From positions 20,315 through 84,314 of the forward strand of contig JBAZWC010000002.1 of the NCBI GenBank assembly GCA_041660565.1: 64,000 nt of DNA. The letters are read 5' to 3'. The DNA comes from Patescibacteria group bacterium (lineage in GTDB: Bacteria; Patescibacteriota; UBA1384; CAJBMM01). The notes beneath the pieces are model-generated. The model was not told the origin of the DNA, did not search any database, and saw only the letters and a program-made list of their open reading frames with translations. This document shows positions 1 to 64,000 of the stretch, piece after piece (positions within the stretch are counted from its first letter, which is position 1; each line of letters opens with the position of its first letter). A program made the translations under genes and the position numbers.

Positions 1-810
1 GACCACTACCAAAAGCATTTTGATCGCTTAAATAACGCGTTAAATAAATACGCGTGGGACGGCCGATGGTATGTGCGTGCCACCTGTGATAACGGTCAAA
101 AAATCGGAAGCCATACCAATGAAGAAGGAATGATTCACCTAAACGGGCAAACGTGGCCAATTATGTCTGGAGTGGCAGATAAAATTCGAGGCGAAACCGC
201 CATGGATCAGGTATGGAAAAAACTAATGACTCCGTTTGGTCCGGCCATTTTTCTGCCGCCATTTACCGCCAAAAATGCCGATTTGGGAATTATTGCCCAA
301 TTTACCCCCGGCACCAAAGAGAATGGCACCATCTTTTTGCACCCGGCCGCTTGGTCGGTTATTGCCGAAAGCGTGCTTGGCCGTGGTGATAAAGCGTTTG
401 AAATATGGCGACGCTCTTCGTTCATCACCCGAAGCCAAGATCCTAAATATAAATCTGAGCCATACGTTTATCCCGAATACATGTACGGCCCGGCACACCC
501 TAAGTTTGGCCAAGGGTCATATACCTGGATTACCGGTTCCGCAGCCTGGTTTTACCGCGCCTGTACAGACTGGATTTTAGGCGTTCGTCCTACACTAGAG
601 GGATTGTTGATTCTGCCCGCAGTACCAAAATCATGGAAAAACTGGAATGTCACACGAGATTTTCGCGGCGCCAGATACGAAATTAGCTTCATAAAATCAA
701 AAAACCGCCATAAGCGGATTAAGATCTCTGTTGACGGAACGGAAATTGACGGAAATGTGGTACCAGACATGGCCGATGGTAAGACACATCAGGTAAAGGT
801 TGAGATATAA
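1..810 (+). CDS. C-terminal fragment of a glycoside phosphorylase/hydrolase-like protein (GH94/GH65-like alpha/alpha-toroid family); 5' end lies outside the window
   Basis: Frame 1 is open from nt 1. The C-terminal motifs (YVYPEYMYGP...GSYTWITGSAAWFYRA) are typical of cellobiose/chitobiose phosphorylase-type catalytic domains. It sits next to GT4 and glycosidase-like genes. Confidence 0.45.
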   Translation, partial: DHYQKHFDRLNNALNKYAWDGRWYVRATCDNGQKIGSHTNEEGMIHLNGQTWPIMSGVADKIRGETAMDQVWKKLMTPFGPAIFLPPFTAKNADLGIIAQFTPGTKENGTIFLHPAAWSVIAESVLGRGDKAFEIWRRSSFITRSQDPKYKSEPYVYPEYMYGPAHPKFGQGSYTWITGSAAWFYRACTDWILGVRPTLEGLLILPAVPKSWKNWNVTRDFRGARYEISFIKSKNRHKRIKISVDGTEIDGNVVPDMADGKTHQVKVEI

Positions 811-894
811 GCACTAAATTCGAAGCACGAAGCACGAAAAAAATCACAAATCCCAATTTTTAATTTTTAAACCTTTGAATTTTATATTTGATAT

Positions 895-1986
895 TTATTT
901 CGAATTTTTGTTTGGCATGGCCATCTCTAACGCTGCCAACAAATACATAATAGTAGATTCGGCACCACGGTTTTGATTCAAACTGTTACTATGCAGACCG
1001 TCAAAGCATGATCCAATTTTTGGGTCCGCAACCTCTAAACCAACCATATTTTTACCGCTAAACCAATCAAACCAAAGTCTGGCCGAGTTTAAGTATTTTT
1101 TATTTTTTGTGACGGAATAGGCTTGTTTCAAGGCCAATATAGTCAGAGCAACATCTATTGGTTGCTGGTCAAAAAATGCTCTCTCCCCATCTTTGACAAA
1201 CCAGCCGTTACTACCAATTGGTGCGGCCACTTTAATATCGTCAGCCAGTGCCATTTCAGTTTGAGATAGTATCCAGTCTAAAGATTTAATCCCCAGATCG
1301 ATCATTTTTTGATCATTAATCGCCTGTCCACCCCCTAGCAACGCCATCGGAATAAGTGCGTTTGAGTAGGCTAAAATATTTTCAAACCACGGCCAGTTAT
1401 TTGTTGAATATCGTTCAAACCCTTTTTCAAGATGAATCAATCCGTGCTTAATAATTTGTTTCCCCTGCTCAAAATCAGGATTTTTTCGCACATATGCTGA
1501 TAATCCGCACAAAGCATAGGCAATTGCCCGAGGAGCGTTTAGCTCTTTAATATGAACGCAGCTAGCCAGTAATAGTTCTTCAGCTAACTTTGCTTGCGAT
1601 TTATCCACCAAGTTTTCGCATGCCTCACCTAATCCCCAAATTGCGCGCCCAAACGAATCTTCAGAACCGATATCATCTACAAAATGTCGATCGTAACTAA
1701 CAAAGTTATGCATTTTGCCGTCTTCGCGTTGGCACAAATTAATATATCCTAAATAAATACTGCACAACGAGGTAAATTCTTTGTTTTTAGGCTCAATCTG
1801 CTGGCAGCGCGATGCAAAAATCAACGCTCGAGCGTTGTCGTCTAAACAGTACCCATAGCGCAAATCCGGTACATCATATCGAGCGTGTTGAACAATACCG
1901 GTTTGATCGGTCAATTTTTTCAGAAAATAGATTGACGGAATTTTAACTTGAGAAAACCGGTTTAATTTCATTTTACCTGTTCGCAA
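895..1986 (-). CDS. six-hairpin glycosidase-like hypothetical protein (GDE_C/GH63-like fold suspected)
   Basis: 363 aa ORF. It overlaps the upstream GT4 gene by 19 nt, suggesting an operon partner. Motifs GYCLDDNARAL and WGLGE are consistent with an alpha/alpha-toroid glycosidase, but this is weak. Confidence 0.4.
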   Translation of the reverse strand: MRTGKMKLNRFSQVKIPSIYFLKKLTDQTGIVQHARYDVPDLRYGYCLDDNARALIFASRCQQIEPKNKEFTSLCSIYLGYINLCQREDGKMHNFVSYDRHFVDDIGSEDSFGRAIWGLGEACENLVDKSQAKLAEELLLASCVHIKELNAPRAIAYALCGLSAYVRKNPDFEQGKQIIKHGLIHLEKGFERYSTNNWPWFENILAYSNALIPMALLGGGQAINDQKMIDLGIKSLDWILSQTEMALADDIKVAAPIGSNGWFVKDGERAFFDQQPIDVALTILALKQAYSVTKNKKYLNSARLWFDWFSGKNMVGLEVADPKIGSCFDGLHSNSLNQNRGAESTIMYLLAALEMAMPNKNSK

Positions 1987-3224
1987 TTATTTTTGTCGCA
2001 AATACTAGTGAATAAATCGAGATGCTTTAACGCCACATTGTCCCATGTCATCTGACGGCCATAAGCGTAGGCATTTCGGCGAATTTTAAGAGCATAGTTT
2101 TTATCGGTCGCCAGCTTAACCACTGCCTTGGCTATCGAATTTTTGTCGCGATATTTTGCAAGCACTCCACGATTCTCATCCAACACTTCTTGCGCATAAA
2201 TATACGGGGTAGAAACACAAGGTAGCCCGGCGCCAACCGCGTATGCCAAGGTACCGGAGGTAATTTGCTCCGGGTTTAAATATGGGGTGACATAAATATC
2301 AGTCGCTTGAAGATATGATATCAGTTCGTCTAAGGTTAGGTATCGATTTTCAAATCGAACGTGCTTTTTGATTCCTAAATCTTTAACCAGTTTGTTTAAT
2401 TTGCGACGATATTTCTCGCCCTCTTGGCGCTTGACCACCGGATGCGTCTCTCCCAACACCAAATAAATCAAGTTCGGCACGGTCTTAATAATTTCCGGAA
2501 TAGCACTAATAGCATATTCCAAGCCTTTGCCCTCATTTATCAAACCAAACGTAGACATTACCGTGCGATGTTTTAATCTAAATTTACCTTTGGCTGGCGG
2601 ATTGATGGCAAAAGTGATGTCTGGCACACCGTGAGGGATCACCACCACTTTATGACGATCGATTTGGTAGTCTTGTTCTAATCGATCAGCGGCAGCGTTA
2701 ATCATTACAATAATAGTTTCGGCAACCTCTGCGATTTGCTGTACGACATGTTTCAGAGAGTCATCCGGATGAGGCAAAACGGTATGAAAAGTAACGCAAA
2801 TCGGTTTGTTTAATAGTTTCAAAAATTTAACAATATTTTCGCCATAATGACCACCAAACAGCCCAAATTCGTGCTCTAAGCACACGATCTCGGCAGAAGA
2901 TTGATTGATGTATTTTGCCGCATCGGTATAAGTTTTCCAGTCATTTTGATCAAACCGAAATTTAACTTCCCACGGATAATCGTAATGATTTTCTGGCGGA
3001 TTAACTGCCACAATTTCCGCCAAGCAAAGCGGATTTAGTACGTTAATAGAACTGGTTAGATCTTTGGTAAAGGTGGCGATACCGCATTGGCGGGGAATAT
3101 AGCTACCGATATAAATCGCCCTAATGTTTCGTTCTTTTTTTGCCAGAACTTGGGCATAGTTAATTGACATAAACATATCATACCAAATAATCGTTAAATA
3201 AGCAATCCAATGACACCAATTCAA
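1968..3224 (-). CDS. glycosyltransferase family 4 (GT-B fold); true start possibly the internal Met at 3170 or 3176
   Basis: 418 aa with the typical GT4 layout and a C-terminal donor-binding region (E...E motif, GLPCVSTP). The N-terminal 16-18 residues of the longest ORF look non-native. Confidence 0.6.
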   Translation of the reverse strand: MNWCHWIAYLTIIWYDMFMSINYAQVLAKKERNIRAIYIGSYIPRQCGIATFTKDLTSSINVLNPLCLAEIVAVNPPENHYDYPWEVKFRFDQNDWKTYTDAAKYINQSSAEIVCLEHEFGLFGGHYGENIVKFLKLLNKPICVTFHTVLPHPDDSLKHVVQQIAEVAETIIVMINAAADRLEQDYQIDRHKVVVIPHGVPDITFAINPPAKGKFRLKHRTVMSTFGLINEGKGLEYAISAIPEIIKTVPNLIYLVLGETHPVVKRQEGEKYRRKLNKLVKDLGIKKHVRFENRYLTLDELISYLQATDIYVTPYLNPEQITSGTLAYAVGAGLPCVSTPYIYAQEVLDENRGVLAKYRDKNSIAKAVVKLATDKNYALKIRRNAYAYGRQMTWDNVALKHLDLFTSICDKNNCEQVK

Positions 3225-3271
3225 CTAATTTATCCAATCTGTGCCGATAAATGACAGCCATCGAAAAATGT

Positions 3272-3278
3272 GGTATAT
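3272..3278 (+). promoter_or_regulatory. extended -10 element (TGgTATATAA) upstream of yebC
   Basis: TGTGGTATATAA lies about 25 nt upstream of the AAGGAAGGAG RBS of yebC. Confidence 0.4.
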
Positions 3279-3304
3279 AAACAGTGTTAAGGAAGGAGTC
3301 TAAA

Positions 3305-4021
3305 ATGTCCGGACACTCTAAATGGGCCACCACCAAACATCAGAAAGCCGTTACCGACGCCAGACGTGGAGCGGCGTTTACCAAAATTGCCAATATGATC
3401 ACCGTAGCCGCACGTGAAGGTGGCGATGTGGAATTTAATTTCAAACTGCGCCTGGCGGTGGAAAAAGCCAAAGCGGCCAGTATGCCCAAAGACAACATTG
3501 AACGAGCAATTGTGCGCGGATCGGGCAAAGGTGATGGAGCCAATAAATTAGAAGAGCTGACCTACGAGGCCTACGGCCCAGGCGGATCTGCCATGATTAT
3601 CACCGCTTTGACTGATAATAAACTTAGAACATATACCGACATTCGGGCGATAATGAACAAGGCGAACGGCCGCATTGCCGAAGCTGGTTCGGTGATGTAC
3701 TTGTTTAAGCATAGTGGCGAGATTATCGTTTCGCACGCACCGGAAAAATCAGACGAAGTACAGCTAATTGCCATAGACCAAGGCGCAGACGATGTTGAAA
3801 GCGATGAAGGGCTAACCCGCGTCATCACCGCCGTACCGGATCTGCAAAAAATCCGTCAGGGTCTACTTGATGCGGGATTGACGGTGGATGACGCCAAGTT
3901 GCAATGGATCGCCAAAACTCCGCATATTTTATCAGATGAAGATTTAGCAAAATTAGATAGATTAATTGAACTATTAGATGAACTAGACGATGTCACCGAA
4001 GTAGCAACAAACGTTGGATAG
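3305..4021 (+). CDS. yebC: YebC/PmpR family DNA-binding transcriptional regulator
   Basis: N-terminus MSGHSKWATTKHQKA is the family signature. RBS AAGGAAGGAG lies 6 nt before the ATG at 3305; the longer GTG-3284 version in the ORF track is unlikely. Confidence 0.85.
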   Translation: MSGHSKWATTKHQKAVTDARRGAAFTKIANMITVAAREGGDVEFNFKLRLAVEKAKAASMPKDNIERAIVRGSGKGDGANKLEELTYEAYGPGGSAMIITALTDNKLRTYTDIRAIMNKANGRIAEAGSVMYLFKHSGEIIVSHAPEKSDEVQLIAIDQGADDVESDEGLTRVITAVPDLQKIRQGLLDAGLTVDDAKLQWIAKTPHILSDEDLAKLDRLIELLDELDDVTEVATNVG

Positions 4022-4128
4022 TAAGGGCGTTTAGGGGGCTTGGGGGAGTTAGGGTCATTGGGAGAGCCAAATGGTTCCCCAAAACCCCTAACCACCCTAA
4101 AATCCCTAACGCCTTTCGAATTTTTGAC

Positions 4129-4168
4129 AAAAGAAAACGCCCCGTGCCATACAGGCCACGGGAGCGTT
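4129..4168 (-). terminator. rho-independent terminator (GC hairpin CCCGTGGCC..GGCACGGGG + TTTTCTTT on minus strand), copy 1 of a duplicated 39-nt unit
   Basis: A near-identical 39-nt sequence recurs at 4494-4532. It lies directly downstream of minus-strand gene 4181..4408. Confidence 0.55.
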
Positions 4169-4180
4169 AGTGCGGGCGGG

Positions 4181-4408
4181 CTACTGCTCTGCCAGATACG
4201 CGGTGTATTCCCGCGCGTCCAGATCATAGGTCAGGATGCACCTGTCTCGGTTACCCGGAGTCAGGCTGCAATGTCGGGTAGTAGCGCCGATGGCGCTTGC
4301 GGGCGGTTCCACGCCGATGGGGGCGGGGACAACTGGTCGTCCTTGGAACGCACTCTTGACGCCCGTACCATCTGGGTGCCAAAGAATGTAGGCGGGTATT
4401 GCTTGCAT
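4181..4408 (-). CDS. small hypothetical protein, paralog C of a tandem triplet (GC-rich islet)
   Basis: RBS GGGAGAAGG precedes the ATG. It shares the motif block PGNRDRCILTYDLDAREYTAY with EDCVLVKMGTVYFAYP and EDCILVPGPSGKTYFAFP in the two upstream genes. Confidence 0.5.
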   Translation of the reverse strand: MQAIPAYILWHPDGTGVKSAFQGRPVVPAPIGVEPPASAIGATTRHCSLTPGNRDRCILTYDLDAREYTAYLAEQ

Positions 4409-4493
4409 AACCTTCTCCCGTGATATGAATCATCAGTGCAAGTTGGCCTTACGCCTTTAGTGTCTGTTTTTATATTCGCTTTGTCAAATATGT

Positions 4494-4532
4494 AAAGAAA
4501 ACGCCCCGTGCCATACTGGCCACGGGGACGTT
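4494..4532 (-). terminator. rho-independent terminator, copy 2 of the duplicated 39-nt unit
   Basis: Same hairpin and T-tract, downstream of minus-strand gene 4547..4879. Confidence 0.55.
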
Positions 4533-4546
4533 GATAAAAGCGAAGC

Positions 4547-4879
4547 CTAACCTTTTGCCGGGTAGGCGAAGTAGACAGTTCCCATCTTTACCAGCACGCA
4601 GTCTTCCTCCTGCCCGACTGTGGGGTATTGTGTTCTGGTTTTGGCAGATAATCCCGTCGGGGGTTTGTCTCCAAGGCGGGACGGGAAAACCGCCGCCCGC
4701 AGGTAAAAGGCCTTGACAGGATCTGTACCGGGGTTGTGACGGAGATGGCGACGCGGGTTATCGCCCCACGTTACCGTAAAACGAACGACCAGTTGTTGAT
4801 CTTGCACCACCACGTCAGTCTCCTTTGTGGTTGGTGAAACGCCCCCGGCCGGGTGGCCGAAGGGCGTCGTCAAAGGCAT
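4547..4879 (-). CDS. small hypothetical protein, paralog B of the tandem triplet
   Basis: Its start abuts the stop of 4881..5282 (translational coupling). Conserved blocks TVTWGDNPRRH, AVFPSRLGDKPP and EDCVLVKMGTVYFAYP align with paralogs A and C. Confidence 0.5.
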   Translation of the reverse strand: MPLTTPFGHPAGGVSPTTKETDVVVQDQQLVVRFTVTWGDNPRRHLRHNPGTDPVKAFYLRAAVFPSRLGDKPPTGLSAKTRTQYPTVGQEEDCVLVKMGTVYFAYPAKG

Positions 4880-4880
4880 G

Positions 4881-5282
4881 CTACTTGGTTGGGTTCAACA
4901 CGATGGTGATTCGTCCGTCGGGGGACTTGGTGACCCCACCGAGCCGATATCCATCAGCGAGAGTCAGCACATTACCGTCGATATCGTATGTTGTGCATAC
5001 TATAACCTCGACGACATCACCCTGATCCATGACTGGGAAAGCGAAGTACGTCTTCCCGGATGGACCAGGGACAAGAATGCAATCCTCCGAATCCCCAACA
5101 ACAGGATACCTCTTTCGCGCCACCGCCCCGGAATCCTCTGGGGGGATATATCCGAGGTCCGACGGGAAAACGATCACGTTGCCGTGAGCTGCAACGCAGT
5201 TGCTGGAGCCAGGTTTCCTGTTCCAGCGCTCATTCTTCTGCCACGTGATAACGACACGAACACGGTCAGGTACTTCCGGCAT
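4881..5282 (-). CDS. small hypothetical protein, paralog A (longest, with a ~40 aa C-terminal extension)
   Basis: RBS AAAGGA lies 7 nt upstream of the ATG. It is GC-rich. The opposite-strand ORF 4827..5357 is judged an antisense artefact. Confidence 0.5.
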   Translation of the reverse strand: MPEVPDRVRVVITWQKNERWNRKPGSSNCVAAHGNVIVFPSDLGYIPPEDSGAVARKRYPVVGDSEDCILVPGPSGKTYFAFPVMDQGDVVEVIVCTTYDIDGNVLTLADGYRLGGVTKSPDGRITIVLNPTK

Positions 5283-5481
5283 TGCAATGTCCTTTCATTA
5301 ACTAAAATGAGAGGCTGCCACAGTATCAGTATTAGCATATTGTCACATATAGAATAGAATGTCAATATGTTATTCGTTCGGTTTAGAGGTTATACTACAA
5401 TGTGAAGTCGGATTAGGTTCGCCACAAAGCGGGCGGACATGCTAGTCCGCCCCTACACCACAGGGAAGAACAAGGAGGAAA

Positions 5482-6009
5482 ATGAGAATTTTAGGAATTG
5501 ATCCGGGTACCGCCATTATTGGCTACGGGATGATTGAATGTGATCACGGCGAAATCGTGTGCGGATATCATCACGCCATCTATGGCGCAATTCAAACCGA
5601 CAAAGATCAAACCGCATCGGCACGCTTGTTAGTTCAGTACGGTCAACTTACCGGATTAATCAGGTCTGCTAAACCTGACTTAATTGTCACCGAGAAACTG
5701 TTTTTTGCCCGAAACGTTACCACTGCCATTGCCGTTGGGCAATCGCGCGGCATTATTTTGCTTACCGCCGAACAAGCCGGCGCACCATTGTTTGAATACA
5801 CGCCAATGCAGATTAAGCAGCAGATTACCGGTTACGGCAAGGCAGATAAAAAGCAGATTCGCGAAATGGTTAAGAAAATTATGCAATTAGACACCGAACG
5901 CACTAAATTAGACGATGCGTGGGACGGCTTGGCCATTGCGATAACTCACTGCTATCTTGCGGGTTTGGCAGTCCGACCAGAGTTTATAGTACAAAATACG
6001 AAGCACTAA
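5482..6009 (+). CDS. ruvC: crossover junction endodeoxyribonuclease RuvC (Holliday junction resolvase)
   Basis: MRILGIDPGT N-terminus. RBS CAAGGAGGAAA. It is the usual neighbour of yebC, here separated from it by the GC-rich islet. Confidence 0.85.
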   Translation: MRILGIDPGTAIIGYGMIECDHGEIVCGYHHAIYGAIQTDKDQTASARLLVQYGQLTGLIRSAKPDLIVTEKLFFARNVTTAIAVGQSRGIILLTAEQAGAPLFEYTPMQIKQQITGYGKADKKQIREMVKKIMQLDTERTKLDDAWDGLAIAITHCYLAGLAVRPEFIVQNTKH

Positions 6010-6153
6010 GCACGAAATACGAAACAAATTCAAAATTAAAAAAGTTTAAAAATTTCAAATTTCAAATTTCAAATTTTCATTATCGCCAAACAAAACGTAT
6101 TGGATTCTGCCATCCACAATGACACCGCACACTTTTTAATCTAGAATAAAGTT

Positions 6154-7122
6154 ATGCCCAGAATTCGTCAAAATATTGTTACCGGGGAATGGGTGGTGGT
6201 GGCACCTGAACGCGCCAAACGCCCCGAAGAATTTAATAAACGGCCTTTTTCGGCGGCCCTGCTGCACGACCAAGAATGTTTCTTTTGTGTTGGCGGTTCG
6301 GCGTGGAACGAACGACTAGACCGCGTTGGTAGTAAAAATATTTACGTTATTCCAAATAAATTCCCCGCTTTTACCAAAGAAACTAATATTGAAGAGACCG
6401 GACACGATTTTTTCTCCGACAACTCGGCCGAAGGTGTTCACGAGGTGATTATATTATCCAATCCAAATGATGCACTGAATAAAATATCGTCTAAAAATTT
6501 AGCGGATTTATTACAGGTGATGCGTGATCGCACCCGATTTTATCAACAAGACGTCAGTATTCGATCGTTTACCCCTATTTACAATCACGGCTTGGGTTCC
6601 GGCGCTTCGGTAAATCATCCTCACGCTCAATTTTTTGGCAATAATTTAGTGCCACCCAGACTACTCAATGAATTTATGGGCTCGGAACAGTACTTTCACC
6701 ATCAGCGCAACTGCGTTTTTTGTGATTTATTAACTTTTGAGCTTAAAGAAAATTCGCGTGTTGTTTTTAAGAATGACGGCGCGGTGGCCGTGACCGCATA
6801 CGCACCCAGATTTCCGTTTGAAACTTGGATTATCCCTACCGACCACTTGTCCACTTTTGCCGGAGCGTCTGACAAAACTTTGAAACAAGTTGCCGAAGCC
6901 TTGCGATCAATTATGAAACAGTTTGACCAAAAATTAAGTAATCCACCCCTAAACTGGTTTATCCACACTTCACGAAGTTTTGATTATCACCAAAAAATGA
7001 CCTACCACTGGCATTTGGAAATTACACCACGGCTTTCCACCTACGGTGGTTACGAACTAGCCACCGATATGACTATCGAAACAGTAATGCCCGAAATCGC
7101 CGCCAGATTCCTTAAATCATAA
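6154..7122 (+). CDS. galactose-1-phosphate uridylyltransferase family (GalT-like HIT nucleotidyltransferase)
   Basis: Zinc-knuckle CFFC near the N-terminus and the HIT-like active site NHPHAQ (the GalT H-P-H motif). Confidence 0.6.
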   Translation: MPRIRQNIVTGEWVVVAPERAKRPEEFNKRPFSAALLHDQECFFCVGGSAWNERLDRVGSKNIYVIPNKFPAFTKETNIEETGHDFFSDNSAEGVHEVIILSNPNDALNKISSKNLADLLQVMRDRTRFYQQDVSIRSFTPIYNHGLGSGASVNHPHAQFFGNNLVPPRLLNEFMGSEQYFHHQRNCVFCDLLTFELKENSRVVFKNDGAVAVTAYAPRFPFETWIIPTDHLSTFAGASDKTLKQVAEALRSIMKQFDQKLSNPPLNWFIHTSRSFDYHQKMTYHWHLEITPRLSTYGGYELATDMTIETVMPEIAARFLKS

Positions 7123-7141
7123 GTAAATCTCACGAGCATCG

Positions 7142-7215
7142 TAGGGGCAATACCTCGTTTCACTTCGGAAACCAGAGGTTAACACGAATTGCCCGCGGGC
7201 GGTTCATGAACCGCC
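7142..7215. mobile_element. MITE-like element, family C (termini GTAGGGGC...GCCCCTAC), containing a 60-nt core shared with 30146-30205
   Basis: The core gtaggggc[a/g]atacctcgtttcacttcggaaaccagaggttaacacgaat[t/c]gccc is repeated at 30146. Its right end is a GGGCGGttcatgaaCCGCCC hairpin. Confidence 0.5.
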
Positions 7216-8660
7216 CCTACGGATTTTCTAAACATTTGTCTTTTCGATAAACTCCACCAAATAAAAATTAATATTGCCAAATACCACGGGAATAACCCGC
7301 CTTTTTGCCATGTAAATGATGCGTAGGGAATTTGACTCCCCAAGGCAATCACCCACAAAAACCCATGCAACGGATAGTACAAAATTGAGCTGGTAATTAA
7401 AGTAATTTTTAGCGGAATAGCCATCAAAATCACTCCCGCCAATCCAACTAACATCATTAGTGGAATCAGTGGCAAAATAACCAAATTACTTAAAGGTGAG
7501 ATGATGGTTAGCTGACCAAATGCACCGAGCAAATATGGTAAGGTGGCAATTTGGGCGCCCACGGTTTGGCTAAATATCAAACGCAAGCTGTCTAGCCGTA
7601 GCCATTTGGTTTTAGGATAGAGCATCGGACCGATTTCAACCAAACCAAAAAATGCCAAAAACGACAAAATGAATCCGGCGTCATCTTTAACCGCAAACGG
7701 ATTAATTATTGCCATAATAGTGGCCACGCTACAGATAAGTAGCAAACTGTGTGGCGCACGACCAATCAATTTACCCAACAGCATCACCCATGCCATTACC
7801 GCCGCGCGAACGATAGATGATGGCGCACCAGTAAAAATTACGAACAGCAAGACCAGCGCTGCGGAAAAACCAATCGCCCATTTTTTGTGCACCAAACCGG
7901 CCAACACTATTGGCCACAAGCTAATAATGGTTAAGTTATAGCCCGAAACGGCGGTCAGGTGCGAAATGCCGAGGGTGCGAAACTGGTCGGTAATTGCTTT
8001 GGGCAACAACCCCGATCCGCCAAATAGCAATCCAAACAACAAACCGGATTCGTTGTTGGGCAAAGCAATTTGATTGCGTGACTTAATGTAATCTTTAAAT
8101 TGATAAAGATAGTGAGTCAGCGGATTGCCGCGGTTAGTACTGGTGGTTTGAAATTGAGTGATTGTGGTTTGGTATTTCGCACCGCGCACCCGCCAATATC
8201 GCGCACCATCAAATTTACTGGTAGCGGTAATTTCAGATAATTTGCCCGAGAATTTGACTTCATCACCGTAGTTTAGGGTGGCGGATTGCGGGAAATAGGC
8301 CAGAATCTGCGGGTGTGATGGAATGTTGGTGACAGTTAAGACTGCTTGTTTATTATACAAACCATCGTTAAGCGGCGTAGCAAGATGCCCGGTAATTTGC
8401 ATGGCAGATCCGGTTGGAAGATTCACGTTCCAGCGGTTAAAATTCGTTTGCCATAATCCAATTCCGCCAATCAATCCAATTACACCAATTATTCCAATAC
8501 GCACCCTTTGATTTGGCCAAGAAAGCACCAAGCTAACCAACAGCCCTAAGCCAAGCCAAAAAAGTGGCAGACCGGCGGGTACAAATTCGGCTACCACGCA
8601 GCCACCAATAAATCCGAGACACAAAAAACAAATCAGATTAAGCCGATCTCGCAGTTTCAT
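7179..8660 (-). CDS. comEC: ComEC/Rec2-family competence membrane protein (DNA internalisation channel; no metallo-beta-lactamase domain)
   Basis: 493 aa polytopic membrane protein carrying the family motif GISHLTAVSGYNLTII. Confidence 0.6.
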   Translation of the reverse strand: MKLRDRLNLICFLCLGFIGGCVVAEFVPAGLPLFWLGLGLLVSLVLSWPNQRVRIGIIGVIGLIGGIGLWQTNFNRWNVNLPTGSAMQITGHLATPLNDGLYNKQAVLTVTNIPSHPQILAYFPQSATLNYGDEVKFSGKLSEITATSKFDGARYWRVRGAKYQTTITQFQTTSTNRGNPLTHYLYQFKDYIKSRNQIALPNNESGLLFGLLFGGSGLLPKAITDQFRTLGISHLTAVSGYNLTIISLWPIVLAGLVHKKWAIGFSAALVLLFVIFTGAPSSIVRAAVMAWVMLLGKLIGRAPHSLLLICSVATIMAIINPFAVKDDAGFILSFLAFFGLVEIGPMLYPKTKWLRLDSLRLIFSQTVGAQIATLPYLLGAFGQLTIISPLSNLVILPLIPLMMLVGLAGVILMAIPLKITLITSSILYYPLHGFLWVIALGSQIPYASFTWQKGGLFPWYLAILIFIWWSLSKRQMFRKSVGAVHEPPAGNSC

Positions 8661-8758
8661 AGCTCTACAATATCAGAAAACGGATGACGGAGGACAGAAG
8701 ACGGAGGACGGATCGTCGTTATTGTCAAACCCCCAACCCGTGAATCCGGAAAATAATA

Positions 8759-8882
8759 TGTCATTTCGACCCTAGGAGATTGTCAAATCGACTATGTTGG
8801 AGAAATCTGAGAAAGAATCCCTTCCAGTCTTTTCTGGAGATTTCTCCACCCTCGACTTGAATGTCGAGGAGTCGAAATGACA
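8759..8882. mobile_element. MITE-like element, family A copy 1 (TIR TGTCATTTCGAC / GTCGAAATGACA; inner IR GGAGAAATCT / AGATTTCTCC); flanked by outer IR GTGAATCCGGAAA / TTTCCGGATTCAC
   Basis: Perfect 12-bp terminal inverted repeats seen in sequence. The same architecture recurs at least 8 more times in the window. Confidence 0.7.
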
Positions 8883-9009
8883 AACCGTAGATATTTTTAT
8901 TTAATTTCCGGATTCACGTCCCAACACCCCTAATCCCCCTAAACTCCCTTACACCCCTACACAAAACCATCTTTTTCTGCCATAATTGAAGCTGACAAAC
9001 GGAGGAAAA

Positions 9010-9486
9010 ATGCCTAAAAAAGTTAAACCCGAGATTAATGAATACGAACAAAAAGCGAACGAATATTTGGCCGGATGGCAACGCGCCCAGGCCGATTTAG
9101 TAAATATGCGAAATCGCCACGAAGAAGATCGCAAATCGCTACTATCCTACGCTCACAGCGACATTGTAGAACAAATCTTGCCGGTTTTTGACAATTTTAT
9201 GCGCGCCGCAGAGCACACTCCAACCGACGAATCAGCTAATTGGACCAATTGGGCTAACGGTATTAAGGCAATTGAAAAACAATTTGAAACTGTCTTAAAC
9301 CAATGCGGTGTAAACCAAATTAAAGTTGCGATTGGCGACACATTTGATCCAAATTTTCACGAAGCGTTGATGACCGAAAAATCAGAGCTGGAACCGGATA
9401 AAATCCTTGCCATAATTGAACCGGGTTATATGTTGAATGATAAAGTACTCAGACCGGTTAAGGTTAAGGTGAGTAGTGGGGAGTAG
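9010..9486 (+). CDS. grpE: nucleotide exchange factor GrpE
   Basis: GrpE-like coiled-coil plus C-terminal beta domain. It lies immediately upstream of dnaK. RBS AACGGAGGAAAAATG. Confidence 0.75.
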   Translation: MPKKVKPEINEYEQKANEYLAGWQRAQADLVNMRNRHEEDRKSLLSYAHSDIVEQILPVFDNFMRAAEHTPTDESANWTNWANGIKAIEKQFETVLNQCGVNQIKVAIGDTFDPNFHEALMTEKSELEPDKILAIIEPGYMLNDKVLRPVKVKVSSGE

Positions 9487-9494
9487 ATCGCACC

Positions 9495-9619
9495 TGTCAT
9501 TTCGACCCTGCGAGCATTGCCGAGCTGTTGGAGAAATCTCCAAGAAAAACCGGAAGGGATTCTTTTCTAAGATTTCTCCACCGTGGTCGGGTTGACACCC
9601 TTCCCGAGTCGAAATGACA
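9495..9619. mobile_element. MITE-like element, family A copy 2
   Basis: TGTCATTTCGACC...GAGTCGAAATGACA with internal GGAGAAATCTCC / AGATTTCTCCACC. Confidence 0.7.
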
Positions 9620-9634
9620 AAGAAAATAAGAAGG

Positions 9635-9664
9635 TTGACAAAATGTAAAGGATACTTTACATTT
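9635..9664 (+). promoter_or_regulatory. dnaK promoter region: -35-like TTGACA followed by a perfect palindrome AAATGTAAAG-gatac-CTTTACATTT (candidate operator); TATAAT at 9685-9690
   Basis: 10-bp perfect inverted-repeat arms seen in sequence. It does not match CIRCE, HAIR or the CtsR box. Confidence 0.4.
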
Positions 9665-9708
9665 ATTAGTAGTTAAATTAAGATTATAATTAAAGATCAG
9701 GAGGTTTT

Positions 9709-11601
9709 ATGGGTAAAATAATCGGTATCGATTTAGGTACTACCAACTCGGTTGGCGCCGTAATGGAAGCTGGCAGCGCCAAAGTAATCCCCACCGCCGA
9801 GGGCGGTAACATTGTGCCATCTATTGTTGCTATCAACAAAAATAATGAGCGACTGGTAGGGCAAATTGCTAAGCGCCAAGCGGTCACTAATCCCGCCAAC
9901 ACTATCTTTTCCATTAAACGTTTTATCGGACGCAAATTTGACGATAAAGACGTTCAAGACGATCTAAAACATATTCCTTATAAAGCGGTTAAAGCAGCCA
10001 ACGGCTCTGTTTCGGTGATGTTAAATGATAAAGAGTACACCCCGCAAGAAATTTCCTCGTTTATTTTAGCCAAAATTAAGCAAGATGCTGAAAGCTATTT
10101 GGGCGAACCGGTAACTGATGCGGTTATCACCGTGCCAGCTTATTTTGACGATGCCGAACGCCAAGCCACCAAAGACGCCGGCAAAATTGCCGGGCTGAAC
10201 GTGCAACGTATCATTAATGAACCAACTGCTGCCGCACTGGCTTACGGCTTGGAAAAACAGAAAAATGAAAAAGTGGCGGTTTTTGATTTAGGCGGTGGTA
10301 CGTTTGATATTACCGTGCTGGAACTATCCGCTGCCGATGGCGAATCAAGTTTTGAGGTAATTGCCACCAACGGTGATACGCATTTGGGTGGAGACGACTT
10401 TGACCAAAAATTGATGCAAGAATTACTTGAAATCTTTAAAAAGGATCAGGGAATTGATCTATCAAAAGACATCATGGCATTGCAACGTATTAAAGAAGCG
10501 GCCGAAAAAGCCAAAATTGAGCTTTCTAACACTTTGGAAACCGAAGTTAACTTACCGTTTATCACCGCAGACGCTAACGGGCCAAAACATTTGGTCACCA
10601 AAATTACTCGTGCGCGCTTGGAACAACTAACCGAAGATTTGGTTCAGCGCACCTTAGAGCCCTGCAAAAAAGCGCTAGCCGACTCAAAACTAAACCCATC
10701 CGATGTTAACGAAGTCATTTTAGTTGGTGGGCAAACCCGTATGCCACGAGTAATTGCGGCGGTCAAAGATTTCTTTGGCAAAGAACCAAACAAAAGCGTA
10801 AATCCGGATGAAGCAGTAGCAATTGGCGCCGCTATTCAAGGTGGAGTGTTGGGCGGCGATGTTAAAGACGTATTGCTGTTAGATGTTACCCCGCTGTCTT
10901 TGGGATTAGAAACTTTGGGTGGAGTAATGACCAGATTAATTGAGCGCAACACTACCATCCCGACATCAAAATCACAGGTGTTTTCTACTGCTAGCGATAA
11001 TCAACCGGCTGTGGAAATCCACGTCTTACAAGGTGAGCGCGATATGGCCGCGGACAACAAAACCTTAGGCCAGTTTGTACTGGATGGCATCCCACCAGCC
11101 CCCAGAGGCGTGCCACAGGTTGAAGTTACGTTTGACATAGATGCTAATGGTATTGTTCACGTTTCAGCCAAAGACAAGGCCACCGGTAAAGAACAAAAAA
11201 TCACCATCACTTCTTCTTCCGGATTATCCGACGAAGAAATTAGTAAGATGCAAAAAGACGCCGAAGCACACGCGGACGAAGATAAGAAGAAACGCGAACT
11301 TGTGGAAAGCAAGAATATCGCCGATAATATGATATATACGGCCGAAAAAACATTGCGCGATTTAGGCGAAAAAGCCGATCCGGAATTAAAACGAGCGGTT
11401 GAAGACGCGGTGCTGGCAGTCAAAAACACCCTAACATCTAACGATGCAGCGCAAATTGCCAAAGCAACCGAAGAGTTAAGTAATCACCTATCCAAACTGG
11501 GACAAGCGGCTTATCAAGAACCAGAAAAATCTGAAACAAAAACCGACGAGGCGGGGGAGAAGCCAAAGGATGACAAAGAGGGGCAGGATCAATCTAAATA
11601 G
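9709..11601 (+). CDS. dnaK: molecular chaperone DnaK (Hsp70)
   Basis: [18 protein letters not shown] and the rest of the Hsp70 sequence throughout. RBS AGGAGG. Confidence 0.97.
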
Positions 11602-11619
11602 CCAGACAAGGCGAATGGT

Positions 11620-12315
11620 ATGAATAAACGCTTACTGTTCGCTGTGGTTGGTATTGTAGTTGTACTTGGTGCAATCGCAGTAGTGTTGATGGTGTTTGCA
11701 AACAAAAAAACTGGAACCACCACCCCAACCTCTTCGCCTAGTGCCGTATCCAGCACTTCCCCATCTGCTTCCTCCTCGGCTTCGGCATCCACAGATTCAA
11801 TTCTTTCCGCCGATACCAAATTAGCCACCGAGAACAGCATTAACCGTTTTGCTACCGCCAAAAGTCGAATTAGCCAATGGCCAATGTGGAAAAGCAACGC
11901 CACGTTTAGCGGGTTATTTATCTCGCTTAGCGCAACTCTAAAATTAGACAGCGCCAATGAAGTGTATGTTTTTGACTCAACCGATGACAACGCTAATCAC
12001 TACACTATTAGTATTTCGCAAAGTACCGGCAGTAGCTTAAGAGCAATCATCCCCAAATCCGATTATCAAGGCTCTTTGTTGGCTATCGACACCGCCTATT
12101 GGAAATCCAGCTATGTTGATGCGGTGCAAATTGCAGATCAGAATGGGGGCAGTCAATTTTCATCATCAAATAAAGTGACCGGGGTAGATGTAAATTTACA
12201 AAGATCTACACCGAATAATTATTTATATTGGATTGTTACCTACAAAACTGCGGATGCCGGAACTAGTTTGGTGGTAAAAATCGACGCAAACTCGAAAACG
12301 GTGGTTAAGGAATAA
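11620..12315 (+). CDS. hypothetical membrane-anchored protein (N-terminal TM helix, Ser/Thr-rich linker, ~130 aa C-terminal domain) inserted between dnaK and the dnaJ-like gene
   Basis: N-terminal hydrophobic helix LLFAVVGIVVVLGAIAVVLMV and a low-complexity TTTPTSSPSAVSSTSPSASSSASAST segment. Confidence 0.5.
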   Translation: MNKRLLFAVVGIVVVLGAIAVVLMVFANKKTGTTTPTSSPSAVSSTSPSASSSASASTDSILSADTKLATENSINRFATAKSRISQWPMWKSNATFSGLFISLSATLKLDSANEVYVFDSTDDNANHYTISISQSTGSSLRAIIPKSDYQGSLLAIDTAYWKSSYVDAVQIADQNGGSQFSSSNKVTGVDVNLQRSTPNNYLYWIVTYKTADAGTSLVVKIDANSKTVVKE

Positions 12316-12326
12316 CGAGCATTTTC

Positions 12327-12587
12327 TGTCATTTCGACCCGAGGAGGTTGTCAAATCGACTACGTTGGAGAAATCTCAAGAAAGAATCCTGTCAATAATT
12401 TTAAATTTTAAAGGCTAAATTTTAAATGAATAAGTACCGAATGATTAAATTTTAAATGGTTCCTTATTTAGTCATTTAAAAATTGGCAACCATTCATTTG
12501 AAATTAAAAATTGAAAATTAAAAATTCTAATTGTTTTAGATTTCTCCAACGTAGTCACGCTGCGGCGCTCCTCGGGTCGAGATGACA
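12327..12587. mobile_element. MITE-like element, family A copy 3, carrying a nested ~140-bp AT-rich element (family B) at about 12395-12537
   Basis: Family A termini are intact. The inserted block aattttaaattttaaaggctaaattttaaatgaataagtaccgaatgattaaattttaaatggttcc... is about 95% identical to the block at 20899-21035. Confidence 0.7.
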
Positions 12588-12667
12588 GGTTATGGAAGTT
12601 ATACGATCTTGAAAATATCCAATAAAAATTGTAGAATATCGGTATTACAACCAAGAAACGATTAATT

Positions 12668-13279
12668 GTGGCTAAAAATTATTATGAAATTTTAGGCGTT
12701 TCAAAATCTGCCTCGGCGGATGAAATTAAGCGTGCATATCGTAAATTAGCCCACGAGCATCACCCAGACAAGGGCGGTGGCGCCGCAGCCGAAGCCAAAT
12801 TCAAAGAAATTAACGAAGCTTATCAAGTTTTATCTAACCCGCAAAAACGCCAATCTTACGACACCTTTGGCACCGCCGATGGTGCGCAATTTGGTGGAGC
12901 AAACCCCGGCGGCTTCGGTGGATTTGGCAATATGGGCGGATTCGATTTTGGATCTGGCGGAGTACACTTTGGTGGCGGTTTGGGAGATCTGTTTGAGGGG
13001 ATTTTTGGTCAAACCATGGCGCAAGTCCAAGTTGAAGTTGAAATATCAATTACCCAAGCGGTTTTAGGCGATACCTTGCATTTACAAGTTGAGAACAAAA
13101 AAGTTGACCTAGCAATACCGGCTGGCACACAGGACGGCCATTCATTCCGTCTACGTGGGCAGGGGCGGGCGTTTCGTGGCGGGGTTGGTGATTTGATTGT
13201 CTCGGTTCGCATACGCGTGCCAAGACATCTTAGTCGCGAACAACGCGAACTATACGAAAAACTAAAAAATTTGGAATAA
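12668..13279 (+). CDS. J-domain co-chaperone (DnaJ-like; J domain + Gly/Phe-rich region + C-terminal domain, no CxxCxGxG zinc finger)
   Basis: GTG start. YYEILGV...HPDK J-domain signature and a [17 protein letters not shown] region. The absence of a zinc-finger motif was checked in the translation. Confidence 0.75.
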
Positions 13280-13323
13280 AGAAATAGCCGCCCACCATCT
13301 TTCGGGGGCGACTATTTGGCACA

Positions 13324-13533
13324 TCAGCGGCAGGTAAGCCACCGAAGAAGAGCTCGTGGCCCTTTGGCCGGGCTAGGAGGCGGGCCACAGCAAGGCCGAA
13401 GCAGGGAAACAGCGTACTGAAGTGCCTTGTCTTCAGTCATCTCGTGTTCCTTGGCGTATTCGGCCAGAATTCGGTGCGACCTTGCTGTCAGGCTGAGTCG
13501 GCTTTTTTCTGGCACCGACGCGGGCTTCGTCAT
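13324..13533 (-). CDS. ribbon-helix-helix (CopG/antitoxin-like) small protein, possibly decayed (low-complexity C-terminus), in a ~300-bp GC-rich islet
   Basis: N-terminal KSRLSLTARSHRILAEYAKEHEMTEDKALQYAV fits an RHH beta-strand plus two helices. The tail PCCGPPPSPAKGPRALL looks like read-through. GC-rich. Confidence 0.35.
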   Translation of the reverse strand: MTKPASVPEKSRLSLTARSHRILAEYAKEHEMTEDKALQYAVSLLRPCCGPPPSPAKGPRALLRWLTCR

Positions 13534-13597
13534 GACCGCATCTTTTCCCGCCTGATCGATTCGAGCAATGCGGCCAGCACTGATTTCCGCGAGCGCT

Positions 13598-13680
13598 TTG
13601 TCATTCCGGATTTAATCCGGAATCTATATAAAAAAAATTTCCATCATTTCAAATTTCAAATTTCAAATTGTAAATTATCT
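13598..13680. repeat. CCGGAATGACA-family hairpin (TGTCATTCCGGATTTAATCCGGAAT) followed by a (TTTCAAA)n heptamer tract
   Basis: Short palindromic element related to the family A TIR. The tttcaaatttcaaatttcaaattg tract recurs at about 6040, 20250, 50075 and 54265. Confidence 0.5.
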
Positions 13681-13782
13681 ACATTTAGTCAAAACCGTGC
13701 TTAAAAGAGAACCGTCCCCTATTTCTGCCTTTCCATCCTCCATTCTCTATCCTCTATCCTCCAAATGTGCTATAATAATAAT

Positions 13783-15150
13783 ATGAAATTAAAACTGGTA
13801 TATGCCCCAAGCCCAATCTTAAATCGCAAAGCCATCAGTGTGCCAAAAATCACGCCAGATTTGGTGAAGCTAGCCAACAATATGCTGGAAACAATGGTAG
13901 ATGGCAATGGCATCGGCCTAGCCGCTCCCCAAGTTAATCAGAATGTTCGTTTGATCGTTGTGGGAAATTCACCCGAAAAAGAGGGTGAAGATTACATCCC
14001 AACCACCATTTTATTCAATCCTAAAATCACCAAATTCTCGTCGGAAAAAGAGTTCGCCACCGAAGGCTGCTTGTCTATTCCGGGAATTACCGGCGTGGTT
14101 GAACGATCAAAGTCGATTACGGTTGAATTTCTTGATGTTGATGGAAATAAGCAAACGCTAAACGCAAGCGACTTGTATGCGCGCGTAATTCAACACGAGG
14201 TTGACCACTTGGAAGGCGTACTGTTCACTGATCGTCTAAGACACTATTCGATCGTCTTTTACGGCACCTCCGATTTTGCCGTACCGGCGCTAGAAGAGTT
14301 GCTTCTGCACCCACAGTTTGAACTTAAAGCGATTGTAACCGAAACCGATAAACCGGCTGGCCGCGGACATCAGCTAACCGCGTCACCGGTGAAAAAATTC
14401 GCCCTTGATAATAAAATCAAAGTGCTGCAGCCAATGTCGCTTAATTGCCAACACAAAAACGCCACCAAAGCCCAGTCAGCCACAAATGCTTTTCAAGACT
14501 TAAGCAAAATTAAGCCTGATTTTCAGATTGTGGCCAGTTATGGAAAAATCATCCCGCAAGAATTTTTGGATTTAGCAAAACTGATCAACCTAAATATTCA
14601 CCCATCACTATTGCCAAAATATCGTGGCGCCAGCCCAATTCAATCTGCCATTTTGCACGGTGAAACTCAAACCGGCGTGGCAGTGATGGCAATGGCGGCG
14701 GAAATGGACGCCGGCCCGGTAGTAACAATGTATCGCCACAATATCGACCCGGACGAAAATGCAGATCAGTTATCAAAACGGTTGGCTGAGTCTGGCGCAG
14801 CGCAACTGATTATGACCTTAGAGGAAATGTTAAGCAATAAATCGTCACTGTATGAGCAAGACCACACCAAAGCCACTTTCACCAAAAAGTTTGAAAGCGT
14901 GGACGGATTAATTGATTGGACCAAATCTCCAATAGATTTGCATAACTTTGTCCGCGCGCTAACCTCTAAACCGGGCGCGTTCACCCAGATTGATGGCCAA
15001 AACGTCAAAATACTGAAAACCCATTTGACAGAGGGTAAATTGACCATTGATTTGGTGCAATTACCCGGTAAAAAACCATTTTCAATGTCGGATTTGAAAA
15101 ATGGATATCCAAAAATGTATCAAGAATTATTAAATCAATCCAATAAGTAA
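13783..15150 (+). CDS. def-fmt: fused peptide deformylase (N-terminal ~160 aa) - methionyl-tRNA formyltransferase (C-terminal ~295 aa)
   Basis: One uninterrupted ORF. Def motifs GIGLAAPQV, EGCLS and QHEVDHLEG are followed without a stop by Fmt motifs IVFYGTSDFAVPALEEL and HPSLLPKYRGASPIQ. TATAAT lies 7 nt before the ATG at 13783 (leaderless?). Confidence 0.75.
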   Translation: MKLKLVYAPSPILNRKAISVPKITPDLVKLANNMLETMVDGNGIGLAAPQVNQNVRLIVVGNSPEKEGEDYIPTTILFNPKITKFSSEKEFATEGCLSIPGITGVVERSKSITVEFLDVDGNKQTLNASDLYARVIQHEVDHLEGVLFTDRLRHYSIVFYGTSDFAVPALEELLLHPQFELKAIVTETDKPAGRGHQLTASPVKKFALDNKIKVLQPMSLNCQHKNATKAQSATNAFQDLSKIKPDFQIVASYGKIIPQEFLDLAKLINLNIHPSLLPKYRGASPIQSAILHGETQTGVAVMAMAAEMDAGPVVTMYRHNIDPDENADQLSKRLAESGAAQLIMTLEEMLSNKSSLYEQDHTKATFTKKFESVDGLIDWTKSPIDLHNFVRALTSKPGAFTQIDGQNVKILKTHLTEGKLTIDLVQLPGKKPFSMSDLKNGYPKMYQELLNQSNK

Positions 15151-15209
15151 TTGACCTTTAGCCAAAAATAAGGTATAAATAAAGTAAAACAAGATAAGGA
15201 AAAGAAGAT

Positions 15210-15653
15210 ATGTTACGCATCCGCCTAGCCCGACGTGGCCAAAAACATCAGCCGACTTATCGCTTAGTAGTTGCTGAGCACACCCGACCAACCACCGGTA
15301 AGTTTGTCGAGATTTTGGGTCACTACATTCCGACCACAAAACCAAAAGTGTTCGAAGTTAAAAAAGACCGCGTTTTGTACTGGATTGAGCGCGGCGCTCA
15401 GCCAACCGATACTGTGCACAATTTGTTAGTTGATGCCGGTGTGTTGACAGACAAGCGCGACATTCGCTACGCTAAAGAAAAGATCGAGGAGGACAAAGCA
15501 GAGAAGGTCGAAAAAGTCGAAGACGCCGCTAAAGATACAGTGCCCGAGGAAGTTCCAGAAGAATCAGTTGATAATCCTGTTGAAGACGCCACCGAAGAAA
15601 AAGTTGAAGAAGCTACCGAAGAAGTAGTTGAACCCGACGCCAATCAGTCATAA
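15210..15653 (+). CDS. rpsP: 30S ribosomal protein S16 with an acidic C-terminal extension
   Basis: MLRIRLARRGQKHQPTYRLVVAE is the canonical S16 N-terminus. RBS AAGGAAAAG. Confidence 0.85.
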   Translation: MLRIRLARRGQKHQPTYRLVVAEHTRPTTGKFVEILGHYIPTTKPKVFEVKKDRVLYWIERGAQPTDTVHNLLVDAGVLTDKRDIRYAKEKIEEDKAEKVEKVEDAAKDTVPEEVPEESVDNPVEDATEEKVEEATEEVVEPDANQS

Positions 15654-15676
15654 ACATATCAAAAAATGGAGATAAG

Positions 15677-16066
15677 ATGACGCAAATGTCAGACCAAGAG
15701 TTCGTCCAAACGATCGTTAAGGCGATTGTGGATCACCCCGAGGATGTCAAAACCGAGCGTGTGGTAGACGACAAAGGAATTCTAATCTCGCTAACGGTAA
15801 ACGAAGAGGATATGGGAAAAATAATTGGTAAAGGCGGACGAACCGTCAACTCAATCCGCAAATTATTGCATGTTCTAGGTGCCAAAACCGACGAACGTAT
15901 CAATCTAAAAATTTACGAGCCAGATGGCCAAGAGGTTTCCACCCCAACCGAAGACTCAGTAGTTGAAGAACCAGAGAAAAAAGAGGAAGTCGTTGAAGAA
16001 AGCGCTCCAGAAAAACCCAAAGATGAGCCGAAACTAGACGATGTCCCAACCGACGTATTAGTCTAA
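15677..16066 (+). CDS. KH-domain RNA-binding protein (YlqC family), acidic tail
   Basis: GKIIGKGGRTVNSIRKL KH motif. Canonical position between rpsP and trmD. Confidence 0.7.
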   Translation: MTQMSDQEFVQTIVKAIVDHPEDVKTERVVDDKGILISLTVNEEDMGKIIGKGGRTVNSIRKLLHVLGAKTDERINLKIYEPDGQEVSTPTEDSVVEEPEKKEEVVEESAPEKPKDEPKLDDVPTDVLV

Positions 16067-16133
16067 CCATTAACAAAAAACAAAAAGCCACACCATATGT
16101 GGTTTTTTGTATAAAAATCATCACAATAAATCT

Positions 16134-16796
16134 ATGCAATTTGATATTTTAACTTTATTTCCCAAAATGTTTGATGGCGTTCTAAATGATAGCATTCTTA
16201 AACGTGCTCAGAACGATCAAATTATCGGCGTAAAAACACACAACCTACGCGATTTTGCGCCGGACAAACATCACACCGTAGACGACACACCGTACGGTGG
16301 CGGGACCGGTATGTTGCTAAAAGTGGACGTAGTAGATAAAGCGCTAAAAGAAATCATCAGAAATCAGATTGAACGACCAAAGGTTATTCTACTTTCGCCC
16401 CAAGGCAAACGTTTCAACGCCAGAATGGCACAAAATCTGGCCAAAGAAAAACAGTTGGTGCTAATTTGTGGGCATTATGAAGGTTTTGATCAGCGTATTC
16501 GAGATCATTTAATTGATATGCAAATTTCGATTGGTGATTACGTTTTAACCGGCGGTGAACTACCGGCGATGGTTTTAGTAGATGCGATTTCGCGATTTGT
16601 ACCGGGAGTTTTACCCGAGGGCGCACCAAACGATGATTCGTTTTCAATAAGGCAGGATGGCAAAGCGATGCTGGAATATCCGCAATACACCAAACCTGCC
16701 GAGTACAGTGGCTGGACAGTGCCAGATGTTTTGCTCTCAGGAGACCACGCCAAAATAGAACAATGGCGCAAATCTCAATTAAAAAAGATTAAATAG
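16134..16796 (+). CDS. trmD: tRNA (guanine37-N1)-methyltransferase TrmD
   Basis: MQFDILTLFPKMF start and the SPOUT-fold motifs. The longer 16107 start is disfavoured. Confidence 0.85.
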   Translation: MQFDILTLFPKMFDGVLNDSILKRAQNDQIIGVKTHNLRDFAPDKHHTVDDTPYGGGTGMLLKVDVVDKALKEIIRNQIERPKVILLSPQGKRFNARMAQNLAKEKQLVLICGHYEGFDQRIRDHLIDMQISIGDYVLTGGELPAMVLVDAISRFVPGVLPEGAPNDDSFSIRQDGKAMLEYPQYTKPAEYSGWTVPDVLLSGDHAKIEQWRKSQLKKIK

Positions 16797-16809
16797 AGAC
16801 ATCTCAATC

Positions 16810-16925
16810 TGTCATTTCGACTCGGGGAGTGCGTCGGCACGACCTCGGTGGAGAAATCTAAATAAAAATCCTTTCCAGTTCTTGACGGGATCTCTCGCCC
16901 CGCTTCGCGGTGGTGTCGAGATGAC
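16810..16925. mobile_element. MITE-like element, family A copy 4
   Basis: TGTCATTTCGACTCGG...GTCGAGATGACA with inner GGTGGAGAAATCT. Confidence 0.65.
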
Positions 16926-16965
16926 ATATTAAAAAAAAATCAGGGTAGCAAGTCTTACAGACCTA

Positions 16966-17661
16966 CTACCCGGGTTTGACCAGTAACTCCCGCCATGGAG
17001 ACTGCGTTAGATCCAGCGGTCCCAGATCCTCGTGGACCATTTCCCAGTGCACTCTGGTTAGCCCCTCCGCAATCGGGTTACCCTCTAGCACGGCGATCAT
17101 CATGGCAACGCATGCGGTCATTTTGGTTTCCATCGCACCGAGCCAGTTGCCAACGTCCACCAGCCAGAAGTACCGATACAGGTTACCATAATCGGTATCT
17201 GGGCTGCTGTAGGCATAATCGGCATAGTGAGACGGCTGTTGCCCATTAATGTCAAGCGCGAAACACAGCGCCATATTGTACATCGAATGAGCAGCGACAT
17301 GAACGATCGACGCGTTGAAGTCGTAATCCACAAACCGCTTTGGCAACAGCGATGCCACGGTTAACCGATTTGGGTAGCCTAACCCTCGTCGCACTTCATG
17401 ACAAGTACCCTGATGGTCCAAATAGACGTCGACGAATTGAGCGATAGCGCTGATTCGTCGTTGCACTTCTGGCCAATCATGAACCCGCTGCACGTGACGC
17501 GATATTTCCAGTTCTCCAGTGAGCACCGGATTCGACAGTAACGGGATGCGCGGACGGAACTTGGCTGCTACTTCGGGGTAGTATTGCAATATCCCCGCTC
17601 TTTCCGCGCCCAGCTGTAAAGCTTGTGCGCCTTTTGAGCGCACTGATGTCCATGCGCTCAT
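16966..17661 (-). CDS. hypothetical protein (231 aa) in a GC-rich islet; no family recognised
   Basis: RBS AAAGGAGAAAC upstream of the ATG. GC-rich composition contrasts with its neighbours. Confidence 0.5.
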   Translation of the reverse strand: MSAWTSVRSKGAQALQLGAERAGILQYYPEVAAKFRPRIPLLSNPVLTGELEISRHVQRVHDWPEVQRRISAIAQFVDVYLDHQGTCHEVRRGLGYPNRLTVASLLPKRFVDYDFNASIVHVAAHSMYNMALCFALDINGQQPSHYADYAYSSPDTDYGNLYRYFWLVDVGNWLGAMETKMTACVAMMIAVLEGNPIAEGLTRVHWEMVHEDLGPLDLTQSPWRELLVKPG

Positions 17662-17742
17662 TTCTGAGTTTCTCCTTTAGAGAAAGCAGAGGCTCCCGGA
17701 ACGTTATACAACGCGGGAGCCTTGAGTGTGCAGGAGCGGCGA

Positions 17743-17952
17743 TCAGCGGGGAATACGGCGCGGGCCATGGGGCATGTTCGGCCTCTTGCCGGCGGTGAAG
17801 CCGGCGGCGGAATCCGTCGTGACCGGCACCCCGCTGTGGGTGCCTCCGAGCCCCCACGGCTTCCGTTCCGCGATCTCGGCGTCGCGAAGCGCGACGTACT
17901 CGTCTCGGGATATCTGACCGTTGTCCAGCTTCTCACGAAGATTGCTAGCCAT
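17743..17952 (-). CDS. small SHOCT-like domain protein (69 aa; start at the internal ATG with RBS GGAAGGAG)
   Basis: MASNLREKLDNGQISRDEYVALRDAEIAERK resembles the short C-terminal SHOCT motif. It is followed by a GGCTCCCG...CGGGAGCC hairpin. The longer 110-aa ORF version is disfavoured. Confidence 0.4.
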   Translation of the reverse strand: MASNLREKLDNGQISRDEYVALRDAEIAERKPWGLGGTHSGVPVTTDSAAGFTAGKRPNMPHGPRRIPR

Positions 17953-18126
17953 CTCGATCCGACTCCTTCCAGAGAATGTGTGCCGCGATTGCCGGATGCG
18001 GCACAAATGATGGGTTCGCCCGGAGCCTGTCTGACGAAGCTCCAGCGTATGCATATATTGTATCAAAAATTTCAATACTTGTCAATAGCTGAAAAAGATG
18101 TTATGGTAGAAGTCACAATATAGTTC

Positions 18127-18192
18127 TCGGACACCAAGTGTCCTCGAACAAGAAATGTTACTTTCTCGTTCGAGCGTAAGCGAGAACTACCG
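18127..18192 (+). promoter_or_regulatory. uvrB 5' region with nested palindromes: GGACAC-caa-GTGTCC and CTCGAACaAGAAA-tgtta-cTTTCTcGTTCGAG
   Basis: 13-bp arms with 2 mismatches. The arm ends CGAAC/GTTCG echo Gram-positive LexA half-sites. A CGAACAAG octamer also lies upstream of dinB at about 36868-36890. Confidence 0.35.
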
Positions 18193-18211
18193 CACAAGGA
18201 TAAAAGGAAAT

Positions 18212-20167
18212 ATGACCAAGTTTGAATTACATGCCCCATATTCGCCATCGGGCGACCAACCAAAAGCGATTAATAATCTAACCGCCAACTTAAGTGCGGG
18301 CAAAAAACATCAAACCTTACTAGGCGTTACCGGATCGGGTAAAACTTACACCATTGCCAACATCATCAATAACGTCCAAAAACCCACGCTGGTAATCGCC
18401 CACAACAAAACGCTGGCGGCGCAATTAGCCAGTGAATTTCGCACCTTTTTCCCAAACAACGCGGTGCATTATTTTGTCTCGTTTTACGATTACTATCAGC
18501 CCGAAGCCTACATCCCCACGTCCGACACTTACATTGAAAAAGATTCGACGATAAACGACGAGATCGATCGCTTGCGCAACGCCGCCACTCAAGCACTAAT
18601 GACGCGTAAAGACGTTATTATTGTGGCGTCGGTGTCGTGTATTTACGGTTTGGGATCACCTGACATTTACAAAACCGCGGCGATTCCACTGAGCGTTGGT
18701 GAGCAGATTGGGCAGCAAAACCTGATCCGTCGGCTGAACGATATTTTATACGAACGCAACGATTATGATTTGAAACGGGGCACTTTTCGGGTAAAAGGTG
18801 ATGTGGTGGAACTATTTCCCGCGTATGACGATAAAACCATCCGTATTACTTTTGACAACAATCAAATTGAATCAATTTACACCGTAAATCAGATTGATGG
18901 CAATAAGTTAGAACAATTCAGTCAGATTGATATCTTTCCGGCGCGTCATTTCTTAACCGAATCTCGCGATCTCACCCCAACTTTAAAACAGATAGAATCA
19001 GATATGGAACGTGAAGTAAAACTATTCGAGAAGGAAGGACGATTAATAGAGGCGCAGCGTCTACGAGAACGCACCACTTTTGATTTAGAACTAATTCGCG
19101 AAACCGGCATCTGCAACGGCATCGAAAACTATTCACGCTATTTTGATATGCGCCCGGCCGGCTCCCCTCCATCGGTGTTGCTGGATTATTTCCCGTCGGA
19201 TTATCTGTTAGTCATAGACGAATCGCATATGACCGTGCCGCAAATCCGCGGGATGTACAATGGAGACAAAGCGCGAAAAGACACTTTGATTCATTATGGA
19301 TTTAGACTAAAAGCCGCACGAGATAATCGACCATTAAAGTTCGATGAGTTCTCAGACCGCATTAATCAGGTTATCTACACCTCCGCCACCCCAAACGATT
19401 ACGAAAAAGAGTTGTCGGGATCAGATGGAATTGTGGAACAGATTATTCGCCCTACCGGCTTGGTTGACCCGGTAATCGAAGTCAAGCCAACCACCAACCA
19501 GGTTGACGATTTAATGCATCAAATTAATTTACGCGTCAAAAACGGGCAACGGGTTTTGGTAACCACTTTGACAAAACGACTAGCCGAGGATTTAACCGAA
19601 TATCTGTCTGAAACCGGCATCAAAGTGCAATACCTGCATTCAGATGTGGCCACGTTGGATCGAACTGAAATTTTAGCAAATCTGCGTAACGGCAAGTTTG
19701 ACGTTTTGATCGGTATTAACTTGCTTCGGGAAGGGTTAGATTTACCGGAGGTAGGGTTGGTGGCAATTCTGGACGCAGACCGAGAAGGTTTCTTACGTAA
19801 CGCTACCAGTTTTATTCAAACCATCGGACGAGCGGCGCGAAATGTGAATGGCCTGGTGATTATGTATGCCGACACCGTGACAAAATCGATGAAAACCGCC
19901 ATTGACGAGACTAATCGTCGGCGTCAAATTCAGATGGATTACAACCTAAAACACCATATTACGCCGCAATCAATCGCCAAATCACTTCATTCGGCTCTAG
20001 TTTTTGAAGAAAAAATTGAGGTAGATGAGATTCCGGAAAATCTACCAAAAGAAGAACGTGCTCGATTAATTAAATCTTACTTACAAAAGATGGAAAAAGC
20101 GGCCGGAAATTTGGAGTTCGAAAAAGCCGCTGATCTCCGCGATAAAATCGCACAACTACGAGGTTAA
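18212..20167 (+). CDS. uvrB: excinuclease ABC subunit B
   Basis: GVTGSGKT Walker A, helicase motifs, and a C-terminal UvrB/UvrC interaction helix (EFEKAADLRDKIAQL). RBS AAAGGAAAT before the ATG at 18212. Confidence 0.95.
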   Translation: MTKFELHAPYSPSGDQPKAINNLTANLSAGKKHQTLLGVTGSGKTYTIANIINNVQKPTLVIAHNKTLAAQLASEFRTFFPNNAVHYFVSFYDYYQPEAYIPTSDTYIEKDSTINDEIDRLRNAATQALMTRKDVIIVASVSCIYGLGSPDIYKTAAIPLSVGEQIGQQNLIRRLNDILYERNDYDLKRGTFRVKGDVVELFPAYDDKTIRITFDNNQIESIYTVNQIDGNKLEQFSQIDIFPARHFLTESRDLTPTLKQIESDMEREVKLFEKEGRLIEAQRLRERTTFDLELIRETGICNGIENYSRYFDMRPAGSPPSVLLDYFPSDYLLVIDESHMTVPQIRGMYNGDKARKDTLIHYGFRLKAARDNRPLKFDEFSDRINQVIYTSATPNDYEKELSGSDGIVEQIIRPTGLVDPVIEVKPTTNQVDDLMHQINLRVKNGQRVLVTTLTKRLAEDLTEYLSETGIKVQYLHSDVATLDRTEILANLRNGKFDVLIGINLLREGLDLPEVGLVAILDADREGFLRNATSFIQTIGRAARNVNGLVIMYADTVTKSMKTAIDETNRRRQIQMDYNLKHHITPQSIAKSLHSALVFEEKIEVDEIPENLPKEERARLIKSYLQKMEKAAGNLEFEKAADLRDKIAQLRG

Positions 20168-20177
20168 TATTTTCACG

Positions 20178-20339
20178 CGTCATTTCGACTCGGGGAGAGT
20201 GTCGACTCGACCACGGTGGAGAAATCTGAGAAAGAATCCGTTCCATCATTAAAAATTTCAAATTTCAAATTTCAAATTCTCGCTTAAAATTCCTCCACCC
20301 TCGAGACAATCCGCCAGCTGACGGACGTCGGGGATGACA
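20178..20339. mobile_element. MITE-like element, family A copy 5 (with an internal TTTCAAA heptamer tract)
   Basis: CGTCATTTCGACTCGG...GTCGGGGATGACA. Confidence 0.65.
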
Positions 20340-20386
20340 TAGAGTGTTGAATTGCCCCAAACTATATTTAATGTTAATCTACATTT

Positions 20387-20833
20387 ATGAATAAATTGAC
20401 CATAAACATCGCCAAAATTAACCCAAATGCCATCATACCGGAATACAAAACCGACGGTGCGGCTTGTTTTGACATTTCAATTTGCGAAGATGTCGCCGTT
20501 GAACCAAACCAAACCGTTCTACTCCCCACCGGCTTAGTAATTGAAACACCACCAGATTATGCTCTGTTTATTGCCCCTAGATCTAGCATGGCCAAAACCG
20601 GCCTTATTATGCCCCACTCTTTTGGAATTTTAGACCCGGATTACTGCGGCCCAGAGGACGAGATGAAAATTTTAGTCAAAAATATCACCGATCAAACCAT
20701 TTCTGTTACAAAAGGGCAAAGATTGGCACAAGGGTATTTTCTACCTATTCCCAAAACTGAGTGGAATATTATTGATAAATCTAAGCTAAAGCAATCTAGT
20801 CGAGGTGGGTTCGGCTCTACCGGATCTAAATAA
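20387..20833 (+). CDS. dut: dUTP diphosphatase
   Basis: Motifs RSSMAKTGL, GILDPDYCGP and SRGGFGSTG are the dUTPase signatures. Confidence 0.85.
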   Translation: MNKLTINIAKINPNAIIPEYKTDGAACFDISICEDVAVEPNQTVLLPTGLVIETPPDYALFIAPRSSMAKTGLIMPHSFGILDPDYCGPEDEMKILVKNITDQTISVTKGQRLAQGYFLPIPKTEWNIIDKSKLKQSSRGGFGSTGSK

Positions 20834-20851
20834 ATCACCTCTCGCTCATAT

Positions 20852-21095
20852 TGTTTCGACTCGGAAAGCGCAACAACAGTGGTGGAATTTGTATAAACAA
20901 TTTTAAATTTTAAAGGCTAAATTTTAAATGAATAAGTACCGAATGATTAAATTTTAAATGGTTCTTTATTTAGTCATTTAAAAATTGGCTACCTTTCATT
21001 TAAAATTAAAAATTAAAAATTTATTATTCTCGTTATATAGATTTCTCCAACATGGGCGGACATATGAGTCCGCCCCTACATGGTCGAGATGACAA
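20852..21095. mobile_element. MITE-like element, family A copy 6 with a nested family B element (about 20899-21035) and a family C fragment (GGGCGGACATATGAGTCCGCCCCTAC) at its right end
   Basis: Second occurrence of the ~140-bp AT-rich family B block. A mosaic of three repeat families. Confidence 0.65.
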
Positions 21096-21107
21096 CTGCA
21101 CGATGCG

Positions 21108-21677
21108 TTATATAGTCTGAGTGCTGGTTCTGCGGTGACTAACAATCGATTTAACCAATACCGGGGCGTAAATTGCCACTGCAAAATACACCGGTACGAT
21201 AATTAAGTTACCAAGCAACATATTACGATAAAACGGAATACCCATCACATAGCACTGCATTAATCCGCTCCAAGTTTTGGGGTAAAAAATGCCATCACCC
21301 ATCAACCATACCCCAAAGTTGGTATAAAAGAAGAAGAAAAATGACGATAACACAGCCGCAATAGCCGAAACGCCAACGGTTTTGATATTTTTTTCATACT
21401 TTTTCATACTTACACTAAGTAAGCCAATCAACCCAAAAGCGCTCCAAGTAAAAATAAAGATATTGGTATTGCCTATTAGTTTGTCGGTGATAACCATTAC
21501 TGCCAGCGGCACAACAATGCGATAGTATTTGGGCAAAAATGCGGCGGCTAGTAACGTACCGGCGGTAATGAACTCCAGATTTGGCATATACATATATTGA
21601 TGGTTTATCAATCGCCAGATTATTGCGATACCAATCAGTAGCGATGCGATACAGATGTGTTTTAGATGCTCTTTCAA
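21108..21677 (-). CDS. polytopic membrane protein (putative vitamin/B12-type ECF substrate-capture component; 5-6 TM)
   Basis: 189 aa hydrophobic protein. TTG start preceded by TAAGGAGGAAAG. It is co-oriented with the DUF4430, cobO and nrdJ genes. Confidence 0.4.
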   Translation of the reverse strand: MKEHLKHICIASLLIGIAIIWRLINHQYMYMPNLEFITAGTLLAAAFLPKYYRIVVPLAVMVITDKLIGNTNIFIFTWSAFGLIGLLSVSMKKYEKNIKTVGVSAIAAVLSSFFFFFYTNFGVWLMGDGIFYPKTWSGLMQCYVMGIPFYRNMLLGNLIIVPVYFAVAIYAPVLVKSIVSHRRTSTQTI

Positions 21678-21693
21678 CTTTCCTCCTTAGTTA

Positions 21694-22065
21694 TTAGAAT
21701 GTGGCGATTTTCCATAAAATAGTGTCAGTGGATTTGGTGGTGTAACTGCCGGCACCAACGCTAGCTGCTGCGCCATTCACTAAGAACGACCAGTATTCTT
21801 TCTTGCTGTCAGAAGCAGCGCGACCATTAATTGAGGTCACGAAAGCATTTACGCCTTCACCGCTTGTTACCACCGTTGCTTTAGATTTTAGCAGATCTAA
21901 CGCGGTTTGGCCATCTTGCCCGGAGTAGCTAAATTGGTCCGATGTAGTAGGCGATGGGGAAGCAGAAGTGGATGGAGTTGAGTTAGATACATATTGATTA
22001 TACGCAAACCCACCCGCGACTATTATCACCAATACCACTACTATAGCCCAAATATTCCTTTTCAT
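21694..22065 (-). CDS. DUF4430-like secreted/anchored protein (corrinoid-binding BtuG-type family suspected)
   Basis: Signal-anchor MKRNIWAIVVVLVIIVAGG and the motifs GQTALDLL, EYWSFLVNG and DTILWK. RBS AGAGAAAGGAAAAAT before the ATG at 22065. Confidence 0.45.
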   Translation of the reverse strand: MKRNIWAIVVVLVIIVAGGFAYNQYVSNSTPSTSASPSPTTSDQFSYSGQDGQTALDLLKSKATVVTSGEGVNAFVTSINGRAASDSKKEYWSFLVNGAAASVGAGSYTTKSTDTILWKIATF

Positions 22066-22108
22066 ATTTTTCCTTTCTCTGAACAGTGCCAGAATTTGTT
22101 TAATATAT

Positions 22109-22648
22109 TTAAAAATCAATAGTCTTCTTAGCCAAGTATCCTTCGTCGTACGGATGCTTTATTTTGGTCATTTCCGTCACTAAATCCGCTTTTTTAATCA
22201 GGTTGGGTAATTTGTCGGCATGCCGACCGGTAAAAACTATGTCAGTATCAACATGCTTGAGTTTAATGATTTCTAGTAAATCTTTTTCGGTGATTAACCC
22301 GCCTACCACGGCCCCAATTGACTCGTCAAGTATGACAACATCATACTTTTTTTGTGCTAAATGTTGCTTAATTACCTGTAAAGCACCTGCTGCTGCAGCT
22401 TTGTGTTCATCTGCCGATATTTTGTCACCCAAAATCTGATAAAAACCTTTTCCGGCTTGGATAAATTCAATGCTAGGTATTTTTTTAAGGGACTCAATTT
22501 CACCGGTGAACCAGCTTTTAACAAATTGCACGATTAATACTTGTTTATCATAGCCTGCGGCGCGAACTGCCAAGCCAATAGCGGCGGTAGTTTTCCCCTT
22601 ACCTTCGCCTGTATAAATTATGACCAGTCCGCGTTTAAGCTGTTTCAT
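22109..22648 (-). CDS. cobO: corrinoid adenosyltransferase (CobO/CobA/BtuR type)
   Basis: IYTGEGKGKTTAAIGLAVRAAG P-loop signature. The ATG at 22648 lies 10 nt after the nrdJ stop; the longer GTG-22729 version would overlap nrdJ by 70 nt. Confidence 0.65.
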   Translation of the reverse strand: MKQLKRGLVIIYTGEGKGKTTAAIGLAVRAAGYDKQVLIVQFVKSWFTGEIESLKKIPSIEFIQAGKGFYQILGDKISADEHKAAAAGALQVIKQHLAQKKYDVVILDESIGAVVGGLITEKDLLEIIKLKHVDTDIVFTGRHADKLPNLIKKADLVTEMTKIKHPYDEGYLAKKTIDF

Positions 22649-22658
22649 ATTCGTACCA

Positions 22659-25298
22659 TTAACATTTAGAGAAACCACAATTTTCACATTTTTGGCATCC
22701 TTCAATGAATCGAAATGTCGCCATGCCACAATCCGGGCAGATATCGGCGTTTCCTTTTCTCTCTGGCTGGTCCATTTGCACCGTTTCGGTTTTTTCGGGC
22801 ATTACTTCGATACCTTGCTTGTCAGATTCATGCTCTTTTAGCACCTTTGACACAGCATCGGCTAATGAACGAATGCGCATCGCCCCAAAACCGGTTGACC
22901 CTGCGCCACCAATACCGGTTAGCTGTTCAACCACATTTTGAGCAATACGCTCAGAAGTGTAGTGGGTAGGGATACGGAAGGTAAGGGAAATTAATCGTCC
23001 AATTGCTTCTGCGTCGGCAGTGATATCTGAACCGGCATGCCCCACGTTAATAAATACCTCAAAAATATTTTGATTCTCGTCTTCGTTAATAGAAATAAAC
23101 GCTTTACCCACCGGCGTATTTACTTTATAGGTGCGACCGGTTAAAACGTGAGGACGCGGGCGTAGGGTAATCGGTTGGCTATCGGCTAAATCGATAACCG
23201 AGGCACTGGTCTTGCCCGCCATTTTATCGTAATAAGAATTCTCTTTTTTAGTCTCTAAAATCTGCTTTTCTCGGCTACCATCGCGATAAATTGTGATACC
23301 TTTGCAATTTGTCTCGTAAGCCATCCAATACGCCGTGCGAACATCTGCTACCGTAGCGCTGTTTGAAAAGTTAATAGTCTTGGAGATGGCATTGTCAGTA
23401 TATTTTTGCAACGCGGCCTGCATCTTTAGATGCCACTCTGGCGCAATATCCCCAGCCACCACAAACACCTTCTTTAATTCTGCCGGAATTTGCTCCAGCG
23501 CTTGAATTGAGCCGTTATTACTCTGAATTTTCTCTAAAATGTCATCGTTGTGTAATCCATGGTCCTTAAGTGCCTGCAAAAAGTGCGGACTGGTCTGAAA
23601 AATTCGTTTTCCTTCGATGGTATTTTTGGCGTACGCAAGGGCGAACAACGGTTCGCAACCAGACGAACAATCCGCCAACATAGAAATTGTACCGGTAGGG
23701 GCAATGGTGGTTCTGGCGCCGTTACGCGGTTTGATTTCGCCTTTTTTATTGTAAATTGAATCCGGATACAATGGGAACGGCCCGCGCTCTTTTGCTAACA
23801 GTACCGAAGCGTTATCGGCCTCTTTTTGCATAAATTTCATTAGCTTTTCGCCAACTTTTAACCCCTCATCGGTATTATATCCAACACCTAACAGCAACAA
23901 CGCATCGGCAAAACCCATTATTCCAAGCCCAATACGGCGAATGCTGCGAGTCATTTTTCGCACTTCATCTATTGGATATTCATTCATATCTAACACATCG
24001 TCCAAAAATCGGGTGGCGGTATGGATTGCCTCTCTCATTCCGTCCCAATCAAAATCTTTTCCATTCACATATTTTGCCACGTTAATACTACCCAACGTAC
24101 AAGCGTCATAAGGTAACAGAGGTTGTTCTCCGCACGGATTTGTAGCTTCAATTTGGCCGAGTTTCGGTGTTGGATTTGCACGAGATTCGTTAATACGATC
24201 CAAAAAGATCATGCCCGGATCGCCGTAGTTCCACGCTAATCGGGTAATTAAATCGAACACTTTTTTGGCATTAAGATGACCGGCGATGGTTTTGTCATGC
24301 GGATTAACTAAATCATAACCATAACCGGGTCGGCTTTCGTTGCACCACTCTCTCAGTCGCTCAACCACTTTGTCCAACAATACCGTTTTAAGATCAATAT
24401 CTCGGGTTTGGTGCGCGGTTCTGGCTTCTTCAATAATCTGATCATAATCGATATCTTTTTCGTATGTTGCCGGCAAACCCTCGGCATCAATTTTAACTTG
24501 ATTAAAGAACTGTTCGGTTACCGTAACCGAGATATTAAAGTTGGTCAGCGAAAACTCATCCACTTTATAAATGGAGAACAGTAAGATATCTGGGTGATTG
24601 TAATTCAAAATACCCATATTGGCGCCACGGCGCACCCCACCTTGACGAACCGACGAAGCGATATCGTTATACATCTGCATAAACGAGATGGGGCCGGTGG
24701 AATGACCCTTGGATGATTTTATCACCGTGCCTTTTGGACGCAGGCGTGAAAACGAAAAACCGGTGCCACCGCCAGATTTGTGAATTTTGGCCATGTCGGT
24801 AGCGGTTTTCAAAATACTGGTTAAATTATCTTCTATTGGCAACACGAAACAGGCTGAAAGTTGCTGTTCCGGTTTGCCCGCATTTAACATCGTTGGAGTG
24901 TTCGGCATAAACTGCTGACATGCCATCATTGTATAATATTTTCTAGCGGTATCTAAATGCGATTTTTCCGGATTTTCTCCAAATTGGCGCTCGGCAGTGG
25001 CTACATTATAAGCAACCCGCCAAAACATATCCCGAGCGGACTCTTGTGGATTTCCCTGCTCGTCACGAACCGCATAACGAGTCTTACCAATATACCACGC
25101 GTTATCACTTAAACTAGGCTCAGGTAGGTCAGCTGGAGCTTTGGGGATGTCTTTACCAATTTGGTACAACTGCTCAACCGATGACGGCGCAGTAACGATG
25201 TCGTCCTTAAACAGTTCGGTGGGTTGTTCTTGATTTGTGGGCATATCGCGCCTCCTTTGTTTTACTGTTTTGTTGCCATTTCGAGGTATTCGCATCAT
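22659..25298 (-). CDS. nrdJ: adenosylcobalamin-dependent ribonucleotide reductase (class II, NrdJ) with a C-terminal CxxC zinc ribbon
   Basis: 879 aa. Active-site NPCGEQPL and the motif HKSGGGTGFSFSRLRPKG. C-terminal CPDCG...CQKCENCG. Confidence 0.85.
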   Translation of the reverse strand: MMRIPRNGNKTVKQRRRDMPTNQEQPTELFKDDIVTAPSSVEQLYQIGKDIPKAPADLPEPSLSDNAWYIGKTRYAVRDEQGNPQESARDMFWRVAYNVATAERQFGENPEKSHLDTARKYYTMMACQQFMPNTPTMLNAGKPEQQLSACFVLPIEDNLTSILKTATDMAKIHKSGGGTGFSFSRLRPKGTVIKSSKGHSTGPISFMQMYNDIASSVRQGGVRRGANMGILNYNHPDILLFSIYKVDEFSLTNFNISVTVTEQFFNQVKIDAEGLPATYEKDIDYDQIIEEARTAHQTRDIDLKTVLLDKVVERLREWCNESRPGYGYDLVNPHDKTIAGHLNAKKVFDLITRLAWNYGDPGMIFLDRINESRANPTPKLGQIEATNPCGEQPLLPYDACTLGSINVAKYVNGKDFDWDGMREAIHTATRFLDDVLDMNEYPIDEVRKMTRSIRRIGLGIMGFADALLLLGVGYNTDEGLKVGEKLMKFMQKEADNASVLLAKERGPFPLYPDSIYNKKGEIKPRNGARTTIAPTGTISMLADCSSGCEPLFALAYAKNTIEGKRIFQTSPHFLQALKDHGLHNDDILEKIQSNNGSIQALEQIPAELKKVFVVAGDIAPEWHLKMQAALQKYTDNAISKTINFSNSATVADVRTAYWMAYETNCKGITIYRDGSREKQILETKKENSYYDKMAGKTSASVIDLADSQPITLRPRPHVLTGRTYKVNTPVGKAFISINEDENQNIFEVFINVGHAGSDITADAEAIGRLISLTFRIPTHYTSERIAQNVVEQLTGIGGAGSTGFGAMRIRSLADAVSKVLKEHESDKQGIEVMPEKTETVQMDQPERKGNADICPDCGMATFRFIEGCQKCENCGFSKC

Positions 25299-25300
25299 TT

Positions 25301-25426
25301 TGTCATTTCGACCCTATGAGAGTGTCAACTCGAATATGTTGGAGAAATCTGAGAAAGAATCCGTTTTCCAATTCTCTTTTGAGATTTCTCCACCCTCGAG
25401 ACAATGCTCGAGGAGTCGAAATGACA
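25301..25426. mobile_element. MITE-like element, family A copy 7
   Basis: TGTCATTTCGACCCTATG...GAGTCGAAATGACA. Near-identical inner repeats to copy 1. Confidence 0.7.
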
Positions 25427-25949
25427 TTGGAGATTAGCGTAAAAAGAAACCGTCTCGCATGGCTCGTCAACTTCGATTTTGCAAATGCTTCGCGTTAGGA
25501 AAAAAAGAGACCATTTCGCTCCGCTCAATCGGTCTCGATTTTCTTAATACTACCGTATTAAGAAAAATAAAAAACCGACCATCGTCCCTCGATTTGCCGG
25601 TTTAATACCGCAAGCCATCAGTGTTGTCAAAAAAATCGCTGTCAAAAGCAATTACTGACATGGTCAGATTGCTGCTAACTTAGCAACACTTTTTATTTGA
25701 GGGGCGTTTCTATCATAGCATAGATAATATTGGCATTGCCAATGGCCAATATTTTAAGCACCAAATCACAAACCCCAATTTTTAAACGAGTAATTATCTG
25801 AAATTTTAAAAATTATTAATTGAGATTTATGATTTTTCATCCCCCTGTGCAAAACTAGAAACAAAAAACGTTGATAAATGCAAATTCAACCATATCCACT
25901 ATATCCCACGGACTTTTTGCGTTATCATATAAATAGGAAAAGGAGGAGA

Positions 25950-26963
25950 ATGAAAGCGCTACAACTAGTTGGTACCCAAAAACTAAAATTTGTTGATATC
26001 CCGATACCAGAAATTAGTGAAGACGAAGTGTTGATTAAAATTAAAAAGGTGGGCATTTGCGGCACCGATCTCCATTTATATAATGGCGGCATGAAAGTAC
26101 CGTTGCCGATTATTATGGGACATGAATTTGTAGGCGACATCGCCAAAGTTGGAGCCAACGTATCTAACATTAAAATCGGCGACAAAGTGGTGGCAGAACA
26201 TGTAATTGGATGTGGTAAATGCCGATACTGCCAATATGGCAAAAAGAACTTGTGCGTTAAACCGACTGTTATTGGGCTGCAGATTCAAGGCGGGTTGGCT
26301 GAATATTTAGCTGTACCGGCAAATCTGGTCTATGTTTTGCCTAGTAATTTGGATTATGACGACGGGGTGTTGGTGGAACCAATCTCAATTGCAGTTTACG
26401 GAATCAGAAAAGCGAACGTTGGCGTTGGTGATAGCGTTGCGATCATCGGACAAGGCCCGATAGGACTATTTTTGGATCAAATTGCCAAAGCAGCCGGTGC
26501 CACCGTTTTCGGTATCGACATAATGCAACCTCGACTGGATTATGCTCTGGATCATCATTTAACCGATTTTGTGATCAACTCTAAAACCGAGAATGTGTTG
26601 GCTAGTTACCACAAGCATACCGGCACCGAAGGTGCTGACATCGTGTTTGAGGTTGTAGGGGTAGAGCCAACTATTGATCTGGCATTTGGATTAGTACGGC
26701 CCCAAGGTAAAATTGTAGTCCTAGGCGTGTTTGAGCACGATGTAAGCGTTAATATGATGGAGATTGTTAAGCACGAAGTAACGGTAATGGGATCGTGGAC
26801 ATGTGTTAATTCATTCGGGCCAACTATTAATTTACTCGAAAGCAAACGCATTAAAATTAATGGACTAATCACCCACCGATATCCGTTTGATCATGCCCAA
26901 GATGCATTTAAAGATTCGCTTAACTACTCCGACAAGCGCATTAAAAGCGTAATCGAGTTCTAA
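25950..26963 (+). CDS. zinc-dependent alcohol dehydrogenase family (threonine/sorbitol dehydrogenase-like MDR)
   Basis: GICGTDLH catalytic-zinc motif and GHEFVG. RBS AAAGGAGGAG before the ATG at 25950. Confidence 0.7.
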   Translation: MKALQLVGTQKLKFVDIPIPEISEDEVLIKIKKVGICGTDLHLYNGGMKVPLPIIMGHEFVGDIAKVGANVSNIKIGDKVVAEHVIGCGKCRYCQYGKKNLCVKPTVIGLQIQGGLAEYLAVPANLVYVLPSNLDYDDGVLVEPISIAVYGIRKANVGVGDSVAIIGQGPIGLFLDQIAKAAGATVFGIDIMQPRLDYALDHHLTDFVINSKTENVLASYHKHTGTEGADIVFEVVGVEPTIDLAFGLVRPQGKIVVLGVFEHDVSVNMMEIVKHEVTVMGSWTCVNSFGPTINLLESKRIKINGLITHRYPFDHAQDAFKDSLNYSDKRIKSVIEF

Positions 26964-26964
26964 T

Positions 26965-27945
26965 TTGGAGGATAATCTGACGGAAGATCGGCAACCCTAT
27001 GAATTATCTCGTCCAGCTGAGACAGACAACCCAGTCGAGCATTTTAATCGTGCAGTTCGGTGGTTCATGAAAGAAGCGGATGAAAAAATTGTCCGAGACT
27101 ATGAGCAAAATGAAAATCCTGACAATAACCTAAGCTATCATGACCACGAACATACGGAAGATGTAGTAAACTTGGCCAATAAAATTATTAAAAACCTCGA
27201 TTTTGAAAACGATTCTGACCGTCATCACACTGCTGGTTTAGCCGTTATTGCGGCCGCAATGCACGACATTCACAAAAGCTGGCACGAGAAGCAAGTAGCC
27301 GATAGCAATGGCAATATTAGAATGGTGCGCGCAGACGGGATAGATCCGAAAAATGGCGAACCCTCAACTGATGAAGACGAGAGCGCTCTTGTGGCCAAAT
27401 CGTTAATGCAAAAATATAACATCGATAACGGCCAAATTTTCAGCCAAGACGAAATAGATACTGTGGTAGAGGCAATTCGATCGTCGAAAACTACGATGGA
27501 TAGCGATTATGTGATTCATCACCCGCAAATTACCGCCGAAAGCCCGCTAATCGCTCGGGTTTTGGCCTTAGCGGATATTGGACGGGCCGGATATCATCCG
27601 GGTTCATTTTTGGGTGACGGTGACAAGTTATTTGTTGAACAAAATCTTGACGTCTCTAGACGTTTACGAGAGGTTAAAGATACGCCACTAGCCGAGGCAG
27701 AACAGCGTATGTTTGCCTGGCGTATTTTGGATTGGAGCTTCACTCAAATAAAAATCGCTCAAGGGCTTAAGGATCACTTAATTGACGAGGTTTGTGATGG
27801 CCTAACCGACCAACAGAAAACGGACATTTCGTCGGTACTCAGCCACTTTGATCAAAGTATTGAATCGGCGCGAATCCAATACAACCAGCGATTTGTTATT
27901 TACCAAAACGGCGACTATGCCGAGTTAATTGATAGCGTCTACTAG
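26965..27945 (+). CDS. HD-domain phosphohydrolase-like protein (start uncertain; TTG in the ORF track)
   Basis: H..H...HD...H..D pattern (HDHEHTEDV...AAMHDIHK). Confidence 0.5.
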   Translation: MEDNLTEDRQPYELSRPAETDNPVEHFNRAVRWFMKEADEKIVRDYEQNENPDNNLSYHDHEHTEDVVNLANKIIKNLDFENDSDRHHTAGLAVIAAAMHDIHKSWHEKQVADSNGNIRMVRADGIDPKNGEPSTDEDESALVAKSLMQKYNIDNGQIFSQDEIDTVVEAIRSSKTTMDSDYVIHHPQITAESPLIARVLALADIGRAGYHPGSFLGDGDKLFVEQNLDVSRRLREVKDTPLAEAEQRMFAWRILDWSFTQIKIAQGLKDHLIDEVCDGLTDQQKTDISSVLSHFDQSIESARIQYNQRFVIYQNGDYAELIDSVY

Positions 27946-36971: not shown

Positions 36972-38444
36972 ATGAAAATAAATATCACCGCCACCTCGGC
37001 CAGTCGCGCCGAAACCGACCTATTGGTCATTGGCCTAATAGACCAGCCTAAATTACCTGATTCGATTTTAGAGCTGGGCAACGCGATGACCGAAATAATC
37101 GATGGCCTGGTAAAACGTAAATTAGTGAAAAAAGAAGCCAAATTTGTCTTCATTTTCCCCACCTTGCACAAAATCCCCGCTAAAAACATCGCGTTAGTGG
37201 GTTTGGGCAAGAAAAACAAACTGAATGCCAATTTGATGCGTGAAATTGGTGGCATTATCACATCTGCTGCGGCGCAGCATCACCTTACTCACCTTACTAT
37301 CAGCCCAGAATTGCTTAGCTTTCCCGCTGCAACACTTGAAGGATTACTTCTGGCCAATTATCAATTTCACGAATTCAAAACCAAACATTCGCCGAATTTA
37401 ATCAAATCAATCAAACAAATTGATCTAACAGTTTTAGAAAACCAGCAAAAAGATTATCAAAAAATTGTTCACCAGGTTGAAACTGCCGTAAATGCCACCA
37501 AATTTGCTCGGGATTTAGTTAATCGCCCACCGTCTCTTATGCACCCGCAAGCCATAGCGCAAGCGGCAAGCGACCTCGCCAAATCTGGCGTTATCACCAC
37601 TACTGTTTTTGATCGCACTAAATTAGCCAAAATGGGCGCCGGGGCAATTTTGGCAGTGGCCCAGGGCTCGCAATTTGATCCATATTTAATTCATTTGGAG
37701 TATTCTCCCGCCAACGCCAAAAAATCGGTCGCGTTAGTGGGTAAAGGCGTTACCTTTGATTCGGGCGGGCTATCACTTAAACCTTCTGCCAGTATGGAAG
37801 ATATGAAATCAGACATGGCCGGCGCCGCCACCGTGCTCGGAGTATTCAAAGCGTTAGCTGACTTAAAACCAAGCGTCCATGTGTATGGCGTTATTCCAGT
37901 GGTGGAAAATATGATTTCAGACAAATCAATTAGAGTTGGCGATATTGTTTCTACCTTAAGCGGCAAAACGGTGGAGATTATGAATACTGATGCCGAAGGG
38001 CGGCTGATTCTAGCCGATGCCTTAACCTACGCCGAAAAACTTCAGCCAGACGCTATCATCGATTTTGCCACTCTAACCGGCGCTTGCATTGTGGCACTGG
38101 GCGATAGCTTTGCCGGATTGATGACGCGAAACTCTGACATGGAAAAAAGCCTGCTACAATCATCAATTTTAACCGACGAAAAACTATGGCCATTGCCGTT
38201 ACCGGAAATCTACATCGATAAAATGAAAAGCAGTGTGGCTGATTTGTCCAATATTCATAAGGGTAACGGGGGAGGCGCGATAATGGGCGGGCTGTTTTTG
38301 CAACAGTTTGTAAATAAAACCCCGTTTGCGCACATCGATATTGCCGGCCCGTCTTTTGGTAAAGAGAACATAAACAGCTTTACCCCTGCTGGCGCTAGTG
38401 GATTTGGGGTAAGGTTGATGTTAGATTGGCTTGATAATATATAA
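36972..38444 (+). CDS. pepA: leucyl aminopeptidase (M17 family)
   Basis: NTDAEGRLILADAL active-site signature, with VGKGVTFDSGG. Confidence 0.9.
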   Translation: MKINITATSASRAETDLLVIGLIDQPKLPDSILELGNAMTEIIDGLVKRKLVKKEAKFVFIFPTLHKIPAKNIALVGLGKKNKLNANLMREIGGIITSAAAQHHLTHLTISPELLSFPAATLEGLLLANYQFHEFKTKHSPNLIKSIKQIDLTVLENQQKDYQKIVHQVETAVNATKFARDLVNRPPSLMHPQAIAQAASDLAKSGVITTTVFDRTKLAKMGAGAILAVAQGSQFDPYLIHLEYSPANAKKSVALVGKGVTFDSGGLSLKPSASMEDMKSDMAGAATVLGVFKALADLKPSVHVYGVIPVVENMISDKSIRVGDIVSTLSGKTVEIMNTDAEGRLILADALTYAEKLQPDAIIDFATLTGACIVALGDSFAGLMTRNSDMEKSLLQSSILTDEKLWPLPLPEIYIDKMKSSVADLSNIHKGNGGGAIMGGLFLQQFVNKTPFAHIDIAGPSFGKENINSFTPAGASGFGVRLMLDWLDNI

Positions 38445-38531
38445 AAGAAACGTGGCCGGAAACGCATATTGTAAAAATGTTAGTTTTGTGATATAAAAAT
38501 AGTATCCGCCCGATATTCCAAGGAGGCAACG

Positions 38532-38732
38532 ATGACTGACACCATACTAAGCCTGGGTCAAGTTGTGCAAGTTGACGTCCGTGGGAAAGGAAGACGCGGG
38601 CACATTCAGACGCTACAGCCAGACAAATGCATCGTCTGGCTCGACAAGGACCCGGACATTGGAGACGAACCCGTCAAGCAGCGCGCCGTCGAGCTACCGT
38701 TGACCAGCGAGGCAATCCGTCCCTATGCCTAG
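38532..38732 (+). CDS. small hypothetical protein (66 aa) in a ~250-bp GC-rich islet
   Basis: RBS CAAGGAGGCAACG before the ATG. It is followed by the terminator GACCCGTCGCGACGATTGCGGCGGGTC + TTTTTT at 38747-38790. Confidence 0.45.
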   Translation: MTDTILSLGQVVQVDVRGKGRRGHIQTLQPDKCIVWLDKDPDIGDEPVKQRAVELPLTSEAIRPYA

Positions 38733-38746
38733 GAGCACTCAACCAT

Positions 38747-38790
38747 GACCCGTCGCGACGATTGCGGCGGGTCTGATTCTTTTTTACATA
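38747..38790 (+). terminator. rho-independent terminator
   Basis: GC-rich hairpin followed by TGATTCTTTTTT. Confidence 0.6.
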
Positions 38791-38827
38791 GATTCCGGAT
38801 CTAGTCCGGAATGACAGCTAGTAATAT

Positions 38828-39487
38828 TTATTTCGTGTTTTTGATCGCGTCATCTAGGGCTTTTTTGAGCTCGGGATAGGCATATGAGCCGGTATATTTT
38901 ACCCCGTTAATATAAAAAGTCGGTGTGGCTTCAACGCTGGCGGCAATACCATCGTTATAGTCTCGGTCAATTTTTGATTTATAAGTATTGGCTTGCACCG
39001 ATGCTTTAAGCTTATCTACGTCTAACCCCAACGTAGACGCATATCCGCTAAAAATATCCAGTGGGGCAGAGGAATCGCTCCATTCTGATTGTTTTGAATA
39101 GAGCATATCGTGCATCTGCCAAAACTTACCTTGTGCCCCGGCTGCTTCGGCAGTTTCGGACGCAACCAGTGCGTTGGCGTGATAAGACAACGGGAAATTA
39201 CGAAAAACATAGGTAACGCTATCTTTATAGTCACTGGCAATTTGGCTGATGATCGGAGCGGCCTGTCCACACGCCGGACATTCGTAATCTGCAAACTCTA
39301 CCAGCGTTACTTTTTTGATGTCAGATGTAGATTTATACGAATCGCTTTTAATTAGAACAGATTGATCTACTTTTCCAGAAGAGCTGGTTGTGCTGGGCTT
39401 TGAACTAAACATTAGCACACCAAGCACCAAAAGAATCGCCATCCCGGCGATGGTAAGAATTGAACTAGTATCATTTTTTTTACTCAT
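38828..39487 (-). CDS. DsbA-like thiol:disulfide oxidoreductase with an N-terminal membrane anchor
   Basis: CPAC active site (YECPACGQ) in a thioredoxin-like domain. N-terminal TM helix. Confidence 0.75.
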   Translation of the reverse strand: MSKKNDTSSILTIAGMAILLVLGVLMFSSKPSTTSSSGKVDQSVLIKSDSYKSTSDIKKVTLVEFADYECPACGQAAPIISQIASDYKDSVTYVFRNFPLSYHANALVASETAEAAGAQGKFWQMHDMLYSKQSEWSDSSAPLDIFSGYASTLGLDVDKLKASVQANTYKSKIDRDYNDGIAASVEATPTFYINGVKYTGSYAYPELKKALDDAIKNTK

Positions 39488-39539
39488 TGCGGCCTTTCGT
39501 TCGATACGAGTATCTTATCAAAATTACGAGATAATGAAA

Positions 39540-39627
39540 GTAGGGGCGGGTCTCGCCCCGCCCGCGGGCGGAACGCTGAGCGTCCCATTGCCCCGCTCAG
39601 TGTGGCGGACATGTTAGTCCGCCCCTA
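39540..39627. mobile_element. MITE-like element, family C (GTAGGGGCGG ... GGCGGACATGTTAGTCCGCCCCTAC)
   Basis: 10-bp terminal inverted repeat GTAGGGGCGG / CCGCCCCTAC. The internal GC-clamp hairpin GGGCGGACATGTTAGTCCGCCC is also present as fragments at 5430-5450 and 21052-21075. Confidence 0.55.
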
Positions 39628-39670
39628 CGAAGCTCATTATGCAGGATTTTGTCCGAGATGACAGCACGGA

Positions 39671-40420
39671 GTGAAAAATGCTATTATTAGATCGATGAAC
39701 ATTGTAGAAGTTAAAAATTTAACCAAAAATTATGGCAAAAACACCGCCGTTGATGACATTAGTTTTGAGGTACAAGAAAAAGAAATTTTCGCGCTCATTG
39801 GCCCAAACGGGGCCGGAAAATCAACCACGCTGCGCGTACTAGCCACCCTTTTATCACCAAGCGGCGGGTCTGCCACTATCGCCGGTTTCGACGTGCACAA
39901 GCAGGCCGATAAAGTGCGTGAAGTAATTTCATATTTGCCCGAAGAAGCCGGTGCGTATAAAAATCTATCCGGCATTGGTTATTTTAATTTTATGGCCGGG
40001 CTATATTTTGACGATAATCATAAACGCAAAGAGGCGGTTGACTTTGCTCGCGAAATTTCTGGGCTAGAGAACAGATTAAAAGATAAAATTAGCACCTATT
40101 CCAAAGGAATGTCGCGCAAGATTTTGCTAGCTCGCACCGTTATGACCAAACCAAAATTAGCGATATTGGACGAACCAACCAGCGGGTTAGATGTCATAAA
40201 CGCTTTTGCCATTAGAAATATTATTAAAAAATTGTCAGAGCATGGCATGTCGGTTTTGCTCTCTAGCCATAATATGTTAGAGATCGAATTTTTGTCTGAT
40301 CGTGTTGGTTTAATTAATAAAGGCAAGATATTAGAGATTGGCACGTCTAAACAGTTGAAAGAAAAATACCATGCAAATAATTTGGAAGAGGTTTTTGTGA
40401 AGATGGTTGAGGAGAAATGA
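39671..40420 (+). CDS. ABC transporter ATP-binding protein (ABC-2 subfamily); start GTG-39671 or ATG-39695
   Basis: GPNGAGKST Walker A, LSGGM-like signature region and ILDEPT Walker B. Confidence 0.8.
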   Translation: MKNAIIRSMNIVEVKNLTKNYGKNTAVDDISFEVQEKEIFALIGPNGAGKSTTLRVLATLLSPSGGSATIAGFDVHKQADKVREVISYLPEEAGAYKNLSGIGYFNFMAGLYFDDNHKRKEAVDFAREISGLENRLKDKISTYSKGMSRKILLARTVMTKPKLAILDEPTSGLDVINAFAIRNIIKKLSEHGMSVLLSSHNMLEIEFLSDRVGLINKGKILEIGTSKQLKEKYHANNLEEVFVKMVEEK

Positions 40421-41706
40421 AAAAATTTTGGGTCTTGTTAAAAAAAGAGGTCAAAGAATTAATCACTCCTATTATGGTAGTGCCACTTTTGGCTACGGTG
40501 GTATTGTTTATGGGTATTGGCAAAGTGTCCGATATCGAAGCAACCAAAGCCAAAACCCAACCGATCGAAATTGCGGTCATTGATCAAGATTCAACCGCCG
40601 CCTCCGCCGAAATTATTACCGGGCTAAAATCAGCCAAATACATCGTTAACTTGCCAACAGACTCGGTTCAGAACGTGCTTGACACCGCCAACAGCAACAA
40701 AAACGTAGCAATTATCATTATTCCAGCCGGATTCGGCAACAACATTCTCAGCGGTACAAATGGACAGATTGAGTTTTATTCGGTGGTCAAAAGCCTGTCT
40801 GCCACTGCCAGCCGAAATCAGCAAACCGTTAAGGCCATCATTCAACTAATCAACGAGCAGGTAAGCAACTCAATCATCAAATCTCAAAGCTCGTTTAATC
40901 CTAACTTTGTCAAACAACCAATCGTTACTTCTGATCACATTATTGTCGGCGATAAAAATGCACCAATTAGCATGGATCAGATGATGGCAGTGGTGCAAAA
41001 TCAAACCTATTTTATTCCAATCATTTTATTCTTAGTGATTATTATTGCGGCGCAACTAATTGCCACCTCGGTAGCCACCGAAAAAGAGAACAAGACACTG
41101 GAAACGCTGCTTTCAACCCCAATTAGCCGTCGGGCGATTGTAACCGCCAAACTAATGGCAGCCGGAATTGTGGCAGGATTGTTTGCGGTTGTATATTTAA
41201 TTGGCATGCGTTCGTACATGAACGGGCTGTCTGGTGGTGCTTTAACCGCCGGTCAATCCGCAGACGTTTCGAATGCCCTGCACACCCTTGGGCTAACCTT
41301 TGGCACTACACAATATATATTGCTTGGACTAACGCTATTCCTAGGCATATTGTGCGCGCTGGCGGTAGCCTTAATTTTGGGCGCGTTCGCCGAGGACGCC
41401 AAAAGTATTCAGGGGATAATTACGCCGTTAATGATTTTGGTGATGATTCCATATTTTTTGGTTTTAATATTGGATTTCAACTCACTTAGTCCGGCGATAA
41501 AATGGGCGGTTTACGCCATCCCGTTTGCTCACCCGTTTTTGGCGGTGCAAGCGATATCTCTGCACCAATACAGTTCGGTCATTTACGGCATCATTTATCA
41601 AGCAATTGTGTTTGTGATATTTGTTTCAATCGCTGCCCGTATTTTTTCGACTGATTTGATTGTTACCTTAAAATTAAATTTCAATAAAAAGGTCAAGAAT
41701 AATTGA
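40417..41706 (+). CDS. ABC-2 family transporter permease
   Basis: Overlaps the ATPase stop by 4 nt. N-terminal TM helix, large extracytoplasmic loop, then a C-terminal bundle of about 5 TM helices. Confidence 0.6.
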   Translation: MKKFWVLLKKEVKELITPIMVVPLLATVVLFMGIGKVSDIEATKAKTQPIEIAVIDQDSTAASAEIITGLKSAKYIVNLPTDSVQNVLDTANSNKNVAIIIIPAGFGNNILSGTNGQIEFYSVVKSLSATASRNQQTVKAIIQLINEQVSNSIIKSQSSFNPNFVKQPIVTSDHIIVGDKNAPISMDQMMAVVQNQTYFIPIILFLVIIIAAQLIATSVATEKENKTLETLLSTPISRRAIVTAKLMAAGIVAGLFAVVYLIGMRSYMNGLSGGALTAGQSADVSNALHTLGLTFGTTQYILLGLTLFLGILCALAVALILGAFAEDAKSIQGIITPLMILVMIPYFLVLILDFNSLSPAIKWAVYAIPFAHPFLAVQAISLHQYSSVIYGIIYQAIVFVIFVSIAARIFSTDLIVTLKLNFNKKVKNN

Positions 41707-43460
41707 AAAAACTACTCTTTGTATTCATTTTTGCACTCTGCCTTGTTCCAACCAAAACTTTAGCCGCAGACACCGGCTGGACTATTACCAGTTTTAACTC
41801 AGACGCAAATATCCAAACAGACGGAACCGTATTGTTTAAAGAAACTATTGCGGTAGATTTTGAAAGCGCCAAACACGGCATCTATCGTGAAATTCCTTAT
41901 ATTTATCGAAACAGTGATAAAACGACATATACCAAAGTAGATATACAGTCTGTACTAATTGATCAGCAAGGCGAGCAGTTTACCTCTAGCAAGAACGGTG
42001 ATTATGTTGAATTAAAAATTGGCAACCCTAATCAAACAATCACTGGCAAGCATACTTACGACCTAACATATGTTGTTACCGGTATTTTACTTGGCTATGC
42101 AGACTACGACGAGCTTTATTGGAACGTCACCGGAAATCAATGGGCTGTCCCAATAGAGCATGCCACCGCCAGCGTTACATTACCATTAGACGGCATGGTT
42201 CAATCTAGCTGCTACGTAGGGGCAGCCGGATCAACCGAAAGCTGCACCAAAAACGAGACTTCGTCCGGAAAAGTTACATTTAGTTCAACAAAGGTATTGA
42301 ACCCGGAAGAACAACTGACATACGCGGTGGCTTTTATTAAAGAGATGGTGCCGCTGTTGACGGTTTCGTCGGACAACCAAACTCATTCCGATAGTTTTTA
42401 TGCTGCAATGATTGGCACATTTTTACTGGTATTAATAATTGGTCCGGCAATGCTAGTTCGAAAGTGGTGGAAAAACGGGCGAGACCGAAAACTAATTAAA
42501 ACCGCCAACAGTCAAATTGAGTCTAGCGTGGGCTTGTTTGAACACGAAACCATTGCCCCCGAGTTTGCCCCGCCTCTAAACTTACGTCCGGCCGAAATGA
42601 ATGCGGTGTTAACCGAGAGAACAAAGCCAGCTGGCATTGCCGCCACTATCGTAGATCTTGCCGCTCGCGGGTATCTGACCATTACCGATCAGCCGAAAAC
42701 AAACATTTTTAGCCGAGTAAATTTTGTAATGACTAAAACTGACAAGGTACCAAGCGATCTCTCTGAGTACGAAAAATATTTATATGACCAGCTTTTCCTT
42801 GGCCGAAATGAAATATCGACCAACGAGCTAAGCCGAAAATTTGTCACGCAAACACTGGAGATTAATAAACTAATCATGAACAAGGTTACTACAGATCAAT
42901 ACTTTACCGGCAACCCAGATGTTGTCCGCCGTCGCTATCTAATATGGGGGATAGTTTTGGCGTGCCTATCACCATTTTTAGTCTATTTTACCATCTTTAT
43001 TGGACCGGAGTTTGTGAACGCGGTAGCTTATGGACTAGCTGCGGGGCTAACCATTTTCGGTGCTTTTATGGCGATATTTGCTTACGCCATGCCGGCAAAA
43101 ACCGCACTTGGACACGAAACGGCCAATAAAATTTTAGGATACAAAATGTTTATTGGTTCAACCGAAAAATATCGGGCCAAATTTATGGAAAATAATAATA
43201 TCTTTATCGATGTCCTGCCGTATGCAATCGTGTTTGGGTTGACAGATAAGTTGGCTAAGGCCTGTGCCGAGATGGGAATTGAGCCGAACAACCCAACTTG
43301 GTATCGTTCATCTACCGCGTTTAATATGATGGCATTTTCGACCTCAATGAACAGTTTTTCCACTTCAATGAATGCAGCCGCCGCCCCATCTGGTTCCGGT
43401 AGTGGCGGTGGAGGATTTAGTGGGGGAGGATTTGGCGGTGGCGGTGGAGGAAGTTGGTAA
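41703..43460 (+). CDS. DUF2207-family membrane protein (signal peptide, extracellular domain, TM segments, Gly-rich C-terminal tail)
   Basis: C-terminal GSGSGGGGFSGGGFGGGGGGSW tail characteristic of the family. Overlaps the upstream permease by 4 nt. Confidence 0.55.
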   Translation: MKKLLFVFIFALCLVPTKTLAADTGWTITSFNSDANIQTDGTVLFKETIAVDFESAKHGIYREIPYIYRNSDKTTYTKVDIQSVLIDQQGEQFTSSKNGDYVELKIGNPNQTITGKHTYDLTYVVTGILLGYADYDELYWNVTGNQWAVPIEHATASVTLPLDGMVQSSCYVGAAGSTESCTKNETSSGKVTFSSTKVLNPEEQLTYAVAFIKEMVPLLTVSSDNQTHSDSFYAAMIGTFLLVLIIGPAMLVRKWWKNGRDRKLIKTANSQIESSVGLFEHETIAPEFAPPLNLRPAEMNAVLTERTKPAGIAATIVDLAARGYLTITDQPKTNIFSRVNFVMTKTDKVPSDLSEYEKYLYDQLFLGRNEISTNELSRKFVTQTLEINKLIMNKVTTDQYFTGNPDVVRRRYLIWGIVLACLSPFLVYFTIFIGPEFVNAVAYGLAAGLTIFGAFMAIFAYAMPAKTALGHETANKILGYKMFIGSTEKYRAKFMENNNIFIDVLPYAIVFGLTDKLAKACAEMGIEPNNPTWYRSSTAFNMMAFSTSMNSFSTSMNAAAAPSGSGSGGGGFSGGGFGGGGGGSW

Positions 43461-43603
43461 ATCAGAAAATAGATGATCGATTTTTCGCGTTCGAACGGAG
43501 AGAGAACTAATCAGAACAACGCCGGAAAGTTCTCGTTTCACTCGAACAAGAATGTATAACCTGTCATTCCGGAAAAAATCTCTGAATCTATATAAAAAAA
43601 GAA

Positions 43604-43643
43604 GAAGCGCGGGTGGCCGGTTTGGCCCTCGCGCTCTTTTGAG
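43604..43643. terminator. bidirectional rho-independent terminator (GCGCGGGTGGCC-ggtttg-GGCCCTCGCGC with T-tracts on both strands)
   Basis: Seen in sequence. It separates the DUF2207 gene (+) from the paralog array (-). Confidence 0.55.
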
Positions 43644-43647
43644 TTGA

Positions 43648-43907
43648 TCACGCCCCATGACGATGACGCCGATAGTCGATGAGGCAAGGAATGAACCACA
43701 CAAGCGCCAACCAGCGACCCCTGTATGTCTTAGCCGCAAACATGTGGATCATGACGGATAGACAATAGGCCGCGCCCAGCATCACGATTCCGATCGAGAT
43801 CCAACCGCGAGACCAGAGCGCCCCCATATGATGCCATCCCCCGATTACCCACAGTATGATCGCGGCCATCACCGGCGCGATCCACGACTTCCAGCATGCG
43901 AGCATCC
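43648..43907 (-). CDS. small 2-TM membrane protein, paralog 3 of a tandem triplet (GC-rich islet)
   Basis: ATG at 43907 preceded by GGGAGG. Shares G(A/S)AYC...M...W(P/F) blocks with the two upstream genes. Confidence 0.5.
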
Positions 43908-44162
43908 TCAGGCCTCCCGTGAACAACGTCGCTTGCGGCGATCATTGAGCCACAGCTTGGGCCAAACAAAAGCCGTGAAAACCCGTTTGGGATCAACGGT
44001 GCCGATAAACGCCATCGTTATCGAGCAATATGCCGAGCCGGCGACATACAACACCAGTAGCAACCATCGGCCGTCGTTCCATCGCGAGGATACAAGATCC
44101 CAGCCTGCAACCAGGAAGAACACGAACCAGAGCAGAGACACCACCTTCATTCGCCAAGTCAT
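43908..44162 (-). CDS. small 2-TM membrane protein, paralog 2
   Basis: RBS GGGAGGG. YVAGSAYCSITMAFIG...FVWPKLWLNDRR aligns with paralogs 1 and 3. Its stop abuts the start of paralog 3. Confidence 0.5.
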   Translation of the reverse strand: MTWRMKVVSLLWFVFFLVAGWDLVSSRWNDGRWLLLVLYVAGSAYCSITMAFIGTVDPKRVFTAFVWPKLWLNDRRKRRCSREA

Positions 44163-44201
44163 TGCGTTTCCCTCCCGGGAGTCAAAACGGTAGTGGCCGT
44201 G

Positions 44202-44456
44202 TTAGGCCGATCGGTAATGATTGCGTATTTGCAGGTAGACGGTGTATGGCCACAAAAACGCCTCGATCCTGCCCTTGTCGTCGTCAGCACCAAGCATACA
44301 TATCACCGTCATTGGAACGTATATGCACGCCAACGCGCCCACCACTTGCCAGAACGCCTGACAATCAAGGATGCCGTTGCACCATCCGTTATCCGCAACC
44401 AACAGTGCAACAAGAACGAGAGCTGGAGCAGCCAAAGGCCAACTACGCACAAGCAT
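44202..44456 (-). CDS. small 2-TM membrane protein, paralog 1
   Basis: RBS AAGGAGGG. ALACIYVPMTVICMLG...FLWPYTVYLQIR aligns with the other two. Confidence 0.5.
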   Translation of the reverse strand: MLVRSWPLAAPALVLVALLVADNGWCNGILDCQAFWQVVGALACIYVPMTVICMLGADDDKGRIEAFLWPYTVYLQIRNHYRSA

Positions 44457-44609
44457 TGTACACCCTCCTTGCCGCAGAGTAGGGAAGTGCTGACCATAAT
44501 ATACCCTAAATTGAGGTAAATGTCACGGCATTCCCTCGTTATCCTTCAAAATCCTTAGTAATCCCTTAGTCCGACGAGACGGTCGAGTGGGGGATTGTCA
44601 AAAAACTTT

Positions 44610-45491
44610 TTACAAAACTATTTTTTCTTGTTCAACGGTAATTTTTTGTAATGAATAAAAATTCATTTTTTTAAGAAGATAAATTATTAGTGAATTCAAA
44701 ACTAATACCAGCTGAAGAGCGATCTTGCCCACGAAAACCGCTAGTGAGAACATAATGTAAGCCACAGTCAGTGGGAGATAGCGCCCTACCCCACTAATAA
44801 TTTCTTTTTCTTTACTACCAATAATTGTAGTTATAATATCTGGACGCTCGTTTATTGTCTCGTTGCCGGTTAGGTTCAAGTCCCCTATCCCCAGCTTGTC
44901 TAGTAGCTCTTGTCTAACATCTGCCGGCAATTCAGCGTCAATTGGTTGGTTTGCAAGAACATTAATGGTTTGGTTGACCGTTAAATTAGGATTAAAACTG
45001 GGCACCACCATTTGGATTATCTTAACTTCATATTTATATGGGATGTTGATACCATTTTTCAAGTTCTGTACCTGTGGTGCAGAGTAAGAGACTACCGCAA
45101 TCACCACCGCCAGGCCCCAAAACAACAGCGATAAACTCTTATTCGCAATTTGATCTACCTGTGGCTTAATATAGAACTGCTTAGTCCTAATTGAGGTTGA
45201 TATTCCCACGTACATTAAGATTGCTAAAAGCACCGTACCTAATAAAATGTATAAATTAAACGGCACGAATAGCAATAAAATTGCAGATGACAAAATAACG
45301 GCAAAGATATTAAACACCCAATCATCCAGCAAAACCGTCACAATACCAAAACATAGAGGCATAACCAAAAAAGTAAGAATCAAACTATAATAATGACCGT
45401 TTAAGGCCGCGTGTAATCCGTAAAATGAAATAAATGAAGACAACGCCAGCAAAAACACAAGCGCTGTTTTTTTGACTATTGAATTGCCCAT
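44610..45491 (-). CDS. hypothetical polytopic membrane protein
   Basis: 293 aa, several hydrophobic helices. No family recognised. Confidence 0.45.
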   Translation of the reverse strand: MGNSIVKKTALVFLLALSSFISFYGLHAALNGHYYSLILTFLVMPLCFGIVTVLLDDWVFNIFAVILSSAILLLFVPFNLYILLGTVLLAILMYVGISTSIRTKQFYIKPQVDQIANKSLSLLFWGLAVVIAVVSYSAPQVQNLKNGINIPYKYEVKIIQMVVPSFNPNLTVNQTINVLANQPIDAELPADVRQELLDKLGIGDLNLTGNETINERPDIITTIIGSKEKEIISGVGRYLPLTVAYIMFSLAVFVGKIALQLVLVLNSLIIYLLKKMNFYSLQKITVEQEKIVL

Positions 45492-45506
45492 TCCCCTCCT
45501 TTGACC

Positions 45507-46313
45507 TTATTTCGAATAGTGAGCCAATGAACTAGAGATAAACAACGCTAGCGCCACCACCACAATTGTTCCCCCACTAGCTAGGTTGGCGTAATACGAC
45601 AAGAATAATCCCAAAGTTACCGCTACCAGCGATAAAATAACCGCATAGCCCATTACTTGCTTAAACGATTTGGCTAAACTGGTGGCGGTAATGACCGGAA
45701 TAACCATCAATGCACCGATTAACAATGCTCCCACAATACGCATCGCTAACGCAATTGTGATTGCTGCTAGCACCACCAAAATTACATTAATTATGCCGGT
45801 TTTGATCCCAGAAGCCTGTGCATAATCTTCATCATACGAAATTAAGAAAAATTGGCGATAAAATAAGGCAATACAGATAATAGTAATGATACCGAGCGCT
45901 GCAGACACATACACATCGGTGTTAGTGATAGTAGTGATGCTACCAAACAGATAGCTGAACAGGTTGGCGTTAAAACCTTTGGCCAAACTGACCAAAACCG
46001 TGGCAATGGCCAGGCTACCGGACAGAAACAACGCCAATAGTGATTCGTTATAATATCGGTTTGATTTGCGCAAAAATTCGATAAAAATCGCTGCAACCAC
46101 CGCGGTAAATAGTGCAACATAAAACGGATAAACGTTTATTAGTAACCCAATGGCCACGCCCATCAACGACACGTGCGCCAAGGTGTCGGCAAACAATGAG
46201 TAGCGCTTGACCACCAAAAACGATCCGATCATCGGCGCGGTTACCGCAATAATTAAGCCGGCAACGAACGCCCGAATCATAAAATCGTATTGAAATATCT
46301 CTAACATAATCAC
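45507..46313 (-). CDS. znuB: metal (Zn/Mn) ABC transporter permease, ABC-3 family
   Basis: Typical 8-TM ABC-3 permease. Adjacent to its ATPase and binding-protein partners. Confidence 0.75.
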   Translation of the reverse strand: MIMLEIFQYDFMIRAFVAGLIIAVTAPMIGSFLVVKRYSLFADTLAHVSLMGVAIGLLINVYPFYVALFTAVVAAIFIEFLRKSNRYYNESLLALFLSGSLAIATVLVSLAKGFNANLFSYLFGSITTITNTDVYVSAALGIITIICIALFYRQFFLISYDEDYAQASGIKTGIINVILVVLAAITIALAMRIVGALLIGALMVIPVITATSLAKSFKQVMGYAVILSLVAVTLGLFLSYYANLASGGTIVVVALALFISSSLAHYSK

Positions 46314-46347
46314 CTTGGTTTTAAAATTGTAAATTTAAAATTGGCCA

Positions 46348-47100
46348 CTAGTGGTGGTGGTGAATAATACTGGTGCTGGTGCCGTATAATTTTTTTATCG
46401 CGTCGTTATTGGTCATCTCTTTTGGTGATCCGTGATACACCAGCGTATGGTTAAGGCACATTATCACGTTTACCTCATTGGCAATCACATCGATATCGTG
46501 TGAAACAAAAATGATGGTTAGCCCAAGCTTTTTGTTAATATCGCACAAGTAAGTATAGAACATCTCTTGCGATTGGCTGTCGATGCCCACCGTGGGCTCA
46601 TCCAATATCAAAATTTTTGGCTCGCTAGCCAGCGCGCGGGCGATAAATACCCGCTGACGTTCGCCACCGGACAACGTGCTAACTTGGCGATTGGCCAGCT
46701 TCTCTACCCCCACCGCTTCCATCGCTTGATGTACCAAGTGCGCATCATTTCTTTTATAAGATGAAAGTAACCCCAAGCGTGCGGTGCGGCCACTCTGCAC
46801 AATTTCAGACACGGTGGCCACAAAACTGCTATCGGCCCCCGCCACGCGTTGAGGCACATAGCCAATTAGATAGCGTTGATTAAAATCATCAGCAGTTTTG
46901 CCAAACAATTTAATTTCACCTTTGTCGGGCTTAATTAAACCTAGTAAAATTTTTAGCAAGGTGGTTTTGCCACCCCCATTTGGACCAATTAACCCAACGT
47001 ATTCCCCGGCATGAATATCAAAACTAACTTTATCTAAAACAGTTTGGCCGTTATAGCTAAAATCTATATTTTTAAATTGAATTATTGCTGGCTGTGACAT
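46348..47100 (-). CDS. znuC: metal ABC transporter ATP-binding protein with a C-terminal His4 tail
   Basis: GPNGGGKTT Walker A, LSGGERQR signature, ILDEPT. Ends ...SIIHHHH. Confidence 0.8.
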   Translation of the reverse strand: MSQPAIIQFKNIDFSYNGQTVLDKVSFDIHAGEYVGLIGPNGGGKTTLLKILLGLIKPDKGEIKLFGKTADDFNQRYLIGYVPQRVAGADSSFVATVSEIVQSGRTARLGLLSSYKRNDAHLVHQAMEAVGVEKLANRQVSTLSGGERQRVFIARALASEPKILILDEPTVGIDSQSQEMFYTYLCDINKKLGLTIIFVSHDIDVIANEVNVIMCLNHTLVYHGSPKEMTNNDAIKKLYGTSTSIIHHHH

Positions 47101-47182
47101 TATGTGCTGAAACCTTCATTATGACGTTTATCCCAATTGGACTAATTGGCTAAATTGGGCCGATTGGAATCGAGGTTAATTT

Positions 47183-48073
47183 TTATTTACATCCTAGGGC
47201 GACCCGCAAGTTTGTTAAGTTATCTTGCATTATTGTAACATAGTCCTGGCCGGACTGCTCTTGATCTGTCGTTAAACCTTCAAGCGGATTAAGTACCAGT
47301 GTCTTTGCGCCGGTTGCACTGGCAATGGTCTCTGATAACTTTGGACTGGTTAAAGACTCAAAAAAGATGTATTCAATCTGTTTTTGCGTTACCAAATTTG
47401 AAATCTCGGCCATTTGTTGAGCACTCGGTTCAGAATCGGGCGAGATACCGGATATCGCAATCTGATTTAAATCGTATCGCTTGGCTAAGTAAGCAAAAGC
47501 ATCATGAGCGGTCACAAAATCGGTTATCTGACAGTTGTTTAATCCATTTTGATATTGTGTATTTAGACTGGTCAGTTTGGACTGCAAAATTAAGGCGTTT
47601 TGGTCGTAAATACTTGCATTTGCCCAGTCAATCTCAACCAACCGGTCTCGAATTAGAGATGCTTGCTGCTTAACCAAAACCGGGTCCAACCAAAAATGTG
47701 GATCATTCGGAACCGCAAGATTTACCTGATCCGACATTTTTAGCACCACTACATTTTCGGATTTTAGCTGCCCAGCTAATTTATCACCCCAAGACTCAAC
47801 TAAACCGTTATAAATGAATAGCTTAGATTGGTACATCTGCACAATATCCCCCGCTGAAGGTTCAAAATCGTGCGGTTCGGCCCCGGCTGGAGTGATATTT
47901 TTAACGTCAACTAAATCCCCGCCAATTTGCTTTGCCAAATAGGCATATGGGTAAAAACTAGCCGAAATGGTCAGTTTATTCTGATTTTTGGCGGGTTGAT
48001 TTGCAACCGCGTACGCAATCCAACCACCAGCAATGATTAGAACGGGCAAAATTGTGATTAGTAGTTTTTTCAT
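47183..48073 (-). CDS. znuA: metal ABC transporter substrate-binding protein (TroA/ZnuA cluster-9 family)
   Basis: Lipoprotein-like N-terminus and the two-lobed metal-binding protein architecture. Confidence 0.7.
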   Translation of the reverse strand: MKKLLITILPVLIIAGGWIAYAVANQPAKNQNKLTISASFYPYAYLAKQIGGDLVDVKNITPAGAEPHDFEPSAGDIVQMYQSKLFIYNGLVESWGDKLAGQLKSENVVVLKMSDQVNLAVPNDPHFWLDPVLVKQQASLIRDRLVEIDWANASIYDQNALILQSKLTSLNTQYQNGLNNCQITDFVTAHDAFAYLAKRYDLNQIAISGISPDSEPSAQQMAEISNLVTQKQIEYIFFESLTSPKLSETIASATGAKTLVLNPLEGLTTDQEQSGQDYVTIMQDNLTNLRVALGCK

Positions 48074-48176
48074 TTATCATTTATCCCAATTCGAATATAC
48101 CGTCATATATCAGTATATACAAATTAGTTGCAAAATGTGTTATTATTGCAAATAATTAGCAATAAAAGGATACTGA

Positions 48177-48566
48177 ATGACTAAACGTCAAACTCAAACA
48201 AAAATTGCGGTTAGCCAATATTTGGCCAACATCACTAAGCCGGTTACAATCAAAGATATTTATTCAGCCATAAAAATTAACAATCCAAGCGTGGCGTTCT
48301 CCACCGCTTATCGAATTATTCATCAAATGGAGCAACAAAAAGAAGTTATCAGAATTGATTGGCGCGAAAGAGGCAGTTATTATGAGCCTGCTCACCTAGA
48401 ACATCACCATCATATCGTTTGTAATAGTTGCGGATTGGTTATTGATGTTGATCACGCCACAATTAATCTGAACTTTCATCGAATAGAAAGTCTTACCCAT
48501 TTTATTATCTCAGAGCATTCAGTAGAGTTCCGCGGGTTGTGTGAGAAGTGCCGAGAGAAATCATAA
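48177..48566 (+). CDS. zur: Fur-family metalloregulator (Zur-like)
   Basis: HHHHIVCNSCG ... CEKC metal-binding motifs. Divergent from znuA. Confidence 0.75.
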   Translation: MTKRQTQTKIAVSQYLANITKPVTIKDIYSAIKINNPSVAFSTAYRIIHQMEQQKEVIRIDWRERGSYYEPAHLEHHHHIVCNSCGLVIDVDHATINLNFHRIESLTHFIISEHSVEFRGLCEKCREKS

Positions 48567-49976
48567 TTTTTCAACTTTTGGACCAGATTTTTCGTCCAAA
48601 ACGGAATAACCCAGCTTTGCAATCTGGCCGCGAAGCTCGTCTGACCTTGCCCAGTCTTTATCTGCCCGGGCTTTATCCCTTTGGCTAACCAGCGCCTCGA
48701 CATCGGCTGGAATCTGACCAACTTTATCAGCCAATAAATCTAAACCAAAAACTTGGTCAAACCGACTGATTAAATCAATCTTGTCTGATTTTGACAATGC
48801 CGCATCACCTACCGCCTCCCACAATACAGCCAACGCCACCGCCGTGTTCAAATCTTGATTCACTGCTGCGGCAAATCGGTCAAGATATTTGGTTTGGTTT
48901 TCCAAATTAGATGTTTTGCTGTCGTCTTTTTTTATTTCTGCAATTTGATTTTTGAGGCGAGCCAAACTGTTCTTTGCCCCATCCATCGCCGCAAACGAAA
49001 AGTTCATTTTGGTGCGATAATGTCCACCGAGCAAATAATAGCGATAATCTAGCGGATCGTAACCCTTGTCGATGATGCTTTGCAGACGCAAAAAATTATC
49101 GTCCGACTTTGCCATTTTTACACCGTCTTGTACCTGCAAAAAGTCGTTGTGCATCCAAACATTTACCCATTTGTGCCCAAACGCCCCTTCACTTTGAGCG
49201 ATTTCGTTGGTGTGATGAACCGCAATATGATCGACTCCACCGGTGTGAATGTCGATATGCTCGCCCAGATATTTGGTAGCCATGGCACTACATTCAATAT
49301 GCCAACCCGGGAAACCCTTCCCCCACGGCGAATCCCACATCATGGCGTGATCTAAATATTTATAGCGGGTAAACCACAGCACAAAATCGGCTGGATGTTT
49401 TTTATTCGGATCGATTTCTACTCGAGATTCGGTTTGCTCCGTAGCGACTTTTGATCCTGACAATAGCCCGTAATGGTCAAATTTTGAGGTGTCAAAATAA
49501 ACATTACCATCAGCGGTGTAAGTTAACTCTTTTTTTTCTAGTAAGTGAATTAGACTGATCATTTCTTTAATATGATCGGTTGCTTTTGGCATCACGGCGG
49601 GCGTTTCAATATTCAATAACTTCAAATCATCCAAAAACTGAGTGGTGTAAAACTTAGCCACTTCCCACACCGTTTTGCCCTCACGCTTGGCGCCTTTTTC
49701 CAGTTTGTCCTCGCCGCTATCGCTATCGCTAGACAGATGACCAACATCGGTAATGTTCATAACCTGCTTGACCCTTAGTCCGTTAAATTCGAGCATACGC
49801 CTAAGCGTGTCGGCAAAAACATACGCGCGTAAATTACCAATATGAGCATAATGGTAAACGGTCGGACCACAAACGTACATTTTAACCTCGCCATGTTTAA
49901 TCGGCTCAAAGATTTCTTTCTGCCGCGCGAGGGTGTTATACAAATAAATTTGAGGATTTTTAATCGCAAACTCCAC
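48561..49976 (-). CDS. cysS: cysteine--tRNA ligase
   Basis: HIGNLRAY (HIGH) and KMAKS (KMSKS) class I motifs, plus YVCGPTVY and the cysteine-specific Zn ligand region. Confidence 0.9.
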
Positions 49977-50021
49977 TCTTAAAATACCTCAATTTCGAGT
50001 AAATAGCAAAGCTTCGGCGCC

Positions 50022-50165
50022 TGTCATTCCCGCGAAGGCGGGAATCCAGTCTATAAAAAATCTCCCACAATTTCAAATTTCAAATTCATTATTAAGATTT
50101 CTCCACCCTCGAGACAACGCTCGAGGCTCTACCCGTAGGCGACGCCCGGAGGGAGTCGAAATGAC
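50022..50165. mobile_element. MITE-like element, family A variant (TGTCATTCCCGCGAAGGCGGGAATCC ... GGGAGTCGAAATGACA)
   Basis: The left arm equals the reverse complement of 31738-31766. Contains a TTTCAAA heptamer tract and AGATTTCTCCACCCTCGAG. Confidence 0.6.
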
Positions 50166-50180
50166 AGCCGCTGGAACTAA

Positions 50181-50360
50181 TCACTCGCCAAACGTTGCTT
50201 TGCCTAATTTGTATCCGGCCCAAATGCCCAGCAAACCGCCGATTCCGTTGCCAACAACCGACCAAGTTGATAGCCAACTGGCGCCAAAAATAGTGGGGAT
50301 ATATCCTCCCAGAGTTGAACCTATCAAAACCCCAATCCAGATAAATGTTTTAGTTGTCAT
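50181..50360 (-). CDS. GlsB/YeaQ/YmgE-family (transglycosylase-associated) small membrane protein, 59 aa; not in the ORF track
   Basis: Translation MTTKTFIWIGVLIGSTLGGYIPTIFGASWLSTWSVVGNGIGGLLGIWAGYKLGKATFGE has the Gly-rich two-helix pattern of the family. No obvious SD. Confidence 0.4.
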   Translation of the reverse strand: MTTKTFIWIGVLIGSTLGGYIPTIFGASWLSTWSVVGNGIGGLLGIWAGYKLGKATFGE

Positions 50361-50402
50361 ACCACTAGTCTATCACAAACTATATCGCCACCACAGCAAT
50401 CA

Positions 50403-51071
50403 TTAGTCCACCAACTTCCCGTCCTGTAGTTTGAAAGTAATCGCGGCTTTGTCGGCGATGCCTTTATCGTGCGTGACGGCAATGATGGTAGTGCCCTCTG
50501 TTTCGGCCAGTTTTTTAAGTAGCTCGATAATGACGTGTCCGGTGGCACTATCCAGATTTCCGGTTGGCTCATCTGCTAAAATTAAGTTTGGTTTATTGGC
50601 CAATGCACGAGCGATTGCCACTCTTTGCTGCTCTCCACCCGATAACCTAGTAGGACGGCGATTAAACTTATCGTCGGTTAATCCAACCGACTTTAACAGC
50701 TTTTCTGCCCGTGTTAATCGATCTTTATATTTCACCCCGGCAAACTCCATTGGCAACATTACGTTATCGATTGCAGTCAAGTTAGGTACTAAGTTGTAGC
50801 CTTGAAACACAAAGCCAATTTTGTCGCGACGATATTTAATCAACCTACGGTCACCCATTTTGGTCACGTCTTGGTCATCAACCACTACCTCACCCGAGCT
50901 TGGGCGATCCAAAGCACCAATCAGCGAGAGCAAGGTACTTTTTCCGCTGCCGCTTTTGCCAATAATCGAGGCAAATACACCATTGGGCACTTCTAGTGTT
51001 ACATCATTAACCGCCGTAACAACGCTATCACCAGACTGAAACTTTTTGGAAATTTTTTTAACTGAAAGCAT
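50403..51071 (-). CDS. ABC transporter ATP-binding protein, MacB/LolD/FtsE type
   Basis: GKSGSGKST, LSGGEQQRVAIARAL and ILADEPTGNLD. Confidence 0.85.
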   Translation of the reverse strand: MLSVKKISKKFQSGDSVVTAVNDVTLEVPNGVFASIIGKSGSGKSTLLSLIGALDRPSSGEVVVDDQDVTKMGDRRLIKYRRDKIGFVFQGYNLVPNLTAIDNVMLPMEFAGVKYKDRLTRAEKLLKSVGLTDDKFNRRPTRLSGGEQQRVAIARALANKPNLILADEPTGNLDSATGHVIIELLKKLAETEGTTIIAVTHDKGIADKAAITFKLQDGKLVD

Positions 51072-51082
51072 AATTGTCCTTT

Positions 51083-52438
51083 CTATTCAGATCTTAATAC
51101 TTCGGCCGGGCGTACTTTAGAGATAAGATATGCCGGAATGGCGCTTCCAATAATTGCTATGAGGATGGCCGCCAAAAATCCGTAAAGTAAAATATCATAT
51201 CCCACATTGGCATTTAAGTTACGAAGCGCATCGCCGGTTTCGGATCCAATCCGAGCAAAAACCCGGCCAGCACCGCCGCCAAACCCACCCGGTCCACCGC
51301 TGGTAGAGGTGGAACTACTTGAATTATTAACTAATACATTTAGTACCGGGTTGGATAAAAGTAACCCCAACACCACTCCAACCGCCCCACTAATTAACGT
51401 TAAAATAAGTGATTCCGAAACAAACTGAGTGACAATAATGGCGTTTGATGCCCCGATTGCCTTAAGCACCCCAATTTCGCGGCGACGTTCGCGCACAATC
51501 ATTACCATGGTTAGAAAGATGATGACTGCCCCTGCCGCTAATGAACCAATTAAACTGTATAAAGAAATAGTTTTGATATTTTGAAGTGGTGTAACAGCGT
51601 TGCTTGAACTATCTTGTTGCGAAACCACATCAACCGCGCTACCCAGCTTGGTTTTAATGTTAGTTTCAACACTTGAGACCTGATCAATTGAGCTAGCTTC
51701 TACGATCACTTGAGAAATCTGCCCGCTTTGGCCAGAGAGATTTTGCAATGCGGCAATTGGCATTACTAAGCCAGAGTTGGAAAAGGTGTTGCCGCCATCA
51801 AATATTCCAACCACTTTCACGTCTTTCCCGTACGCCTGAAAAGTAGAGCCAACCGACAAATTATTTTTAGTGGCCAAATCTTTGCCTACCATTGCCACGT
51901 TGTCCGATGTGTTAGCATCAAACTTTTCACCGCTAGTTACATCAAACGAGCTTACCCCAAGTGCGGCCGTAACCGATAAATCATTTACACCAGTGACCGT
52001 AACGGGCAGGGTAAAGTTTACCGGTGGCGTTGCGGCGGAAGTGCCGCTACCGGGATCGCCACCAAAATCGATATTACGTTGGCGGTTGCCAAACGACCCC
52101 GGATTGATAGCCGATGTTAAACTGGTATTAGTACCGTTAGTTAAACGATCTTCTGTAACTTTTACAGTTTTGGTTACGTTGGCAATTTTTGTAATATCAG
52201 ACACATTCGCGTCGGTTAATAATGTGCCACCACCTTCGAATCCGCGAATACCTGCCGGAGAAACGGTGATGTAGTTTCCAATAGAGCTTTTGACGTTATC
52301 GATTTTTTGTTGCACCGTTTGCATTGAAATCAACATCACCAGCGACATTCCTAAACTAATTGCTAATATTATTACCACCGACAACGTCCGCACATTATTA
52401 CGAAAGGCATTTTTAATTCCGCGCCGTACTGCACCCAT
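51083..52438 (-). CDS. FtsX/MacB-like ABC transporter permease with a large low-complexity extracytoplasmic domain
   Basis: N-terminal TM helix, a ~250 aa periplasmic domain, and a C-terminal FtsX TM bundle. Confidence 0.7.
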   Translation of the reverse strand: MGAVRRGIKNAFRNNVRTLSVVIILAISLGMSLVMLISMQTVQQKIDNVKSSIGNYITVSPAGIRGFEGGGTLLTDANVSDITKIANVTKTVKVTEDRLTNGTNTSLTSAINPGSFGNRQRNIDFGGDPGSGTSAATPPVNFTLPVTVTGVNDLSVTAALGVSSFDVTSGEKFDANTSDNVAMVGKDLATKNNLSVGSTFQAYGKDVKVVGIFDGGNTFSNSGLVMPIAALQNLSGQSGQISQVIVEASSIDQVSSVETNIKTKLGSAVDVVSQQDSSSNAVTPLQNIKTISLYSLIGSLAAGAVIIFLTMVMIVRERRREIGVLKAIGASNAIIVTQFVSESLILTLISGAVGVVLGLLLSNPVLNVLVNNSSSSTSTSGGPGGFGGGAGRVFARIGSETGDALRNLNANVGYDILLYGFLAAILIAIIGSAIPAYLISKVRPAEVLRSE

Positions 52439-52462
52439 ATATTACACTCCTATTTTTTTGAC

Positions 52463-52936
52463 TTATCTAATAGTTATACTCGTGGCCGTAATATTACCCG
52501 AGCTATCCGAAGTACCAAAAACTTGAACAAAATTACCAACAATAACATCGGACTGTTTGGCTACCGCCCCATTTTTGGAATACGATGTTGAGCTAGAGAC
52601 ATTTACCAAGTAAGCTGTTCCATCAAACGCGGTTACTGAAAAAGTATTGCCGTTAATTTTTGCGATATCGCCAGACAAAACCAACTGGCTTTCGTCCTGG
52701 CGATACATATGGCCGCGAGCAGCGAATCCATCGCGCATCCCGTTGCCCATCATCATTCTAGACGTGCCAAATTTAGCCATCTTACTTTGACGATGCCAGC
52801 TTCCCATTCGTCCCAATCCGAACCCGACTCCACCGATAACCACCAAAACTATCAGAATCAAAGCCATTTTCAACGCGTGAGGGTAATGATAACGAGTTTT
52901 TTCAACTATCTCGCTACTTTTTTCTTCTTTTCCCAT
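52463..52936 (-). CDS. membrane-anchored DUF5666-like protein (frequent MacB-system accessory)
   Basis: Single TM helix followed by beta-rich repeats (INGNTFSVTAFDGTAYLV ... VGNFVQVFGT). Confidence 0.4.
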   Translation of the reverse strand: MGKEEKSSEIVEKTRYHYPHALKMALILIVLVVIGGVGFGLGRMGSWHRQSKMAKFGTSRMMMGNGMRDGFAARGHMYRQDESQLVLSGDIAKINGNTFSVTAFDGTAYLVNVSSSTSYSKNGAVAKQSDVIVGNFVQVFGTSDSSGNITATSITIR

Positions 52937-53105
52937 TGTTATTCCTTTCTTAATATTACAGAGTTCATATTAAGATCGGAGGCTGAAATTATGCTTAACA
53001 ATACTAATATTGTGTCAACAGTAGTTCTCGCTTCGCTCGAACAAGAAAAGGTTGTTCTTGTTCGAGAAGTCGCGCGACGAGAACTATCCCCCATTATTTA
53101 GTGCA

Positions 53106-54119
53106 TTATTCTATCGGCAAGGTTACCGTAAACGTTGATCCTTCGCCAATTACACTACTTGCCGTGATTTCCCCATCGTGCAAATCGACAATATTTTTAG
53201 CAATAGATAAACCTAAACCATACCCATCAATTTTGGTTTTAGCCCGTGAGTTGTCTGATCGAAAAAAGCGGTTGAAAATCAACGGTAAATCAGATTGTTT
53301 AATACCATAACCCTGATCTTTTACTGCCACGTTGGCGGTTTTTTCGTCTTGGCTGATATTAATCGAAATAGTCGATTTTTCGGGGCTATATTTGATAGCG
53401 TTATCCAACAAAATCACGAACAGCTCCACCAAGCTGGCTTTATCTCCAAGCACCGCAACATCGACAAATTCATTATTAAATTCGATTTGTTTTTTATCAG
53501 CCAAATGCTGTACTTTTTCATACGCTTCGGTTACGGCGTTGGTTAGCTCAACTTTTTTGAACTCAGTTTTAACCTGTTCTTGATATTTAGCCAGACGCAA
53601 CAGCGCGCTAGATAAAGATTCTAGTTTGCTAATTTCGTCCAAATTACTAGCCATCAACTGTTTTGCCTCGGCTAGTTTTAATTTCGGATCGCGTAAGGTC
53701 ACCTCAATCTCGCTACGCATCGCGGTTAGCGGAGTGCGGAGCTCGTGCGAAGCGTCTGCAGTGAATCTATTTTGCGATTCCACCATATCTTCTATCGGCT
53801 GCAAAGTCTTTTTCGCGAACAAATAACTTGAAAGGGTGGATAGCAATAGAATTAGCAGATTAAAATAGAATAAATTCCCCTTTAACCGATTTGCGCTATC
53901 GGTTACTTGCGACTCTCGATTTTGCTCCAATTGCTTCATACGCGCCGGAAGTAATTCATCCGGAAAGTTAGAAAAAAACTGAGTCTGACGATTTAATCCT
54001 CGATTAATTTCAGCGGACGATATCTTATATACCGTCACCGAAAAAGCAACACTAATAAACATTACAATTAGCACGTAAAATAAGGTTAGACGTAAATAAG
54101 CGGATTTAAATGTAATCAT
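53106..54119 (-). CDS. sensor histidine kinase (HisKA + HATPase_c), 2 TM
   Basis: H-box ASHELRTPLTAM and G2 box GYGLGLSIAKNIVDLHDG. Confidence 0.85.
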   Translation of the reverse strand: MITFKSAYLRLTLFYVLIVMFISVAFSVTVYKISSAEINRGLNRQTQFFSNFPDELLPARMKQLEQNRESQVTDSANRLKGNLFYFNLLILLLSTLSSYLFAKKTLQPIEDMVESQNRFTADASHELRTPLTAMRSEIEVTLRDPKLKLAEAKQLMASNLDEISKLESLSSALLRLAKYQEQVKTEFKKVELTNAVTEAYEKVQHLADKKQIEFNNEFVDVAVLGDKASLVELFVILLDNAIKYSPEKSTISINISQDEKTANVAVKDQGYGIKQSDLPLIFNRFFRSDNSRAKTKIDGYGLGLSIAKNIVDLHDGEITASSVIGEGSTFTVTLPIE

Positions 54120-54175
54120 AATTGGCCAATTTTTAATTATTAATTTTTAATTTAAAATTCTTTTATATTGTTTAT

Positions 54176-54290
54176 TGTCATTCCGACCACGTAGACCTCC
54201 GACTCTACAAGCCGATATGCCTAGAGAGAGAATTCTAAGAAATAAACCCCCTCCATCATTTCAAATTGTAAATTTCAAATTTCAAATTGC
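54176..54290. repeat. family A-related element fragment (TGTCATTCCGACC...) with a TTTCAAA heptamer tract
   Basis: Shares the left-terminal motif and the heptamer tract. Right end unclear. Confidence 0.4.
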
Positions 54291-54291
54291 T

Positions 54292-54963
54292 TTACCCTAT
54301 TCTATACCCAAACCCACGCACCGTGTTAATTAATGCTGGTTTTTTGGCAAACGGCTTATCGATTTTATTTCGCAAATATCCAATAAACACTTCCACAGTA
54401 TTCGGCAAAATGTCGGCATCATAATCCCAAACATGATCAATAATATTGTTTTTAGTCTGAATTCGGCCAGCGTTTCGCATTAGAAACTCCAATAGAGCAA
54501 ACTCTTTATTCGATAATTCAATATTTTTCCCATCGCGCGTTACCGTAAAATTAACCGTATCTAACGCTAAATCTTGCACCTCTAGCACGTTTTGCTTAAT
54601 GTCTGCGGGGCGTCGCATTAGTGCACGGGCGCGAGCTAGCAGCTCTTCGAACGCAAACGGTTTGACTAAATAGTCATCTGCGCCAGCGTTTAAGCCTTCA
54701 ACTCTATCTTGAACCCGATCTTTAGCGGTTAACATGATTATTGGTGTTTTTTTCTTTTCTTCACGCATTGCCATGCAGATTTTTATCCCATCTACTTCGG
54801 GCAACATTCGATCTAATACAATTAGATCGTAACTGATGGTCATGGCAGACCCCAGACCATCTTTACCATCGTAGGCAACATCCACCGCGTACGATTCCTG
54901 CTCCAAACCTTTTTTGATTGCGCCAGCGATTTTATAGTCATCCTCAATCACTAAAATTCTCAT
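54292..54963 (-). CDS. OmpR/PhoB-family response regulator
   Basis: MRILVIEDD receiver with Asp in VLDRMLP, and a winged-helix C-terminus (RGFGYRI). Confidence 0.9.
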   Translation of the reverse strand: MRILVIEDDYKIAGAIKKGLEQESYAVDVAYDGKDGLGSAMTISYDLIVLDRMLPEVDGIKICMAMREEKKKTPIIMLTAKDRVQDRVEGLNAGADDYLVKPFAFEELLARARALMRRPADIKQNVLEVQDLALDTVNFTVTRDGKNIELSNKEFALLEFLMRNAGRIQTKNNIIDHVWDYDADILPNTVEVFIGYLRNKIDKPFAKKPALINTVRGFGYRIG

Positions 54964-55088
54964 ATCTACCTCGTATTATTTATTGCATGTCTATCATACT
55001 CCAAATAATCTTAATTTCTACTGAGAAAAAAGCTAGTCGTTCTTAAACTGTACGAATAGCTAAATTATAAAAGATAACCGCTTTCTAG

Positions 55089-56090
55089 CTATTCCTCTGA
55101 TTTGAGTTCTAAACGGCTAAAGACGTAAAAACCGGGGAAAAATGGCAGCCAATATAGCAACCCGCGAAACGCCAACGTAATAACCGCCGCCACCGAAAAA
55201 TCGAGCCCAAACGAGGTTAGAGTAGAGATCATCGCCGTTTCTGCTACCCCAACACCTTGAGGGGTAATGGACACCACCGTAAACAGCAAACACGCCACAT
55301 AACCAGCCAAAATAGCCAAAATATTAAATGTATTAGCAAAAGCGATAAAGATTATGGCAAATGTGACTAAGTTTAGTAAATGCGTACAAATAGCCAAACG
55401 CAAGCTGGGCCAAACCATCTCCAGATTAGTCCGTAAATCGGCACCGGTTTCTTGAATGATTTGATGAACGTGGCTAATGTTAACATTCTTTTGCCCGGCA
55501 AATTTGGCCACTACTTTAATCATCAACAAAAATAATTTATTAAGCGGTTTCTGCTGAATTGCCACCCGAACAATAAATAACAGCGCCAGCAACAGCAGAA
55601 ACACTAATATCAGCAAGGTGTAGATCATATACAGCGGCGGGTGGTCAAAAATCGATAATGTCACCATCACCGCCGATGCCAATATGGCAAAAGCAACCAA
55701 CTCAAATAAAAGCACAAACGAAATCCCAATACCCACATTAAGTGGTTCGTTACCATTGCGTTTGCCGTTACGCACAAAAATCGCCACCTGCCCCAAGGTA
55801 GCAACCGGTAAAGCGACATCAGTAAATTTGGATGCAAGATAGATAGGCAAAATTTGTTTACGTAACAATTTGACCTTAAAAATCTTAAAAACGCCCTCCA
55901 CAAAATAGGCGTAAAAAGGATAGTAAAATAGTTGAATAATCACCGCCATCAATACCCAATACCACTGACCCTGGGCTAAAACGGTCAAAATATGTTTAGT
56001 TTGAGCGAAATACGAAACCGCAATCCATAGAAAAACGATCATCAAAAAAAAGAAAATTAACTTACCCGAAAAGATCTTGCGTCGTTTCAT
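55089..56090 (-). CDS. UPF0104 / lysylphosphatidylglycerol-synthase-TM-like flippase-type membrane protein
   Basis: About 8 TM helices with the C-terminal ITPQGVGVAETAM motif. Confidence 0.55.
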   Translation of the reverse strand: MKRRKIFSGKLIFFFLMIVFLWIAVSYFAQTKHILTVLAQGQWYWVLMAVIIQLFYYPFYAYFVEGVFKIFKVKLLRKQILPIYLASKFTDVALPVATLGQVAIFVRNGKRNGNEPLNVGIGISFVLLFELVAFAILASAVMVTLSIFDHPPLYMIYTLLILVFLLLLALLFIVRVAIQQKPLNKLFLLMIKVVAKFAGQKNVNISHVHQIIQETGADLRTNLEMVWPSLRLAICTHLLNLVTFAIIFIAFANTFNILAILAGYVACLLFTVVSITPQGVGVAETAMISTLTSFGLDFSVAAVITLAFRGLLYWLPFFPGFYVFSRLELKSEE

Positions 56091-56103
56091 ATTTTATTTT
56101 TGA

Positions 56104-56301
56104 TTATTCTTTTTTGTCGTCAGATTCAGACTCAACCCGTCGCCACATCTGGTTATACCAGCGTTTCGGGCGCATCAAAATCCACAAACCGCAAGCAATG
56201 AACAACAACGGCCAAATTAACTGCGCTAAACTAGCGGTAATAATCCCTAAGTTGGACAATAGCCAGATAATTCCGACGATCACCAAAATCATTCCAAACA
56301 T
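56104..56301 (-). CDS. small 2-TM membrane protein, hypothetical
   Basis: 65 aa, two hydrophobic helices, charged tail. Confidence 0.4.
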   Translation of the reverse strand: MFGMILVIVGIIWLLSNLGIITASLAQLIWPLLFIACGLWILMRPKRWYNQMWRRVESESDDKKE

Positions 56302-56405
56302 TTTATCTCCTTTGTTTATTCATTATACACGAATGAAATCGGCAATGAAAATGATTGTTTCAAAAAATTTGGTGTATAATCAAGCTGTAATAAGAAAGGA
56401 ACTAT

Positions 56406-56801
56406 ATGAAAGGATACCACGCTAATATAGAGGAATTAACCCGAGCAAACGCCACATTTCGAACCGTTTTGTACACCTCGAAAGGTTTACAGTTGGTAGT
56501 GATGAGTCTGAAGCCAAGCGAAGAAATTGGGATGGAAGTGCATGATGTCGATCAATTTTTTCGTTTTGAAGTTGGCAGCGGCAAAGTAGTGATAGATCAA
56601 AATGAGTACAGCGTAGGTGATGGCGATGTTATTGTAGTACCTGCCGGAGCGCAACATAATGTGATTAATTTGTCAGCCGAAGCAGAGCTAAAGTTGTACA
56701 CGCTTTACTGCCCGCCACACCACACCGATGGCACGGTGCATCAAACCAAAGCAGACGGCGAAGCAGATTCCGAACATTTCGACGGCAAAACTACTGAGTA
56801 G
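56406..56801 (+). CDS. cupin-domain protein
   Basis: G(X)5HXH...E...G / PAGAQHNVIN two-motif cupin pattern. Confidence 0.6.
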   Translation: MKGYHANIEELTRANATFRTVLYTSKGLQLVVMSLKPSEEIGMEVHDVDQFFRFEVGSGKVVIDQNEYSVGDGDVIVVPAGAQHNVINLSAEAELKLYTLYCPPHHTDGTVHQTKADGEADSEHFDGKTTE

Positions 56802-56811
56802 AGTTCGTTGT

Positions 56812-56845
56812 TGTCATTCCGAACTAGATCCGGAATCTATACGCA
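56812..56845. repeat. CCGGAATGACA-family hairpin (TGTCATTCCGAACTAGATCCGGAATCTATA)
   Basis: Seen in sequence. Confidence 0.5.
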
Positions 56846-56851
56846 TAAGAA

Positions 56852-56880
56852 TAGGGGCGGGACATCGCTGTCCCGCCCCT
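56852..56880 (-). terminator. terminator hairpin AGGGGCGGGACAGCGATGTCCCGCCCCT (family C-like GC clamp) + T-rich tail on the minus strand
   Basis: 10 nt downstream of the stop of 56891..57370. Confidence 0.5.
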
Positions 56881-56890
56881 TGCGGTAAAC

Positions 56891-64000: not shown

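Follow-up and report, generated by a model that had tools for sequence, protein, structure and literature searches.

Orphan immunity and anti-defence genes can form tandem arrays of small, strongly diverged and fast-evolving paralogues, each with expression signals of its own, in which a mobility gene is lacking. Repeated units of a short ORF and an imperfect hairpin also make up integron gene-cassette arrays, in which the attC sites are about 57-141 nt long. As for proteins, stand-alone S1/TRAM proteins such as MJ1198 (PDB 2k52) and MM1357 (PDB 1yez) are small, cytoplasmic and single-domain, with a five-stranded barrel core of about 60-85 aa, and the OB-like domains of Trbp111, CsaA and the MetRS C-terminus are likewise small. 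Finally, orphan and recently acquired bacterial genes are taxonomically restricted, short, fast-evolving and unannotated, and they are typically more AT-rich than the host genome. We analysed a 64,000-nt stretch (the window) of a Patescibacteria genome with a background of 43% GC, which carries between yebC and ruvC a GC-rich islet that recalls each of these systems and differs from all of them.

The islet encodes three minus-strand ORFs (Table 1), in a neighbourhood that contains, besides yebC and ruvC, galT, a ComEC-type gene and glycosyltransferases. The only tRNA in the window lies at 62.3 kb.

Table 1. Features of the yebC-ruvC junction (positions in the window).
Feature	Coordinates	Strand	Remarks
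yebC (TACO1/YebC family), left flank	3305..4021	+	Pfam PF20772 and PF01709; GC3 0.47-0.48; convergent with the array
Long imperfect hairpin with TTAGGG-like repeats, then a T-rich run	4023..4116	+	inverted repeat I1/I2, immediately past the yebC stop; -56.9 kcal/mol, z -5.7
Putative intrinsic terminator of ORF3, hairpin and UUUUCUUUU	4127..4168	-	about -21 kcal/mol
ORF3, 75 aa	4181..4408	-	barrel domain only; family HMM 59.8 bits, E 2e-17; GC3 0.63
Putative intrinsic terminator of ORF2, hairpin and UUUUCUUU	4492..4532	-	-20.9 kcal/mol, z -4.0
ORF2, 88 aa from GTG 4813	4547..4813	-	barrel domain only; family HMM 79.8 bits; basic, pI 9.7
Degenerate third hairpin copy, weak T-tract GUUUCACC	4835..4872	-	past the ORF1 stop; repeat family D3; -25.5 kcal/mol, z -3.2
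ORF1, 133 aa, full-length family member	4881..5282	-	family HMM 113.7 bits; NCBI: hypothetical protein WC773_02685
Putative sigma-70-type promoter of the array	5337..5365	-	TTGACA, 17 nt, TG-a-CAATAT (extended -10)
ruvC, right flank	5482..6009	+	Pfam PF02075; divergent from the array; 61-67% identical to RuvC of L015 and L014

The site upstream of ORF1 would be the promoter of the array, an assignment made from the consensus; TTGACA and TGATAATAT are invariant in its alignment with the corresponding sites of the related genomes L014, L015 and L003. ORF2 can also be read as a 110-aa protein (4547-4879, ATG 4879). The GTG at 4813, downstream of the Shine-Dalgarno sequence AAAGGAGA, is the more likely start; the 22 extra residues of the longer form are encoded by a hairpin, and the gene caller picked the 88-aa form. 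This hairpin, the degenerate one that follows ORF1, probably lets some transcription read through into ORF2. ORF3 is preceded by a Shine-Dalgarno sequence of its own, GGGAGAAGG; upstream there is also a weak promoter-like site with TTGACA (4481-4486). The long hairpin past yebC, which was not found in L014, L015 or L003, probably acts as the yebC terminator and as a barrier separating the convergent transcripts.

The sequence-only reading had proposed that all three ORFs are genes, and this holds, with the 88-aa form of ORF2 preferred over the 110-aa one. When 1.84 billion representatives were searched exhaustively with an HMM, 35 hits were obtained including the three ORFs, that is, about 32 distant homologues, with E-values of the non-self matches down to 8e-13; a word-indexed search had returned self matches or four members only, and it is the exhaustive search that revealed the family. 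All 16 family genes that were read, from 14 distinct genomic settings, sit in CPR-like DNA. Fused two-barrel proteins of about 220 aa also occur. Contigs with identical family proteins had identical DNA, and scans of metagenome contigs with ORF1 and RuvC found no strain-level relatives.

Long stop-free frames can also occur by chance in a GC-rich segment, which could then be non-coding, for example a repeat or a structured RNA. Long shadow ORFs are indeed present on both strands (for example, 176 aa at 4827-5357 (+) and 127 aa at 4040-4423 (+)), and NCBI annotates only ORF1 of the three. However, in a codon alignment of 10 coding sequences nucleotide identity is 0.49 at the first codon position, 0.53 at the second and 0.32 at the third, and different codons are used in 59% of the amino-acid-identical cells; third positions are randomised while amino acids are conserved, which refutes a non-coding origin for the family as a whole. 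The significant protein-profile matches in unrelated contigs and a confident AlphaFold model argue the same way. No Rfam family reached its gathering threshold at the islet, and neither the whole window searched at these thresholds nor the islet searched at E up to 1 yielded a relevant match: the sole match in the islet, of the yebC hairpin to a miRNA model (E 0.14), is far below threshold and due to chance. We thus regard spurious ORFs as very improbable.

A misjoin of reads from a GC-rich organism into a CPR contig would account for the abrupt jump in composition at both edges of the islet. Nevertheless, an independent Logan assembly of SRR18595301 runs through both junctions and is 100% identical to the islet over 1,379 shared aligned positions, so the join is not the artefact of one assembler. 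A homologous GC-rich gene also occupies the same junction in related genomes from other samples, which refutes a chimera and leaves it a practically negligible probability.

We could not assign the proteins to a known family, as had already been noted from the sequence: Pfam, NCBIfam, PHROGs, PADLOC and the PDB gave no usable match. The three ORFs have no Pfam or NCBIfam match at E up to 10, Pfam searches with 26 aligned members at E up to 1 returned chance matches only, and so did a PDB sequence-profile search (E about 0.8). The family is previously undescribed, and it appears restricted to one CPR branch.

The three ORFs are paralogues, as proposed, and share the motif blocks listed for them: ORF1 is 43% identical to ORF2 and 28% to ORF3, the most degenerate copy, which lacks N.R, E66, P60 and P83. 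Synonymous divergence between their coding sequences has reached saturation (pS 0.76-0.79), and pN is lower (0.43-0.58 among the three; 0.52-0.58 against a pS of 0.76 for ORF3). We also recovered the two 39-nt hairpin and T-tract terminators (AACGCCCCGTGCCATACNGGCCACGGG) at 4130-4168 and 4494-4532, which fold at about -21 kcal/mol each and match at 36 of 39 positions (92%), with 0 expected by chance. The idea of duplicated gene-plus-terminator units stands as far as the arrangement of gene and hairpin is concerned. It needs qualifying as regards divergence, which is unequal in the two parts, since the coding sequences are saturated (pS about 0.76) and the ORF2 and ORF3 hairpins are 92% identical. 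This disagreement over the timing of the duplications counts against our preferred history of the locus, given below. Apart from these two copies and the degenerate one, the 64 kb hold no further copy of the 39-nt hairpin, and we rejected a genome-wide REP-like element. All other loci scanned with the family HMM contain one family gene; by these comparisons, the triplication and the loss of the C-terminal tail in two copies are specific to the present genome. By itself, such a triplication is an ordinary lineage-specific expansion.

Two systems that generate repeated or variable genes were rejected. Integron cassettes do not fit: at 31-38 nt the hairpins fall short of attC sites, and the T-tracts behind them make them look like terminators; no integrase lies within about 4-6 kb; the units are paralogues of one gene rather than unrelated cargo; and, of the three unit ends, only the ORF2 stop shows a GTTRRRY core when read by eye. 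A diversity-generating retroelement seems unlikely, as there is no reverse transcriptase domain among the neighbours and the paralogues differ throughout and not in a variable repeat. No recombinase domain was detected among the neighbouring genes, and the remark that the islet has no mobility gene holds for about 4-6 kb around it.

Direct abutment of yebC and ruvC, postulated as the normal arrangement, is ancestral in the CPR: five genomes of this radiation that are more distant (L016-L019 and L038; YebC 44-54% identical) have gaps of only about 10-70 bp between the two genes, and no family gene. In L014, L015 and L003, whose YebC is 77%, 71% and 66% identical to that of the present genome, a single full-length homologue lies on the yebC side, on the opposite strand to yebC and in the same orientation as the array. 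L014 and L015 are the two closest reference genomes, and in both the ruvC gene can be seen beyond the homologue; the L003 contig ends before it. These three loci have a TTGACA-N17-TGnTAATAT promoter in common. A single-copy orthologue with the same promoter, on the yebC side in all three, makes the insertion older than the splits of these genomes. A recent islet should be absent from this junction in close relatives, and this is not what we found.

The family is not confined to this junction. It occurs at no fewer than three different junctions in different clades, next to yebC/ruvC, metG and secD, and in at least seven contigs it stands head-to-head with metG. The order metG, family gene, GNAT gene or 200-aa ORF, rsmI-like gene was found in L007, L008-10, L011-12 and L013, and the metG side of this arrangement is visible in L004/5 and L097. 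Same-locus orthologues are 24-35% identical when YebC is 66-77% identical, and metG-locus members 28-38% when MetG is 58-80%, that is, about 3-5 times the divergence of the neighbours across the same splits. Wider family alignments contain no conserved stretch of 7-10 columns. The same-locus orthologues resemble metG-locus members as much as each other, and this lack of extra similarity makes repeated replacement at hot-spot loci compatible with the sequence distances.

The GC excess of the islet is real: its GC is 55.5%, with peaks of 0.57-0.60, and the window outside it has 43.4%. The islet value is somewhat lower than the 60% or so estimated by eye. It exceeds the average for windows of the same size by about 3.4 SD, the tetranucleotide distance has a z of 3.8, and the islet thus has the atypical composition relative to its host that a transferred segment would show. 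Yet all 16 family genes read (14 distinct settings) have a GC of 0.52-0.61 and a GC3 of 0.56-0.75, against 0.275-0.45 in their flanks. The two-fold sites show the same contrast with core genes, C/(C+T) being 0.65 in the family and 0.35 in the core, and G/(G+A) 0.64 and 0.38. Because the gene is GC-rich in every host examined, its composition is a property of the family and not the mark of a fresh arrival, and an offset that is the same in every host cannot date a transfer. The persistent GC-richness would, on its own, also fit ongoing import from an unsampled GC-rich pool. High expression was rejected as the cause, as two short putative ribosomal-protein ORFs (15210-16066) and dnaK have a GC3 of only 0.43-0.46. 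For the islet ORF with the highest GC elsewhere in the window (56891-57415), the only homologue found was itself, so no GC-rich donor is identified for that islet either.

These data suggest that the segment is a resident gene long carried by a subgroup of Patescibacteria rather than fresh foreign DNA, and that the islet is an amplified local copy of this lineage-specific gene within a Berkelbacteria-like subclade. We give this history, read from sequence comparisons, a probability of roughly 0.6. The gene would have stood next to yebC already before the divergence of these genomes, with ruvC on its other side wherever both flanks can be seen. It would have encoded a cytoplasmic all-beta protein of about 125-135 aa, a barrel resembling OB/S1/TRAM folds with an acidic tail, transcribed from its own conserved sigma-70-type promoter and usually facing, head-to-head, the leading gene of a housekeeping operon, which is ruvC in this genome and metG, yebC or secD in others. 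In the present genome two tandem duplications would have followed; both downstream copies would have lost the tail and kept the barrel, every copy has its own ribosome-binding site and putative hairpin terminator, and the two best terminators would have stayed, or been made, nearly identical. If the barrel surface is under diversifying pressure, the three copies may supply three specificities or a higher dose.

The sequence-only reading had instead likened the islet to a foreign immunity or anti-defence array. In this case the array would be a recent acquisition, and its three copies would bind directly to different targets and so neutralise them, be they toxins or defence factors of a host or phage. 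The anomalous composition agrees with this, as do the tandem, strongly diverged paralogues expected of polymorphic-toxin immunity arrays (three here, at 28-43% identity), the fast evolution of a duplication-prone family that includes fused two-barrel forms, its presence at several junctions in different clades, and its confinement to a handful of CPR-like contigs. A conflict role is compatible with the very fast divergence and amplification of the family. Recent import is contradicted by the orthologous loci: the gene is single-copy, syntenic and promoter-conserved in L014, L015 and L003, and GC-richness shared by every host does not date its arrival. Nor is there a cognate toxin or defence context, with no toxin, secretion or mobility gene nearby. 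We detected no toxin gene of the Rhs, CdiA, WXG or LXG type and no Imm/SUKH domain in the neighbours or the ORFs. PADLOC had no family for any of the ORFs at E up to 10, no Pfam immunity family matched, and neither tblastn against 50,697 GenBank phage records and against PLSDB plasmids nor an IMG/VR scan with the three-paralogue alignment gave any match. The best PHROGs hit, to a phage head-tail adaptor (PHROG 763), was rejected: it has an E of 0.03 for ORF1 only and nothing for ORF2 or ORF3, no phage genes lie nearby, and BFVD holds no match at E of 0.1 or below. A recently acquired immunity array is therefore unlikely.

The resident gene differs from ordinary orphan or recently acquired genes in lying 10-30 GC points above every host, even though its synteny is conserved and its synonymous sites are saturated. 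Much of CPR biology is inferred from genes of unknown function. This family has two unusual traits: a divergence several times that of its neighbours, and a synonymous-site GC 10-30 points above that of every host even though the gene is resident. Speculatively, and with low probability, Berkelbacteria-type genomes may have a compartment of short, orphan, hyper-variable genes that a gene-specific process keeps GC-rich against an AT-biased background, such as a hot spot of recombination or of biased conversion, or targeted diversification. The present family would be its most widespread member, composed of diversifying binders engaged in symbiont-host or anti-phage conflict; its genes face housekeeping operons head-to-head and readily duplicate, both in tandem and within the gene; the near-identical hairpins behind saturated paralogues would then be a trace of local conversion. 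If composition does reflect a gene-specific mutational or recombinational process, it could serve as a simple marker for fast-evolving "interaction" genes of episymbionts. For island finders, the locus is a caution that atypical GC does not always signal recent horizontal transfer.

The AlphaFold2 model of ORF1, built from 26 sequences, has a pLDDT of 82 overall and of about 94 for residues 1-85; an earlier model from three sequences (pLDDT 46) was discarded. It predicts a five-stranded beta-barrel of about 85 aa, which carries the family motifs W..N.R, VFPS.G..PP, R...P..G.E.C.L and G..YFAYP, followed by an acidic beta tail of about 45 aa. The top structural neighbours of the predicted barrel are S1 and TRAM RNA-binding domains. 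A relationship with RuvA domain I or the gp5 OB domain was rejected (Foldseek E above 0.5, probability about 0.1-0.4). With fairly low confidence, the barrel may be a small binding module, RNA or single-stranded nucleic acid being its most likely ligand, with a surface under diversifying pressure. The barrel-only forms are basic (pI 9.7-9.9) and the full-length members acidic (median 5.3), which does not favour simple nucleic-acid binding by the latter.

The same fold could point to a housekeeping role, either as an OB/TRAM-type RNA chaperone or as a Trbp111/CsaA-like tRNA cofactor replacing the C-terminal domain that is absent from the short MetRS (474-507 aa). In one clade the gene is indeed placed beside a metG without the C-terminal appendage, elsewhere it adjoins yebC, a member of a translation factor family, and a strong conserved promoter and conserved aromatics and arginines would suit an RNA-binding accessory. 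By contrast, with E up to 1 allowed, none of the 26 members matches the Pfam models tRNA_bind, S1 (PF00575) and TRAM (PF01938) or those related to them. The rate of divergence and the loss and gain of whole domains are unlike a conserved translation cofactor, the full-length proteins are acidic, and the gene never runs in the same direction as metG or yebC. A Trbp111-like domain in particular was rejected, as PF01588 is absent in 26/26 members, and Trbp111 and CsaA are not among the top structural hits; unlike them, the family is hypervariable, is missing from most CPR genomes and has divergent transcription. A housekeeping accessory is thus improbable. Compared with the stand-alone S1/TRAM proteins, to which it has no sequence or profile similarity, the family adds the acidic beta tail, and its very fast evolution and anomalous GC content also set it apart. 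A further difference is a long conserved proline-rich loop (S.G..PP...R...P..G) that joins strands 3 and 4, in the place of the helix usual in OB folds.

The GC-rich islet between yebC and ruvC (4120-5300) holds a protein-coding gene that is resident and lineage-specific; it has its own predicted promoter, was amplified by two tandem duplications, and lost the C-terminal tail in its downstream copies. The three paralogous minus-strand ORFs with common blocks that the sequence-only reading had described were borne out with minor corrections: ORF1 is 43% identical to ORF2 and 28% to ORF3, and the blocks lie around W14, VFPS.G..PP, R56, E.C.L and YFAYP. The lengths read for ORF1 and ORF3 hold, but the 110 aa read for ORF2 probably do not: it most likely starts at GTG 4813, downstream of AAAGGAGA, giving the 88-aa product picked by the gene caller, and the 22 additional residues of the long reading are encoded by the degenerate hairpin. 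Along the minus strand the predicted order is a promoter, ORF1, a probably leaky hairpin, ORF2 with its terminator, a weak promoter-like site, and ORF3 with its own terminator. Both islet junctions are identical in an independent Logan assembly of SRR18595301. The other nearest genes encode glycosyltransferases, GH94, GalT, a ComEC-type protein, GrpE and DnaK; as had been remarked, no mobility gene is present, Pfam detecting no recombinase or transposase among the neighbours. Directly 3' of the yebC stop lies a 94-nt near-perfect hairpin with TTAGGG/CCCTAA-like repeats (4023-4116; -56.9 kcal/mol, z -5.7), which has no counterpart in the orthologous loci of three other contigs (L014, L015, L003).

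Coordinates of the array, its flanks, related family genes and the other GC-rich ORFs; positions are in the window unless a contig handle is given
Feature	Position	Strand	Details
yebC, flank	3305-4021		Pfam
Hairpin + T-tract after ORF3	4130-4168		39 nt; ~-21 kcal/mol
ORF3	4181-4408	minus	75 aa
Hairpin + T-tract after ORF2	4494-4532		39 nt; ~-21 kcal/mol
ORF2, long reading	4547-4879	minus	110 aa
Third hairpin copy, degenerate, after ORF1	4835-4872		-25.5 kcal/mol; poor T-tract
ORF1	4881-5282	minus	133 aa
Array promoter (predicted)	5365-5337	minus	TTGACA-N17-TG-a-CAATAT
ruvC, flank	5482-6009		Pfam
High-GC3 ORFs	family trio; 16966-17661; second trio 43648-44456; 56891-57415	minus	
Three other GC-rich islets	16966-18100; 43600-44500; 56850-57450		GC up to 0.67
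Second tandem trio	43648-43926, 43908-44162, 44202-44456	minus	92, 84, 84 aa
L014 family gene	L014 6128-6517	minus	129 aa
L015 family gene	L015 4025-4396	minus	123 aa
GCCTGATCCCGGGCTAATGGGAGAGGAG element, upstream of family gene	L014 6518-6560; L015 4397-4440; L003 860-904		

No family could be assigned at first reading, and the searches agree: Pfam, NCBIfam and PADLOC gave no usable match to the three ORFs, PHROGs matched one ORF at best at E 0.03, and among 5.8 billion clusters a word-indexed search had no match outside the window's own genome. At NCBI, ORF1 is annotated as hypothetical, on a 374-kb contig of a MAG named "Patescibacteria group bacterium". With a profile built from the three paralogues, an HMM search run exhaustively over 1.84 billion representatives found 32 additional proteins (E 8e-13 to 1e-3), 31 of them convincing and one a low-complexity repeat protein. 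This is a previously undescribed family, apparently restricted to the Candidate Phyla Radiation (CPR). Most members are of the ORF1 type (111-159 aa), an ~85-aa motif-bearing N-domain followed by a tail of ~45 aa with the pattern HG.YF...EVTVVPA...V.A...DG.I.I.V.P. Seven proteins of ~220 aa (P0008, P0010, P0013, P0019-P0021, P0033; L094 10001-10684) have two N-domains and one tail, and are the intragenic counterpart of the window's tandem duplication; P0007 (83 aa) is an N-domain alone, as in ORF2 and ORF3. In a codon alignment of ten family genes, pairwise nucleotide identity is 0.49, 0.53 and 0.32 at positions 1, 2 and 3, and codons differ in 59% of amino-acid-identical cells. This pattern, the HMM family, pN below pS and the confidence of the AlphaFold2 model rule out both chance ORFs and a non-coding RNA element; an Rfam search was negative.

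When YebC was used to scan the species representatives of GTDB, two close relatives emerged, L014 (a Berkelbacteria bin; YebC 77% identical) and L015 (71%), where one full-length family gene (-) lies between yebC(+) and ruvC(+). On a third contig, L003 (66%), yebC adjoins the family gene encoding P0035. This single gene on the same side of yebC leaves the reading as a recent foreign islet unsupported. In five more distant CPR genomes (YebC 44-54%), yebC and ruvC are separated by ~10-70 bp without a family gene. The premise of normal adjacency was therefore right: it is the ancestral state, and the family gene is an insertion, one older than the split between at least four genomes. Among the four yebC-side loci, a triplicate is confined to the window genome, and because the tail is present in every relative, ORF2 and ORF3 are derivatives that lost it. 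The four loci have a common predicted promoter, TTGACA, 17 nt, then TGATAATAT (window variant TGACAATAT). L014, L015 and L003 also share a ~30-nt 5'UTR element, GCCTGATCCCGGGCTAATGGGAGAGGAG, missing upstream of the window's ORF1. It may fold into a small hairpin that overlaps the Shine-Dalgarno site, and is nearly identical in the three genomes though their family proteins share only 25-35% identity.

The family has other genomic homes, with exactly one copy in each locus scanned with the family HMM outside the window. In a second Berkelbacteria-like contig group, including RIFOXYA2_FULL_43_10 and GCA_030591885.1, the gene and metG stand head-to-head, and on the gene's other side follow a GNAT gene or 200-aa ORF and an rsmI-like methylase; the arrangement is complete in L007, L008-10, L011-12 and L013, and the metG side is visible in L004/5 and L097. 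The convergent ORF in L011 (10381-10983) and L013 (5841-6461) is GC-rich (GC3 0.67-0.71) and encodes 200-206-aa proteins, 45% identical to each other, whose N-terminal hydrophobic stretch reads as signal-peptide-like; the one from L013, which was the one scanned, matched nothing in Pfam, and L008 has the GNAT gene in this place. In GCA_021812945.1 (L096 7016-10381), yebC, rmuC, ruvC and galT form a string in which rmuC separates yebC from ruvC; the family gene lies upstream, on yebC's other side, and is divergently oriented, so the yebC association persists in a different geometry. A two-barrel member is head-to-head with secD. At every locus with an identified visible upstream neighbour, that neighbour opens a co-directional housekeeping run and the family gene points away from it. 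On the 27.5% GC contig L002, member P0004, itself 58% GC, adjoins four tandem small paralogues (585-2258; 94-219 aa) starting MKIK(L/I/M)SK..WE/K, which have no significant Pfam match; one has a sub-threshold match to POTRA_1.

The family evolves fast. Orthologues at the yebC locus are 24-35% identical versus 66-77% for YebC, and metG-locus members 28-38% versus 58-80% for MetG, a divergence at least 3-5 times that of the neighbours (Poisson distances). Identity is no higher within than between the two locus classes, so distances alone cannot tell saturated vertical descent from repeated replacement; given the conserved promoter and synteny, we favour vertical descent. Between ORF1-3, pS is saturated (0.76-0.79; pN 0.43-0.58), but the hairpins that follow ORF2 and ORF3 match at 36/39 positions (92%), loop and T-tract included. 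The near-identity seen at first reading is therefore real, whereas joint duplication of gene and terminator, as then proposed, cannot explain everything. Conversion-driven homogenisation, sequence-specific constraint or later copying may be involved. The 64-kb window holds no hairpin copies beyond these two and the degenerate one.

An AlphaFold2 model built on a 26-sequence alignment (mean pLDDT 82) predicts a confident N-domain (~94), a disordered linker (residues 88-100) and a weaker tail (~61-79). Five predicted strands (8-13, 29-33, 36-40, 65-72, 78-84) form a barrel, strands 3 and 4 being joined by a long, conserved, proline-rich loop. Foldseek found nothing significant in PDB or BFVD, and the modelled fold resembles small OB/S1/TRAM-like barrels at the level of fold class, not of family membership. 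By reading, the N-terminus shows no hydrophobic stretch of signal-peptide type. The full-length proteins are acidic, with a median pI of 5.3; the barrel-only ORF2 and P0007 are basic (9.7-9.9). We tentatively propose, at about one chance in three, that the barrel serves for binding, with RNA or single-stranded nucleic acid as the most plausible ligand, that diversifying pressure acts on its variable surface, and that the array would provide a higher dose or more than one specificity. An immunity or anti-defence role through protein binding, which the architecture of the array had first suggested, is a live alternative that we rate as unlikely. A conserved housekeeping RNA or tRNA cofactor role is another, and equally improbable; adjacency to metG makes a Trbp111-like protein tempting, but no PF01588 match was found and the fast rate of change argues against it.

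The G+C contrast noticed by eye was confirmed: the islet has 55.5% GC and the remainder of the window 43.4%, which puts the islet ~3.4 SD above windows of its size (tetranucleotide distance z 3.8). This anomaly belongs to the family. Across all 16 genes read, in 14 distinct settings, GC is 0.52-0.61 and GC3 0.56-0.75, in flanks of 0.275 (L002) to 0.45. At two-fold sites C/(C+T) and G/(G+A) are 0.65 and 0.64, compared with 0.35 and 0.38 in core genes nearby. Since synonymous sites are saturated yet GC-rich everywhere, the bias is being maintained and not just inherited from a donor. High expression is rejected as its source because dnaK and two short putative ribosomal-protein ORFs (15210-16066) reach only GC3 0.43-0.46. 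While triplication by itself is an ordinary lineage-specific expansion, an undescribed CPR-restricted family with persistent GC-richness and very fast evolution is noteworthy.

Window genes are bimodal in composition: core genes have GC3 0.32-0.50, and eight ORFs, all short, on the minus strand and without Pfam match, have 0.59-0.77. The four GC-rich islets are the window's strongest tetranucleotide outliers and correlate with each other (r 0.35-0.51) but not with the core (r ~0); in L008, L011 and L013 the family gene likewise has comparable GC-rich ORFs, Pfam-less or unscanned, beside it. Given this shared composition, the array is one instance of a genome-wide class of GC-rich ORFs, and what appears new here is a modelled small beta-barrel family together with an atypical orphan-gene class. 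The 174-aa product of 56891-57415, the most GC-rich islet ORF, matched only itself in 5.8 billion clusters. The second trio repeats the theme of tandem diverged small paralogues in a GC-rich islet; its proteins are hydrophobic, 27-28% identical and probably have two transmembrane segments.

Follow-up and report, generated by a model that had tools for sequence, protein, structure and literature searches.

The intergenic space of a 64,000-nucleotide stretch of an uncultured Patescibacteria genome (hereafter the window) is densely occupied by repeats, and these are probably Ssn-related hairpin repeats, i.e. SRM/NTS-like motifs of the CGTC/TGTC-tagged branch of REP sequences. Repeats of this kind are already described: they are TGTC-tagged hairpins recognised by small GIY-YIG single-strand DNA nucleases (Ssn), reported as NTS/SRM and SsnA by Chenal et al. 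(2025, Nat Commun 16:2388, PMC11893778). As presented in that work, ssn is a single-domain GIY-YIG gene of ~94 aa (cd10448), and its product binds and cleaves only single-stranded DNA, a few nucleotides 5' of the head of the motif. Here their host is a member of the Patescibacteria, and most modules are paired as inverted doublets of ~120 bases. A conspicuous repeat family of this genome would thus now find its place in the Ssn/SRM system described in 2025.

Allowing at most one mismatch and counting both strands, TGTCATTYCGRC matched the window 23 times, against 1.30 ± 1.23 in shuffled sequences, none of which reached 23. A first-pass annotation of this DNA had reported dense family-A repeats with shared termini, and this count bears it out. 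A detector for the tag, a 5-bp stem and a following C returned 21 modules, 18 of them genuine (2.8 ± 1.7 in shuffles). In all, the window holds eight family-A elements (117-261 nt), three other doublets and at least eight single hairpin modules, all intergenic. The family-A elements are bounded by TGTCATTTCGAC...GTCGA(A/G)ATGACA and contain, as described before, the inner inverted repeat GGAGAAATCT/AGATTTCTCC and (TTTCAAA)n tracts; whole elements are homologous, central loop included, at 56-85% pairwise identity. The published SRM string, HGTCWYN(0-2)YYVSBRHN(0-5)WNVSBRGN(0-2)RNCYNB, has three matches (31735-31762, 35577-35607 and 50022-50049; 0.13 expected), and two window modules differ from the Neisseria NTS consensus at base 1 only. 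The string misses family-A and ATTCCGG modules because of their loop length (it allows 0-5 nt) and one stem position; we took it as a search aid and not as a definition.

Seven of the family-A elements are complete doublets. A1 (8759-8882, plus strand) consists of modules 8759-8809 (+) and 8837-8882 (-), heads outward, around a central loop beginning GAGAAAGAATCCCTTCC. It lies beside the competence gene ComEC and within an outer inverted repeat spanning 8739-8918 (8739-8756 and 8901-8918; CGTGAATCCGGAAAATAA / TTAATTTCCGGATTCACG, 94% complementary), which also encloses a family-A copy in the contig of a close relative, L126. A2 (9495-9619) is internally inverted and is therefore assigned minus orientation; it lies 8 nt past the stop codon of grpE, directly upstream of the conserved dnaK promoter. 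A3 (12327-12587, +; right head TGTCATCTCGAC) and A6 (~20850-21094, +; left head degenerate) carry the same 135-nt AT-rich insert in their loops, at 12394-12528 and 20896-21030, with 93% identity, and the distal hairpin of the A6 right arm is a GTAG-tagged REP-like hairpin. A4 (16810-16926, +) has a right module at 16887-16926 (-) with the compensated stem ATCTC/GAGAT. A5 (20178-20339, +) has a CGTC head, a loop with a (TTTCAAA)3 tract and a degenerate right module (ATCCC...GGAA). A7 (25301-25426, +) is 85% identical to A1, and 2 nt separate its left head from the start codon called for a ribonucleotide reductase ORF (22659-25298, -). The eighth element is a hybrid doublet (50022-50166, +), made of an NTS-type left module (50022-50049, TGTCATTCCCGCGAAGGCGGGAATCCAG) and a family-A right module with an extra hairpin (50096-50166, -). 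The earlier list of at least nine copies holds for these eight; its entry at 54176 is a solo left module (54176-54290, +; TGTCATTCCGAC...GAGAATTCT, then a (TTTCAAA)n tract) that has no right half.

The "degenerate or short relatives" of the earlier list are real, but most of them are single 28-nt modules of tag plus hairpin, and two are further doublets. The single SRM-type modules are 13599-13626 (+), which reads TGTC-ATTCCGGAT-TTA-ATCCGGAAT-CTA and continues into ATATAAAAAAAA and a (TTTCAAA)n tract; 30203-30230 (-, TGTCATTCCGGGCTTGATCCGGAATCCAG), which abuts a 69-nt GTAG-headed repeat; 38789-38816 (-, TGTCATTCCGGACTAGATCCGGAATCTAT), with the stop codon of a minus-strand gene 11 nt away; and 56812-56839 (+, TGTCATTCCGAACTAGATCCGGAATCTAT), 10 nt after a stop codon. 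Degenerate single modules lie at 36905 and at 43562-43590 (+, TGTCATTCCGGAAAAAATCTCTGAATCTATATAAAAAAA). The hetero-doublet 31633-31762, heads outward, joins a long-loop module (31633-31704, +; ATCCCCGA/TCGGGGAT) to an NTS-type module (31735-31762, -; TGTCATTCCCGCGAAGGCGGGAATCCAG), and the same composite was found in relative L126. In the degenerate doublet 34419-34504, which is followed by a (TTTAAAA)n tract, the stop codon of hisS overlaps an AGTC head, and a doublet of two short modules (35525-35607) lies between convergent genes, its right module (35577-35607, -) being one of those that match the published string. GTAG-tagged REP-like hairpins also occur in the window.

All modules are headed by TGTC, CGTC or AGTC. 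Within a module, a TGTC head precedes a stem starting with AT (ATTTC, ATTCC, ATCTC or ATCCC); next come a loop or distal hairpin, which varies freely, the complementary half of the stem and an ATC(T) tail. In family A, two such modules of 45-50 nt lie on opposite strands, each with a 5-bp base stem and a variable distal hairpin, heads outward around a conserved loop of ~25 nt. The 12 bp earlier taken for terminal inverted repeats are the heads, facing outward, of two modules in inverted arrangement. The family-A doublet is the copied unit, as in REPINs, and the short relatives are single modules. Folded as single-stranded DNA, single modules form clean hairpins of 8-9 bp with TGTC unpaired (z about -4.6); module 13599-13626 has a 9-bp stem, an unpaired TGTC and -8.0 kcal/mol (z -4.6). 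Isolated family-A half-modules fold weakly as single-stranded DNA (-2.6 to -7.9 kcal/mol; three of six no better than shuffles), and the full doublet prefers a four-way junction that buries the TGTC heads (-30.2 kcal/mol, z -6.6, for A1). Stem covariation was examined in 74 non-redundant doublets from other genomes. Sixteen of the 31 right arms with a non-GAA terminal triplet had a perfectly compensating inner triplet (permutation mean 1.6, maximum 7), with six types of stem present, and none of the 31 would pair with the fixed left head. Each half is therefore its own hairpin.

It is unlikely that the elements act mainly as RNA, whether as 3'-UTR hairpins that stabilise transcripts, as terminators or as small RNAs. 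Thirteen module heads do lie 0-39 nt past a stop codon on the sense strand, folding as RNA gives highly stable structures (z -3.6 to -7.6; -53 kcal/mol and z -5.8 for A1), and Di Nocera et al. (2013, BMC Genomics 14:522, PMC3733652) argued that many REPs are transcribed. However, any intergenic insert in a compact genome comes to sit near a stop codon, and doublets are found in either orientation, some of them upstream of genes (A1, A7, 31633 and 50022). A terminator role had been suggested before; we found that none of 18 terminator-like sites at 8-26 kb, a stretch covering seven of the eight family-A elements, overlaps an element, and that the tails are followed by A-runs, not T-runs. In Rfam 15 no element matched at gathering or permissive thresholds; across the window and 16 loci, only tRNAs reached a gathering score, and the permissive matches were noise. 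The covariation favours half hairpins formed per strand over one long RNA stem, and the characterised Ssn, as described in PMC11893778, does not bind RNA. A structured RNA, considered because the first fold resembled a cloverleaf, a four-way junction whose side hairpins covary, was dropped, as it has no Rfam match and the cross-phylum covariation fits per-half hairpins.

A pattern scan found family-A boxes at no fewer than 120 loci elsewhere, in about 16 phyla or more; among the matches listed, the hosts include six CPR lineages and the cultured Mucilaginibacter and Zunongwangia. All-against-all clustering of 3,915 ORFs from these loci (at least 120) revealed a single recurrent neighbour gene, which encodes a GIY-YIG protein of ~95 aa; it returned no transposase cluster. 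The GIY-YIG ORF lies inside a doublet at loci L066, L076 and L011 and between two doublets at L014, and at the loci listed no other ORF was seen between the ends. Alignment to the full length of Neisseria gonorrhoeae SsnA gave 42% identity for the L066 protein (E 2e-26) and 45% for that of L076 (E 2e-25). The doublets that enclose the gene at these two loci point their heads outward; in Neisseria, by contrast, the heads point towards the gene. N. gonorrhoeae ssnA has 16 NTS copies around it within 2.6 kb, and heads-outward NTS pairs with a spacer of ~50 nt also occur beside it. Solved structures and NCBIfam gave no useful family name for the Ssn-like protein. Among CPR relatives, the sole GIY-YIG gene seen is in L121; its product is 29% identical to SsnA and the gene has no flanking modules.

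At one further locus, P0086, ssn is flanked on either side by family-A-type boxes, and samples differ there by a 76-nt module copy, a gain or loss of a tandem unit that recombination alone could produce. We also checked one ssn gene across samples and observed one fixed context in all eight, so that multiple contexts were rejected and recent transposition of that copy finds no support. In this respect it resembles a domesticated gene kept in single copy more than it does an active insertion sequence. A phage association was likewise rejected (5 matches in 2.9 million viral contigs). A search of metagenome contigs with the lineage-specific loop pattern returned one related 1.2-kb contig and one chance match in an unrelated contig.

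Pfam scans of about 60 window ORFs revealed housekeeping genes only, with no transposase, HUH or GIY-YIG domain, and tblastn with two Ssn-like proteins found no Ssn-like gene in the window. The earlier statements that the window lacks a transposase and that the elements are non-coding, hairpin-forming, intergenic and non-autonomous are supported, while their labelling as MITEs is not. A classical MITE would derive by deletion from an insertion sequence that has a DDE transposase and TG...CA inverted repeats, and would move by cut-and-paste, and the perfect 12-bp terminal inverted repeats with TGT...ACA ends suit it, as do the small size, multiple copies and intergenic position of the elements. 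Yet we found no target-site duplication at six to seven clean family-A copies (A1-A5 and A7) and no transposase with matching ends at the loci listed (at least 120); solo halves and single modules are common; and the stems covary within halves, the supposed terminal repeat being the heads of two inverted modules. This reading is highly improbable and close to refuted. The first-pass annotation had also named IS200/IS605-type, PATE-like elements as a possible partner, that is, mobilisation by an HUH tyrosine transposase (RAYT/TnpA) encoded elsewhere. Inverted doublets that lack target-site duplications do resemble REPINs, and the GTAG-tagged hairpins of the window are of the RAYT-associated type. 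The tag of the modules, however, is TGTC/CGTC and not GTAG, and Di Nocera et al. (PMC3733652) report no dedicated transposase for CGTC repeats. Moreover, the window has no Pfam HUH/Y1 domain, and no HUH/Y1 protein recurs near the elements at the loci listed (at least 120), whereas GIY-YIG Ssn homologues do cluster there. The HUH reading is thus quite improbable, and published work ties this repeat type to Ssn and not to RAYT/TnpA (PMC11893778 as cited here, and PMC3733652).

Module content differs between relatives. L124, whose DnaK is 85% identical, has no modules across a 22-kb syntenic region, and L121 (83%) has other modules at other positions in that region. The grpE-dnaK spacer measures 80 nt in L124, with no module, vs 222 nt here with A2, and the genes that flank A3 abut in L124. 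The comparisons with relatives yielded no precise filled-versus-empty junction. The earlier view that the elements are mobile and not ancient fixed motifs agrees with the module-free L124 and the different modules of L121; neither identical orthologous positions nor absence elsewhere was found, and mobility or turnover therefore stands. Judged from these comparisons, copies were probably gained or lost since the lineage split from its sequenced relatives.

Taken together, we consider the window copies to be, probably, ORF-less, non-autonomous relatives of the SRM-ssn-SRM units of other phyla. A putative Ssn encoded elsewhere in this genome would act on the window copies. By analogy with the Neisseria and Wolbachia systems, a module would fold when its DNA becomes single-stranded during replication, repair or DNA uptake, and a GIY-YIG nuclease of ~95 aa (Ssn) would then bind the folded module and nick a few bases 5' of its head. 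The copies may have spread by nuclease-initiated copying or by recombination between modules. Tentatively, the ~120-nt doublets could be ORF-less, REPIN-like offspring of an IS-like unit (head-out SRM, ssn, head-out SRM), with Ssn as the mobilising enzyme. Mobility driven by Ssn is raised in the text of PMC11893778 as a hypothesis only, to which our analysis contributes versions with and without the ORF that share identical ends, homology over whole doublets and module-free sites in a relative. If true, it would define a class of mobile DNA in bacteria whose driving enzyme is a GIY-YIG single-strand nuclease and not a DDE, HUH or serine/tyrosine recombinase, a class that spans at least 16 phyla and can saturate the intergenic space of a CPR genome of ~1 Mb. 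The ORF-bearing and ORF-less versions of one element are material for asking whether Ssn mobilises its own repeats.

A further, rather doubtful possibility is that the modules are sites retained by the host, which together with a resident Ssn would label the chromosome and lead to the cutting of imported single strands; this might tune the recombination of taken-up DNA, as in Neisseria, in an organism that would depend on uptake. Neisseria SsnA/NTS lowers transformation about 5-fold (PMC11893778, as given there), ComEC adjoins A1, and at the one ssn locus that was checked the gene has a single copy and its context is fixed. Against this, the window has no ssn, functional precedent is limited to Neisseria, and the syntenic region of L124 has no module at all, so that modules are dispensable there. 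Host retention is moreover compatible with a selfish origin and does not exclude it.

The assignment to Ssn-related repeats is in accordance with the known NTS/SRM repeats in several respects. The window modules are oriented hairpins with an unpaired (C/T)GTC head, an AT-first stem and a C after the palindrome, they are intergenic and numerous, and in other phyla family-A boxes flank or enclose SsnA homologues. Unlike NTS/SRM, family-A modules are 45-50 nt long with a 5-bp base stem and a distal hairpin, and the copied unit is a doublet of ~120 nt with a conserved loop; there is also no ssn gene within the 64-kb window, and the host is a CPR/Patescibacteria MAG, a group absent from the main text of PMC11893778. 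As in the CGTC-tagged REPs of Di Nocera et al. (PMC3733652), which include Neisseria dRS3 and Rickettsia RPE-4/6, the CGTC/TGTC tag is unpaired, the AT-first stem has 8-9 bp, the loop 4-5 nt and the tail is short, and the repeats are mostly inverted dimers after coding regions with no RAYT partner. Modules 13599, 30230, 31762, 38816, 50022 and 56812 fit that definition exactly, whereas family-A modules depart from it by their long structured loops; the published units measure 20-40 bp and come from five phyla, with no CPR host listed. With the REPIN-RAYT system (Bertels and Rainey 2011, PMC3116915) the repeats share an inverted hairpin doublet as the replicating unit, the lack of target duplications and a presumed enzyme encoded once, elsewhere in the genome, but the tag, the hairpin sequence and the partner class differ (GIY-YIG here, an HUH tyrosine transposase there). 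Bacterial MITEs such as Correia, ERIC and RUP are of similar size and likewise intergenic, with terminal inverted repeats and the potential to form long hairpins; in contrast to them, the present elements have no target-site duplication and no DDE parent and are built from modular, independent half hairpins. The repeat density had earlier been called unusual for a streamlined genome, whereas the highest motif counts given in PMC11893778 are those of symbionts with reduced genomes, Rickettsia and Wolbachia among them.

Long-loop doublets, a widespread form of the SRM motif, escape the published search string and provide exact sequences for in vitro work on Ssn specificity (TGTCATTTCGAC...GGAGAAATCT, with the stem variants ATCTC/GAGAT, ATTCC/GGAAT and ATGTC/GACAT). 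The repeats also affect annotation: in 74 of the 120 closest Ssn homologues listed, the called ORF runs on into translated modules (CHFDRREKS, QDFSLRSK*), and the repeats account for many spurious ORF extensions and small "hypothetical proteins" (...CHFDRREKS, VISTEGRNL, QDFSLRSK).

Individual inspection of every site matching the degenerate 12-mer (23 matches on both strands versus 1.3 expected) confirmed the dense intergenic repeats reported in the first-pass annotation. We recognised eight family A elements (8759, 9495, 12327, 16810, 20178, ~20850, 25301 and 50022), three other doublets (31633-31762, 34419-34504 and 35525-35607) and at least eight single modules, all of them intergenic. The family is indeed multi-copy, but it has eight members, that at 50022 being a hybrid, and not at least nine as proposed. 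The element within the originally flagged interval (8739-8920) spans 124 nt (8759-8882), has the ends TGTCATTTCGAC and GTCGAAATGACA, and sits in an outer inverted repeat (8739-8756 / 8901-8918). Family A copies are homologous end to end, central loop included (56-85% identity), and the loop is asymmetric (GAGAAAGAATCC..TTCC), from which it follows that the 9495 copy is inverted. Two copies with differing arms share a palindromic, AT-rich 135-nt loop insert (12394-12528 and 20896-21030; 93% identical), which either inserted there as a nested element or is loop cargo swapped by recombination. L126, a 1.2-kb contig of a closer relative, carries the same hetero-doublet as 31633-31762 and a family A element, again within the outer repeat CGTGAATCCGGAAA(A/T)TA...TAATTTCCGGATTCACG (~895-915 / 1073-1099, reverse strand). 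This outer repeat may be a hairpin favoured as a target, or the element may have a longer form that includes it.

Each family A end is an oriented module in which TGTC and ATTTC GAC precede a variable hairpin rich in G and C, and G(G/T)(A/G) GAAAT and CT follow it. The right half is a left-type module on the opposite strand, and the supposed 12-bp terminal inverted repeat therefore consists of two outward-facing module heads. Screening for a head and a 5-bp stem followed by the complementary stem and C gave 21 sites (18 genuine) versus 2.8 +/- 1.7 in shuffled sequences. The short relatives previously listed are related, each being this module with its loop reduced to a minimum, such as TGTC-ATTCCGGAT-TTA-ATCCGGAAT-CTA; as ssDNA they form clean 8-9-bp hairpins with TGTC left unpaired. 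For the doublet as a whole, the fold is a stable four-way junction, in DNA (-30 kcal/mol, z -6.6) as well as in RNA (z -5 to -7).

With each species represented by a single genome, a scan for TGTCATTTCGAC-N(20-45)-GGAGAAATCT, a pattern that leaves the right arms free, gave at least 120 loci where about two are expected by chance. Family A boxes are spread across phyla, the matches listed covering about 16, including six CPR lineages, as well as cultured Mucilaginibacter and Zunongwangia. Among these matches, the terminal stem triplet differs from GAA in 31 of 74 non-redundant right arms, and 16 of the 31 have a perfectly compensating inner triplet (permutation mean 1.6, maximum 7), the pairs being CTC/GAG, GTC/GAC, TCC/GGA, CCC/GGG, ATC/GAT and CTT/AAG. 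Pairing with the invariant left head is possible in none of the 31, which rules out a long terminal stem as the conserved structure. Together with the stems of window copy 16810 (left ATTTC/GAAAT, right ATCTC/GAGAT), this indicates that the conserved structure is a hairpin in each half, each on its own strand.

Repeats of this architecture are known. The CGTC-tagged REPs defined by Di Nocera et al. 2013 carry an unpaired CGTC head, often TGTC; their 8-9-bp stem opens with AT, the loop measures 4-5 nt and the tail is short. Most of these REPs are arranged as inverted dimers, Neisseria dRS3 is one of them and, according to the authors, they are missing a dedicated transposase (PMC3733652). Their oriented form in Neisseria is NTS (CGTCATTCCCGCGMAVGCGGGAATCYRG), generalised as the Ssn-related motif (SRM) by Chenal et al. 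2025 (PMC11893778). SsnA, a 94-aa GIY-YIG nuclease, binds NTS as ssDNA only and cuts a few nucleotides upstream of it, and cleavage is kept when the SRM loop is replaced or extended; SRMs lie near 71% of ssn homologues, 81% of genomes with >200 SRMs have an ssn homologue, and NTS-ssnA-NTS has been likened to an insertion sequence (PMC11893778). The published SRM string has three matches in the window versus 0.13 expected, two of which (TGTCATTCCCGCGAAGGCGGGAATCCAG) differ from the NTS consensus at base 1 alone. The published motif misses the doublet, long-loop form found here. No Rfam family matched the elements. The window repeats belong to the SRM/NTS or CGTC-REP kind, for which Patescibacteria are a new host group, and the family A modules constitute a variant of the SRM with a long loop.

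When 3,915 ORFs from these loci (at least 120) were clustered all against all, no transposase cluster emerged, and a ~95-aa GIY-YIG protein was the only element-linked family among the matches listed. The elements exist in ORF-less and ORF-bearing forms: the central loop, between left and right modules, holds the GIY-YIG gene in Nitrospirota (L066), Lentimicrobiaceae (L076) and Thermodesulfobacteriota (L011), and in Mucilaginibacter (L014) the gene stands between two complete doublets. In 74 of the best 120 of 4,412 GIY-YIG homologues, ORF calls extend into translated modules, with the peptides CHFDRREKS (TGTCATTTCGACCGGAGGGAGAAATCT) and QDFSLRSK* (AGATTTCTCGCTTCGCTCGAAATGA). A tblastn search of plasmid-labelled records with the L066 protein matched N. 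gonorrhoeae, where a 94-aa protein is encoded amid 16 NTS copies spread over 2.6 kb. The full-length identity of this protein to those of L066 (42%, E 2e-26) and L076 (45%, E 2e-25) establishes the proteins within family A boxes as Ssn homologues, to which identical boxes are linked. At a further ssn locus (P0086), a forward family A-type module ends 6 nt upstream of the start codon, with reverse-module arrays following the gene. Between samples the locus is polymorphic for a 76-nt module unit: L133 (~3590-3665) and L140, both from one organism, differ by one such reverse-module unit in a tandem array beside the Ssn gene, implying that module arrays grow or shrink at the population level.

Module content also differs among relatives of the window, in line with the mobility suggested initially; elements come and go. 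One syntenic relative (L124; DnaK 85% identical) has zero modules across 22 syntenic kb, its grpE-dnaK spacer measures 80 nt versus 222 nt in the window, and the genes flanking the 12327 element abut. Another (L121; DnaK 83% identical; 1.04-Mb contig) also has modules, but of other types (ATTCTGG/CCAGAAT and more) and at other sites, the dnaK 5' UTR being one. The elements therefore turn over within the time that genera take to diverge, both relatives being too divergent for base-precise junctions. All three keep the dnaK promoter with its embedded palindrome, and this promoter serves as an anchor for the comparison, since the element in the window adjoins it on the upstream side. This promoter-like region (window 9635-9663; L121 ~9795-9825; L124 ~9933-9962) reads TTGACAA-N-ATGTAAAG-(G/A)ATA-CTTTACAT-T; its -35 and -10 hexamers flank a perfect palindrome of 8 bp, which differs from the CIRCE consensus and could be a lineage heat-shock operator.

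The first-pass annotation had read the repeats as MITE-like elements mobilised in trans by an IS200/IS605-type partner, or as terminators. They are non-autonomous hairpin repeats, and no transposase occurs among the ~60 window ORFs. The classical MITE label does not hold, given that no target-site duplication flanks any window copy and the terminal repeats are module heads. An IS200/IS605 partner is not supported, since GIY-YIG, not transposase, clusters with the elements among the matches listed; the ~60 window ORFs include no HUH protein. Nor did the 8-26 kb scanned contain a terminator signature at the elements. We propose instead that an Ssn encoded elsewhere in the genome would recognise the modules in ssDNA and nick 5' of TGTC, and that doublets may multiply by nuclease-initiated copying or inter-module recombination. 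Against this Ssn model, the 64-kb window has no GIY-YIG/ssn gene, isolated family A halves fold weakly, one ssn gene examined has a fixed single-copy context, and the only GIY-YIG gene seen in a CPR relative, that of L121, is distant (29% identical to SsnA) and not between modules. This 84-aa gene (15520-15925), flanked by direct duplicates of a tRNA 5' part (GGGTCGTTAGCTCAGCCTGGTTAGAGCACC), resembles a tRNA gene insertion of the homing type. Neisseria Ssn/NTS restricts incoming ssDNA (PMC11893778), and a ComEC gene adjoins the first family A copy (8759), which by analogy makes a role of the modules in handling imported DNA plausible.

The window ORFs are housekeeping genes of a Patescibacteria-type genome, including grpE-dnaK-dnaJ (DnaK identical to NCBI MFA6082295.1), trmD, uvrB, nrd, tRNA synthetases and a def-fmt fusion (13765-15150) with peptide deformylase and methionyl-tRNA formyltransferase domains in one ORF. 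At 25296-25301, 2 nt separate the left head of copy 25301 from the ATG called for a ribonucleotide reductase ORF. The first Pfam domain of this ORF begins at residue 63; either translation truly starts farther downstream or the 5' UTR is provided by the element.

Other repeats accompany the modules. GTAG-tagged REPs form another REP superfamily, usually tied to RAYT transposases, and GC-rich hairpins of this appearance (GTAG GGGCGGAC..loop..GTCCGCCC) coexist with TGTC-type modules at 5432-5456(-), 7196-7220(-), 21055-21079(-), 39540-39565(+), 39604-39628(-) and 56851-56880(+), one being the distal hairpin in the right arm of family A copy 20850-21094. A 69-nt repeat (7131-7199 and 30137-30205; 91% identical) begins GTAGGGGC and has the inner hairpin ACCTCGTTTCACTTCGGAAACCAGAGGT; both copies start ~10 nt past a stop codon, the second adjoins an SRM module, and a partial third lies near 43500-43550. 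Tracts of (TTTCAAA)n / (TTTAAAA)n (6044-6086, 13645-13672, 20247-20281, 34515-34549, 50069-50090 and 54253-54288) often come straight after an SRM tail (ATCTATAAAAAA...CCATCA) or within a doublet loop. A hairpin-containing 39-mer (AAAGAAAACGCCCCGTGCCATAC(A/T)GGCCACGGG...) occurs at 4130-4168 and 4494-4532, the copies being 92% identical and spaced 364 nt.

Follow-up and report, generated by a model that had tools for sequence, protein, structure and literature searches.

A nearly identical 91-nt AT-rich hairpin at the centres of two intergenic palindromes of a Patescibacteria genome

The genome was read through a 64-kb window of an uncultured Patescibacteria (CPR) MAG, and "the window" hereafter refers to that whole stretch. 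The window has a GC content of ~44% (43.7%) and carries housekeeping genes. The genes relevant to the present analysis are as follows.

8986-9486, grpE (Pfam/NCBIfam scan)
9709-11601, dnaK (Pfam/NCBIfam scan)
11620-12315, + strand, hypothetical gene with a 231-aa product, MFA6082296.1 (locus tag WC773_02715; contig of 374,447 bp)
12668-13279, dnaJ, short
18155-20167, uvrB
20387-20833, dut
21108-21677, - strand, DUF6580 gene
22659-25298, - strand, nrdJ

An AT-rich block is present twice in the window, once in the spacer between the hypothetical gene and dnaJ in the dnaK operon and once downstream of dut, where the neighboring dut and DUF6580 genes are convergent. Both copies have the same (sense) orientation, each behind a + strand gene, and both sit centrally, between the two arms of a palindrome that we refer to as family A. 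Family A elements are inverted pairs of units with the layout TGTCATTTCGAC-(variable hairpin)-GGAGAAATCT-(loop)-AGATTTCTCC-(variable hairpin)-GTCGARATGACA. The two host elements (A3 and A6) and the block-free elements used for comparison are located as follows.

12327..12396, + strand, left arm of host A3 (TGTCATTTCGAC...GGAGAAATCT) and left loop (CAAGAAAGAATCCTGTCAAT); pairs with the right arm
12525..12587, + strand, right loop of host A3 (TTCTAATTGTTTT) and right arm (AGATTTCTCCAAC...GGTCGAGATGACA)
20854..20898, + strand, decayed left arm of host A6 (TTTCGACTCGGAAAG...GGTGGAATTT); the arms are unpaired in the fold
21027..21094, + strand, right loop and right arm of host A6; the arm holds a small hairpin, GGCGGACATATGAGTCCGCCCCTAC, at 21055-21079
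20179..20339, + strand, comparator A5, with (AAATTTC)3.7 at the same loop point (CCA / TTCT) and no core
25301..25426, + strand, comparator A7, with an empty loop, GAATCCGTTTTCCAA / TTCTCTTTTGAG; reference for placing the insertion point
8759..8882, + strand, comparator A1, with an empty loop
9495-9619 and 16810-16926, further block-free family A copies
50022-50166, mosaic A-type copy, block-free

The first host (12327-12587) is intact, and the composite of arms and block folds as DNA into one 262-nt hairpin (-60.8 kcal/mol, z = -12.8). The second (about 20854-21094) has decayed, with the TGTCA terminus and the GAGAAAGAATCC loop segment lost from its left arm and the arms no longer pairing.

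The first-pass annotation had reported a two-copy AT-rich block inside two family A elements, and the duplicated block is real and far beyond chance. In an ungapped comparison, 12397-12524 and 20899-21026 align over 128 nt without indels and with 8 mismatches (positions 67, 92, 96, 104, 117, 124, 126, and 127 of the block). A BLAST search of the window with copy 1 returned copy 2 at E = 1.9e-55, and a 28-mer from the block has exactly two exact matches in the window versus 0.00 expected. The identity is unevenly distributed along the block (Fisher p = 6e-4 with the split placed at position 75), with 90/91 identical nucleotides at positions 1 to 91 and 30/37 at positions 92 to 128. Aligned pairwise, the left borders of the two copies coincide to the base, and the upstream flanks match at 12/40 positions. 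The right border of the nearly invariant part, which we call the core, is the sharp fall in identity after position 91; beyond the 128-nt block (TTCT...AGATTTCTCCAAC), a rough reading of the aligned flanks gives ~75% identity. The block is discrete and nearly identical in hosts with diverged arms. The parts of the block are as follows.

12397..12487, + strand, core copy 1, 91 nt, 90/91 identical to copy 2 (covariance-model score, 109 bits)
20899..20989, + strand, core copy 2, which folds like copy 1 (covariance-model score, 107 bits)
12488..12524, + strand, AT heptamer tract (AAATTAA type) 3' of core copy 1 (TRF period, 7)
20990..21026, + strand, AT heptamer tract 3' of core copy 2 (ungapped comparison, TRF)

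The two 37-nt tails formed by these tracts are 81% alike, and each is 66 to 84% identical to other AT heptamer tracts in the window; because they are no more alike than either is to those other tracts, they are probably host-loop sequence. We therefore take the unit specific to both loci to be the 91-nt core (12397-12487 and 20899-20989) and not the ~140-bp element initially proposed at 12395-12537 and 20899-21035. The left ends of those intervals were accurate to within a few bases, the right ends lay ~10 nt too far out, and the 3' third of the block appears to be host-loop sequence, an AT heptamer tract.

The source is a MAG, short-read assemblies break at repeats, and contigs of the Logan assembly of SRR18595301 end inside the block, so the duplication could in principle be an artefact in which a repeat was collapsed or chimerically joined. 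This independent assembly, however, reproduces the left junction of copy 1 (contig L001) together with the right arm and AT tail beside copy 2 (contig L129), the two copies differ by substitutions, and their flanks differ. Since the junctions are reproduced, the nested arrangement is not a product of the MAG assembly, and we regard such an artefact as scarcely credible.

The points at which the Logan contigs end are of separate interest. L001 (1901-1927; window 12397-12423) stops 27 nt into copy 1, and L129 (4380-4415; window 20992-21030), which approaches from the right, stops 3 nt before core copy 2, whereas 30 nt of shared sequence would be expected on each contig with k = 31 and only two copies. 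These breakpoints hint at further core copies, with other flanks, elsewhere in the genome.

Block-free family A loops read GAGAAAGAATCC-(N)-CCA / TTCTCTTTTG, and the A3 loop reads GAATCCTGTCAAT-(core)-(heptamer tract)-TTCTAATTG. Relative to the empty-loop comparators, the core is inserted between CCA/CAA and the heptamer tract plus TTCT, a position that corresponds to the tip of the palindrome and lies directly 5' of an AT heptamer tract in both hosts. The block does not belong to the family A consensus (the first-pass annotation had named membership in the consensus as counting against a nested insertion): it is absent from the other six A-type copies in the window (one of them the mosaic), being present in 2/8 A-type elements, and from ~140 A-type units of other phyla.

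The hosts are nonetheless related on their right side, where A3 and A6 have in common a tail of equal length (37 nt), TTCT, CCAAC, AGATTTCTCCAAC, and GGTCGAGATGACA, and the core might therefore be an original component of a long-loop family A subfamily that spread as a composite while its arms diverged faster. The tail, TTCT, AGATTTCTCCAAC, and GGTCGAGATGACA speak for such a subfamily. A single age, however, cannot explain why the core is 99% identical and the arms, tail, and flanks around it are 30 to 81% identical, and the left arm of A3 is 92% identical to that of the block-free A1, the right arms of A3 and A1 being unrelated. The right arms of A3 and A6 differ in their inner hairpin, which in A6 is GGCGGACATATGAGTCCGCCCCTAC, a sequence that recurs at 5432 and 39604. 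An ancestral origin of this kind is very unlikely.

The combination of a 99% identical core, surroundings at 30 to 80%, and discrete borders leaves late copying after the hosts had diverged or very strong constraint acting on the core alone. Recent copying is favored because invariance is as complete in loops and bulges as in stems, because similar module turnover is seen in the window, and because the core bears no mark of a gene or signal. Under the reading that we prefer, with a rough probability of 0.55, the 91-nt AT-rich noncoding hairpin is a module of mosaic intergenic palindromes that was recently copied, as a discrete piece, from the center of one family A palindrome to the center of another. 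Most likely, then, the core is a small piece of repeat DNA recently copied between palindromes, an ordinary kind of event. Counting against copying are the number of copies, only two and both in related hosts, and the lack of a solo copy in the window; the core is thus at most a candidate for independent mobility.

The composition of the core gives no indication of a gene. Its GC content is 19.8%, compared to 43.7% for the window, and in it a 17-nt 5' tail of AATTTTA heptamers precedes a 74-nt imperfect hairpin. All six frames contain stops, several in each, and no stop-free stretch exceeds 18 codons. The core is noncoding, as the first-pass annotation had stated. The RNA fold of a 149-nt stretch containing copy 1 is better on the + strand (-30.8 kcal/mol, z = -4.0) than on the - strand (-22.4 kcal/mol, z = -2.0); the gap between strands is smaller for copy 2 (z = -4.0 versus -3.5). 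A 13-nt motif, TAAATTTTAAATG, occurs twice in direct orientation in the core (TRF period, 15), with imperfect inverted versions in the core and tail.

Recent copying and strong purifying selection on a functional element would leave the same identity profile, and the core could accordingly be a structured small RNA, an RNA-processing hairpin, or an AT-rich protein-binding platform held by selection. Consistent with this are the 99% identity beside flanks at ~80%, the better + strand fold (clearer in copy 1), the sense orientation of both copies behind a + strand gene, the repetition of TAAATTTTAAATG in direct and imperfect inverted form, and the precedent of the IHF-binding L linker of E. coli BIME-1 (PMC3333891). 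The suggestion that the block is a small RNA gene nevertheless found no backing. At the gathering threshold, the sole Rfam match in the whole window is a tRNA at 62330; a relaxed scan of 12200-12700 returned only generic long-hairpin (miRNA precursor) matches far below threshold; and 12200-12800 and 20100-21200 contain no intrinsic terminator (GC-rich stem plus T run). Promoter-like sites in or beside the block are limited to low-scoring AT-rich consensus matches (9/12), as expected in sequence this AT-rich. The invariance of unpaired positions fits recency better than constraint, no homolog was found in any collection searched, and relatives lack the core at the same locus. We consider selective maintenance an improbable explanation of the identity.

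Two more specific candidates were set aside. The core is a poor candidate for a dnaJ promoter, dnaJ having a better promoter-like site of its own downstream of the element (TTGAAA-17-TAGAAT, 12609-12637), and copy 2 was rejected as a promoter because its convergent neighbors leave no gene to promote. The sequence TTTAAAAATTGG was considered as a recurrent site; its 6 matches, versus 2.45 expected, were equalled in 3/100 shuffles and are not convincing.

The core was sought well beyond the two loci. A 20-mer from it has no match in a set comprising one genome per species of 185,579 species, none in viral contigs (a second core segment likewise), and two in JGI metagenomes, both chance matches in unrelated AT-rich DNA. 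The composite of family A and core has no blastn match in phage and plasmid collections. Short-word blastn against the window and 0.9 Mb of other loci recovered only the two copies, as did a covariance model of the core run on the window; the best other match in these sensitive searches (24 bits, E = 0.05) falls in a heptamer tract.

The closest relatives of the neighboring protein (MFA6082296.1) are 47 to 59% identical. Three of the relatives (L004, L006, and L007) retain the gene order grpE-dnaK-hypothetical gene-dnaJ, with spacers of 0 and 86 nt between the last two genes and, in one case, an extra gene there. Family A and the core are both absent from the dnaK-dnaJ locus of these three relatives, and the three family A elements of this operon region are therefore lineage-specific insertions. 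Relatives at this distance would date host and core jointly as lineage specific; they cannot separate the core from family A.

The block had also been proposed to be a second MITE, and in this case it would be a classical MITE with its own ends, a transposase encoded elsewhere in the genome, and a true preference for family A loops. It is small and noncoding, its borders are sharp, and its two near-identical copies occupy the same kind of site; palindromes of REP type are known targets of insertion sequences (PMC1525189; PMC3333891). If the 128-nt version is considered, its 34-nt ends form an imperfect inverted pair (79% complementary), the right end being generic AT heptamer sequence. Between the copies, however, this right "inverted repeat" shows no more similarity than generic AT tracts do, and inverted termini are missing from the 91-nt core. 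Comparison of the flanks, which had been put forward as a check for target site duplications, yielded none at either border definition: the core is flanked by CAAT / AACC in copy 1 and AAAC / TACC in copy 2, the right flank of the 128-nt block is TTCT in both copies, and no consistent direct repeat is present, low-complexity sequence weakening this comparison and any search for a target motif. Among the 58 ORFs of the window scanned against Pfam and NCBIfam, a set that excludes five at 57860-63901, none matched a transposase, RAYT, or integrase, and several small ORFs within GC-rich islands matched nothing. With only two copies in 64 kb and no solo copy, recent copying by other routes is more likely than a classical MITE that truly prefers this target, and we consider the latter doubtful.

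The shared position had been read as site-specific insertion, for which there are two cases to go on. Given the right-side relationship of the hosts, the position is explained equally well by targeting and by recombination between homologous loops.

If the core was copied recently from palindrome to palindrome, as we favor, the receptive site would be the tip of a long palindrome, which is single stranded and prone to breakage when a hairpin or cruciform extrudes. Two routes can be envisaged. In the first, a trans-acting enzyme of the HUH/Y1 type would act on single-stranded hairpin DNA, as RAYT does at BIME linkers; this would fit, weakly, the absent target site duplication and the common orientation of the copies. 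The E. coli enzyme TnpA-REP cleaves and recombines at BIME linkers (PMC3333891). In the second, a break at the palindrome tip would be repaired, or replication would switch template, with another family A element as the template, which fits the right-side homology of A3 and A6. The module itself may be selfish or neutral, and its presence would, as a side effect, lengthen a stem-loop in each of two spacers, that of the dnaK operon and that downstream of dut. A bolder and rather unlikely proposal is that the core is a "parasite of a parasite," a minimal hairpin element that spreads solely through the single-stranded tips of extruded REP-like palindromes, leaves no target site duplication, and uses the hosts' own single-strand DNA machinery, or else that it is a protein-binding or RNA-processing module which the palindromes deliver into operon spacers such as that of dnaK-dnaJ.

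By analogy, the system would work like the REP/BIME/REPIN repeats, with the core in place of a long conserved linker, and also like nested MITEs. The REP/BIME/REPIN repeats of Proteobacteria (PMC3333891, PMC3116915, PMC2817692) are likewise short intergenic palindromic units that occur singly, in tandem, or as inverted pairs with a variable linker; they form mosaic combinations, the doublets fold as long hairpins, and one linker type, the BIME-1 L linker, is long, conserved, and AT-rich like the core. RAYT cleaves and recombines at REP/BIME linkers in vitro (PMC3333891). Here, however, the "linker" is itself a 91-nt hairpin and is present in only 2/8 A-type elements; REP sequences are species specific, whereas many phyla carry the family A unit motif; and REP/REPIN repeats flank a gene for RAYT, a Y1 transposase, which is absent from the 58 scanned ORFs of the window. 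REP sequences are defined by a conserved GTAG tetranucleotide 5' of the palindrome (PMC3333891). Family A comprises imperfect palindromic units, single and in inverted doublets with a spacer, as REP sequences do, but its units start with TGTCAT instead of GTAG, and it is thus not REP by definition.

MITEs nested in other repeats, as reviewed in PMC3184786, resemble the core in being small, noncoding, hairpin-forming, intergenic, and near-identical between copies, a repeat inside a repeat. The core, at 91 nt (128 nt with its tail), is within the size of MITEs (<~600 bp); it differs in lacking a target site duplication, clear terminal inverted repeats, and a related IS, and in being known from two copies, whereas MITEs have many copies and a related autonomous IS, a comparison that extends over the 64-kb window. 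REP-targeting insertion sequences (IS1397/ISKpn1; IS110-family elements such as ISPpu9) also prefer palindromic intergenic repeats (PMC1525189, PMC12288879), but these are full-length elements of at least 1 kb that encode a transposase, and the core is 91 nt and encodes nothing. Elements derived from IS200/IS605, which use HUH Y1 enzymes (PMC6006769), are hairpin based and lack inverted terminal repeats and target site duplications, as the core does. A hairpin-tip target and a common orientation would be consistent with strand-specific insertion of this type into single-stranded DNA. IS200/IS605 elements, however, have a short conserved 5' target, whereas the 5' flanks of the only two core copies, a very small sample, are TCAAT and TAAAC, and they use TnpA, of which none was found among the 58 scanned ORFs. 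Insertion into palindromic repeats without a target site duplication is also a property of IS110-family elements, and IS1397 targets the REP loop.

The host units are more widespread than the core. At least 120 stretches in species-representative genomes contain the unit motif GTCATTTCGAC-N15-40-GGAGAAATCT, versus ~7 expected by chance in a rough calculation, and carriers among the matches listed belong to the Clostridia, Bacteroidota, Planctomycetota, Chloroflexota, Acidobacteriota, Spirochaetota, and several Patescibacteria. The motif is not specific to this lineage and is present in many bacterial phyla. The units begin with (T)GTCATTTCGAC. Outside this lineage they are found alone, in tandem arrays, or as inverted pairs whose loops span 10 to 430 nt, and the loop sometimes has other units nested in it. 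A text search of open-access papers found none containing the 11-mer GTCATTTCGAC or GTCGAAATGAC, and no name or description was found for a host unit type spanning many phyla.

Small recombining hairpin modules abound in the window. The element at 50022 combines a C-type TGTCATTCCCGCGAAGGCGGGAATC left unit with an A-type right arm around an (AATTTCA) tract. A GC-rich hairpin module, GGCGGACAT...CCCCTAC (GGCGGACATNNNAGTCCGCCCCTAC), is present three times (5432-5456, 21055-21079, and 39604-39628; 88 to 96% identical), once solo, upstream of ruvC, and twice within arms of TGTCAT-type elements, one of which is A6. Other module pairs in the window are 88 to 97% identical, and the 99% identity of the core therefore fits genome-wide repeat turnover.

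By itself, the finding matters little. Patescibacteria genomes, which are small, are usually considered to contain little mobile DNA; the present case shows that the intergenic palindromes of one such genome are mosaics of small hairpin modules whose shuffling continues. If the full genome were to hold further core copies, placed in other hosts, the core would represent an unambiguous example of a tiny hairpin-tip specialist, and, if true, this would offer a handle on the processing of REP-like repeats in this lineage, for which, to our knowledge, no mobilizing enzyme has been described. The occurrence of the host unit motif (GTCATTTCGAC...GGAGAAATCT) in many phyla may prove a more useful by-product than the core.

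Several further features of the window were noted. With the GGCGGACATNNNAGTCCGCCCCTAC module, nesting of a module inside another repeat is seen for a second time. Within single arms of related unit types in the window, ATTTC pairs with GAAAT, or ATTCCGG with CCGGAAT, which suggests that each unit is itself a hairpin. A second unit family reads TGTCATTCCGG-loop-CCGGAATC and then TATATAAAAAA, sometimes followed by CCATCATTTC(AAATTTC)n, with pairs up to 97% identical, and tandem heptamer repeats detected with TRF occupy many intergenic spacers. The heptamers are mostly AT-only ((AAATTTC)n, (AAAATTT)n, and (AATTTTT)n), with others, (ACGGAGG)4.7 and (ATCCTCT)3.9, also present, and they resemble the heptameric STRR repeats of cyanobacteria.

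13599-13676, 31724-31762, 35525-35606, 38776-38816, 43562-43594, 50022-50060, and 56812-56852, copies of the second unit family
821-896, 6026-6076, 8680-8712, 13646-13676, 13735-13761, and 20253-20278, tandem heptamer repeats
34520-34547, 46320-46342, 50069-50086, 54128-54159, and 54258-54288, tandem heptamer repeats, continued

A 69-nt repeat, 91% identical between 7131-7199 and 30137-30205, lies between convergent gene ends in both places and may be a shared terminator-type module. The family A copy at 25301 (25299-25430) starts 3 nt from the first ATG of the nrdJ ORF, and the NrdJ profile match begins at residue 72 of that ORF; either the true start of nrdJ lies further in or the family A copy is part of the nrdJ leader. 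One ORF (13765-15150) carries Pep_deformylase and Formyl_trans_N/C domains and represents a def-fmt fusion. Four stretches with a GC content of 49 to 56%, compared to ~44% for the window (4022-5481, 17662-18154, 43461-44609, and 57416-57859), hold internal repeats and small ORFs without a Pfam match, for example the following.

4547-4879, 4881-5282, 17477-17857, 43365-43739, and 57443-57745, all - strand, small ORFs without a Pfam match

These GC-rich stretches look like small foreign gene cassettes set between housekeeping genes.

Follow-up and report, generated by a model that had tools for sequence, protein, structure and literature searches.

Peptide deformylase (PDF or Def) and methionyl-tRNA formyltransferase (Fmt) are encoded by neighboring genes in most bacteria, but in this Patescibacteria contig one reading frame seems to encode both. 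Is it a genuine bifunctional gene, and would both halves be active? From the whole 64-kb stretch of DNA that was analyzed (the window) and from comparisons to relatives, we think, with a probability of roughly 0.85, that this is a genuine and selectively maintained bifunctional gene of Patescibacteria, in which the def-fmt pair has been fused and trimmed and is co-expressed 1:1 from a leaderless mRNA.

One reading frame, two enzyme halves

The uninterrupted reading frame spans 13765-15150 on the forward strand. Its first ATG would give 461 codons, but the ATG at 13783, which gives 455 amino acids, is the better start on sequence grounds, because close homologues start with MKL and the geometry of the promoter (see below) points there. 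With this start, the coding sequence is at 13783-15150 (forward strand, like all features below), with 455 codons and a TAA stop at 15148-15150. The start is probably leaderless, and there is no Shine-Dalgarno-like sequence within 20 nt upstream of it. The initial annotation had described a fusion of Def and Fmt within a single ORF, and this was borne out: both halves of the 455-residue product score above curated family cut-offs, and each of the motifs that it quoted was found at the position given. Residues 3-154 correspond to Def and residues 156-455 correspond to Fmt. We propose that a complete 154-residue Def core is joined, essentially without a linker, to a complete Fmt. The window contains no second def or fmt. 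Gene order is kept in relatives (priA, glycosyltransferase, def-fmt, rpsP, khpA, trmD, and uvrB). As with the usual def-fmt pair, priA lies nearby upstream in these relatives.

The Def half (13789-14244) is a type-1B-like catalytic core that lacks the C-terminal helix. Amino acids 3-154 match Pep_deformylase (PF01327) with E = 1e-47 and 161.9 bits (cut-off 22.8), and the half also exceeds the curated cut-off for NCBIfam's def model (TIGR00079; 143.4 bits versus 103.95) and the cut-off for NF001159 (159.7 versus 125). In an alignment to E. coli Def, all three PDF motif patterns (GxGxAAxQ, EGCxS, and QHExDH) were matched. These are GIGLAAPQ at 13909-13932 (amino acids 43-50); EGCLS at 14062-14076 (amino acids 94-98), which includes the putative metal ligand Cys96; and HEVDH at 14194-14208 (amino acids 138-142, within QHEVDHLEG at 137-145), which includes the putative metal ligands His138 and His142 and the catalytic Glu139. 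The best relatives with solved structures are PDFs from cyanobacteria, plastids, and Plasmodium, along with a cyanophage PDF of 154 amino acids (PDB 3uwa), which matches the Def half over residues 13-151 (E = 1e-26).

The Fmt half contains an N-terminal formyltransferase domain at 14257-14811 (amino acids 159-343; Formyl_trans_N, PF00551, E = 6e-36) and a shortened C-terminal tRNA-binding domain at 14899-15147 (amino acids 373-455). Formyl_trans_C (PF02911) matches amino acids 373-417 of the latter (E = 2e-13, 50.6 bits versus a cut-off of 21.1), with only positions 5-49 of the 100 positions of the profile matched. NCBIfam's fmt model (TIGR00460) gives 239 bits, as compared to a curated cut-off of 201.5, while ArnA, PurN, PurU, and other formyltransferase models all score far under their own cut-offs. 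Foldseek comparisons to the Fmt structures 2fmt, 4iqf, and 5uai gave TM scores of 0.81-0.84 (normalized to the target). Both the Asn-His-Asp triad and the SLLP/RG folate-site motif are present. Asn271-Ile-His273 (14593-14601, inside NIHPSLLPKYRG) corresponds to N108/H110 of E. coli, HPSLLPKYRG is at amino acids 273-282, and Asp309 (14707-14709) corresponds to D146. In the complex of Fmt with tRNA (PDB 2fmt), insertion loop 1 reads the acceptor end of the initiator tRNA, and the C-terminal domain is an RNA-binding module. In the fusion, TETDKPAGRGHQLTASPVK aligns to TQPDRPAGRGKKLMPSPVK of E. coli insertion loop 1 (residues ~34-49, PDRPAGRG), and K190, G193, and R194 are conserved at 90% or more.

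Both active sites are intact, as the catalytic residues align to those of the verified Def and Fmt from E. coli and are invariant across a family alignment of 68 sequences. In the Def half, G45, Q50, E94, C96, S98, H138, E139, and H142 are invariant; in the Fmt half, the invariant positions include N271, H273, S275, L277, P278, R281, and G282 around the N-I-H motif, as well as D309 and G311.

The junction and the ribosome

The two halves meet at ...FTDRLRHYS|IVFYGTSDF (amino acids 146-163). The alignment of the Def half to E. coli Def stops at the boundary of the 147-residue core (...LFTDRLRH corresponds to E. coli ...LFMDYLSP), which is also where the structure of the E. coli 1-147 core (PDB 1def) ends. 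The C-terminal helix (E. coli residues 147-168) is absent, and strand beta1 of Fmt begins 2-3 residues on. The minimal PDFs (1def and 3uwa) are free-standing, whereas here the C terminus of Def runs straight into a second enzyme of 300 residues. As compared to the E. coli proteins, the first ~5 residues of Fmt are also deleted, and the C-terminal domain of Fmt is ~24 residues shorter.

The stretch between HExDH and the Phe of beta1 measures 16 amino acids in this subclade and 25 in most other fusions, while joining the E. coli proteins end-to-end would give 40. Thus, ~24 residues that would be expected from separate genes (the tail of Def plus the leader of Fmt) are missing. The sequence of the junction (LFTDRL..Y..VFYGTS) is kept within the subclade. 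An AlphaFold2 (AF2) model of the fusion has pLDDT of 96.1, pTM of 0.91, and no disordered segment. About 3 residues separate the last short helix of Def (amino acids 148-151) from beta1 (amino acids 155-161) in this model, and secondary structure is predicted with pLDDT of ~98 across the junction (H152-Y-S-I-V156, 14236-14250). The model predicts that the two halves form one compact rigid body.

In E. coli, residues 147-168 of PDF form the helix that anchors the enzyme to the ribosome, between L22 and L32 (bioRxiv 10.1101/312850). The Fmt moiety might replace this helix as a docking module, or the fusion might serve to place Fmt at the ribosome: the anchoring helix is the exact part that Fmt replaces, the predicted packing of the domains is rigid, and the C-terminal domain of Fmt could contact RNA. 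However, the tails of unfused PDFs from the Candidate Phyla Radiation (CPR) are also short (a median of 22.5 residues, versus 30 in other bacteria, and some are only 11), and a homology search with the Def half returned free-standing PDFs of 153-197 amino acids, including some of 153-158. Loss of the helix does not depend on the fusion, then, and we consider a role at the ribosome quite improbable. Because short-tailed free PDFs exist, the sequences also indicate that the docking helix is not a defining trait across the PDF family. (The search with the Def half cannot give the fraction of PDFs that are fused, as its prefilter favors short proteins and missed a 100%-identical fusion, P0001.)

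Activity, spread, and origin

Def-Fmt fusions as such are already known, and the protein from Patescibacteria adds to a known type. The published fusion, from Exiguobacterium (Bacillales), is also a single gene with Def at the N terminus and Fmt at the C terminus (Mol Biol Evol 2025; PMC12690207). The fusion from E. alkaliphilum rescues a delta-def-fmt strain of E. coli, so by analogy it is a functional precedent for bifunctionality here. It was reported as a rarity, present in 4 of 5,042 reference genomes that all carry a second PDF as well (PMC12690207), and the text of that paper does not mention CPR or Patescibacteria. Going by the published description, the Exiguobacterium fusion differs in that it is from another phylum and is rare, whereas the fusion in Patescibacteria is widespread across CPR.

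Given the sequences, each half of the fusion protein most likely catalyzes its own reaction independently of the other. The Fmt half would formylate Met-tRNAfMet with 10-formyl-THF, and the Def half would hydrolyze the formyl group off of nascent chains. It is very unlikely that one half is instead a dead pseudo-enzyme that is retained as a scaffold, with the activity coming from another gene elsewhere in the genome. The second PDFs in all of the Exiguobacterium genomes with the fusion, which are complete, would fit this idea, as would the truncated C-terminal domain of Fmt and the missing anchor helix of Def. But every catalytic or substrate-binding residue that we examined is invariant in both halves of 68 diverged homologues, a hallmark of selection for activity. 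Also, both halves exceed equivalog-level cut-offs, and there is no second copy in the window or in the 6 kb on either side of the gene in four relatives (L081 and L083-L085). Finally, unfused CPR genes that must function can also have a short Def tail or a short Fmt C-terminal domain: the C-terminal region of Fmt, from the NxH motif to the stop, is equally short (171-181 amino acids) in 5 of the 15 fmt genes from CPR that are unfused.

We see only a slim chance that this one ORF yields two proteins, with free Fmt also being made from an in-frame TTG (codon 143) or by proteolytic cleavage. This TTG has GAGG 8 nt upstream, and the Fmt that would be made has a 13-residue extension; also, a long-linker fusion from Firmicutes (L004) retains GTG and CAGGAG near the old start of fmt. 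However, the TTG and the GAGG are by-products of the codons for HEVDHL, and at the position of codon 143, a start codon with a Shine-Dalgarno sequence is absent from all four close relatives. We dropped internal initiation at TTG143 as it is not conserved. As for cleavage, there is no linker to cut, and the junction is predicted to be structured (pLDDT ~98).

That the fusion is an artefact, in which an indel or base error during assembly or sequencing erased the stop codon of def and two adjacent genes are read as one, is effectively refuted by sequence comparisons and has a negligible probability: although def and fmt usually sit side by side and are often in frame with just one intervening stop codon, so that a single error could mimic a fusion, and although the contig is from a metagenome-assembled genome, the fused architecture recurs in at least 120 clusters from independent assemblies, down to 36% identity (about 50 representatives at 50% identity), the junction is kept within the subclade, and no single error yields the loss of ~24 residues.

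We excluded an indel at the junction through conservation rather than through reads: the best 120 database clusters are all fusions of Def and Fmt. At least 120 protein clusters share this architecture, at 36-59% identity and mostly from Patescibacteria/CPR, and they come from independent assemblies (NCBI, JGI, ENA, and Logan). Of the 150 best-scoring representatives at 50% identity, about 50 are fused, with 43 as the lower bound. The names on the fused clusters include Patescibacteria, Berkelbacteria, Saccharimonadales, and Portnoybacteria. This survey of relatives confirms, at the level of sequence, that the fusion is real and conserved across many of them, and that it is widespread in CPR lineages.

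The usual def-fmt pair (for instance E. coli Def, 1bs4/3k6l, and Fmt, 1fmt/2fmt) has the same order, enzymes, and catalytic residues as the fusion, which differs in having no stop codon, intergenic spacer, or fmt start codon. Of 58 unfused loci, 20 have def and fmt in one frame, interrupted only by a single stop codon. In several of these, the start codon of fmt directly follows the stop codon of def (e.g., ...VPN*MKIIFFGS), which leaves the genes one mutation away from fusion. We propose that the common def-fmt pair lost the stop codon of def, which created the fusion. Trimming in this lineage would then have deleted the C-terminal tail of Def and the N-terminal leader of Fmt, so that the two enzymes could pack as one rigid body. 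L004, the one fusion from Firmicutes that we retrieved, has a long acidic linker and groups with unfused genes from Firmicutes, apart from the CPR fusions, in a neighbor-joining tree (which is crude and sampling-biased, as the fused set was picked by similarity to a fused query). This suggests independent origins, and there were probably multiple origins of the fusion. Our data show how readily the fusion arises. They also show that a large uncultivated radiation has fixed it and afterwards compacted it, apparently on more than one occasion.

Two other candidates were rejected. Recoding or read-through across the in-frame stops of unfused loci is not indicated, as all three stop codons are used and several abut the start codon of fmt. 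An apparent fusion in the reverse order (P0261) is an Fmt with a duplicated N-domain.

Probable leaderless expression and consequences of the fusion

The initial annotation had placed a TATAAT box 7 nt upstream of the ATG and suggested that the transcript is leaderless. The box is present (13771-13776), but the spacing is 6 nt, as the A of the ATG is the seventh base after the hexamer. Because TG precedes the hexamer, this is an extended -10 element (TGcTATAAT, 13768-13776), with no recognizable -35, and it is followed by the spacer aataat and then the ATG. TGnTAnnnT-N6-ATG is found at all five loci compared (the window and L081, L083, L084, and L085), at the same offset, even though the upstream DNA of these four independent relatives is otherwise unalignable. 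Within the window, TGtTATAAT-N6-ATG also precedes hisS (33121-33138), and the same geometry of -10, N6, and ATG is found at a galT-like gene. TAnAAT-N6-ATG occurs at three genuine gene starts in the window, versus ~0.1 expected (P ~2e-4). In the window, TGNTATAAT occurs about as often as chance predicts (3 versus 3.6 expected), so only the positions and the conservation across species argue for function. A generic sigma-70 scan did not report the def-fmt promoter because there is no -35, and an Rfam search of the 500 nt upstream of def-fmt gave no match.

The geometry and its conservation support a leaderless def-fmt mRNA. We propose that the gene's own extended -10 sets the start of transcription at the A of the ATG, which would give a leaderless monocistronic mRNA. 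In leaderless genes from other bacteria, such as mycobacteria, a -10 of the TANNNT type is placed so that transcription starts at the start codon, and there is no Shine-Dalgarno sequence. The def-fmt gene is alike in the placement of its -10 and in its lack of a Shine-Dalgarno sequence, and from this geometry and its conservation it is a putative leaderless gene. We found no report of leaderless genes in CPR in the literature that we searched.

The initial annotation had also proposed that the fusion physically couples formylation and deformylation. This holds in the sense of obligatory 1:1 co-expression and of genetic linkage and co-inheritance. It does not hold in the sense of substrate channeling, which has no chemical basis: fMet-tRNA (the product of Fmt) is not a substrate of Def, and the formate that Def releases is not the formyl donor for Fmt. 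Since Def is N-terminal, a nonsense mutation, a frameshift, or premature termination could yield either Def on its own or no protein at all. Fmt on its own, the harmful state (formylation without deformylation), would never result. Based on what has been published on def and fmt genetics, we infer that this could be the selective rationale for having Def first and Fmt second, which would make the order a neat genetic safeguard.

More speculatively, and we consider it unlikely, in much of Patescibacteria the rigid Def-Fmt might be the sole source of both activities, with Fmt standing in for the lost helix of Def and docking the enzyme on the unusually reduced CPR ribosome, so that formylation and deformylation are organized there. 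Leaderless initiation depends on the initiator tRNA binding the 5' AUG directly, so leaderless synthesis of the fusion might feed back on the supply of fMet-tRNA.

The preferred reading, a bifunctional gene whose halves act independently, does not overturn the current understanding of these enzymes. The fusion drops the only well-characterized ribosome anchor of PDF and puts a 33-kDa enzyme there instead, so it is a natural test case for how a deformylase finds nascent chains.

The practical importance is for annotation. The gene for PDF is essential, and PDF is a target for antibiotics. Every source name that we recovered for the fusion proteins is "methionyl-tRNA formyltransferase" only, including the names from NCBI and JGI for this exact sequence, so reconstructions that rely on names could mistakenly conclude that CPR genomes lack peptide deformylase.

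Identity and conservation of the fusion

The gene at 13783-15150 (+) encodes peptide deformylase (Def, or PDF) and methionyl-tRNA formyltransferase (Fmt) in a single reading frame, as the initial annotation had proposed from motifs, all of which we found where it placed them. The frame is uninterrupted from 13765 to 15150, and the coding sequence, from the ATG at 13783 to the TAA at 15148-15150, gives 455 residues. These match Pfam's Pep_deformylase (residues 3-154, E = 1e-47), Formyl_trans_N (residues 159-343, E = 6e-36), and Formyl_trans_C (residues 373-417, E = 2e-13). Both NCBIfam equivalog models score over their curated cut-offs (def or TIGR00079, 143 bits vs. 104; fmt or TIGR00460, 239 bits vs. 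201.5), and the models for the paralogous formyltransferases ArnA, PurN, and PurU score far under theirs. In a sequence search of PDB, residues 3-154 match PDF structures (best E = 2e-29) and residues 156-420 match Fmt structures (best E = 8e-46); no single chain matches both halves.

Both active sites are intact. We aligned E. coli Def (identical to PDB 3k6l/1bs4) and E. coli Fmt (identical to 1fmt/2fmt) with 120 family members. The Def motifs GIGLAAPQ, EGCLS, and QHEVDH match E. coli Def column for column. The Fmt triad of N271, H273, and D309 corresponds to N108, H110, and D146 of E. coli, and the SLLP..RG motif and the Fmt-specific loop KPAGRG also align to E. coli Fmt. In a 68-sequence alignment, the invariant columns include G45, Q50, E94, C96, S98, H138, E139, and H142 of Def and N271, H273, S275, L277, P278, R281, G282, D309, and G311 of Fmt. 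Because the catalytic columns are invariant, both halves must be under purifying selection for catalysis.

From sequence comparisons, we conclude that the fusion is not an artefact. A sequencing indel that removed the def stop codon, a concern raised in the initial annotation, is excluded by the same fusion in independent data. We searched a database of 5.8 billion proteins and considered the best 120 clusters: all of them have Def and Fmt_N, and all but one have the C-terminal Fmt domain too. They are 420-493 amino acids long, are 36-59% identical to our protein, and come from four assembly sources (NCBI, JGI, ENA, and Logan). The few named members are from Berkelbacteria, Saccharimonadales, Portnoybacteria, and Patescibacteria group. 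NCBI and JGI both list an identical protein, encoded on a 374-kb contig, under the Fmt-only name [quoted passage not shown]. When 1.84 billion representatives (50% identity) were scanned exhaustively with HMMER, at least 43 proteins gave one continuous match over the junction. Of the 150 top-ranked representatives, about 50 are fused; further down are ordinary Fmt proteins of ~300 amino acids.

The junction and the predicted structure

The Def half ends (...LFTDRLRH) at the position where the 147-residue catalytic core of E. coli Def (PDB 1def) stops, and in the alignment to E. coli Def, its C-terminal helix has no counterpart in the fusion. In E. coli PDF, helix 147-168 is the main element anchoring the enzyme to the ribosome, where it sits between L22 and L32, according to bioRxiv 10.1101/312850, which cites Bingel-Erlenmeyer 2008. 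After the Def end come Y-S and then Fmt strand β1 (IVFYGT). The stretch between the end of HExDH and the β1 Phe is 16 residues long in our protein's subclade (database proteins P0001-P0018); most other fusions have 25, and the range is 16-32. A hypothetical end-to-end join of E. coli Def and Fmt would have 40.

AlphaFold2, run on the 68-sequence alignment, gave a model with mean pLDDT of 96.1, pTM of 0.91, and zero disordered segments, in which helix 130-143 (HExxH) is followed by a short helix (148-151) and then a strand (155-161). Because the model is confident and free of disordered segments, we predict that Def-Fmt is a single rigid unit containing both enzymes rather than two beads on a string. 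A Foldseek search of PDB matched Fmt structures with a target-normalised TM of 0.80-0.84 and no structure spanning both halves (query-normalised TM ≤0.58).

Compared with E. coli Fmt, the C-terminal domain of the Fmt half lacks ~24 residues. Unfused CPR (Patescibacteria) genes are short as well: the Def tail after HExxH has a median of 22.5 residues in unfused CPR def vs. 30 in other phyla, and in 5/15 unfused CPR fmt genes the C-terminal region is as short as here. PDFs of 153-158 amino acids also exist as free proteins. These controls show that neither the short Def tail nor the short Fmt C-terminal domain is specific to the fusion. We found no second def or fmt in the 64-kb window. We think it quite improbable that both Fmt is a replacement ribosome tether and the fusion is the sole Def and Fmt of these cells.

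Expression and function

An extended -10 element (TG at 13768-13769 and TATAAT at 13771-13776, + strand) precedes def-fmt. The spacing from TATAAT to the ATG is exactly 6 nt, not 7 nt as first annotated. By sequence inspection and promoter scan, there is no -35 element or Shine-Dalgarno sequence upstream. In leaderless genes, the position of the -10 element makes transcription begin at the start codon, and we infer that def-fmt is transcribed from the ATG at 13783. Four independent relatives have the same geometry (TGgTATGAT-tagggc-ATG, TGcTATAAT-cagagc-ATG, TGaTAAGAT-tacagc-ATG, and TGtTATATT-aatatt-ATG), though their other upstream DNA is unalignable and the neighbouring genes differ. We regard this comparative conservation as the decisive evidence for the promoter geometry, and it supports the earlier suggestion of a leaderless transcript.

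Within the window, the extended -10 motif is at chance level (3 copies vs. 3.6 expected); each of the three copies lies a short distance before a gene and in that gene's orientation. The copy at hisS (TGtTATAAT-N6-ATG at 33121-33138; gene at 33136-34419, +; Pfam tRNA-synt_His from residue 9) has identical geometry, of the leaderless type. (The mechanical ORF list begins hisS 153 nt too early, at TTG 32983, and so makes it overlap the divergent gene 32340-33080.) The third copy (TGaTATAAT at 32304-32312, - strand) is followed by a 22-nt leader of the conventional kind, carrying the Shine-Dalgarno sequence AGGAAG, and an ATG at 32281, so leadered and leaderless genes appear to coexist in this genome. 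Another genuine start, of the gene at 6154-7122 (+), has TAGAAT-N6-ATG at 6142-6156, which suggests that leaderless transcripts are recurrent; the product begins MPRIRQNIVTGEWVVVAPERAKRPE and is presumably GalT-like. Overall, TAnAAT-N6-ATG is found at three genuine starts (6154, 13783, and 33136) vs. ~0.1 expected (P ~ 2e-4).

The protein probably both formylates Met-tRNAfMet and deformylates nascent chains, as supported by the rescue of E. coli Δdef-fmt by a def-fmt fusion from Exiguobacterium (PMC12690207). We see no route for catalytic coupling, since fMet-tRNA, the product of Fmt, is not a substrate of Def, and Fmt uses 10-formyl-THF, not the formate that Def releases. The most likely benefit of the fusion is genetic linkage and equimolar synthesis: a leaderless mRNA without an internal ribosome-binding site for a second cistron would yield Def and Fmt, obligatorily equimolar, from one initiation event. 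The harmful state is formylation without deformylation; in classical E. coli genetics, def could reportedly be deleted only if fmt was inactive. Because Def is first in the ORF, truncating mutations would be unable to leave Fmt alone. We rejected internal initiation at TTG143 (with GAGG 8 nt upstream), which is not conserved in relatives.

Origin, novelty, and neighbourhood

Among 80 loci from species-representative genomes, 58 have recognisable def and fmt, and only two of the 80 are true single-ORF fusions: L016, from Nomurabacteria, and L004 (4001-5227), from a Fermentithermobacillaceae MAG (Firmicutes). L004 has a long acidic, glutamate-rich linker (…ISEIKKDEEEESQEGVEGAREIRAVFMGSPDF), and a GTG preceded by CAGGAG is still present close to where fmt used to begin. 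It therefore resembles a recent stop-loss event, an independent Firmicutes fusion that could still make free Fmt. In 20 of the 58 unfused pairs, def and fmt are in the same frame with one stop codon between them (TAA 9, TAG 6, TGA 5), although the tblastn ranking may enrich such cases. In several of these, the fmt start codon is right behind the def stop (e.g., ...VPN*MKIIFFGS), and one substitution would be enough to fuse the genes. A second structural class of fusions (database proteins P0259, P0265, P0270, P0285, and P0308) has domains that are 25-70 residues apart and a C-terminal domain of full length, as would be expected of recent stop-loss events. Another database protein, P0261 (457 amino acids), has two Formyl_trans_N matches and one C-terminal domain; it seems to have arisen by internal duplication rather than by fusion to Def.

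In a crude neighbour-joining tree with biased sampling, a single large CPR clade contains most of the fusions, and in it our protein's group, with the 16-residue junction, is monophyletic; a few fusions are scattered among unfused CPR pairs, and L004 is with unfused Firmicutes. Given this scatter and the placement of L004, the fusion probably arose several times; because sampling is biased, we do not state a number of origins.

Fusions of this kind were already known: they were described in 2025 as an unusual case in four Exiguobacterium reference genomes, with one validated (PMC12690207), in a text that does not mention CPR or Patescibacteria. We found no description of a CPR fusion in the literature searched. 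What is new is the breadth of the fusion in Patescibacteria, its compact junction, from which the ribosome-anchor helix has been lost, the predicted rigidity of the protein, and the conserved, apparently leaderless promoter.

In close relatives (48-57% identity), the gene order is priA, glycosyltransferase, def-fmt, rpsP, khpA, trmD, uvrB, and the window shares the downstream part. Ribosomal protein S16 (15210-15653, +; 147 amino acids, Pfam domain at residues 8-66 only) and a KhpA-like KH protein (15677-16066, +; 129 amino acids, domain at 7-79) both have long acidic C-terminal extensions, and the relatives' proteins are similarly long (146-157 and 130-148 amino acids). Upstream, instead of priA and the glycosyltransferase gene, there is an unusually long gap of ~500 nt after dnaJ. 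The DnaJ homologue (12668-13279, +), downstream of dnaK (9709-11601), has only 203 amino acids: a J domain, a Gly/Phe-rich stretch, and just the last ~70 positions of the C-terminal domain, without the zinc-finger region. Directly upstream of the def-fmt promoter is a 31% GC stretch with two tandem heptamer arrays (ATTTCAA x3.4 at 13646-13669 and ATCCTCT x3.9 at 13735-13761), with no match in Rfam. The gap also contains an island (13290-13600) of 59% GC, vs. 44% for the genome, with a 69-codon minus-strand ORF (13324-13533, no Pfam match) and a terminator-like hairpin (13490-13504); this island may be what is left of foreign or decayed DNA.

Follow-up and report, generated by a model that had tools for sequence, protein, structure and literature searches.

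A vertically inherited two-gene operon of Patescibacteria, mostly at the trmD/uvrB junction, with a predicted cyanophycin synthetase N-domain-like product

The gap between trmD and uvrB in the window (the whole 64 kb stretch of DNA analysed here) is filled by a minus-strand unit, which forms one self-contained operon (16934-18085) that runs from its own promoter through a gene for a 69-aa protein, a structured spacer and a gene for a 231-aa protein to its own terminator. This operon has been inherited vertically by a clade of Patescibacteria, in which it mostly sits at the same trmD/uvrB junction. The two genes define a family that is very rare, has not been described before and belongs to no known system. 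In structure predictions, the fold of the 231-aa protein comes closest to that of the N domain of cyanophycin synthetase (CphA). The reading we prefer, to which we give a probability of roughly one half, is that this vertically inherited operon encodes a free-standing, CphA-N-like, metal- and peptide-binding protein whose target or regulator is its small basic partner.

Upstream of the unit, on the plus strand, lie a def-fmt fusion gene, rpsP, a KhpA-type KH gene and trmD, which ends at 16796; rimM is missing from this rpsP-KH-trmD string, and uvrB and dut lie downstream of the unit (Table 1). A repeated palindromic element follows trmD, its first copy at 16806-16866 and the inverted partner adjoining, and the two copies fold into a long hairpin (146-nt fold, z -3.5). 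The preliminary description had recognised this element as a repeat, and there are indeed several more copies elsewhere in the window, in either orientation. The inverted pair is the left boundary of the unit and stands outside the operon. The window contains the unit itself only once, and neither an integrase nor a mobile-element gene adjoins the gene pair.

Table 1. The operon and its surroundings in the window, and the contexts of the pair in related contigs
Feature	Position or loci	Strand	Remarks
Repeated palindromic element (TGTCATTTCGAC...GGAGAAATCT), two inverted copies	16806-16927	.	Families D1, I4, I7
Intrinsic terminator, 13-bp stem GGGUAGUAGGUCU/AGACUUGCUACCC + U9	16934-16971	-	z -4.4
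Large ORF, 231 aa	16966-17661	-	New family; alignment and AlphaFold2 model
Small hairpin UUUCUCU-AAA-GGAGAAA	17669-17685	-	Minimum-free-energy fold of the window sequence; base-pairs the ribosome-binding site in front of the 231-aa ORF
Inter-cistronic GC-rich hairpin (GGCUCCCG...CGGGAGCC)	17691-17721	-	z -3.0; U tract absent
Small ORF, 69 aa	17743-17952	-	NCBI MFA6082302.1; counterparts in relatives
Promoter-like site of the operon	18057-18085	-	TTGACA, 17 nt, TACAAT; 11/12 consensus matches
uvrB(-), small ORF(+), homologue(+), trmD(-) KH rpsP	L003, L005, L006, L009, L012, L013		Contig contexts
Small ORF, homologue, rplS, all co-directional	L001, L002, L004		rpmA upstream in L001 and L004
Pair, then Mfd-like gene (judged by eye)	L007, L008		Contig contexts

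The composition of the unit sets it apart from its surroundings. Between 16943 and 18056 it has 56.6% GC, against about 43.6-43.7% for the whole window; windows of the same size average 43.6% (sd 3.6), only 0.45% of them are as GC-rich, and the unit ranks second among the GC peaks of the 64 kb. A GC-rich segment after trmD with a 69-aa and a 231-aa ORF on the minus strand, as reported in the preliminary description, is thus what we find, and its remark on a good ribosome-binding site for the larger ORF holds as well (AAGGAG); the 69-aa ORF has its own site, GGAAGGAG, 10 nt upstream of the ATG. Long ORFs are present in several frames of the GC-rich segment, and the GC content at codon positions 1/2/3 is coding-like for both genes (0.61/0.41/0.60 in the 231-aa ORF, 0.66/0.56/0.79 in the 69-aa ORF). 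Because the 231-aa ORF is both conserved and coding-like, it is a genuine gene, and the suspicion that it could lack conservation or be a spurious frame fails. The gene calls differ for the larger product, which is 186 aa long at NCBI (MFA6082301.1) and 231 aa long in the JGI and Logan calls. Considering that homologue alignments begin at residue 2-5 of the 231-aa protein, that its N-terminal strand is part of the predicted sheet, and that JGI and Logan agree on 231 aa, the NCBI call is truncated. The label given by NCBI to the products of both ORFs is "Patescibacteria group bacterium".

Transcription would start at a strong sigma-70-like site, in which a TG precedes the -10 box (TG-n-TACAAT), and which overlaps, back to back, a promoter-like site that would serve uvrB on the plus strand (18079-18107); four promoter-like sites were observed in the region, where shuffles led us to expect 1.6. 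The 81 nt between the two ORFs hold a GC-rich hairpin and a small one. Across loci, this spacer measures 59-81 nt, and a GC-rich hairpin of 8-13 bp, lacking a U tract, is found in it in 11/11 loci; the stem sequences differ between loci, with compensatory changes in seven of the nine consensus pairs. The hairpin previously described as terminator-like is therefore real, but without a U tract it is not a canonical terminator. The conserved spacer hairpin may serve to hold the small protein at higher levels than the large one.

The terminator proper overlaps with the end of the large gene: its 5' arm starts with the last codon, GGG (Gly), and the stop UAG of the 231-aa ORF. A GGGUAG(C)...(G)CUACCC stem closes the large ORF in every locus, usually with a U run after it. 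Eight of the 11 large proteins end in Gly, encoded in all eight by GGG and followed by UAG or UAA, and the members without this terminal Gly stop 0-3 codons upstream of the same terminator hairpin. Since this codon and the stop both fall within the 5' arm of the stem, the terminal Gly is a by-product of the terminator, and we dropped the idea that it could act as a conjugation handle of the ubiquitin-like or CD-NTase-like kind.

How widespread is this operon? A k-mer-filtered search of 5.8 billion proteins returned matches from the same genome only. An exhaustive phmmer search of 1.84 billion representatives retrieved seven full-length homologues (25-39% identity, E 5e-37 to 3e-5), and a profile search added three, giving about ten remote homologues of 20-39% identity, all on Patescibacteria-type contigs, 237-252 aa long and aligned over their full length. 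The family thus numbers some 11 sequences among roughly 15 billion proteins searched, so few that the conservation statistics given below are thin. No member turned up when alignments of subfamilies were used in two metagenome scans, and none was present in 80 other trmD loci. The absence of a recognisable family, already remarked upon in the preliminary description, extends to Pfam, NCBIfam, PADLOC and the PDB, in which neither phmmer nor profile searches gave a match to the large family. DUF6139 matched two of the 11 members below threshold (best E 8e-4) and was absent from the literature searched.

The pairing of the two genes is as constant as the family is rare. An ORF of 58-72 aa lies upstream of the large gene in every locus with enough upstream DNA, so that the small ORF has positional counterparts in nine other loci and, as a truncated 3' end, in L005, whose contig starts inside it. 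The uvrB/trmD junction of the window recurs in six other contigs, making seven genomes with the window counted; further on, where the contig reaches, lie TrmB and def-fmt, and the window has the same arrangement without TrmB. Translation genes adjoin the pair in 10 of the 11 distinct loci, namely rpsP-KH-trmD in seven (the window included) and rplS in three. Identity to the proteins of the window is 60-64% for TrmD and 69-71% for UvrB, and 20-30% for the large protein and its syntenic counterparts. The identity matrices are congruent: TrmD identities of 83-85% go with 69-76% for the large protein, 72-76% with 49-51%, and 60-69% with 14-30%. The large protein therefore diverges in step with TrmD, at roughly twice the rate, which argues for vertical inheritance.

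This bears directly on the high GC content. In 10 of the 11 loci, both the GC and the GC3 of the cassette exceed those of its neighbours, so the deviation is an old, standing property of the cassette rather than a mark of recent transfer. Together with the congruence with TrmD, the recurrence of high GC3 led us to reject a recent horizontal import. The preliminary description had proposed a toxin/regulator pair imported with the islet: the genes are real and belong to one module, with a shared strand, promoter and terminator and a recurrent pairing, but the import finds no support in the TrmD-congruent divergence, in the high GC3 in 10/11 loci, or in the very comparison of the trmD-uvrB junction in relatives that it had recommended, the arrangement being shared by six other contigs. 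It had also expected rplS to follow trmD. In fact, rplS lies within 5 kb of trmD in 0/13 other Patescibacteria trmD loci; its lack in the window is therefore a trait of the phylum and not an effect of the insert. We also considered an ancestral order trmD-cassette-rplS, which might account for a pair that adjoins trmD in some genomes and rplS in others; the same count of 0/13, and orientations that do not fit a single inversion, speak against it.

Five residues of the large protein are invariant in 11/11 members (C87, H121, H125, P222 and W223), and a further eight are nearly so (T5, G23, Y28, L81, P154, F165, K180 and A190). With the family alignment, AlphaFold2 predicts an alpha+beta fold for the window protein (pLDDT 81, pTM 0.84); the model for P0011, which is 21% identical to it, reaches a pLDDT of 88 and a pTM of 0.89. 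N-domain sequences for comparison came from the PDB, where CphA1/CphA2 is represented by 7LGM, 7LGJ and 7TA5. In Foldseek searches against the PDB, 7lgj_A came third with a probability of 0.75, no match being at E 0.001 or better, and CphA N domains outscored HUH folds in both models. Sequence comparison did not retrieve this relationship: CphA was found neither by Pfam (E up to 1) nor by the PDB profile search, and hhalign between the family and CphA N domains gave a probability of 0.3, which is not significant. The only stretch that hhalign aligned, at this non-significant score, was helix C, residues 170-190 against 117-137, in matching register. No cyanophycin genes were present among the genes called in related loci or the window ORFs scanned.

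In the model, C87 lies in a loop six residues past helix A, and H121 and H125 are one turn apart on helix B; a His stands 1-5 residues ahead of the invariant Cys in 7/11 members, and an acidic residue two positions past this Cys is common in the family. We infer that C87, H121 and H125 would constitute a CphA1-like Cys + HxxxH metal site, probably for Zn, an equivalence drawn from the order of secondary structures and from reading the sequences by eye. An HxxxH spacing on a helix also occurs in zincins. In 11/11 members, A, T, V or N precedes the second His, so the Glu of an HxxEH motif is missing throughout.

The role of that Glu is known from CphA1, whose N domain was shown to contain a cryptic site of the metallopeptidase type, which has the motif C-x19-HxxEH and cuts cyanophycin into primers (Sharon et al. 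2022, PMC9262961). There, one Cys and two His bind the Zn: C59 belongs to a loop, and the active-site helix 77-92 carries H79, E82 and H83; H57 is close by and, with E87, supports H83, whilst E82 is the general base, and its E82Q mutant is inactive (PMC9262961). As the catalytic Glu is absent in 11/11 members, the large protein is not a CphA-type peptidase by the known mechanism.

The small protein begins with a helix-Gly-helix motif (LDNGQISRDEY), which gives way to a basic Gly/Pro/Arg-rich tail ending in Arg, and this short N-terminal motif and the character of the tail are all that the small proteins share. The N-terminus is conserved; the tails, of 35-45 aa, are highly divergent and expected to be disordered. 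A C-terminal Arg is found in 8/10 small proteins. Four codons (CGC, CGU, CGA and AGG) and all three stops (UGA, UAA and UAG) are used there, so the terminal Arg is conserved at the amino-acid level. The likeness to SHOCT domains put forward in the preliminary description can be seen by eye, and in the alignment of ten small proteins the motif has its Gly in 6/10 and an acidic or Gln residue in 9/10; the Pfam profile, however, gives the 69-aa protein only 14.4 bits (E 0.03), below the gathering cut-off of 27, with weak matches (E below 1) in only 2/10 of the small partners. The resemblance, judged from these sequences, is a weak one. The small protein has no recognisable DNA-binding fold.

How, then, might the two products work together? 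The large protein would be a free-standing, metal-dependent binder of an extended peptide. Considering that the Glu of HxxEH is missing in 11/11 members, it would either only bind its ligand or use another base, for which the acidic residue two positions past the Cys is a candidate. The most economical ligand would be the co-encoded small protein, with its disordered, basic, Arg-ending tail. A C-terminal Arg offers a side chain and a free alpha-carboxylate, as does each beta-Asp-Arg unit of cyanophycin (a chemical comparison of our own). We posit, as a more daring version that we ourselves regard as doubtful, that the large protein could be an ancestor-like relative of the CphA1 N domain, whose Cys-His-His site recognises, and perhaps trims, the Arg-terminated tail of its partner, much as the CphA1 N domain grips beta-Asp-Arg units.

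Several other explanations deserve consideration. Given that 10/11 distinct loci adjoin translation genes, that rimM is absent from the rpsP-KH-trmD string, and that the small protein, being basic and disordered, resembles many extensions of ribosomal proteins, could the pair be a lineage-specific translation or ribosome factor, the small protein binding rRNA or ribosomes and the large one acting as its partner or as an assembly factor, possibly offsetting the missing RimM? We consider this unlikely. The pair runs convergently to trmD in seven loci, with a promoter and a terminator of its own, and so is not co-transcribed with it; a divergence about twice that of TrmD, with identities as low as 14-30%, is unusual for ribosome components; no RNA-binding family matches either protein; and neighbourhood alone is weak evidence in small, gene-dense genomes. 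A pair akin to those that make RiPPs, with the small ORF as precursor (a hypervariable core behind a conserved helical leader) and the large protein as a metal-dependent tailoring enzyme or leader peptidase, would account for the conserved N-terminus and hypervariable C-terminus of the small protein, and the putative Zn site of the large one is related to a peptidase site. A hairpin separates the two genes in all loci, and the order precursor-hairpin-enzyme resembles that of lanthipeptide and lasso-peptide operons. Yet a transporter, an immunity gene and a second enzyme are absent near every locus examined, the Gly/Arg/Pro-rich tails lack the Cys/Ser/Thr patterns of known RiPP classes, the large protein has no catalytic Glu, and the locus is fixed among housekeeping genes, all of which makes such a pair quite improbable.

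The architecture also invites comparison with type II toxin-antitoxin systems, in which a small upstream and a larger downstream gene typically share an operon with its own promoter; here, too, the small upstream protein has a disordered tail, both partners diverge quickly and neither has a known family, and GC and codon use are atypical. That a GC-rich islet brought in such a module, or a defence module, with a small antitoxin or regulator and a larger toxin, is nevertheless very unlikely in our view. The pair has no homology to any toxin-antitoxin family, and PADLOC, Pfam and NCBIfam are without a match for a toxin/regulator or defence role, the SHOCT similarity being sub-threshold; a DNA-binding fold cannot be recognised in the small protein; and the pair is vertical, in agreement with the TrmD phylogeny, single-copy in the window and absent from the 80 other trmD loci, free of adjacent integrase or mobile-element genes, and kept in position in six other contigs, with a high GC3 in 10/11 loci that carries no signature of recent transfer. 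Still less credible is an HUH-like or REP-associated nuclease, which, by means of its metal site and the nearly invariant Tyr28, would cleave either the conserved hairpins or the palindromic repeats of the window: the His pair is an HxxxH on a helix and not a His-hydrophobic-His on a strand, CphA N domains score higher than HUH folds in both models, and the hairpins of the operon are RNA elements (one comprising a stop codon and U run, the other between cistrons) with sequences unlike the repeat families of the window. For these four explanations, the positive evidence is confined to gene architecture or neighbourhood. Lastly, long ORFs in several frames of the segment, and the self matches alone that the k-mer-filtered search found among 5.8 billion proteins, might suggest spurious ORFs in GC-rich non-coding DNA; full-length homologues down to E 5e-37, coding-like GC1/2/3, confident AlphaFold models and a gene pair kept in 11 loci render this chance negligible.

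Should the more daring version, that of an ancestor-like relative, be true, the operon would encode a two-component system for peptide recognition that was not known before and is restricted to a Patescibacteria clade, and it would hint at how the cryptic third active site of cyanophycin synthetase arose. To our knowledge, the CphA1 N domain has so far been known only inside cyanophycin synthetases, and a stand-alone protein with its predicted fold and ligand set would be the first outside reference for the origin of both domain and active site. Indeed, the literature credits the domain with no informative structural relatives, and it took biochemistry to reveal its peptidase site (PMC9262961). 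For the Patescibacteria, the gain is a conserved, lineage-specific operon, with a hypothesis of metal and partner binding attached to it. More generally, an islet of orphan ORFs that deviates in composition can be old and vertically inherited: as high GC3 recurs in 10/11 lineages, deviating GC alone is no sign of recent transfer. Considering how rare the family is, the direct biological reach of these findings is narrow.

Where do the two proteins stand amongst known systems? SHOCT (PF09851) is defined by a pair of short amphipathic helices, whose connecting loop has a strongly conserved Gly, and by a conserved Glu thereafter (PMC3581485). The small proteins recall it in beginning with [NRS]G[EQT]I[ST]xxE[FY], a helix-Gly-helix with an acidic residue after it. 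However, whilst in 89% of proteins SHOCT is found no more than 50 residues from the C-terminus (PMC3581485), the motif here is N-terminal, in a free-standing protein of 58-72 aa. As for the putative site of the large protein, one Cys and two His on a helix are also the ligand set of peptide deformylase, which, like the inverted zincin (HxxEH) metal sites, has been compared with the CphA1 site (PMC9262961). We rejected the idea that this Cys/His/His chemistry ties the large protein to the def-fmt gene nearby, since peptide deformylase is not among the fold matches.

It is the CphA N domain, then, with which the comparison can be taken furthest. In contrast to that domain, the family is stand-alone (231-252 aa) and not fused to ATP-grasp (G) and Mur-ligase-like (M) domains, has about 60 extra C-terminal helical residues and a dedicated small partner gene, places 33 residues rather than 19 between Cys and His, and replaces the general-base Glu with A, T, V or N in all members. 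Set against these differences is an order of elements that appears to be the same in both, from beta1 and beta2 through helix A, the H..C loop, helix B with its HxxxH and a beta-hairpin to helix C, with the Cys placed six residues past helix A in the family and, on a reading by eye, about five past the corresponding helix for C59 of CphA1.

Beyond the trmD-uvrB arrangement of the window and its closer relatives, the two-gene cassette (in the window, a 69-aa ORF followed by a 231-aa ORF) also occurs in three genomes that are more distant, where rplS follows it directly and in the same orientation. In 10 of the 11 loci the cassette is thus adjacent to either the trmD side or the rplS side of the classical junction between these two genes. 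A single inversion was considered as the origin of the trmD-side and rplS-side placements, and does not account for them. As to the larger gene itself, 16966-17661 (-), NCBI calls a 186-aa product from an internal GTG start (MFA6082301.1) and the 231-aa form is also called by JGI and Logan; this longer form has the support of its homologues, of the predicted structure and of the position of the ribosome-binding site.

Neither rimM nor rplS is present in the rpsP-KH-trmD string, be it in the window (15150-16800) or in four relatives (L003, L005, L009 and L012). No rplS is found anywhere in the 64-kb window, nor within 5 kb of trmD in any of 13 other Patescibacteria trmD loci; across all trmD loci fetched, the gene lies within that distance in 44 of 80. 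Preceding the string, peptide deformylase and methionyl-tRNA formyltransferase form a single fused protein of 457-465 aa, kept in the relatives, where a TrmB-family regulator gene stands between def-fmt and rpsP; the window has no such gene. As a separate observation, long acidic stretches of low complexity extend the C-termini of both S16 and the KH protein (window 15210-16066), and extensions of this kind are also seen on the L19 and S16 of relatives.

On the other flank, the interval from uvrB to the cassette holds, in some relatives, another conserved small basic ORF (58-61 aa, "...LRNN.K..."). Nothing in the window corresponds to this ORF; the interval there measures only ~260 nt. The uvrB leader of the window contains an imperfect 12-bp palindrome at 18122-18150, GTTCTCGGACAC-CAA-GTGTCCTCGAAC, with a possible role as operator or leader hairpin; the true uvrB start is likely the ATG at 18213 (MTKFEL...) and not 18155.

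Coordinates of repeats, islets and genes in the window and on contigs of relatives carrying homologous or related loci (L handles, own coordinates)
Feature	Contig	Position	Remark
~60-nt palindromic element	window	8742-8833, 9543-9619, 12310-12401, 12535-12591, 16793-16927, 20161-20252, 25284-25426	
GC-rich islet	window	4001-5300	minus-strand ORFs
GC-rich islet	window	13151-13600	minus-strand ORFs
GC-rich islet	window	43601-44500	minus-strand ORFs
GC-rich islet	window	56701-57750	minus-strand ORFs
def-fmt fusion	window	13765-15150	(+)
def-fmt fusion	L003	7831-9228	
def-fmt fusion	L009	7136-8509	
Small basic ORF	L009	3198-3374	
Small basic ORF	L012	7333-7518	
Small basic ORF	L010	82-258	
Cassette upstream of rplS	L001	9723-11385	
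Cassette upstream of rplS	L002	2-1325	
Cassette upstream of rplS	L004	707-2291	

The segment beside trmD is not the only one of its kind: four additional islets reach 53-59% GC, against 43.7% for the window, and Pfam returned no family for the minus-strand ORFs of any of them. Tandem paralogues occur in two of these islets: ORFs 4547-4879 and 4881-5282 are 42% identical (E 4e-17), and 43648-44456 contains three short ORFs of membrane-like character, one pair of which matches at E 0.001. Orphan genes on GC-rich segments seem to be a general trait of this genome and, given that the trmD islet is read as vertically inherited, recent import should not be presumed for the other four.

Two repeat families punctuate this landscape. 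One, TGTCATTCCGGA...TCCGGAATCTATA, has copies at 13598, 38776 and 56811 and borders the edges of other GC-rich islets. The other is a ~60-nt palindromic element, TGTCATTTCGAC...GGAGAAATCT, which occurs in both orientations at many gene ends, including 3' of trmD and of uvrB; the pair after trmD folds as a long hairpin. The preliminary description had named this repeat a "family A MITE"; we saw no sign of target duplications accompanying terminal inverted repeats. In its behaviour, the element resembles a REP or terminator-type repeat.

Follow-up and report, generated by a model that had tools for sequence, protein, structure and literature searches.

What are three very small, GC-rich genes doing between two operons of host composition in a Patescibacteria genome, and what kind of proteins could they encode? 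The locus lies in a 64 kb stretch of DNA, the window of this analysis, taken from a 374,447-bp contig of a Patescibacteria (CPR) MAG. There, a GC-rich insert of ~0.9 kb, which we call the islet, occupies the intergenic region between two convergent operons, the plus-strand ABC-2/DUF2207 and the minus-strand znuA-znuC-znuB-293aa. The three genes, named A, B and C, together span positions 43648-44456 of the minus strand (Table 1). An earlier note on this DNA had described three consecutive minus-strand genes of 84-85 aa, and ORFs of 84, 84 and 85 aa were indeed found.

Table 1. Positions, within the 64 kb window, of the islet features and of other GC-rich cassettes.
Feature	Position	Strand	Details
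Gene A	44202-44456	-	84-aa ORF; most divergent paralog; GC3 0.59
Gene B	43908-44162	-	84-aa ORF; GC3 0.65
Gene C	43648-43905	-	85 aa from ATG; GC3 0.71
Shine-Dalgarno GGAGG of gene A (AAGGAGGG)	44464-44468	-	7 nt before ATG
Shine-Dalgarno GGAGG of gene B (GGGAGGG)	44171-44175	-	8 nt before ATG
Shine-Dalgarno GGAGG of gene C (GGGAGG)	43913-43917	-	Within B near its 3' end; 7 nt to the ATG of C
Promoter-like site GTGACA-17 nt-TATATT, upstream of gene A	44498-44526	-	Putative; 10/12 consensus positions
Putative intrinsic terminator: G+C-rich hairpin (43607-43634) and T-tract (43594-43606)	43594-43634	-	Downstream of gene C
Palindromic intergenic repeat, TGTCATTCCGGA...GAATCTATA	43562-43592	+	Abuts the terminator; many copies in the window
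GC-rich cassette	3991-5320		Own tandem paralog pair, 42% identity, E 3e-15
GC-rich cassette	~13280-13598		69-aa ORF
GC-rich cassette	16871-18070		231-aa ORF
GC-rich cassette	38491-38760		66-aa ORF with AAGGAGG and terminator
GC-rich cassette	~56850-57750		174-aa and 100-aa ORFs

Coding status and paralogy of the three genes

The second and third genes had been described as packed stop-to-start, and the gap between the B stop (TGA, 43908-43910) and the ATG of C (43905) is in fact 2 nt. The ORF of C, when delimited mechanically, begins at a TTG (43926), and its 85 aa are counted from the ATG. A and B are spaced by 39 nt and share the same reading frame, with a single TAA and 36 nt between them. 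A strong GGAGG ribosome-binding site had been claimed for each gene, and each of the three GGAGGs does lie 7-8 nt upstream of one ATG. The motif occurs three times on the minus strand of positions 43600-44560 and is absent from the plus strand, the window background being 0.34-0.48 per kb per strand. A, B and C are all predicted by the JGI and Logan gene callers, while the NCBI record annotates B only, as an 80-aa hypothetical protein (WC773_02870 / MFA6082326.1), two of the three genes having been missed by the standard pipeline.

Because there are no orthologs with which to compare these genes, the paralogs were compared with each other, using local BLOSUM62 scores versus residue shuffles (2000 shuffles) in all six frames. 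In the proposed frame, z reaches 3.9 for A-B (9 of 2000 shuffles attaining the observed score), 5.5 for A-C (1 of 2000) and 7.6 for B-C (0 of 2000), while the other five frames give z values of -1.4 to 2.6 between units, and no similarity between the three units is seen at the DNA level (z -0.4 to 1.0). Similarity that is specific to one frame and has no counterpart in the DNA argues that protein-level constraint acted over a long divergence, and this is what old duplicates under such constraint should look like. BLASTP tells a similar story for B and C, which match pairwise at E 2e-6 and are reciprocal best non-self matches (E 0.003) among the 1093 six-frame ORFs of the window. Gene A matches C and B at E 6e-4 and 1e-3, respectively, in pairwise searches, and at E 0.44 and 1.4 against the window ORF set, making it a marginal paralog by BLAST; it nevertheless aligns colinearly with B and C and has the same length and layout. 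Protein identity among the three is 25-30%. The paralogy proposed earlier for all three genes is therefore clear for B and C and weaker for A, and the shared blocks on which it had been based (G[AS]AYC and others) are common mainly to B and C.

The opposite strand of the islet also carries long ORFs, and the earlier note had considered that one of them, a 150-aa ORF at 44030-44482, might turn out to be the conserved one. In the proposed frame of A, B and C, GC3 exceeds GC2 and GC2 is the lowest of the codon positions; in the opposite-strand ORF, GC is lowest at position 3 (GC3 0.45). This ORF, and with it those at 43828-44193 and 44193-44519, was rejected as a candidate, as none has a GGAGG, the expected GC3 pattern, similarity between units or a Pfam match. 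With similarity confined to the proposed frame, it is not the ORF at 44030-44482 that is conserved. As for a non-coding RNA, Rfam gave nothing near threshold in the islet, the best score over 43300-44750 being 20 bits versus a gathering score of 58.7.

These comparisons show that A, B and C are, as far as sequence can tell, real coding sequences and paralogs. They also bear on the view that the islet is inert foreign DNA, made up either of once-real genes that ride along without function or of chance ORFs in a GC-rich patch. GC-rich DNA does give long chance ORFs, several of which overlap here on both strands, the NCBI pipeline annotated one gene out of three, and nothing shows current selection, as there are no homologues or relatives. 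Chance would nonetheless have to account for three intact ORFs of near-identical length, each with a perfectly placed GGAGG, for the frame-specific similarity that points to long protein-level constraint, and for an extreme and positionally conserved Trp content that is unlike that of chance ORFs. We consider inert DNA an unlikely explanation. A more general lesson is that micro-protein genes can be validated from paralogs alone, through frame-specific similarity, ribosome-binding-site placement and GC3.

Foreign composition, expression signals and distribution

One striking feature of the islet is its composition. The ORFs of A, B and C have a GC content of 0.53-0.58, versus 0.37-0.44 in the flanking genes and 0.437 in the whole window, which bears out the earlier description of a GC-rich islet. 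GC3 is 0.59-0.71 in the three genes versus 0.427±0.037 in host genes (maximum 0.498), that is, 4-8 standard deviations above the host mean, and the preferences among synonymous codons are opposite to those of the host. The GC excess cannot stem from GC-rich amino acids, as it extends to third codon positions. From this composition we infer that the islet was horizontally acquired.

The islet may bring its own expression signals. Upstream of gene A lies the promoter-like site of Table 1, which is not statistically distinctive, as three such sites were found in the region versus 2.1±1.5 in shuffled sequence. At the other end, the hairpin followed on the minus strand by the tail UUCUUCUUUUUUU (43594-43606) makes a good intrinsic terminator on that strand; the free energies for the minus and plus strands are -22.5 and -26.7 kcal/mol, with modest z-scores of -1.8 and -2.2, respectively, and a consensus terminator scan left the site at 43594-43634 unflagged. 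In the plus-strand direction, an A-tract precedes the hairpin and the U tail is reduced to CUCUUUUGAG, so that DUF2207 transcripts may also stop there. Of the bidirectional terminator suggested earlier, the minus-strand half agrees with the hairpin and its T-tract, and action on the plus strand is plausible but weak. With a possible promoter, three genes each preceded by a Shine-Dalgarno site and an intrinsic terminator, the islet is probably a self-contained acquired operon. No terminator lies between the znu-293aa operon and gene A, and A, B and C may therefore simply be read through from znu-293aa.

A palindromic repeat of the form TGTCATTCCGGA-N5-TCCGGAATC abuts the terminator, and the same 30-nt motif abuts the terminators of several GC-rich islets in the window. 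It was examined as a possible mark of the insertion site and rejected, because variants occur in most of the larger intergenic regions of the window and because metagenome contigs of ordinary composition contain more than 120 exact-pattern matches, many of them next to terminators. Being so common, the repeat is taken to be resident and not to signal insertion; the copy at 43562-43592 probably belongs to the resident intergenic region and not to the islet, and its co-location with the terminator is probably incidental.

Homologue searches for the three proteins were negative. A word-indexed profile search of 5.8 billion protein clusters returned only A, B and C themselves or noise, and a full HMMER profile search of 1.84 billion representatives gave no credible non-self match. 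The sole non-self HMMER match (P0005) is a 673-aa tandem-repeat translation with 11 weak stretches, a chance match inflated by the repeats, and was discarded. The remainder of the genome assembly, whose proteins are part of the databases searched, contained no homologue either, and the profile yielded no further members in a six-frame translation of the window or in 1.9 Mb of fetched loci in six frames. The best Pfam-A scores (11.9-14.1 bits versus cut-offs of 24-27) and NCBIfam scores (9-18 bits versus cut-offs of 147-870) are matches to hydrophobic segments. PHROGs gave no match for B or C, and for A nothing better than families of unknown function at E 0.38 and 1.3; at E <= 10, PADLOC-DB gave no family for the 293-aa neighbour or for A, B and C. 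The PDB sequences contained no match to A, B or C, and neither did 50,697 phage records or the plasmid records searched with tblastn, nor an IMG/VR scan. In the literature, nothing specific to such proteins was found.

The neighbourhood was also followed through its DUF2207 gene. Identity to the best DUF2207 relatives is 41-44%, and no genome close to this one was present in the databases searched. The DUF2207/znu junction is common to none of the DUF2207 relatives compared, and no A/B/C-like gene was found near them in 80 genome loci and two contigs. The missing homologues weigh less than they seem to, because the genome itself is isolated in the databases. On these searches, A, B and C are a new family of a familiar kind, without a detectable homologue in public data.

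Predicted membrane proteins and their possible roles

Each protein has two hydrophobic 19-residue windows, with a mean Kyte-Doolittle hydropathy of 1.7-2.2, at residues ~3-25 and ~35-56 (2-20 and 38-56 in the gene A protein), in agreement with the two-helix membrane proteins proposed earlier. The loop between the helices is ~10 residues long and rich in Trp and Gly, and the second helix is followed by an aromatic, amphipathic, Trp-containing stretch such as VFTAFVWPKLWL. Protein B has seven Trp and a basic C-terminal tail (RRKRR), and protein C eight Trp and a basic, His-rich tail; their net charges of +8 and +7, respectively, are concentrated in the tail. Protein A differs: its net charge is -1, two Cys lie in its acidic loop, the second helix is followed by DDD, and there is no basic tail. 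Together, the three proteins contain 19 Trp in 253 residues (7.5%), versus 0.85% in 14,723 residues from host proteins. In the three-way alignment, Trp is invariant in four columns, and the helices contain no conserved polar or charged residue. By the positive-inside rule, we infer a hairpin with both termini inside (N-in/C-in). AlphaFold2, run on the three-sequence alignment, returned an all-helical model of low confidence (pLDDT 65, pTM 0.36) in which residues 9-57 form one long helix and not a hairpin.

That the islet is a real, foreign and paralogous membrane-protein operon seems to us highly probable. The most likely reading is that it encodes an accessory, co-expressed and probably hetero-oligomeric set of membrane proteins, on account of the small hairpins, the strong translation signals, the three intact, old and diverged copies, the foreign composition and the absence of such genes from sampled relatives. 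The genes would be old duplicates of one gene, and their products would share a layout of a short N-terminus, a helix at ~3-25, a Trp-rich loop, a helix at ~35-56 and an amphipathic Trp/aromatic stretch, with a basic tail in B and C. They may be made together and assembled as a hetero-oligomer in the cytoplasmic membrane, where they could provide immunity against a membrane-acting toxin, or a function resembling superinfection exclusion, by occupying or blocking a membrane target and not by catalysis. To the explanation taken as a whole, an acquired operon of paralogous hairpin membrane proteins with protection as the leading guess, we give about an even chance. A protective role in particular, be it immunity or exclusion, is a tentative and rather doubtful assignment by analogy, made because of size, architecture, tandem divergence and foreign origin, and a larger share of the probability goes to roles beyond those named here.

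The analogy is with the immunity proteins of class II microcins and bacteriocins, such as Cvi of colicin V / microcin V and MchI of microcin H47, which are ~50-100 aa long and have two predicted membrane helices. Microcin and bacteriocin immunity genes are found on islets of foreign composition, with several diverged or orphan copies side by side. A, B and C resemble Cvi/MchI-type proteins in size, in their two helices, in lying on a foreign islet and in standing side by side as diverged copies. Unlike them, they have no sequence or profile similarity to immunity proteins, no bacteriocin precursor, dedicated exporter or modification genes adjoin them, and their host is a member of the Patescibacteria and not an enterobacterium or a lactic acid bacterium. 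The earlier note had read the genes as an immunity array or as a holin/antiholin-like set, and neither reading gained support from Pfam, NCBIfam, PHROGs, PADLOC, PDB or the neighbourhood; the immunity-protein profiles that it had singled out (EntA_Immun and other Pfam immunity families) did not match even at E <= 10.

The surroundings of the islet are equally silent on this point. The flanking genes encode DUF2207, an ABC-2 transporter, ZnuABC, Fur, CysS and a 293-aa membrane protein, the last from an AT-rich gene for which our searches found no homologue. As stated earlier, no recognisable toxin gene stands beside the islet, whose immediate flanks are DUF2207, this unmatched 293-aa protein and znuBCA. 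Neither is there an exporter of foreign composition, a phage gene, a lysin or a defence-system match near it, the neighbouring ABC systems, Znu and ABC-2/DUF2207, both being of host composition. Finally, no plausible small ORF with a ribosome-binding site, as expected of a bacteriocin precursor, was found in 43455-43660 or 44440-44625.

Another way to read a set of small membrane paralogs is as subunits of a small hetero-oligomeric transporter or channel, or as accessories of the znuACB-293aa or ABC-2/DUF2207 systems, with three hairpins forming a six-helix bundle. The tight co-linear packing of the genes suggests co-translation, co-transcription with the znu operon is possible given the lack of a terminator between the 293-aa gene and A, and the in-frame junction of A and B is compatible with a formerly fused repeat protein. 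EbrAB and YkkCD, paired transporters of the small multidrug-resistance type, are tandem paralogs of ~105-120 aa with four helices and a conserved membrane-embedded Glu. A, B and C are like these pairs in being tandem, coupled small membrane paralogs and presumed hetero-oligomers, and unlike them in having two helices, no conserved charged helix residue and no family match. No transporter family of Pfam or NCBIfam rises above noise, and the lack of any conserved polar or charged residue within the helices weighs against transport. A link to the neighbouring operons is opposed by a composition that departs from both of them (GC 0.53-0.58 vs 0.37-0.44; GC3 z +4 to +8) and by the absence of such genes near the DUF2207 relatives of the 80 loci and two contigs. 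A transporter or channel is therefore improbable.

Least favoured is a holin-like or lysis-control set left by a prophage or a mobile element, whose oligomers would make holes in the membrane and whose paralogs would be holin and antiholin. Class II holins of the phage 21 S protein type are ~70-100 aa long, with two helices and an N-in/C-in topology. A, B and C are like them in length and in having two helices, and B and C also in their basic C-terminal tail, A (charge -1) being the exception; foreign composition and strong ribosome-binding sites would also suit such a set. The reading is very unlikely all the same, as there is no PHROG or Pfam holin match, no endolysin, spanin or other phage gene in the flanks and nothing in the 50,697 phage records or the IMG/VR scan, and as three diverged paralogs, one of them without a basic tail, are not the usual holin layout of one gene with a dual start, a dual start being itself unlikely in B, whose second Met (residue 5) is 19 nt from the Shine-Dalgarno site. 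The likeness of A, B and C to microcin immunity proteins and to class II holins is architectural only.

Two further comparisons concern small genes of other kinds. Small membrane toxins of toxin-antitoxin systems, of the Hok/Gef and GhoT type, are usually under 60 aa and have an antisense RNA or an antitoxin gene as their partner; the proteins described here are larger (84-85 aa), their genes are three, and the best Rfam score at the locus falls far below the gathering score, as reported above, though an antisense RNA of another kind may be present. The islet also resembles the CPR/Patescibacteria islets of lineage-specific small genes, with which it shares foreign composition, the lack of homologues, small membrane proteins and a position between conserved housekeeping operons. 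It differs from other such islets in its three recognisable paralogs and in the very high Trp content of A, B and C.

Other GC-rich cassettes and their significance

At least five further GC-rich cassettes, with GC3 of 0.59-0.77 (Table 1), lie in the same window, and their genes were found in no other genome. At the 90%-identity cluster level, all of their genes are singletons from this genome, and the proteins of these cassettes that were tested against Pfam, PADLOC and the phage/viral collections gave no match. With the islet included, at least six GC-rich cassettes make up ~9% of the 64 kb window. This suggests that small expression units of foreign origin are acquired and retained by the lineage, out of a donor pool absent from public data.

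On their own, A, B and C add one more small membrane family without relatives to a phylum that is already full of them, and the islet alone is of modest interest. The cassette population is a more intriguing lead than the islet by itself, and the wider pattern could matter more. In a bolder reading, which we regard as a long shot, A, B and C would be the founding members of a Trp-rich hairpin family that acts as a hetero-oligomeric device, carried on one of many promoter/ribosome-binding-site/terminator cassettes that colonise terminator-proximal intergenic regions of a CPR genome. If true, this would be a kind of small mobile gene cassette not described before, acquired from a donor that sampling has missed, and it would influence surface and membrane biology in an ultra-small symbiont. 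More generally, if the cassettes are mobile or mediate interactions with hosts or phages, they would bear on how functions are gained in the reduced genomes of episymbionts.

Shared frame of genes A and B, and the neighbouring genes

Genes A and B, two of the three paralogous two-helix membrane micro-proteins on the minus strand of the GC-rich islet, share a reading frame and are separated only by TAA and 36 nt (HGHYRFDSREGNA, 44163-44204). The shared frame may be the trace of an ancestral fusion protein built from repeats, or of stop-codon read-through; in either a fused or a read-through A-B protein, the even number of helices would persist. In the NCBI annotation of this metagenome-assembled genome, B (WC773_02870) alone separates DUF2207 (MFA6082325.1) from the 293-aa gene (WC773_02875, the consecutive locus tag), and A and C are absent from the annotated 43648-44456, yet are called by JGI and Logan.

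The C-terminus of the DUF2207 protein is an extended Gly-rich stretch (GSGSGGGGFSGGGFGGGGGGSW, coded at 43380-43460), which raises local GC just ahead of the islet and slightly blurs the islet's left boundary in GC profiles. The 293-aa gene is unusually AT-rich (GC 0.37), and its product found no homologue among 5.8 billion protein clusters and no match in Pfam or PADLOC. Elsewhere in the window, peptide deformylase-like EGCLS and HEVDHL motifs were seen by eye in a 461-aa ORF, which on that reading looks like a candidate peptide deformylase/methionyl-tRNA formyltransferase fusion.

A family of palindromic intergenic repeats

Multiple copies of an intergenic palindromic repeat, laid out as TGTCATTCC-stem-loop-stem-GGAATC, occur in the window, usually directly past gene 3' ends and adjoining terminators. 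Their inner stems differ between copies in a compensatory-looking manner, and inverted pairing is frequent, with a spacing of about 115-135 nt that recalls miniature inverted-repeat elements. The exact 24-base pattern of the repeat was matched over 120 times in metagenome contigs, whose GC spans 26 to 59%. An Rfam search of the window matched no family.

Repeats, cassettes and other genes in the window
Feature	Position	Strand	Remark
Palindromic repeat	13599-13628		
Palindromic repeat	30219-30230		
Palindromic repeat	35525-35536		inverted partner near 35600
Palindromic repeat	36894-36905		
Palindromic repeat	38805-38816		
Palindromic repeat	43562-43592		
Palindromic repeat	56812-56841		
TGTCATTTC variants, inverted pairs	8759/8882; 9495/9619; 25301/25426; 31633/31762; 50022/50166		
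GC-rich cassettes	3991-5320; ~13280-13598; 16871-18070; 38491-38760; ~56850-57750		
Paralog pair (110 and 133 aa)	4547-4879 and 4881-5282	minus	in cassette 3991-5320
461-aa ORF	13765-15150	plus	sequence read by eye
293-aa multi-helix membrane protein gene	44610-45491	minus	final gene of znuA-znuC-znuB operon

Further GC-rich cassettes and their tandem paralogs

Besides the A-B-C islet, five more GC-rich cassettes (GC 0.52-0.59) lie between housekeeping genes, and the six together make up about 9% of the 64-kb window. The GC3 of their ORFs is 0.59-0.77, against 0.43 for the host genes, and Shine-Dalgarno sites and hairpin terminators accompany most of these ORFs. Every one is a singleton of this genome in 90%-identity clusters; searches of Pfam and PADLOC gave no match, nor did phage and viral collections for the subset of ORFs searched there.

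The first of these cassettes carries two adjacent genes (WC773_02680 and WC773_02685 in the NCBI annotation) whose 110- and 133-aa products, without known relatives, are 42% identical to each other over 79 aa (E 3e-15). Tandem duplication may be a recurring trait of the GC-rich cassettes.
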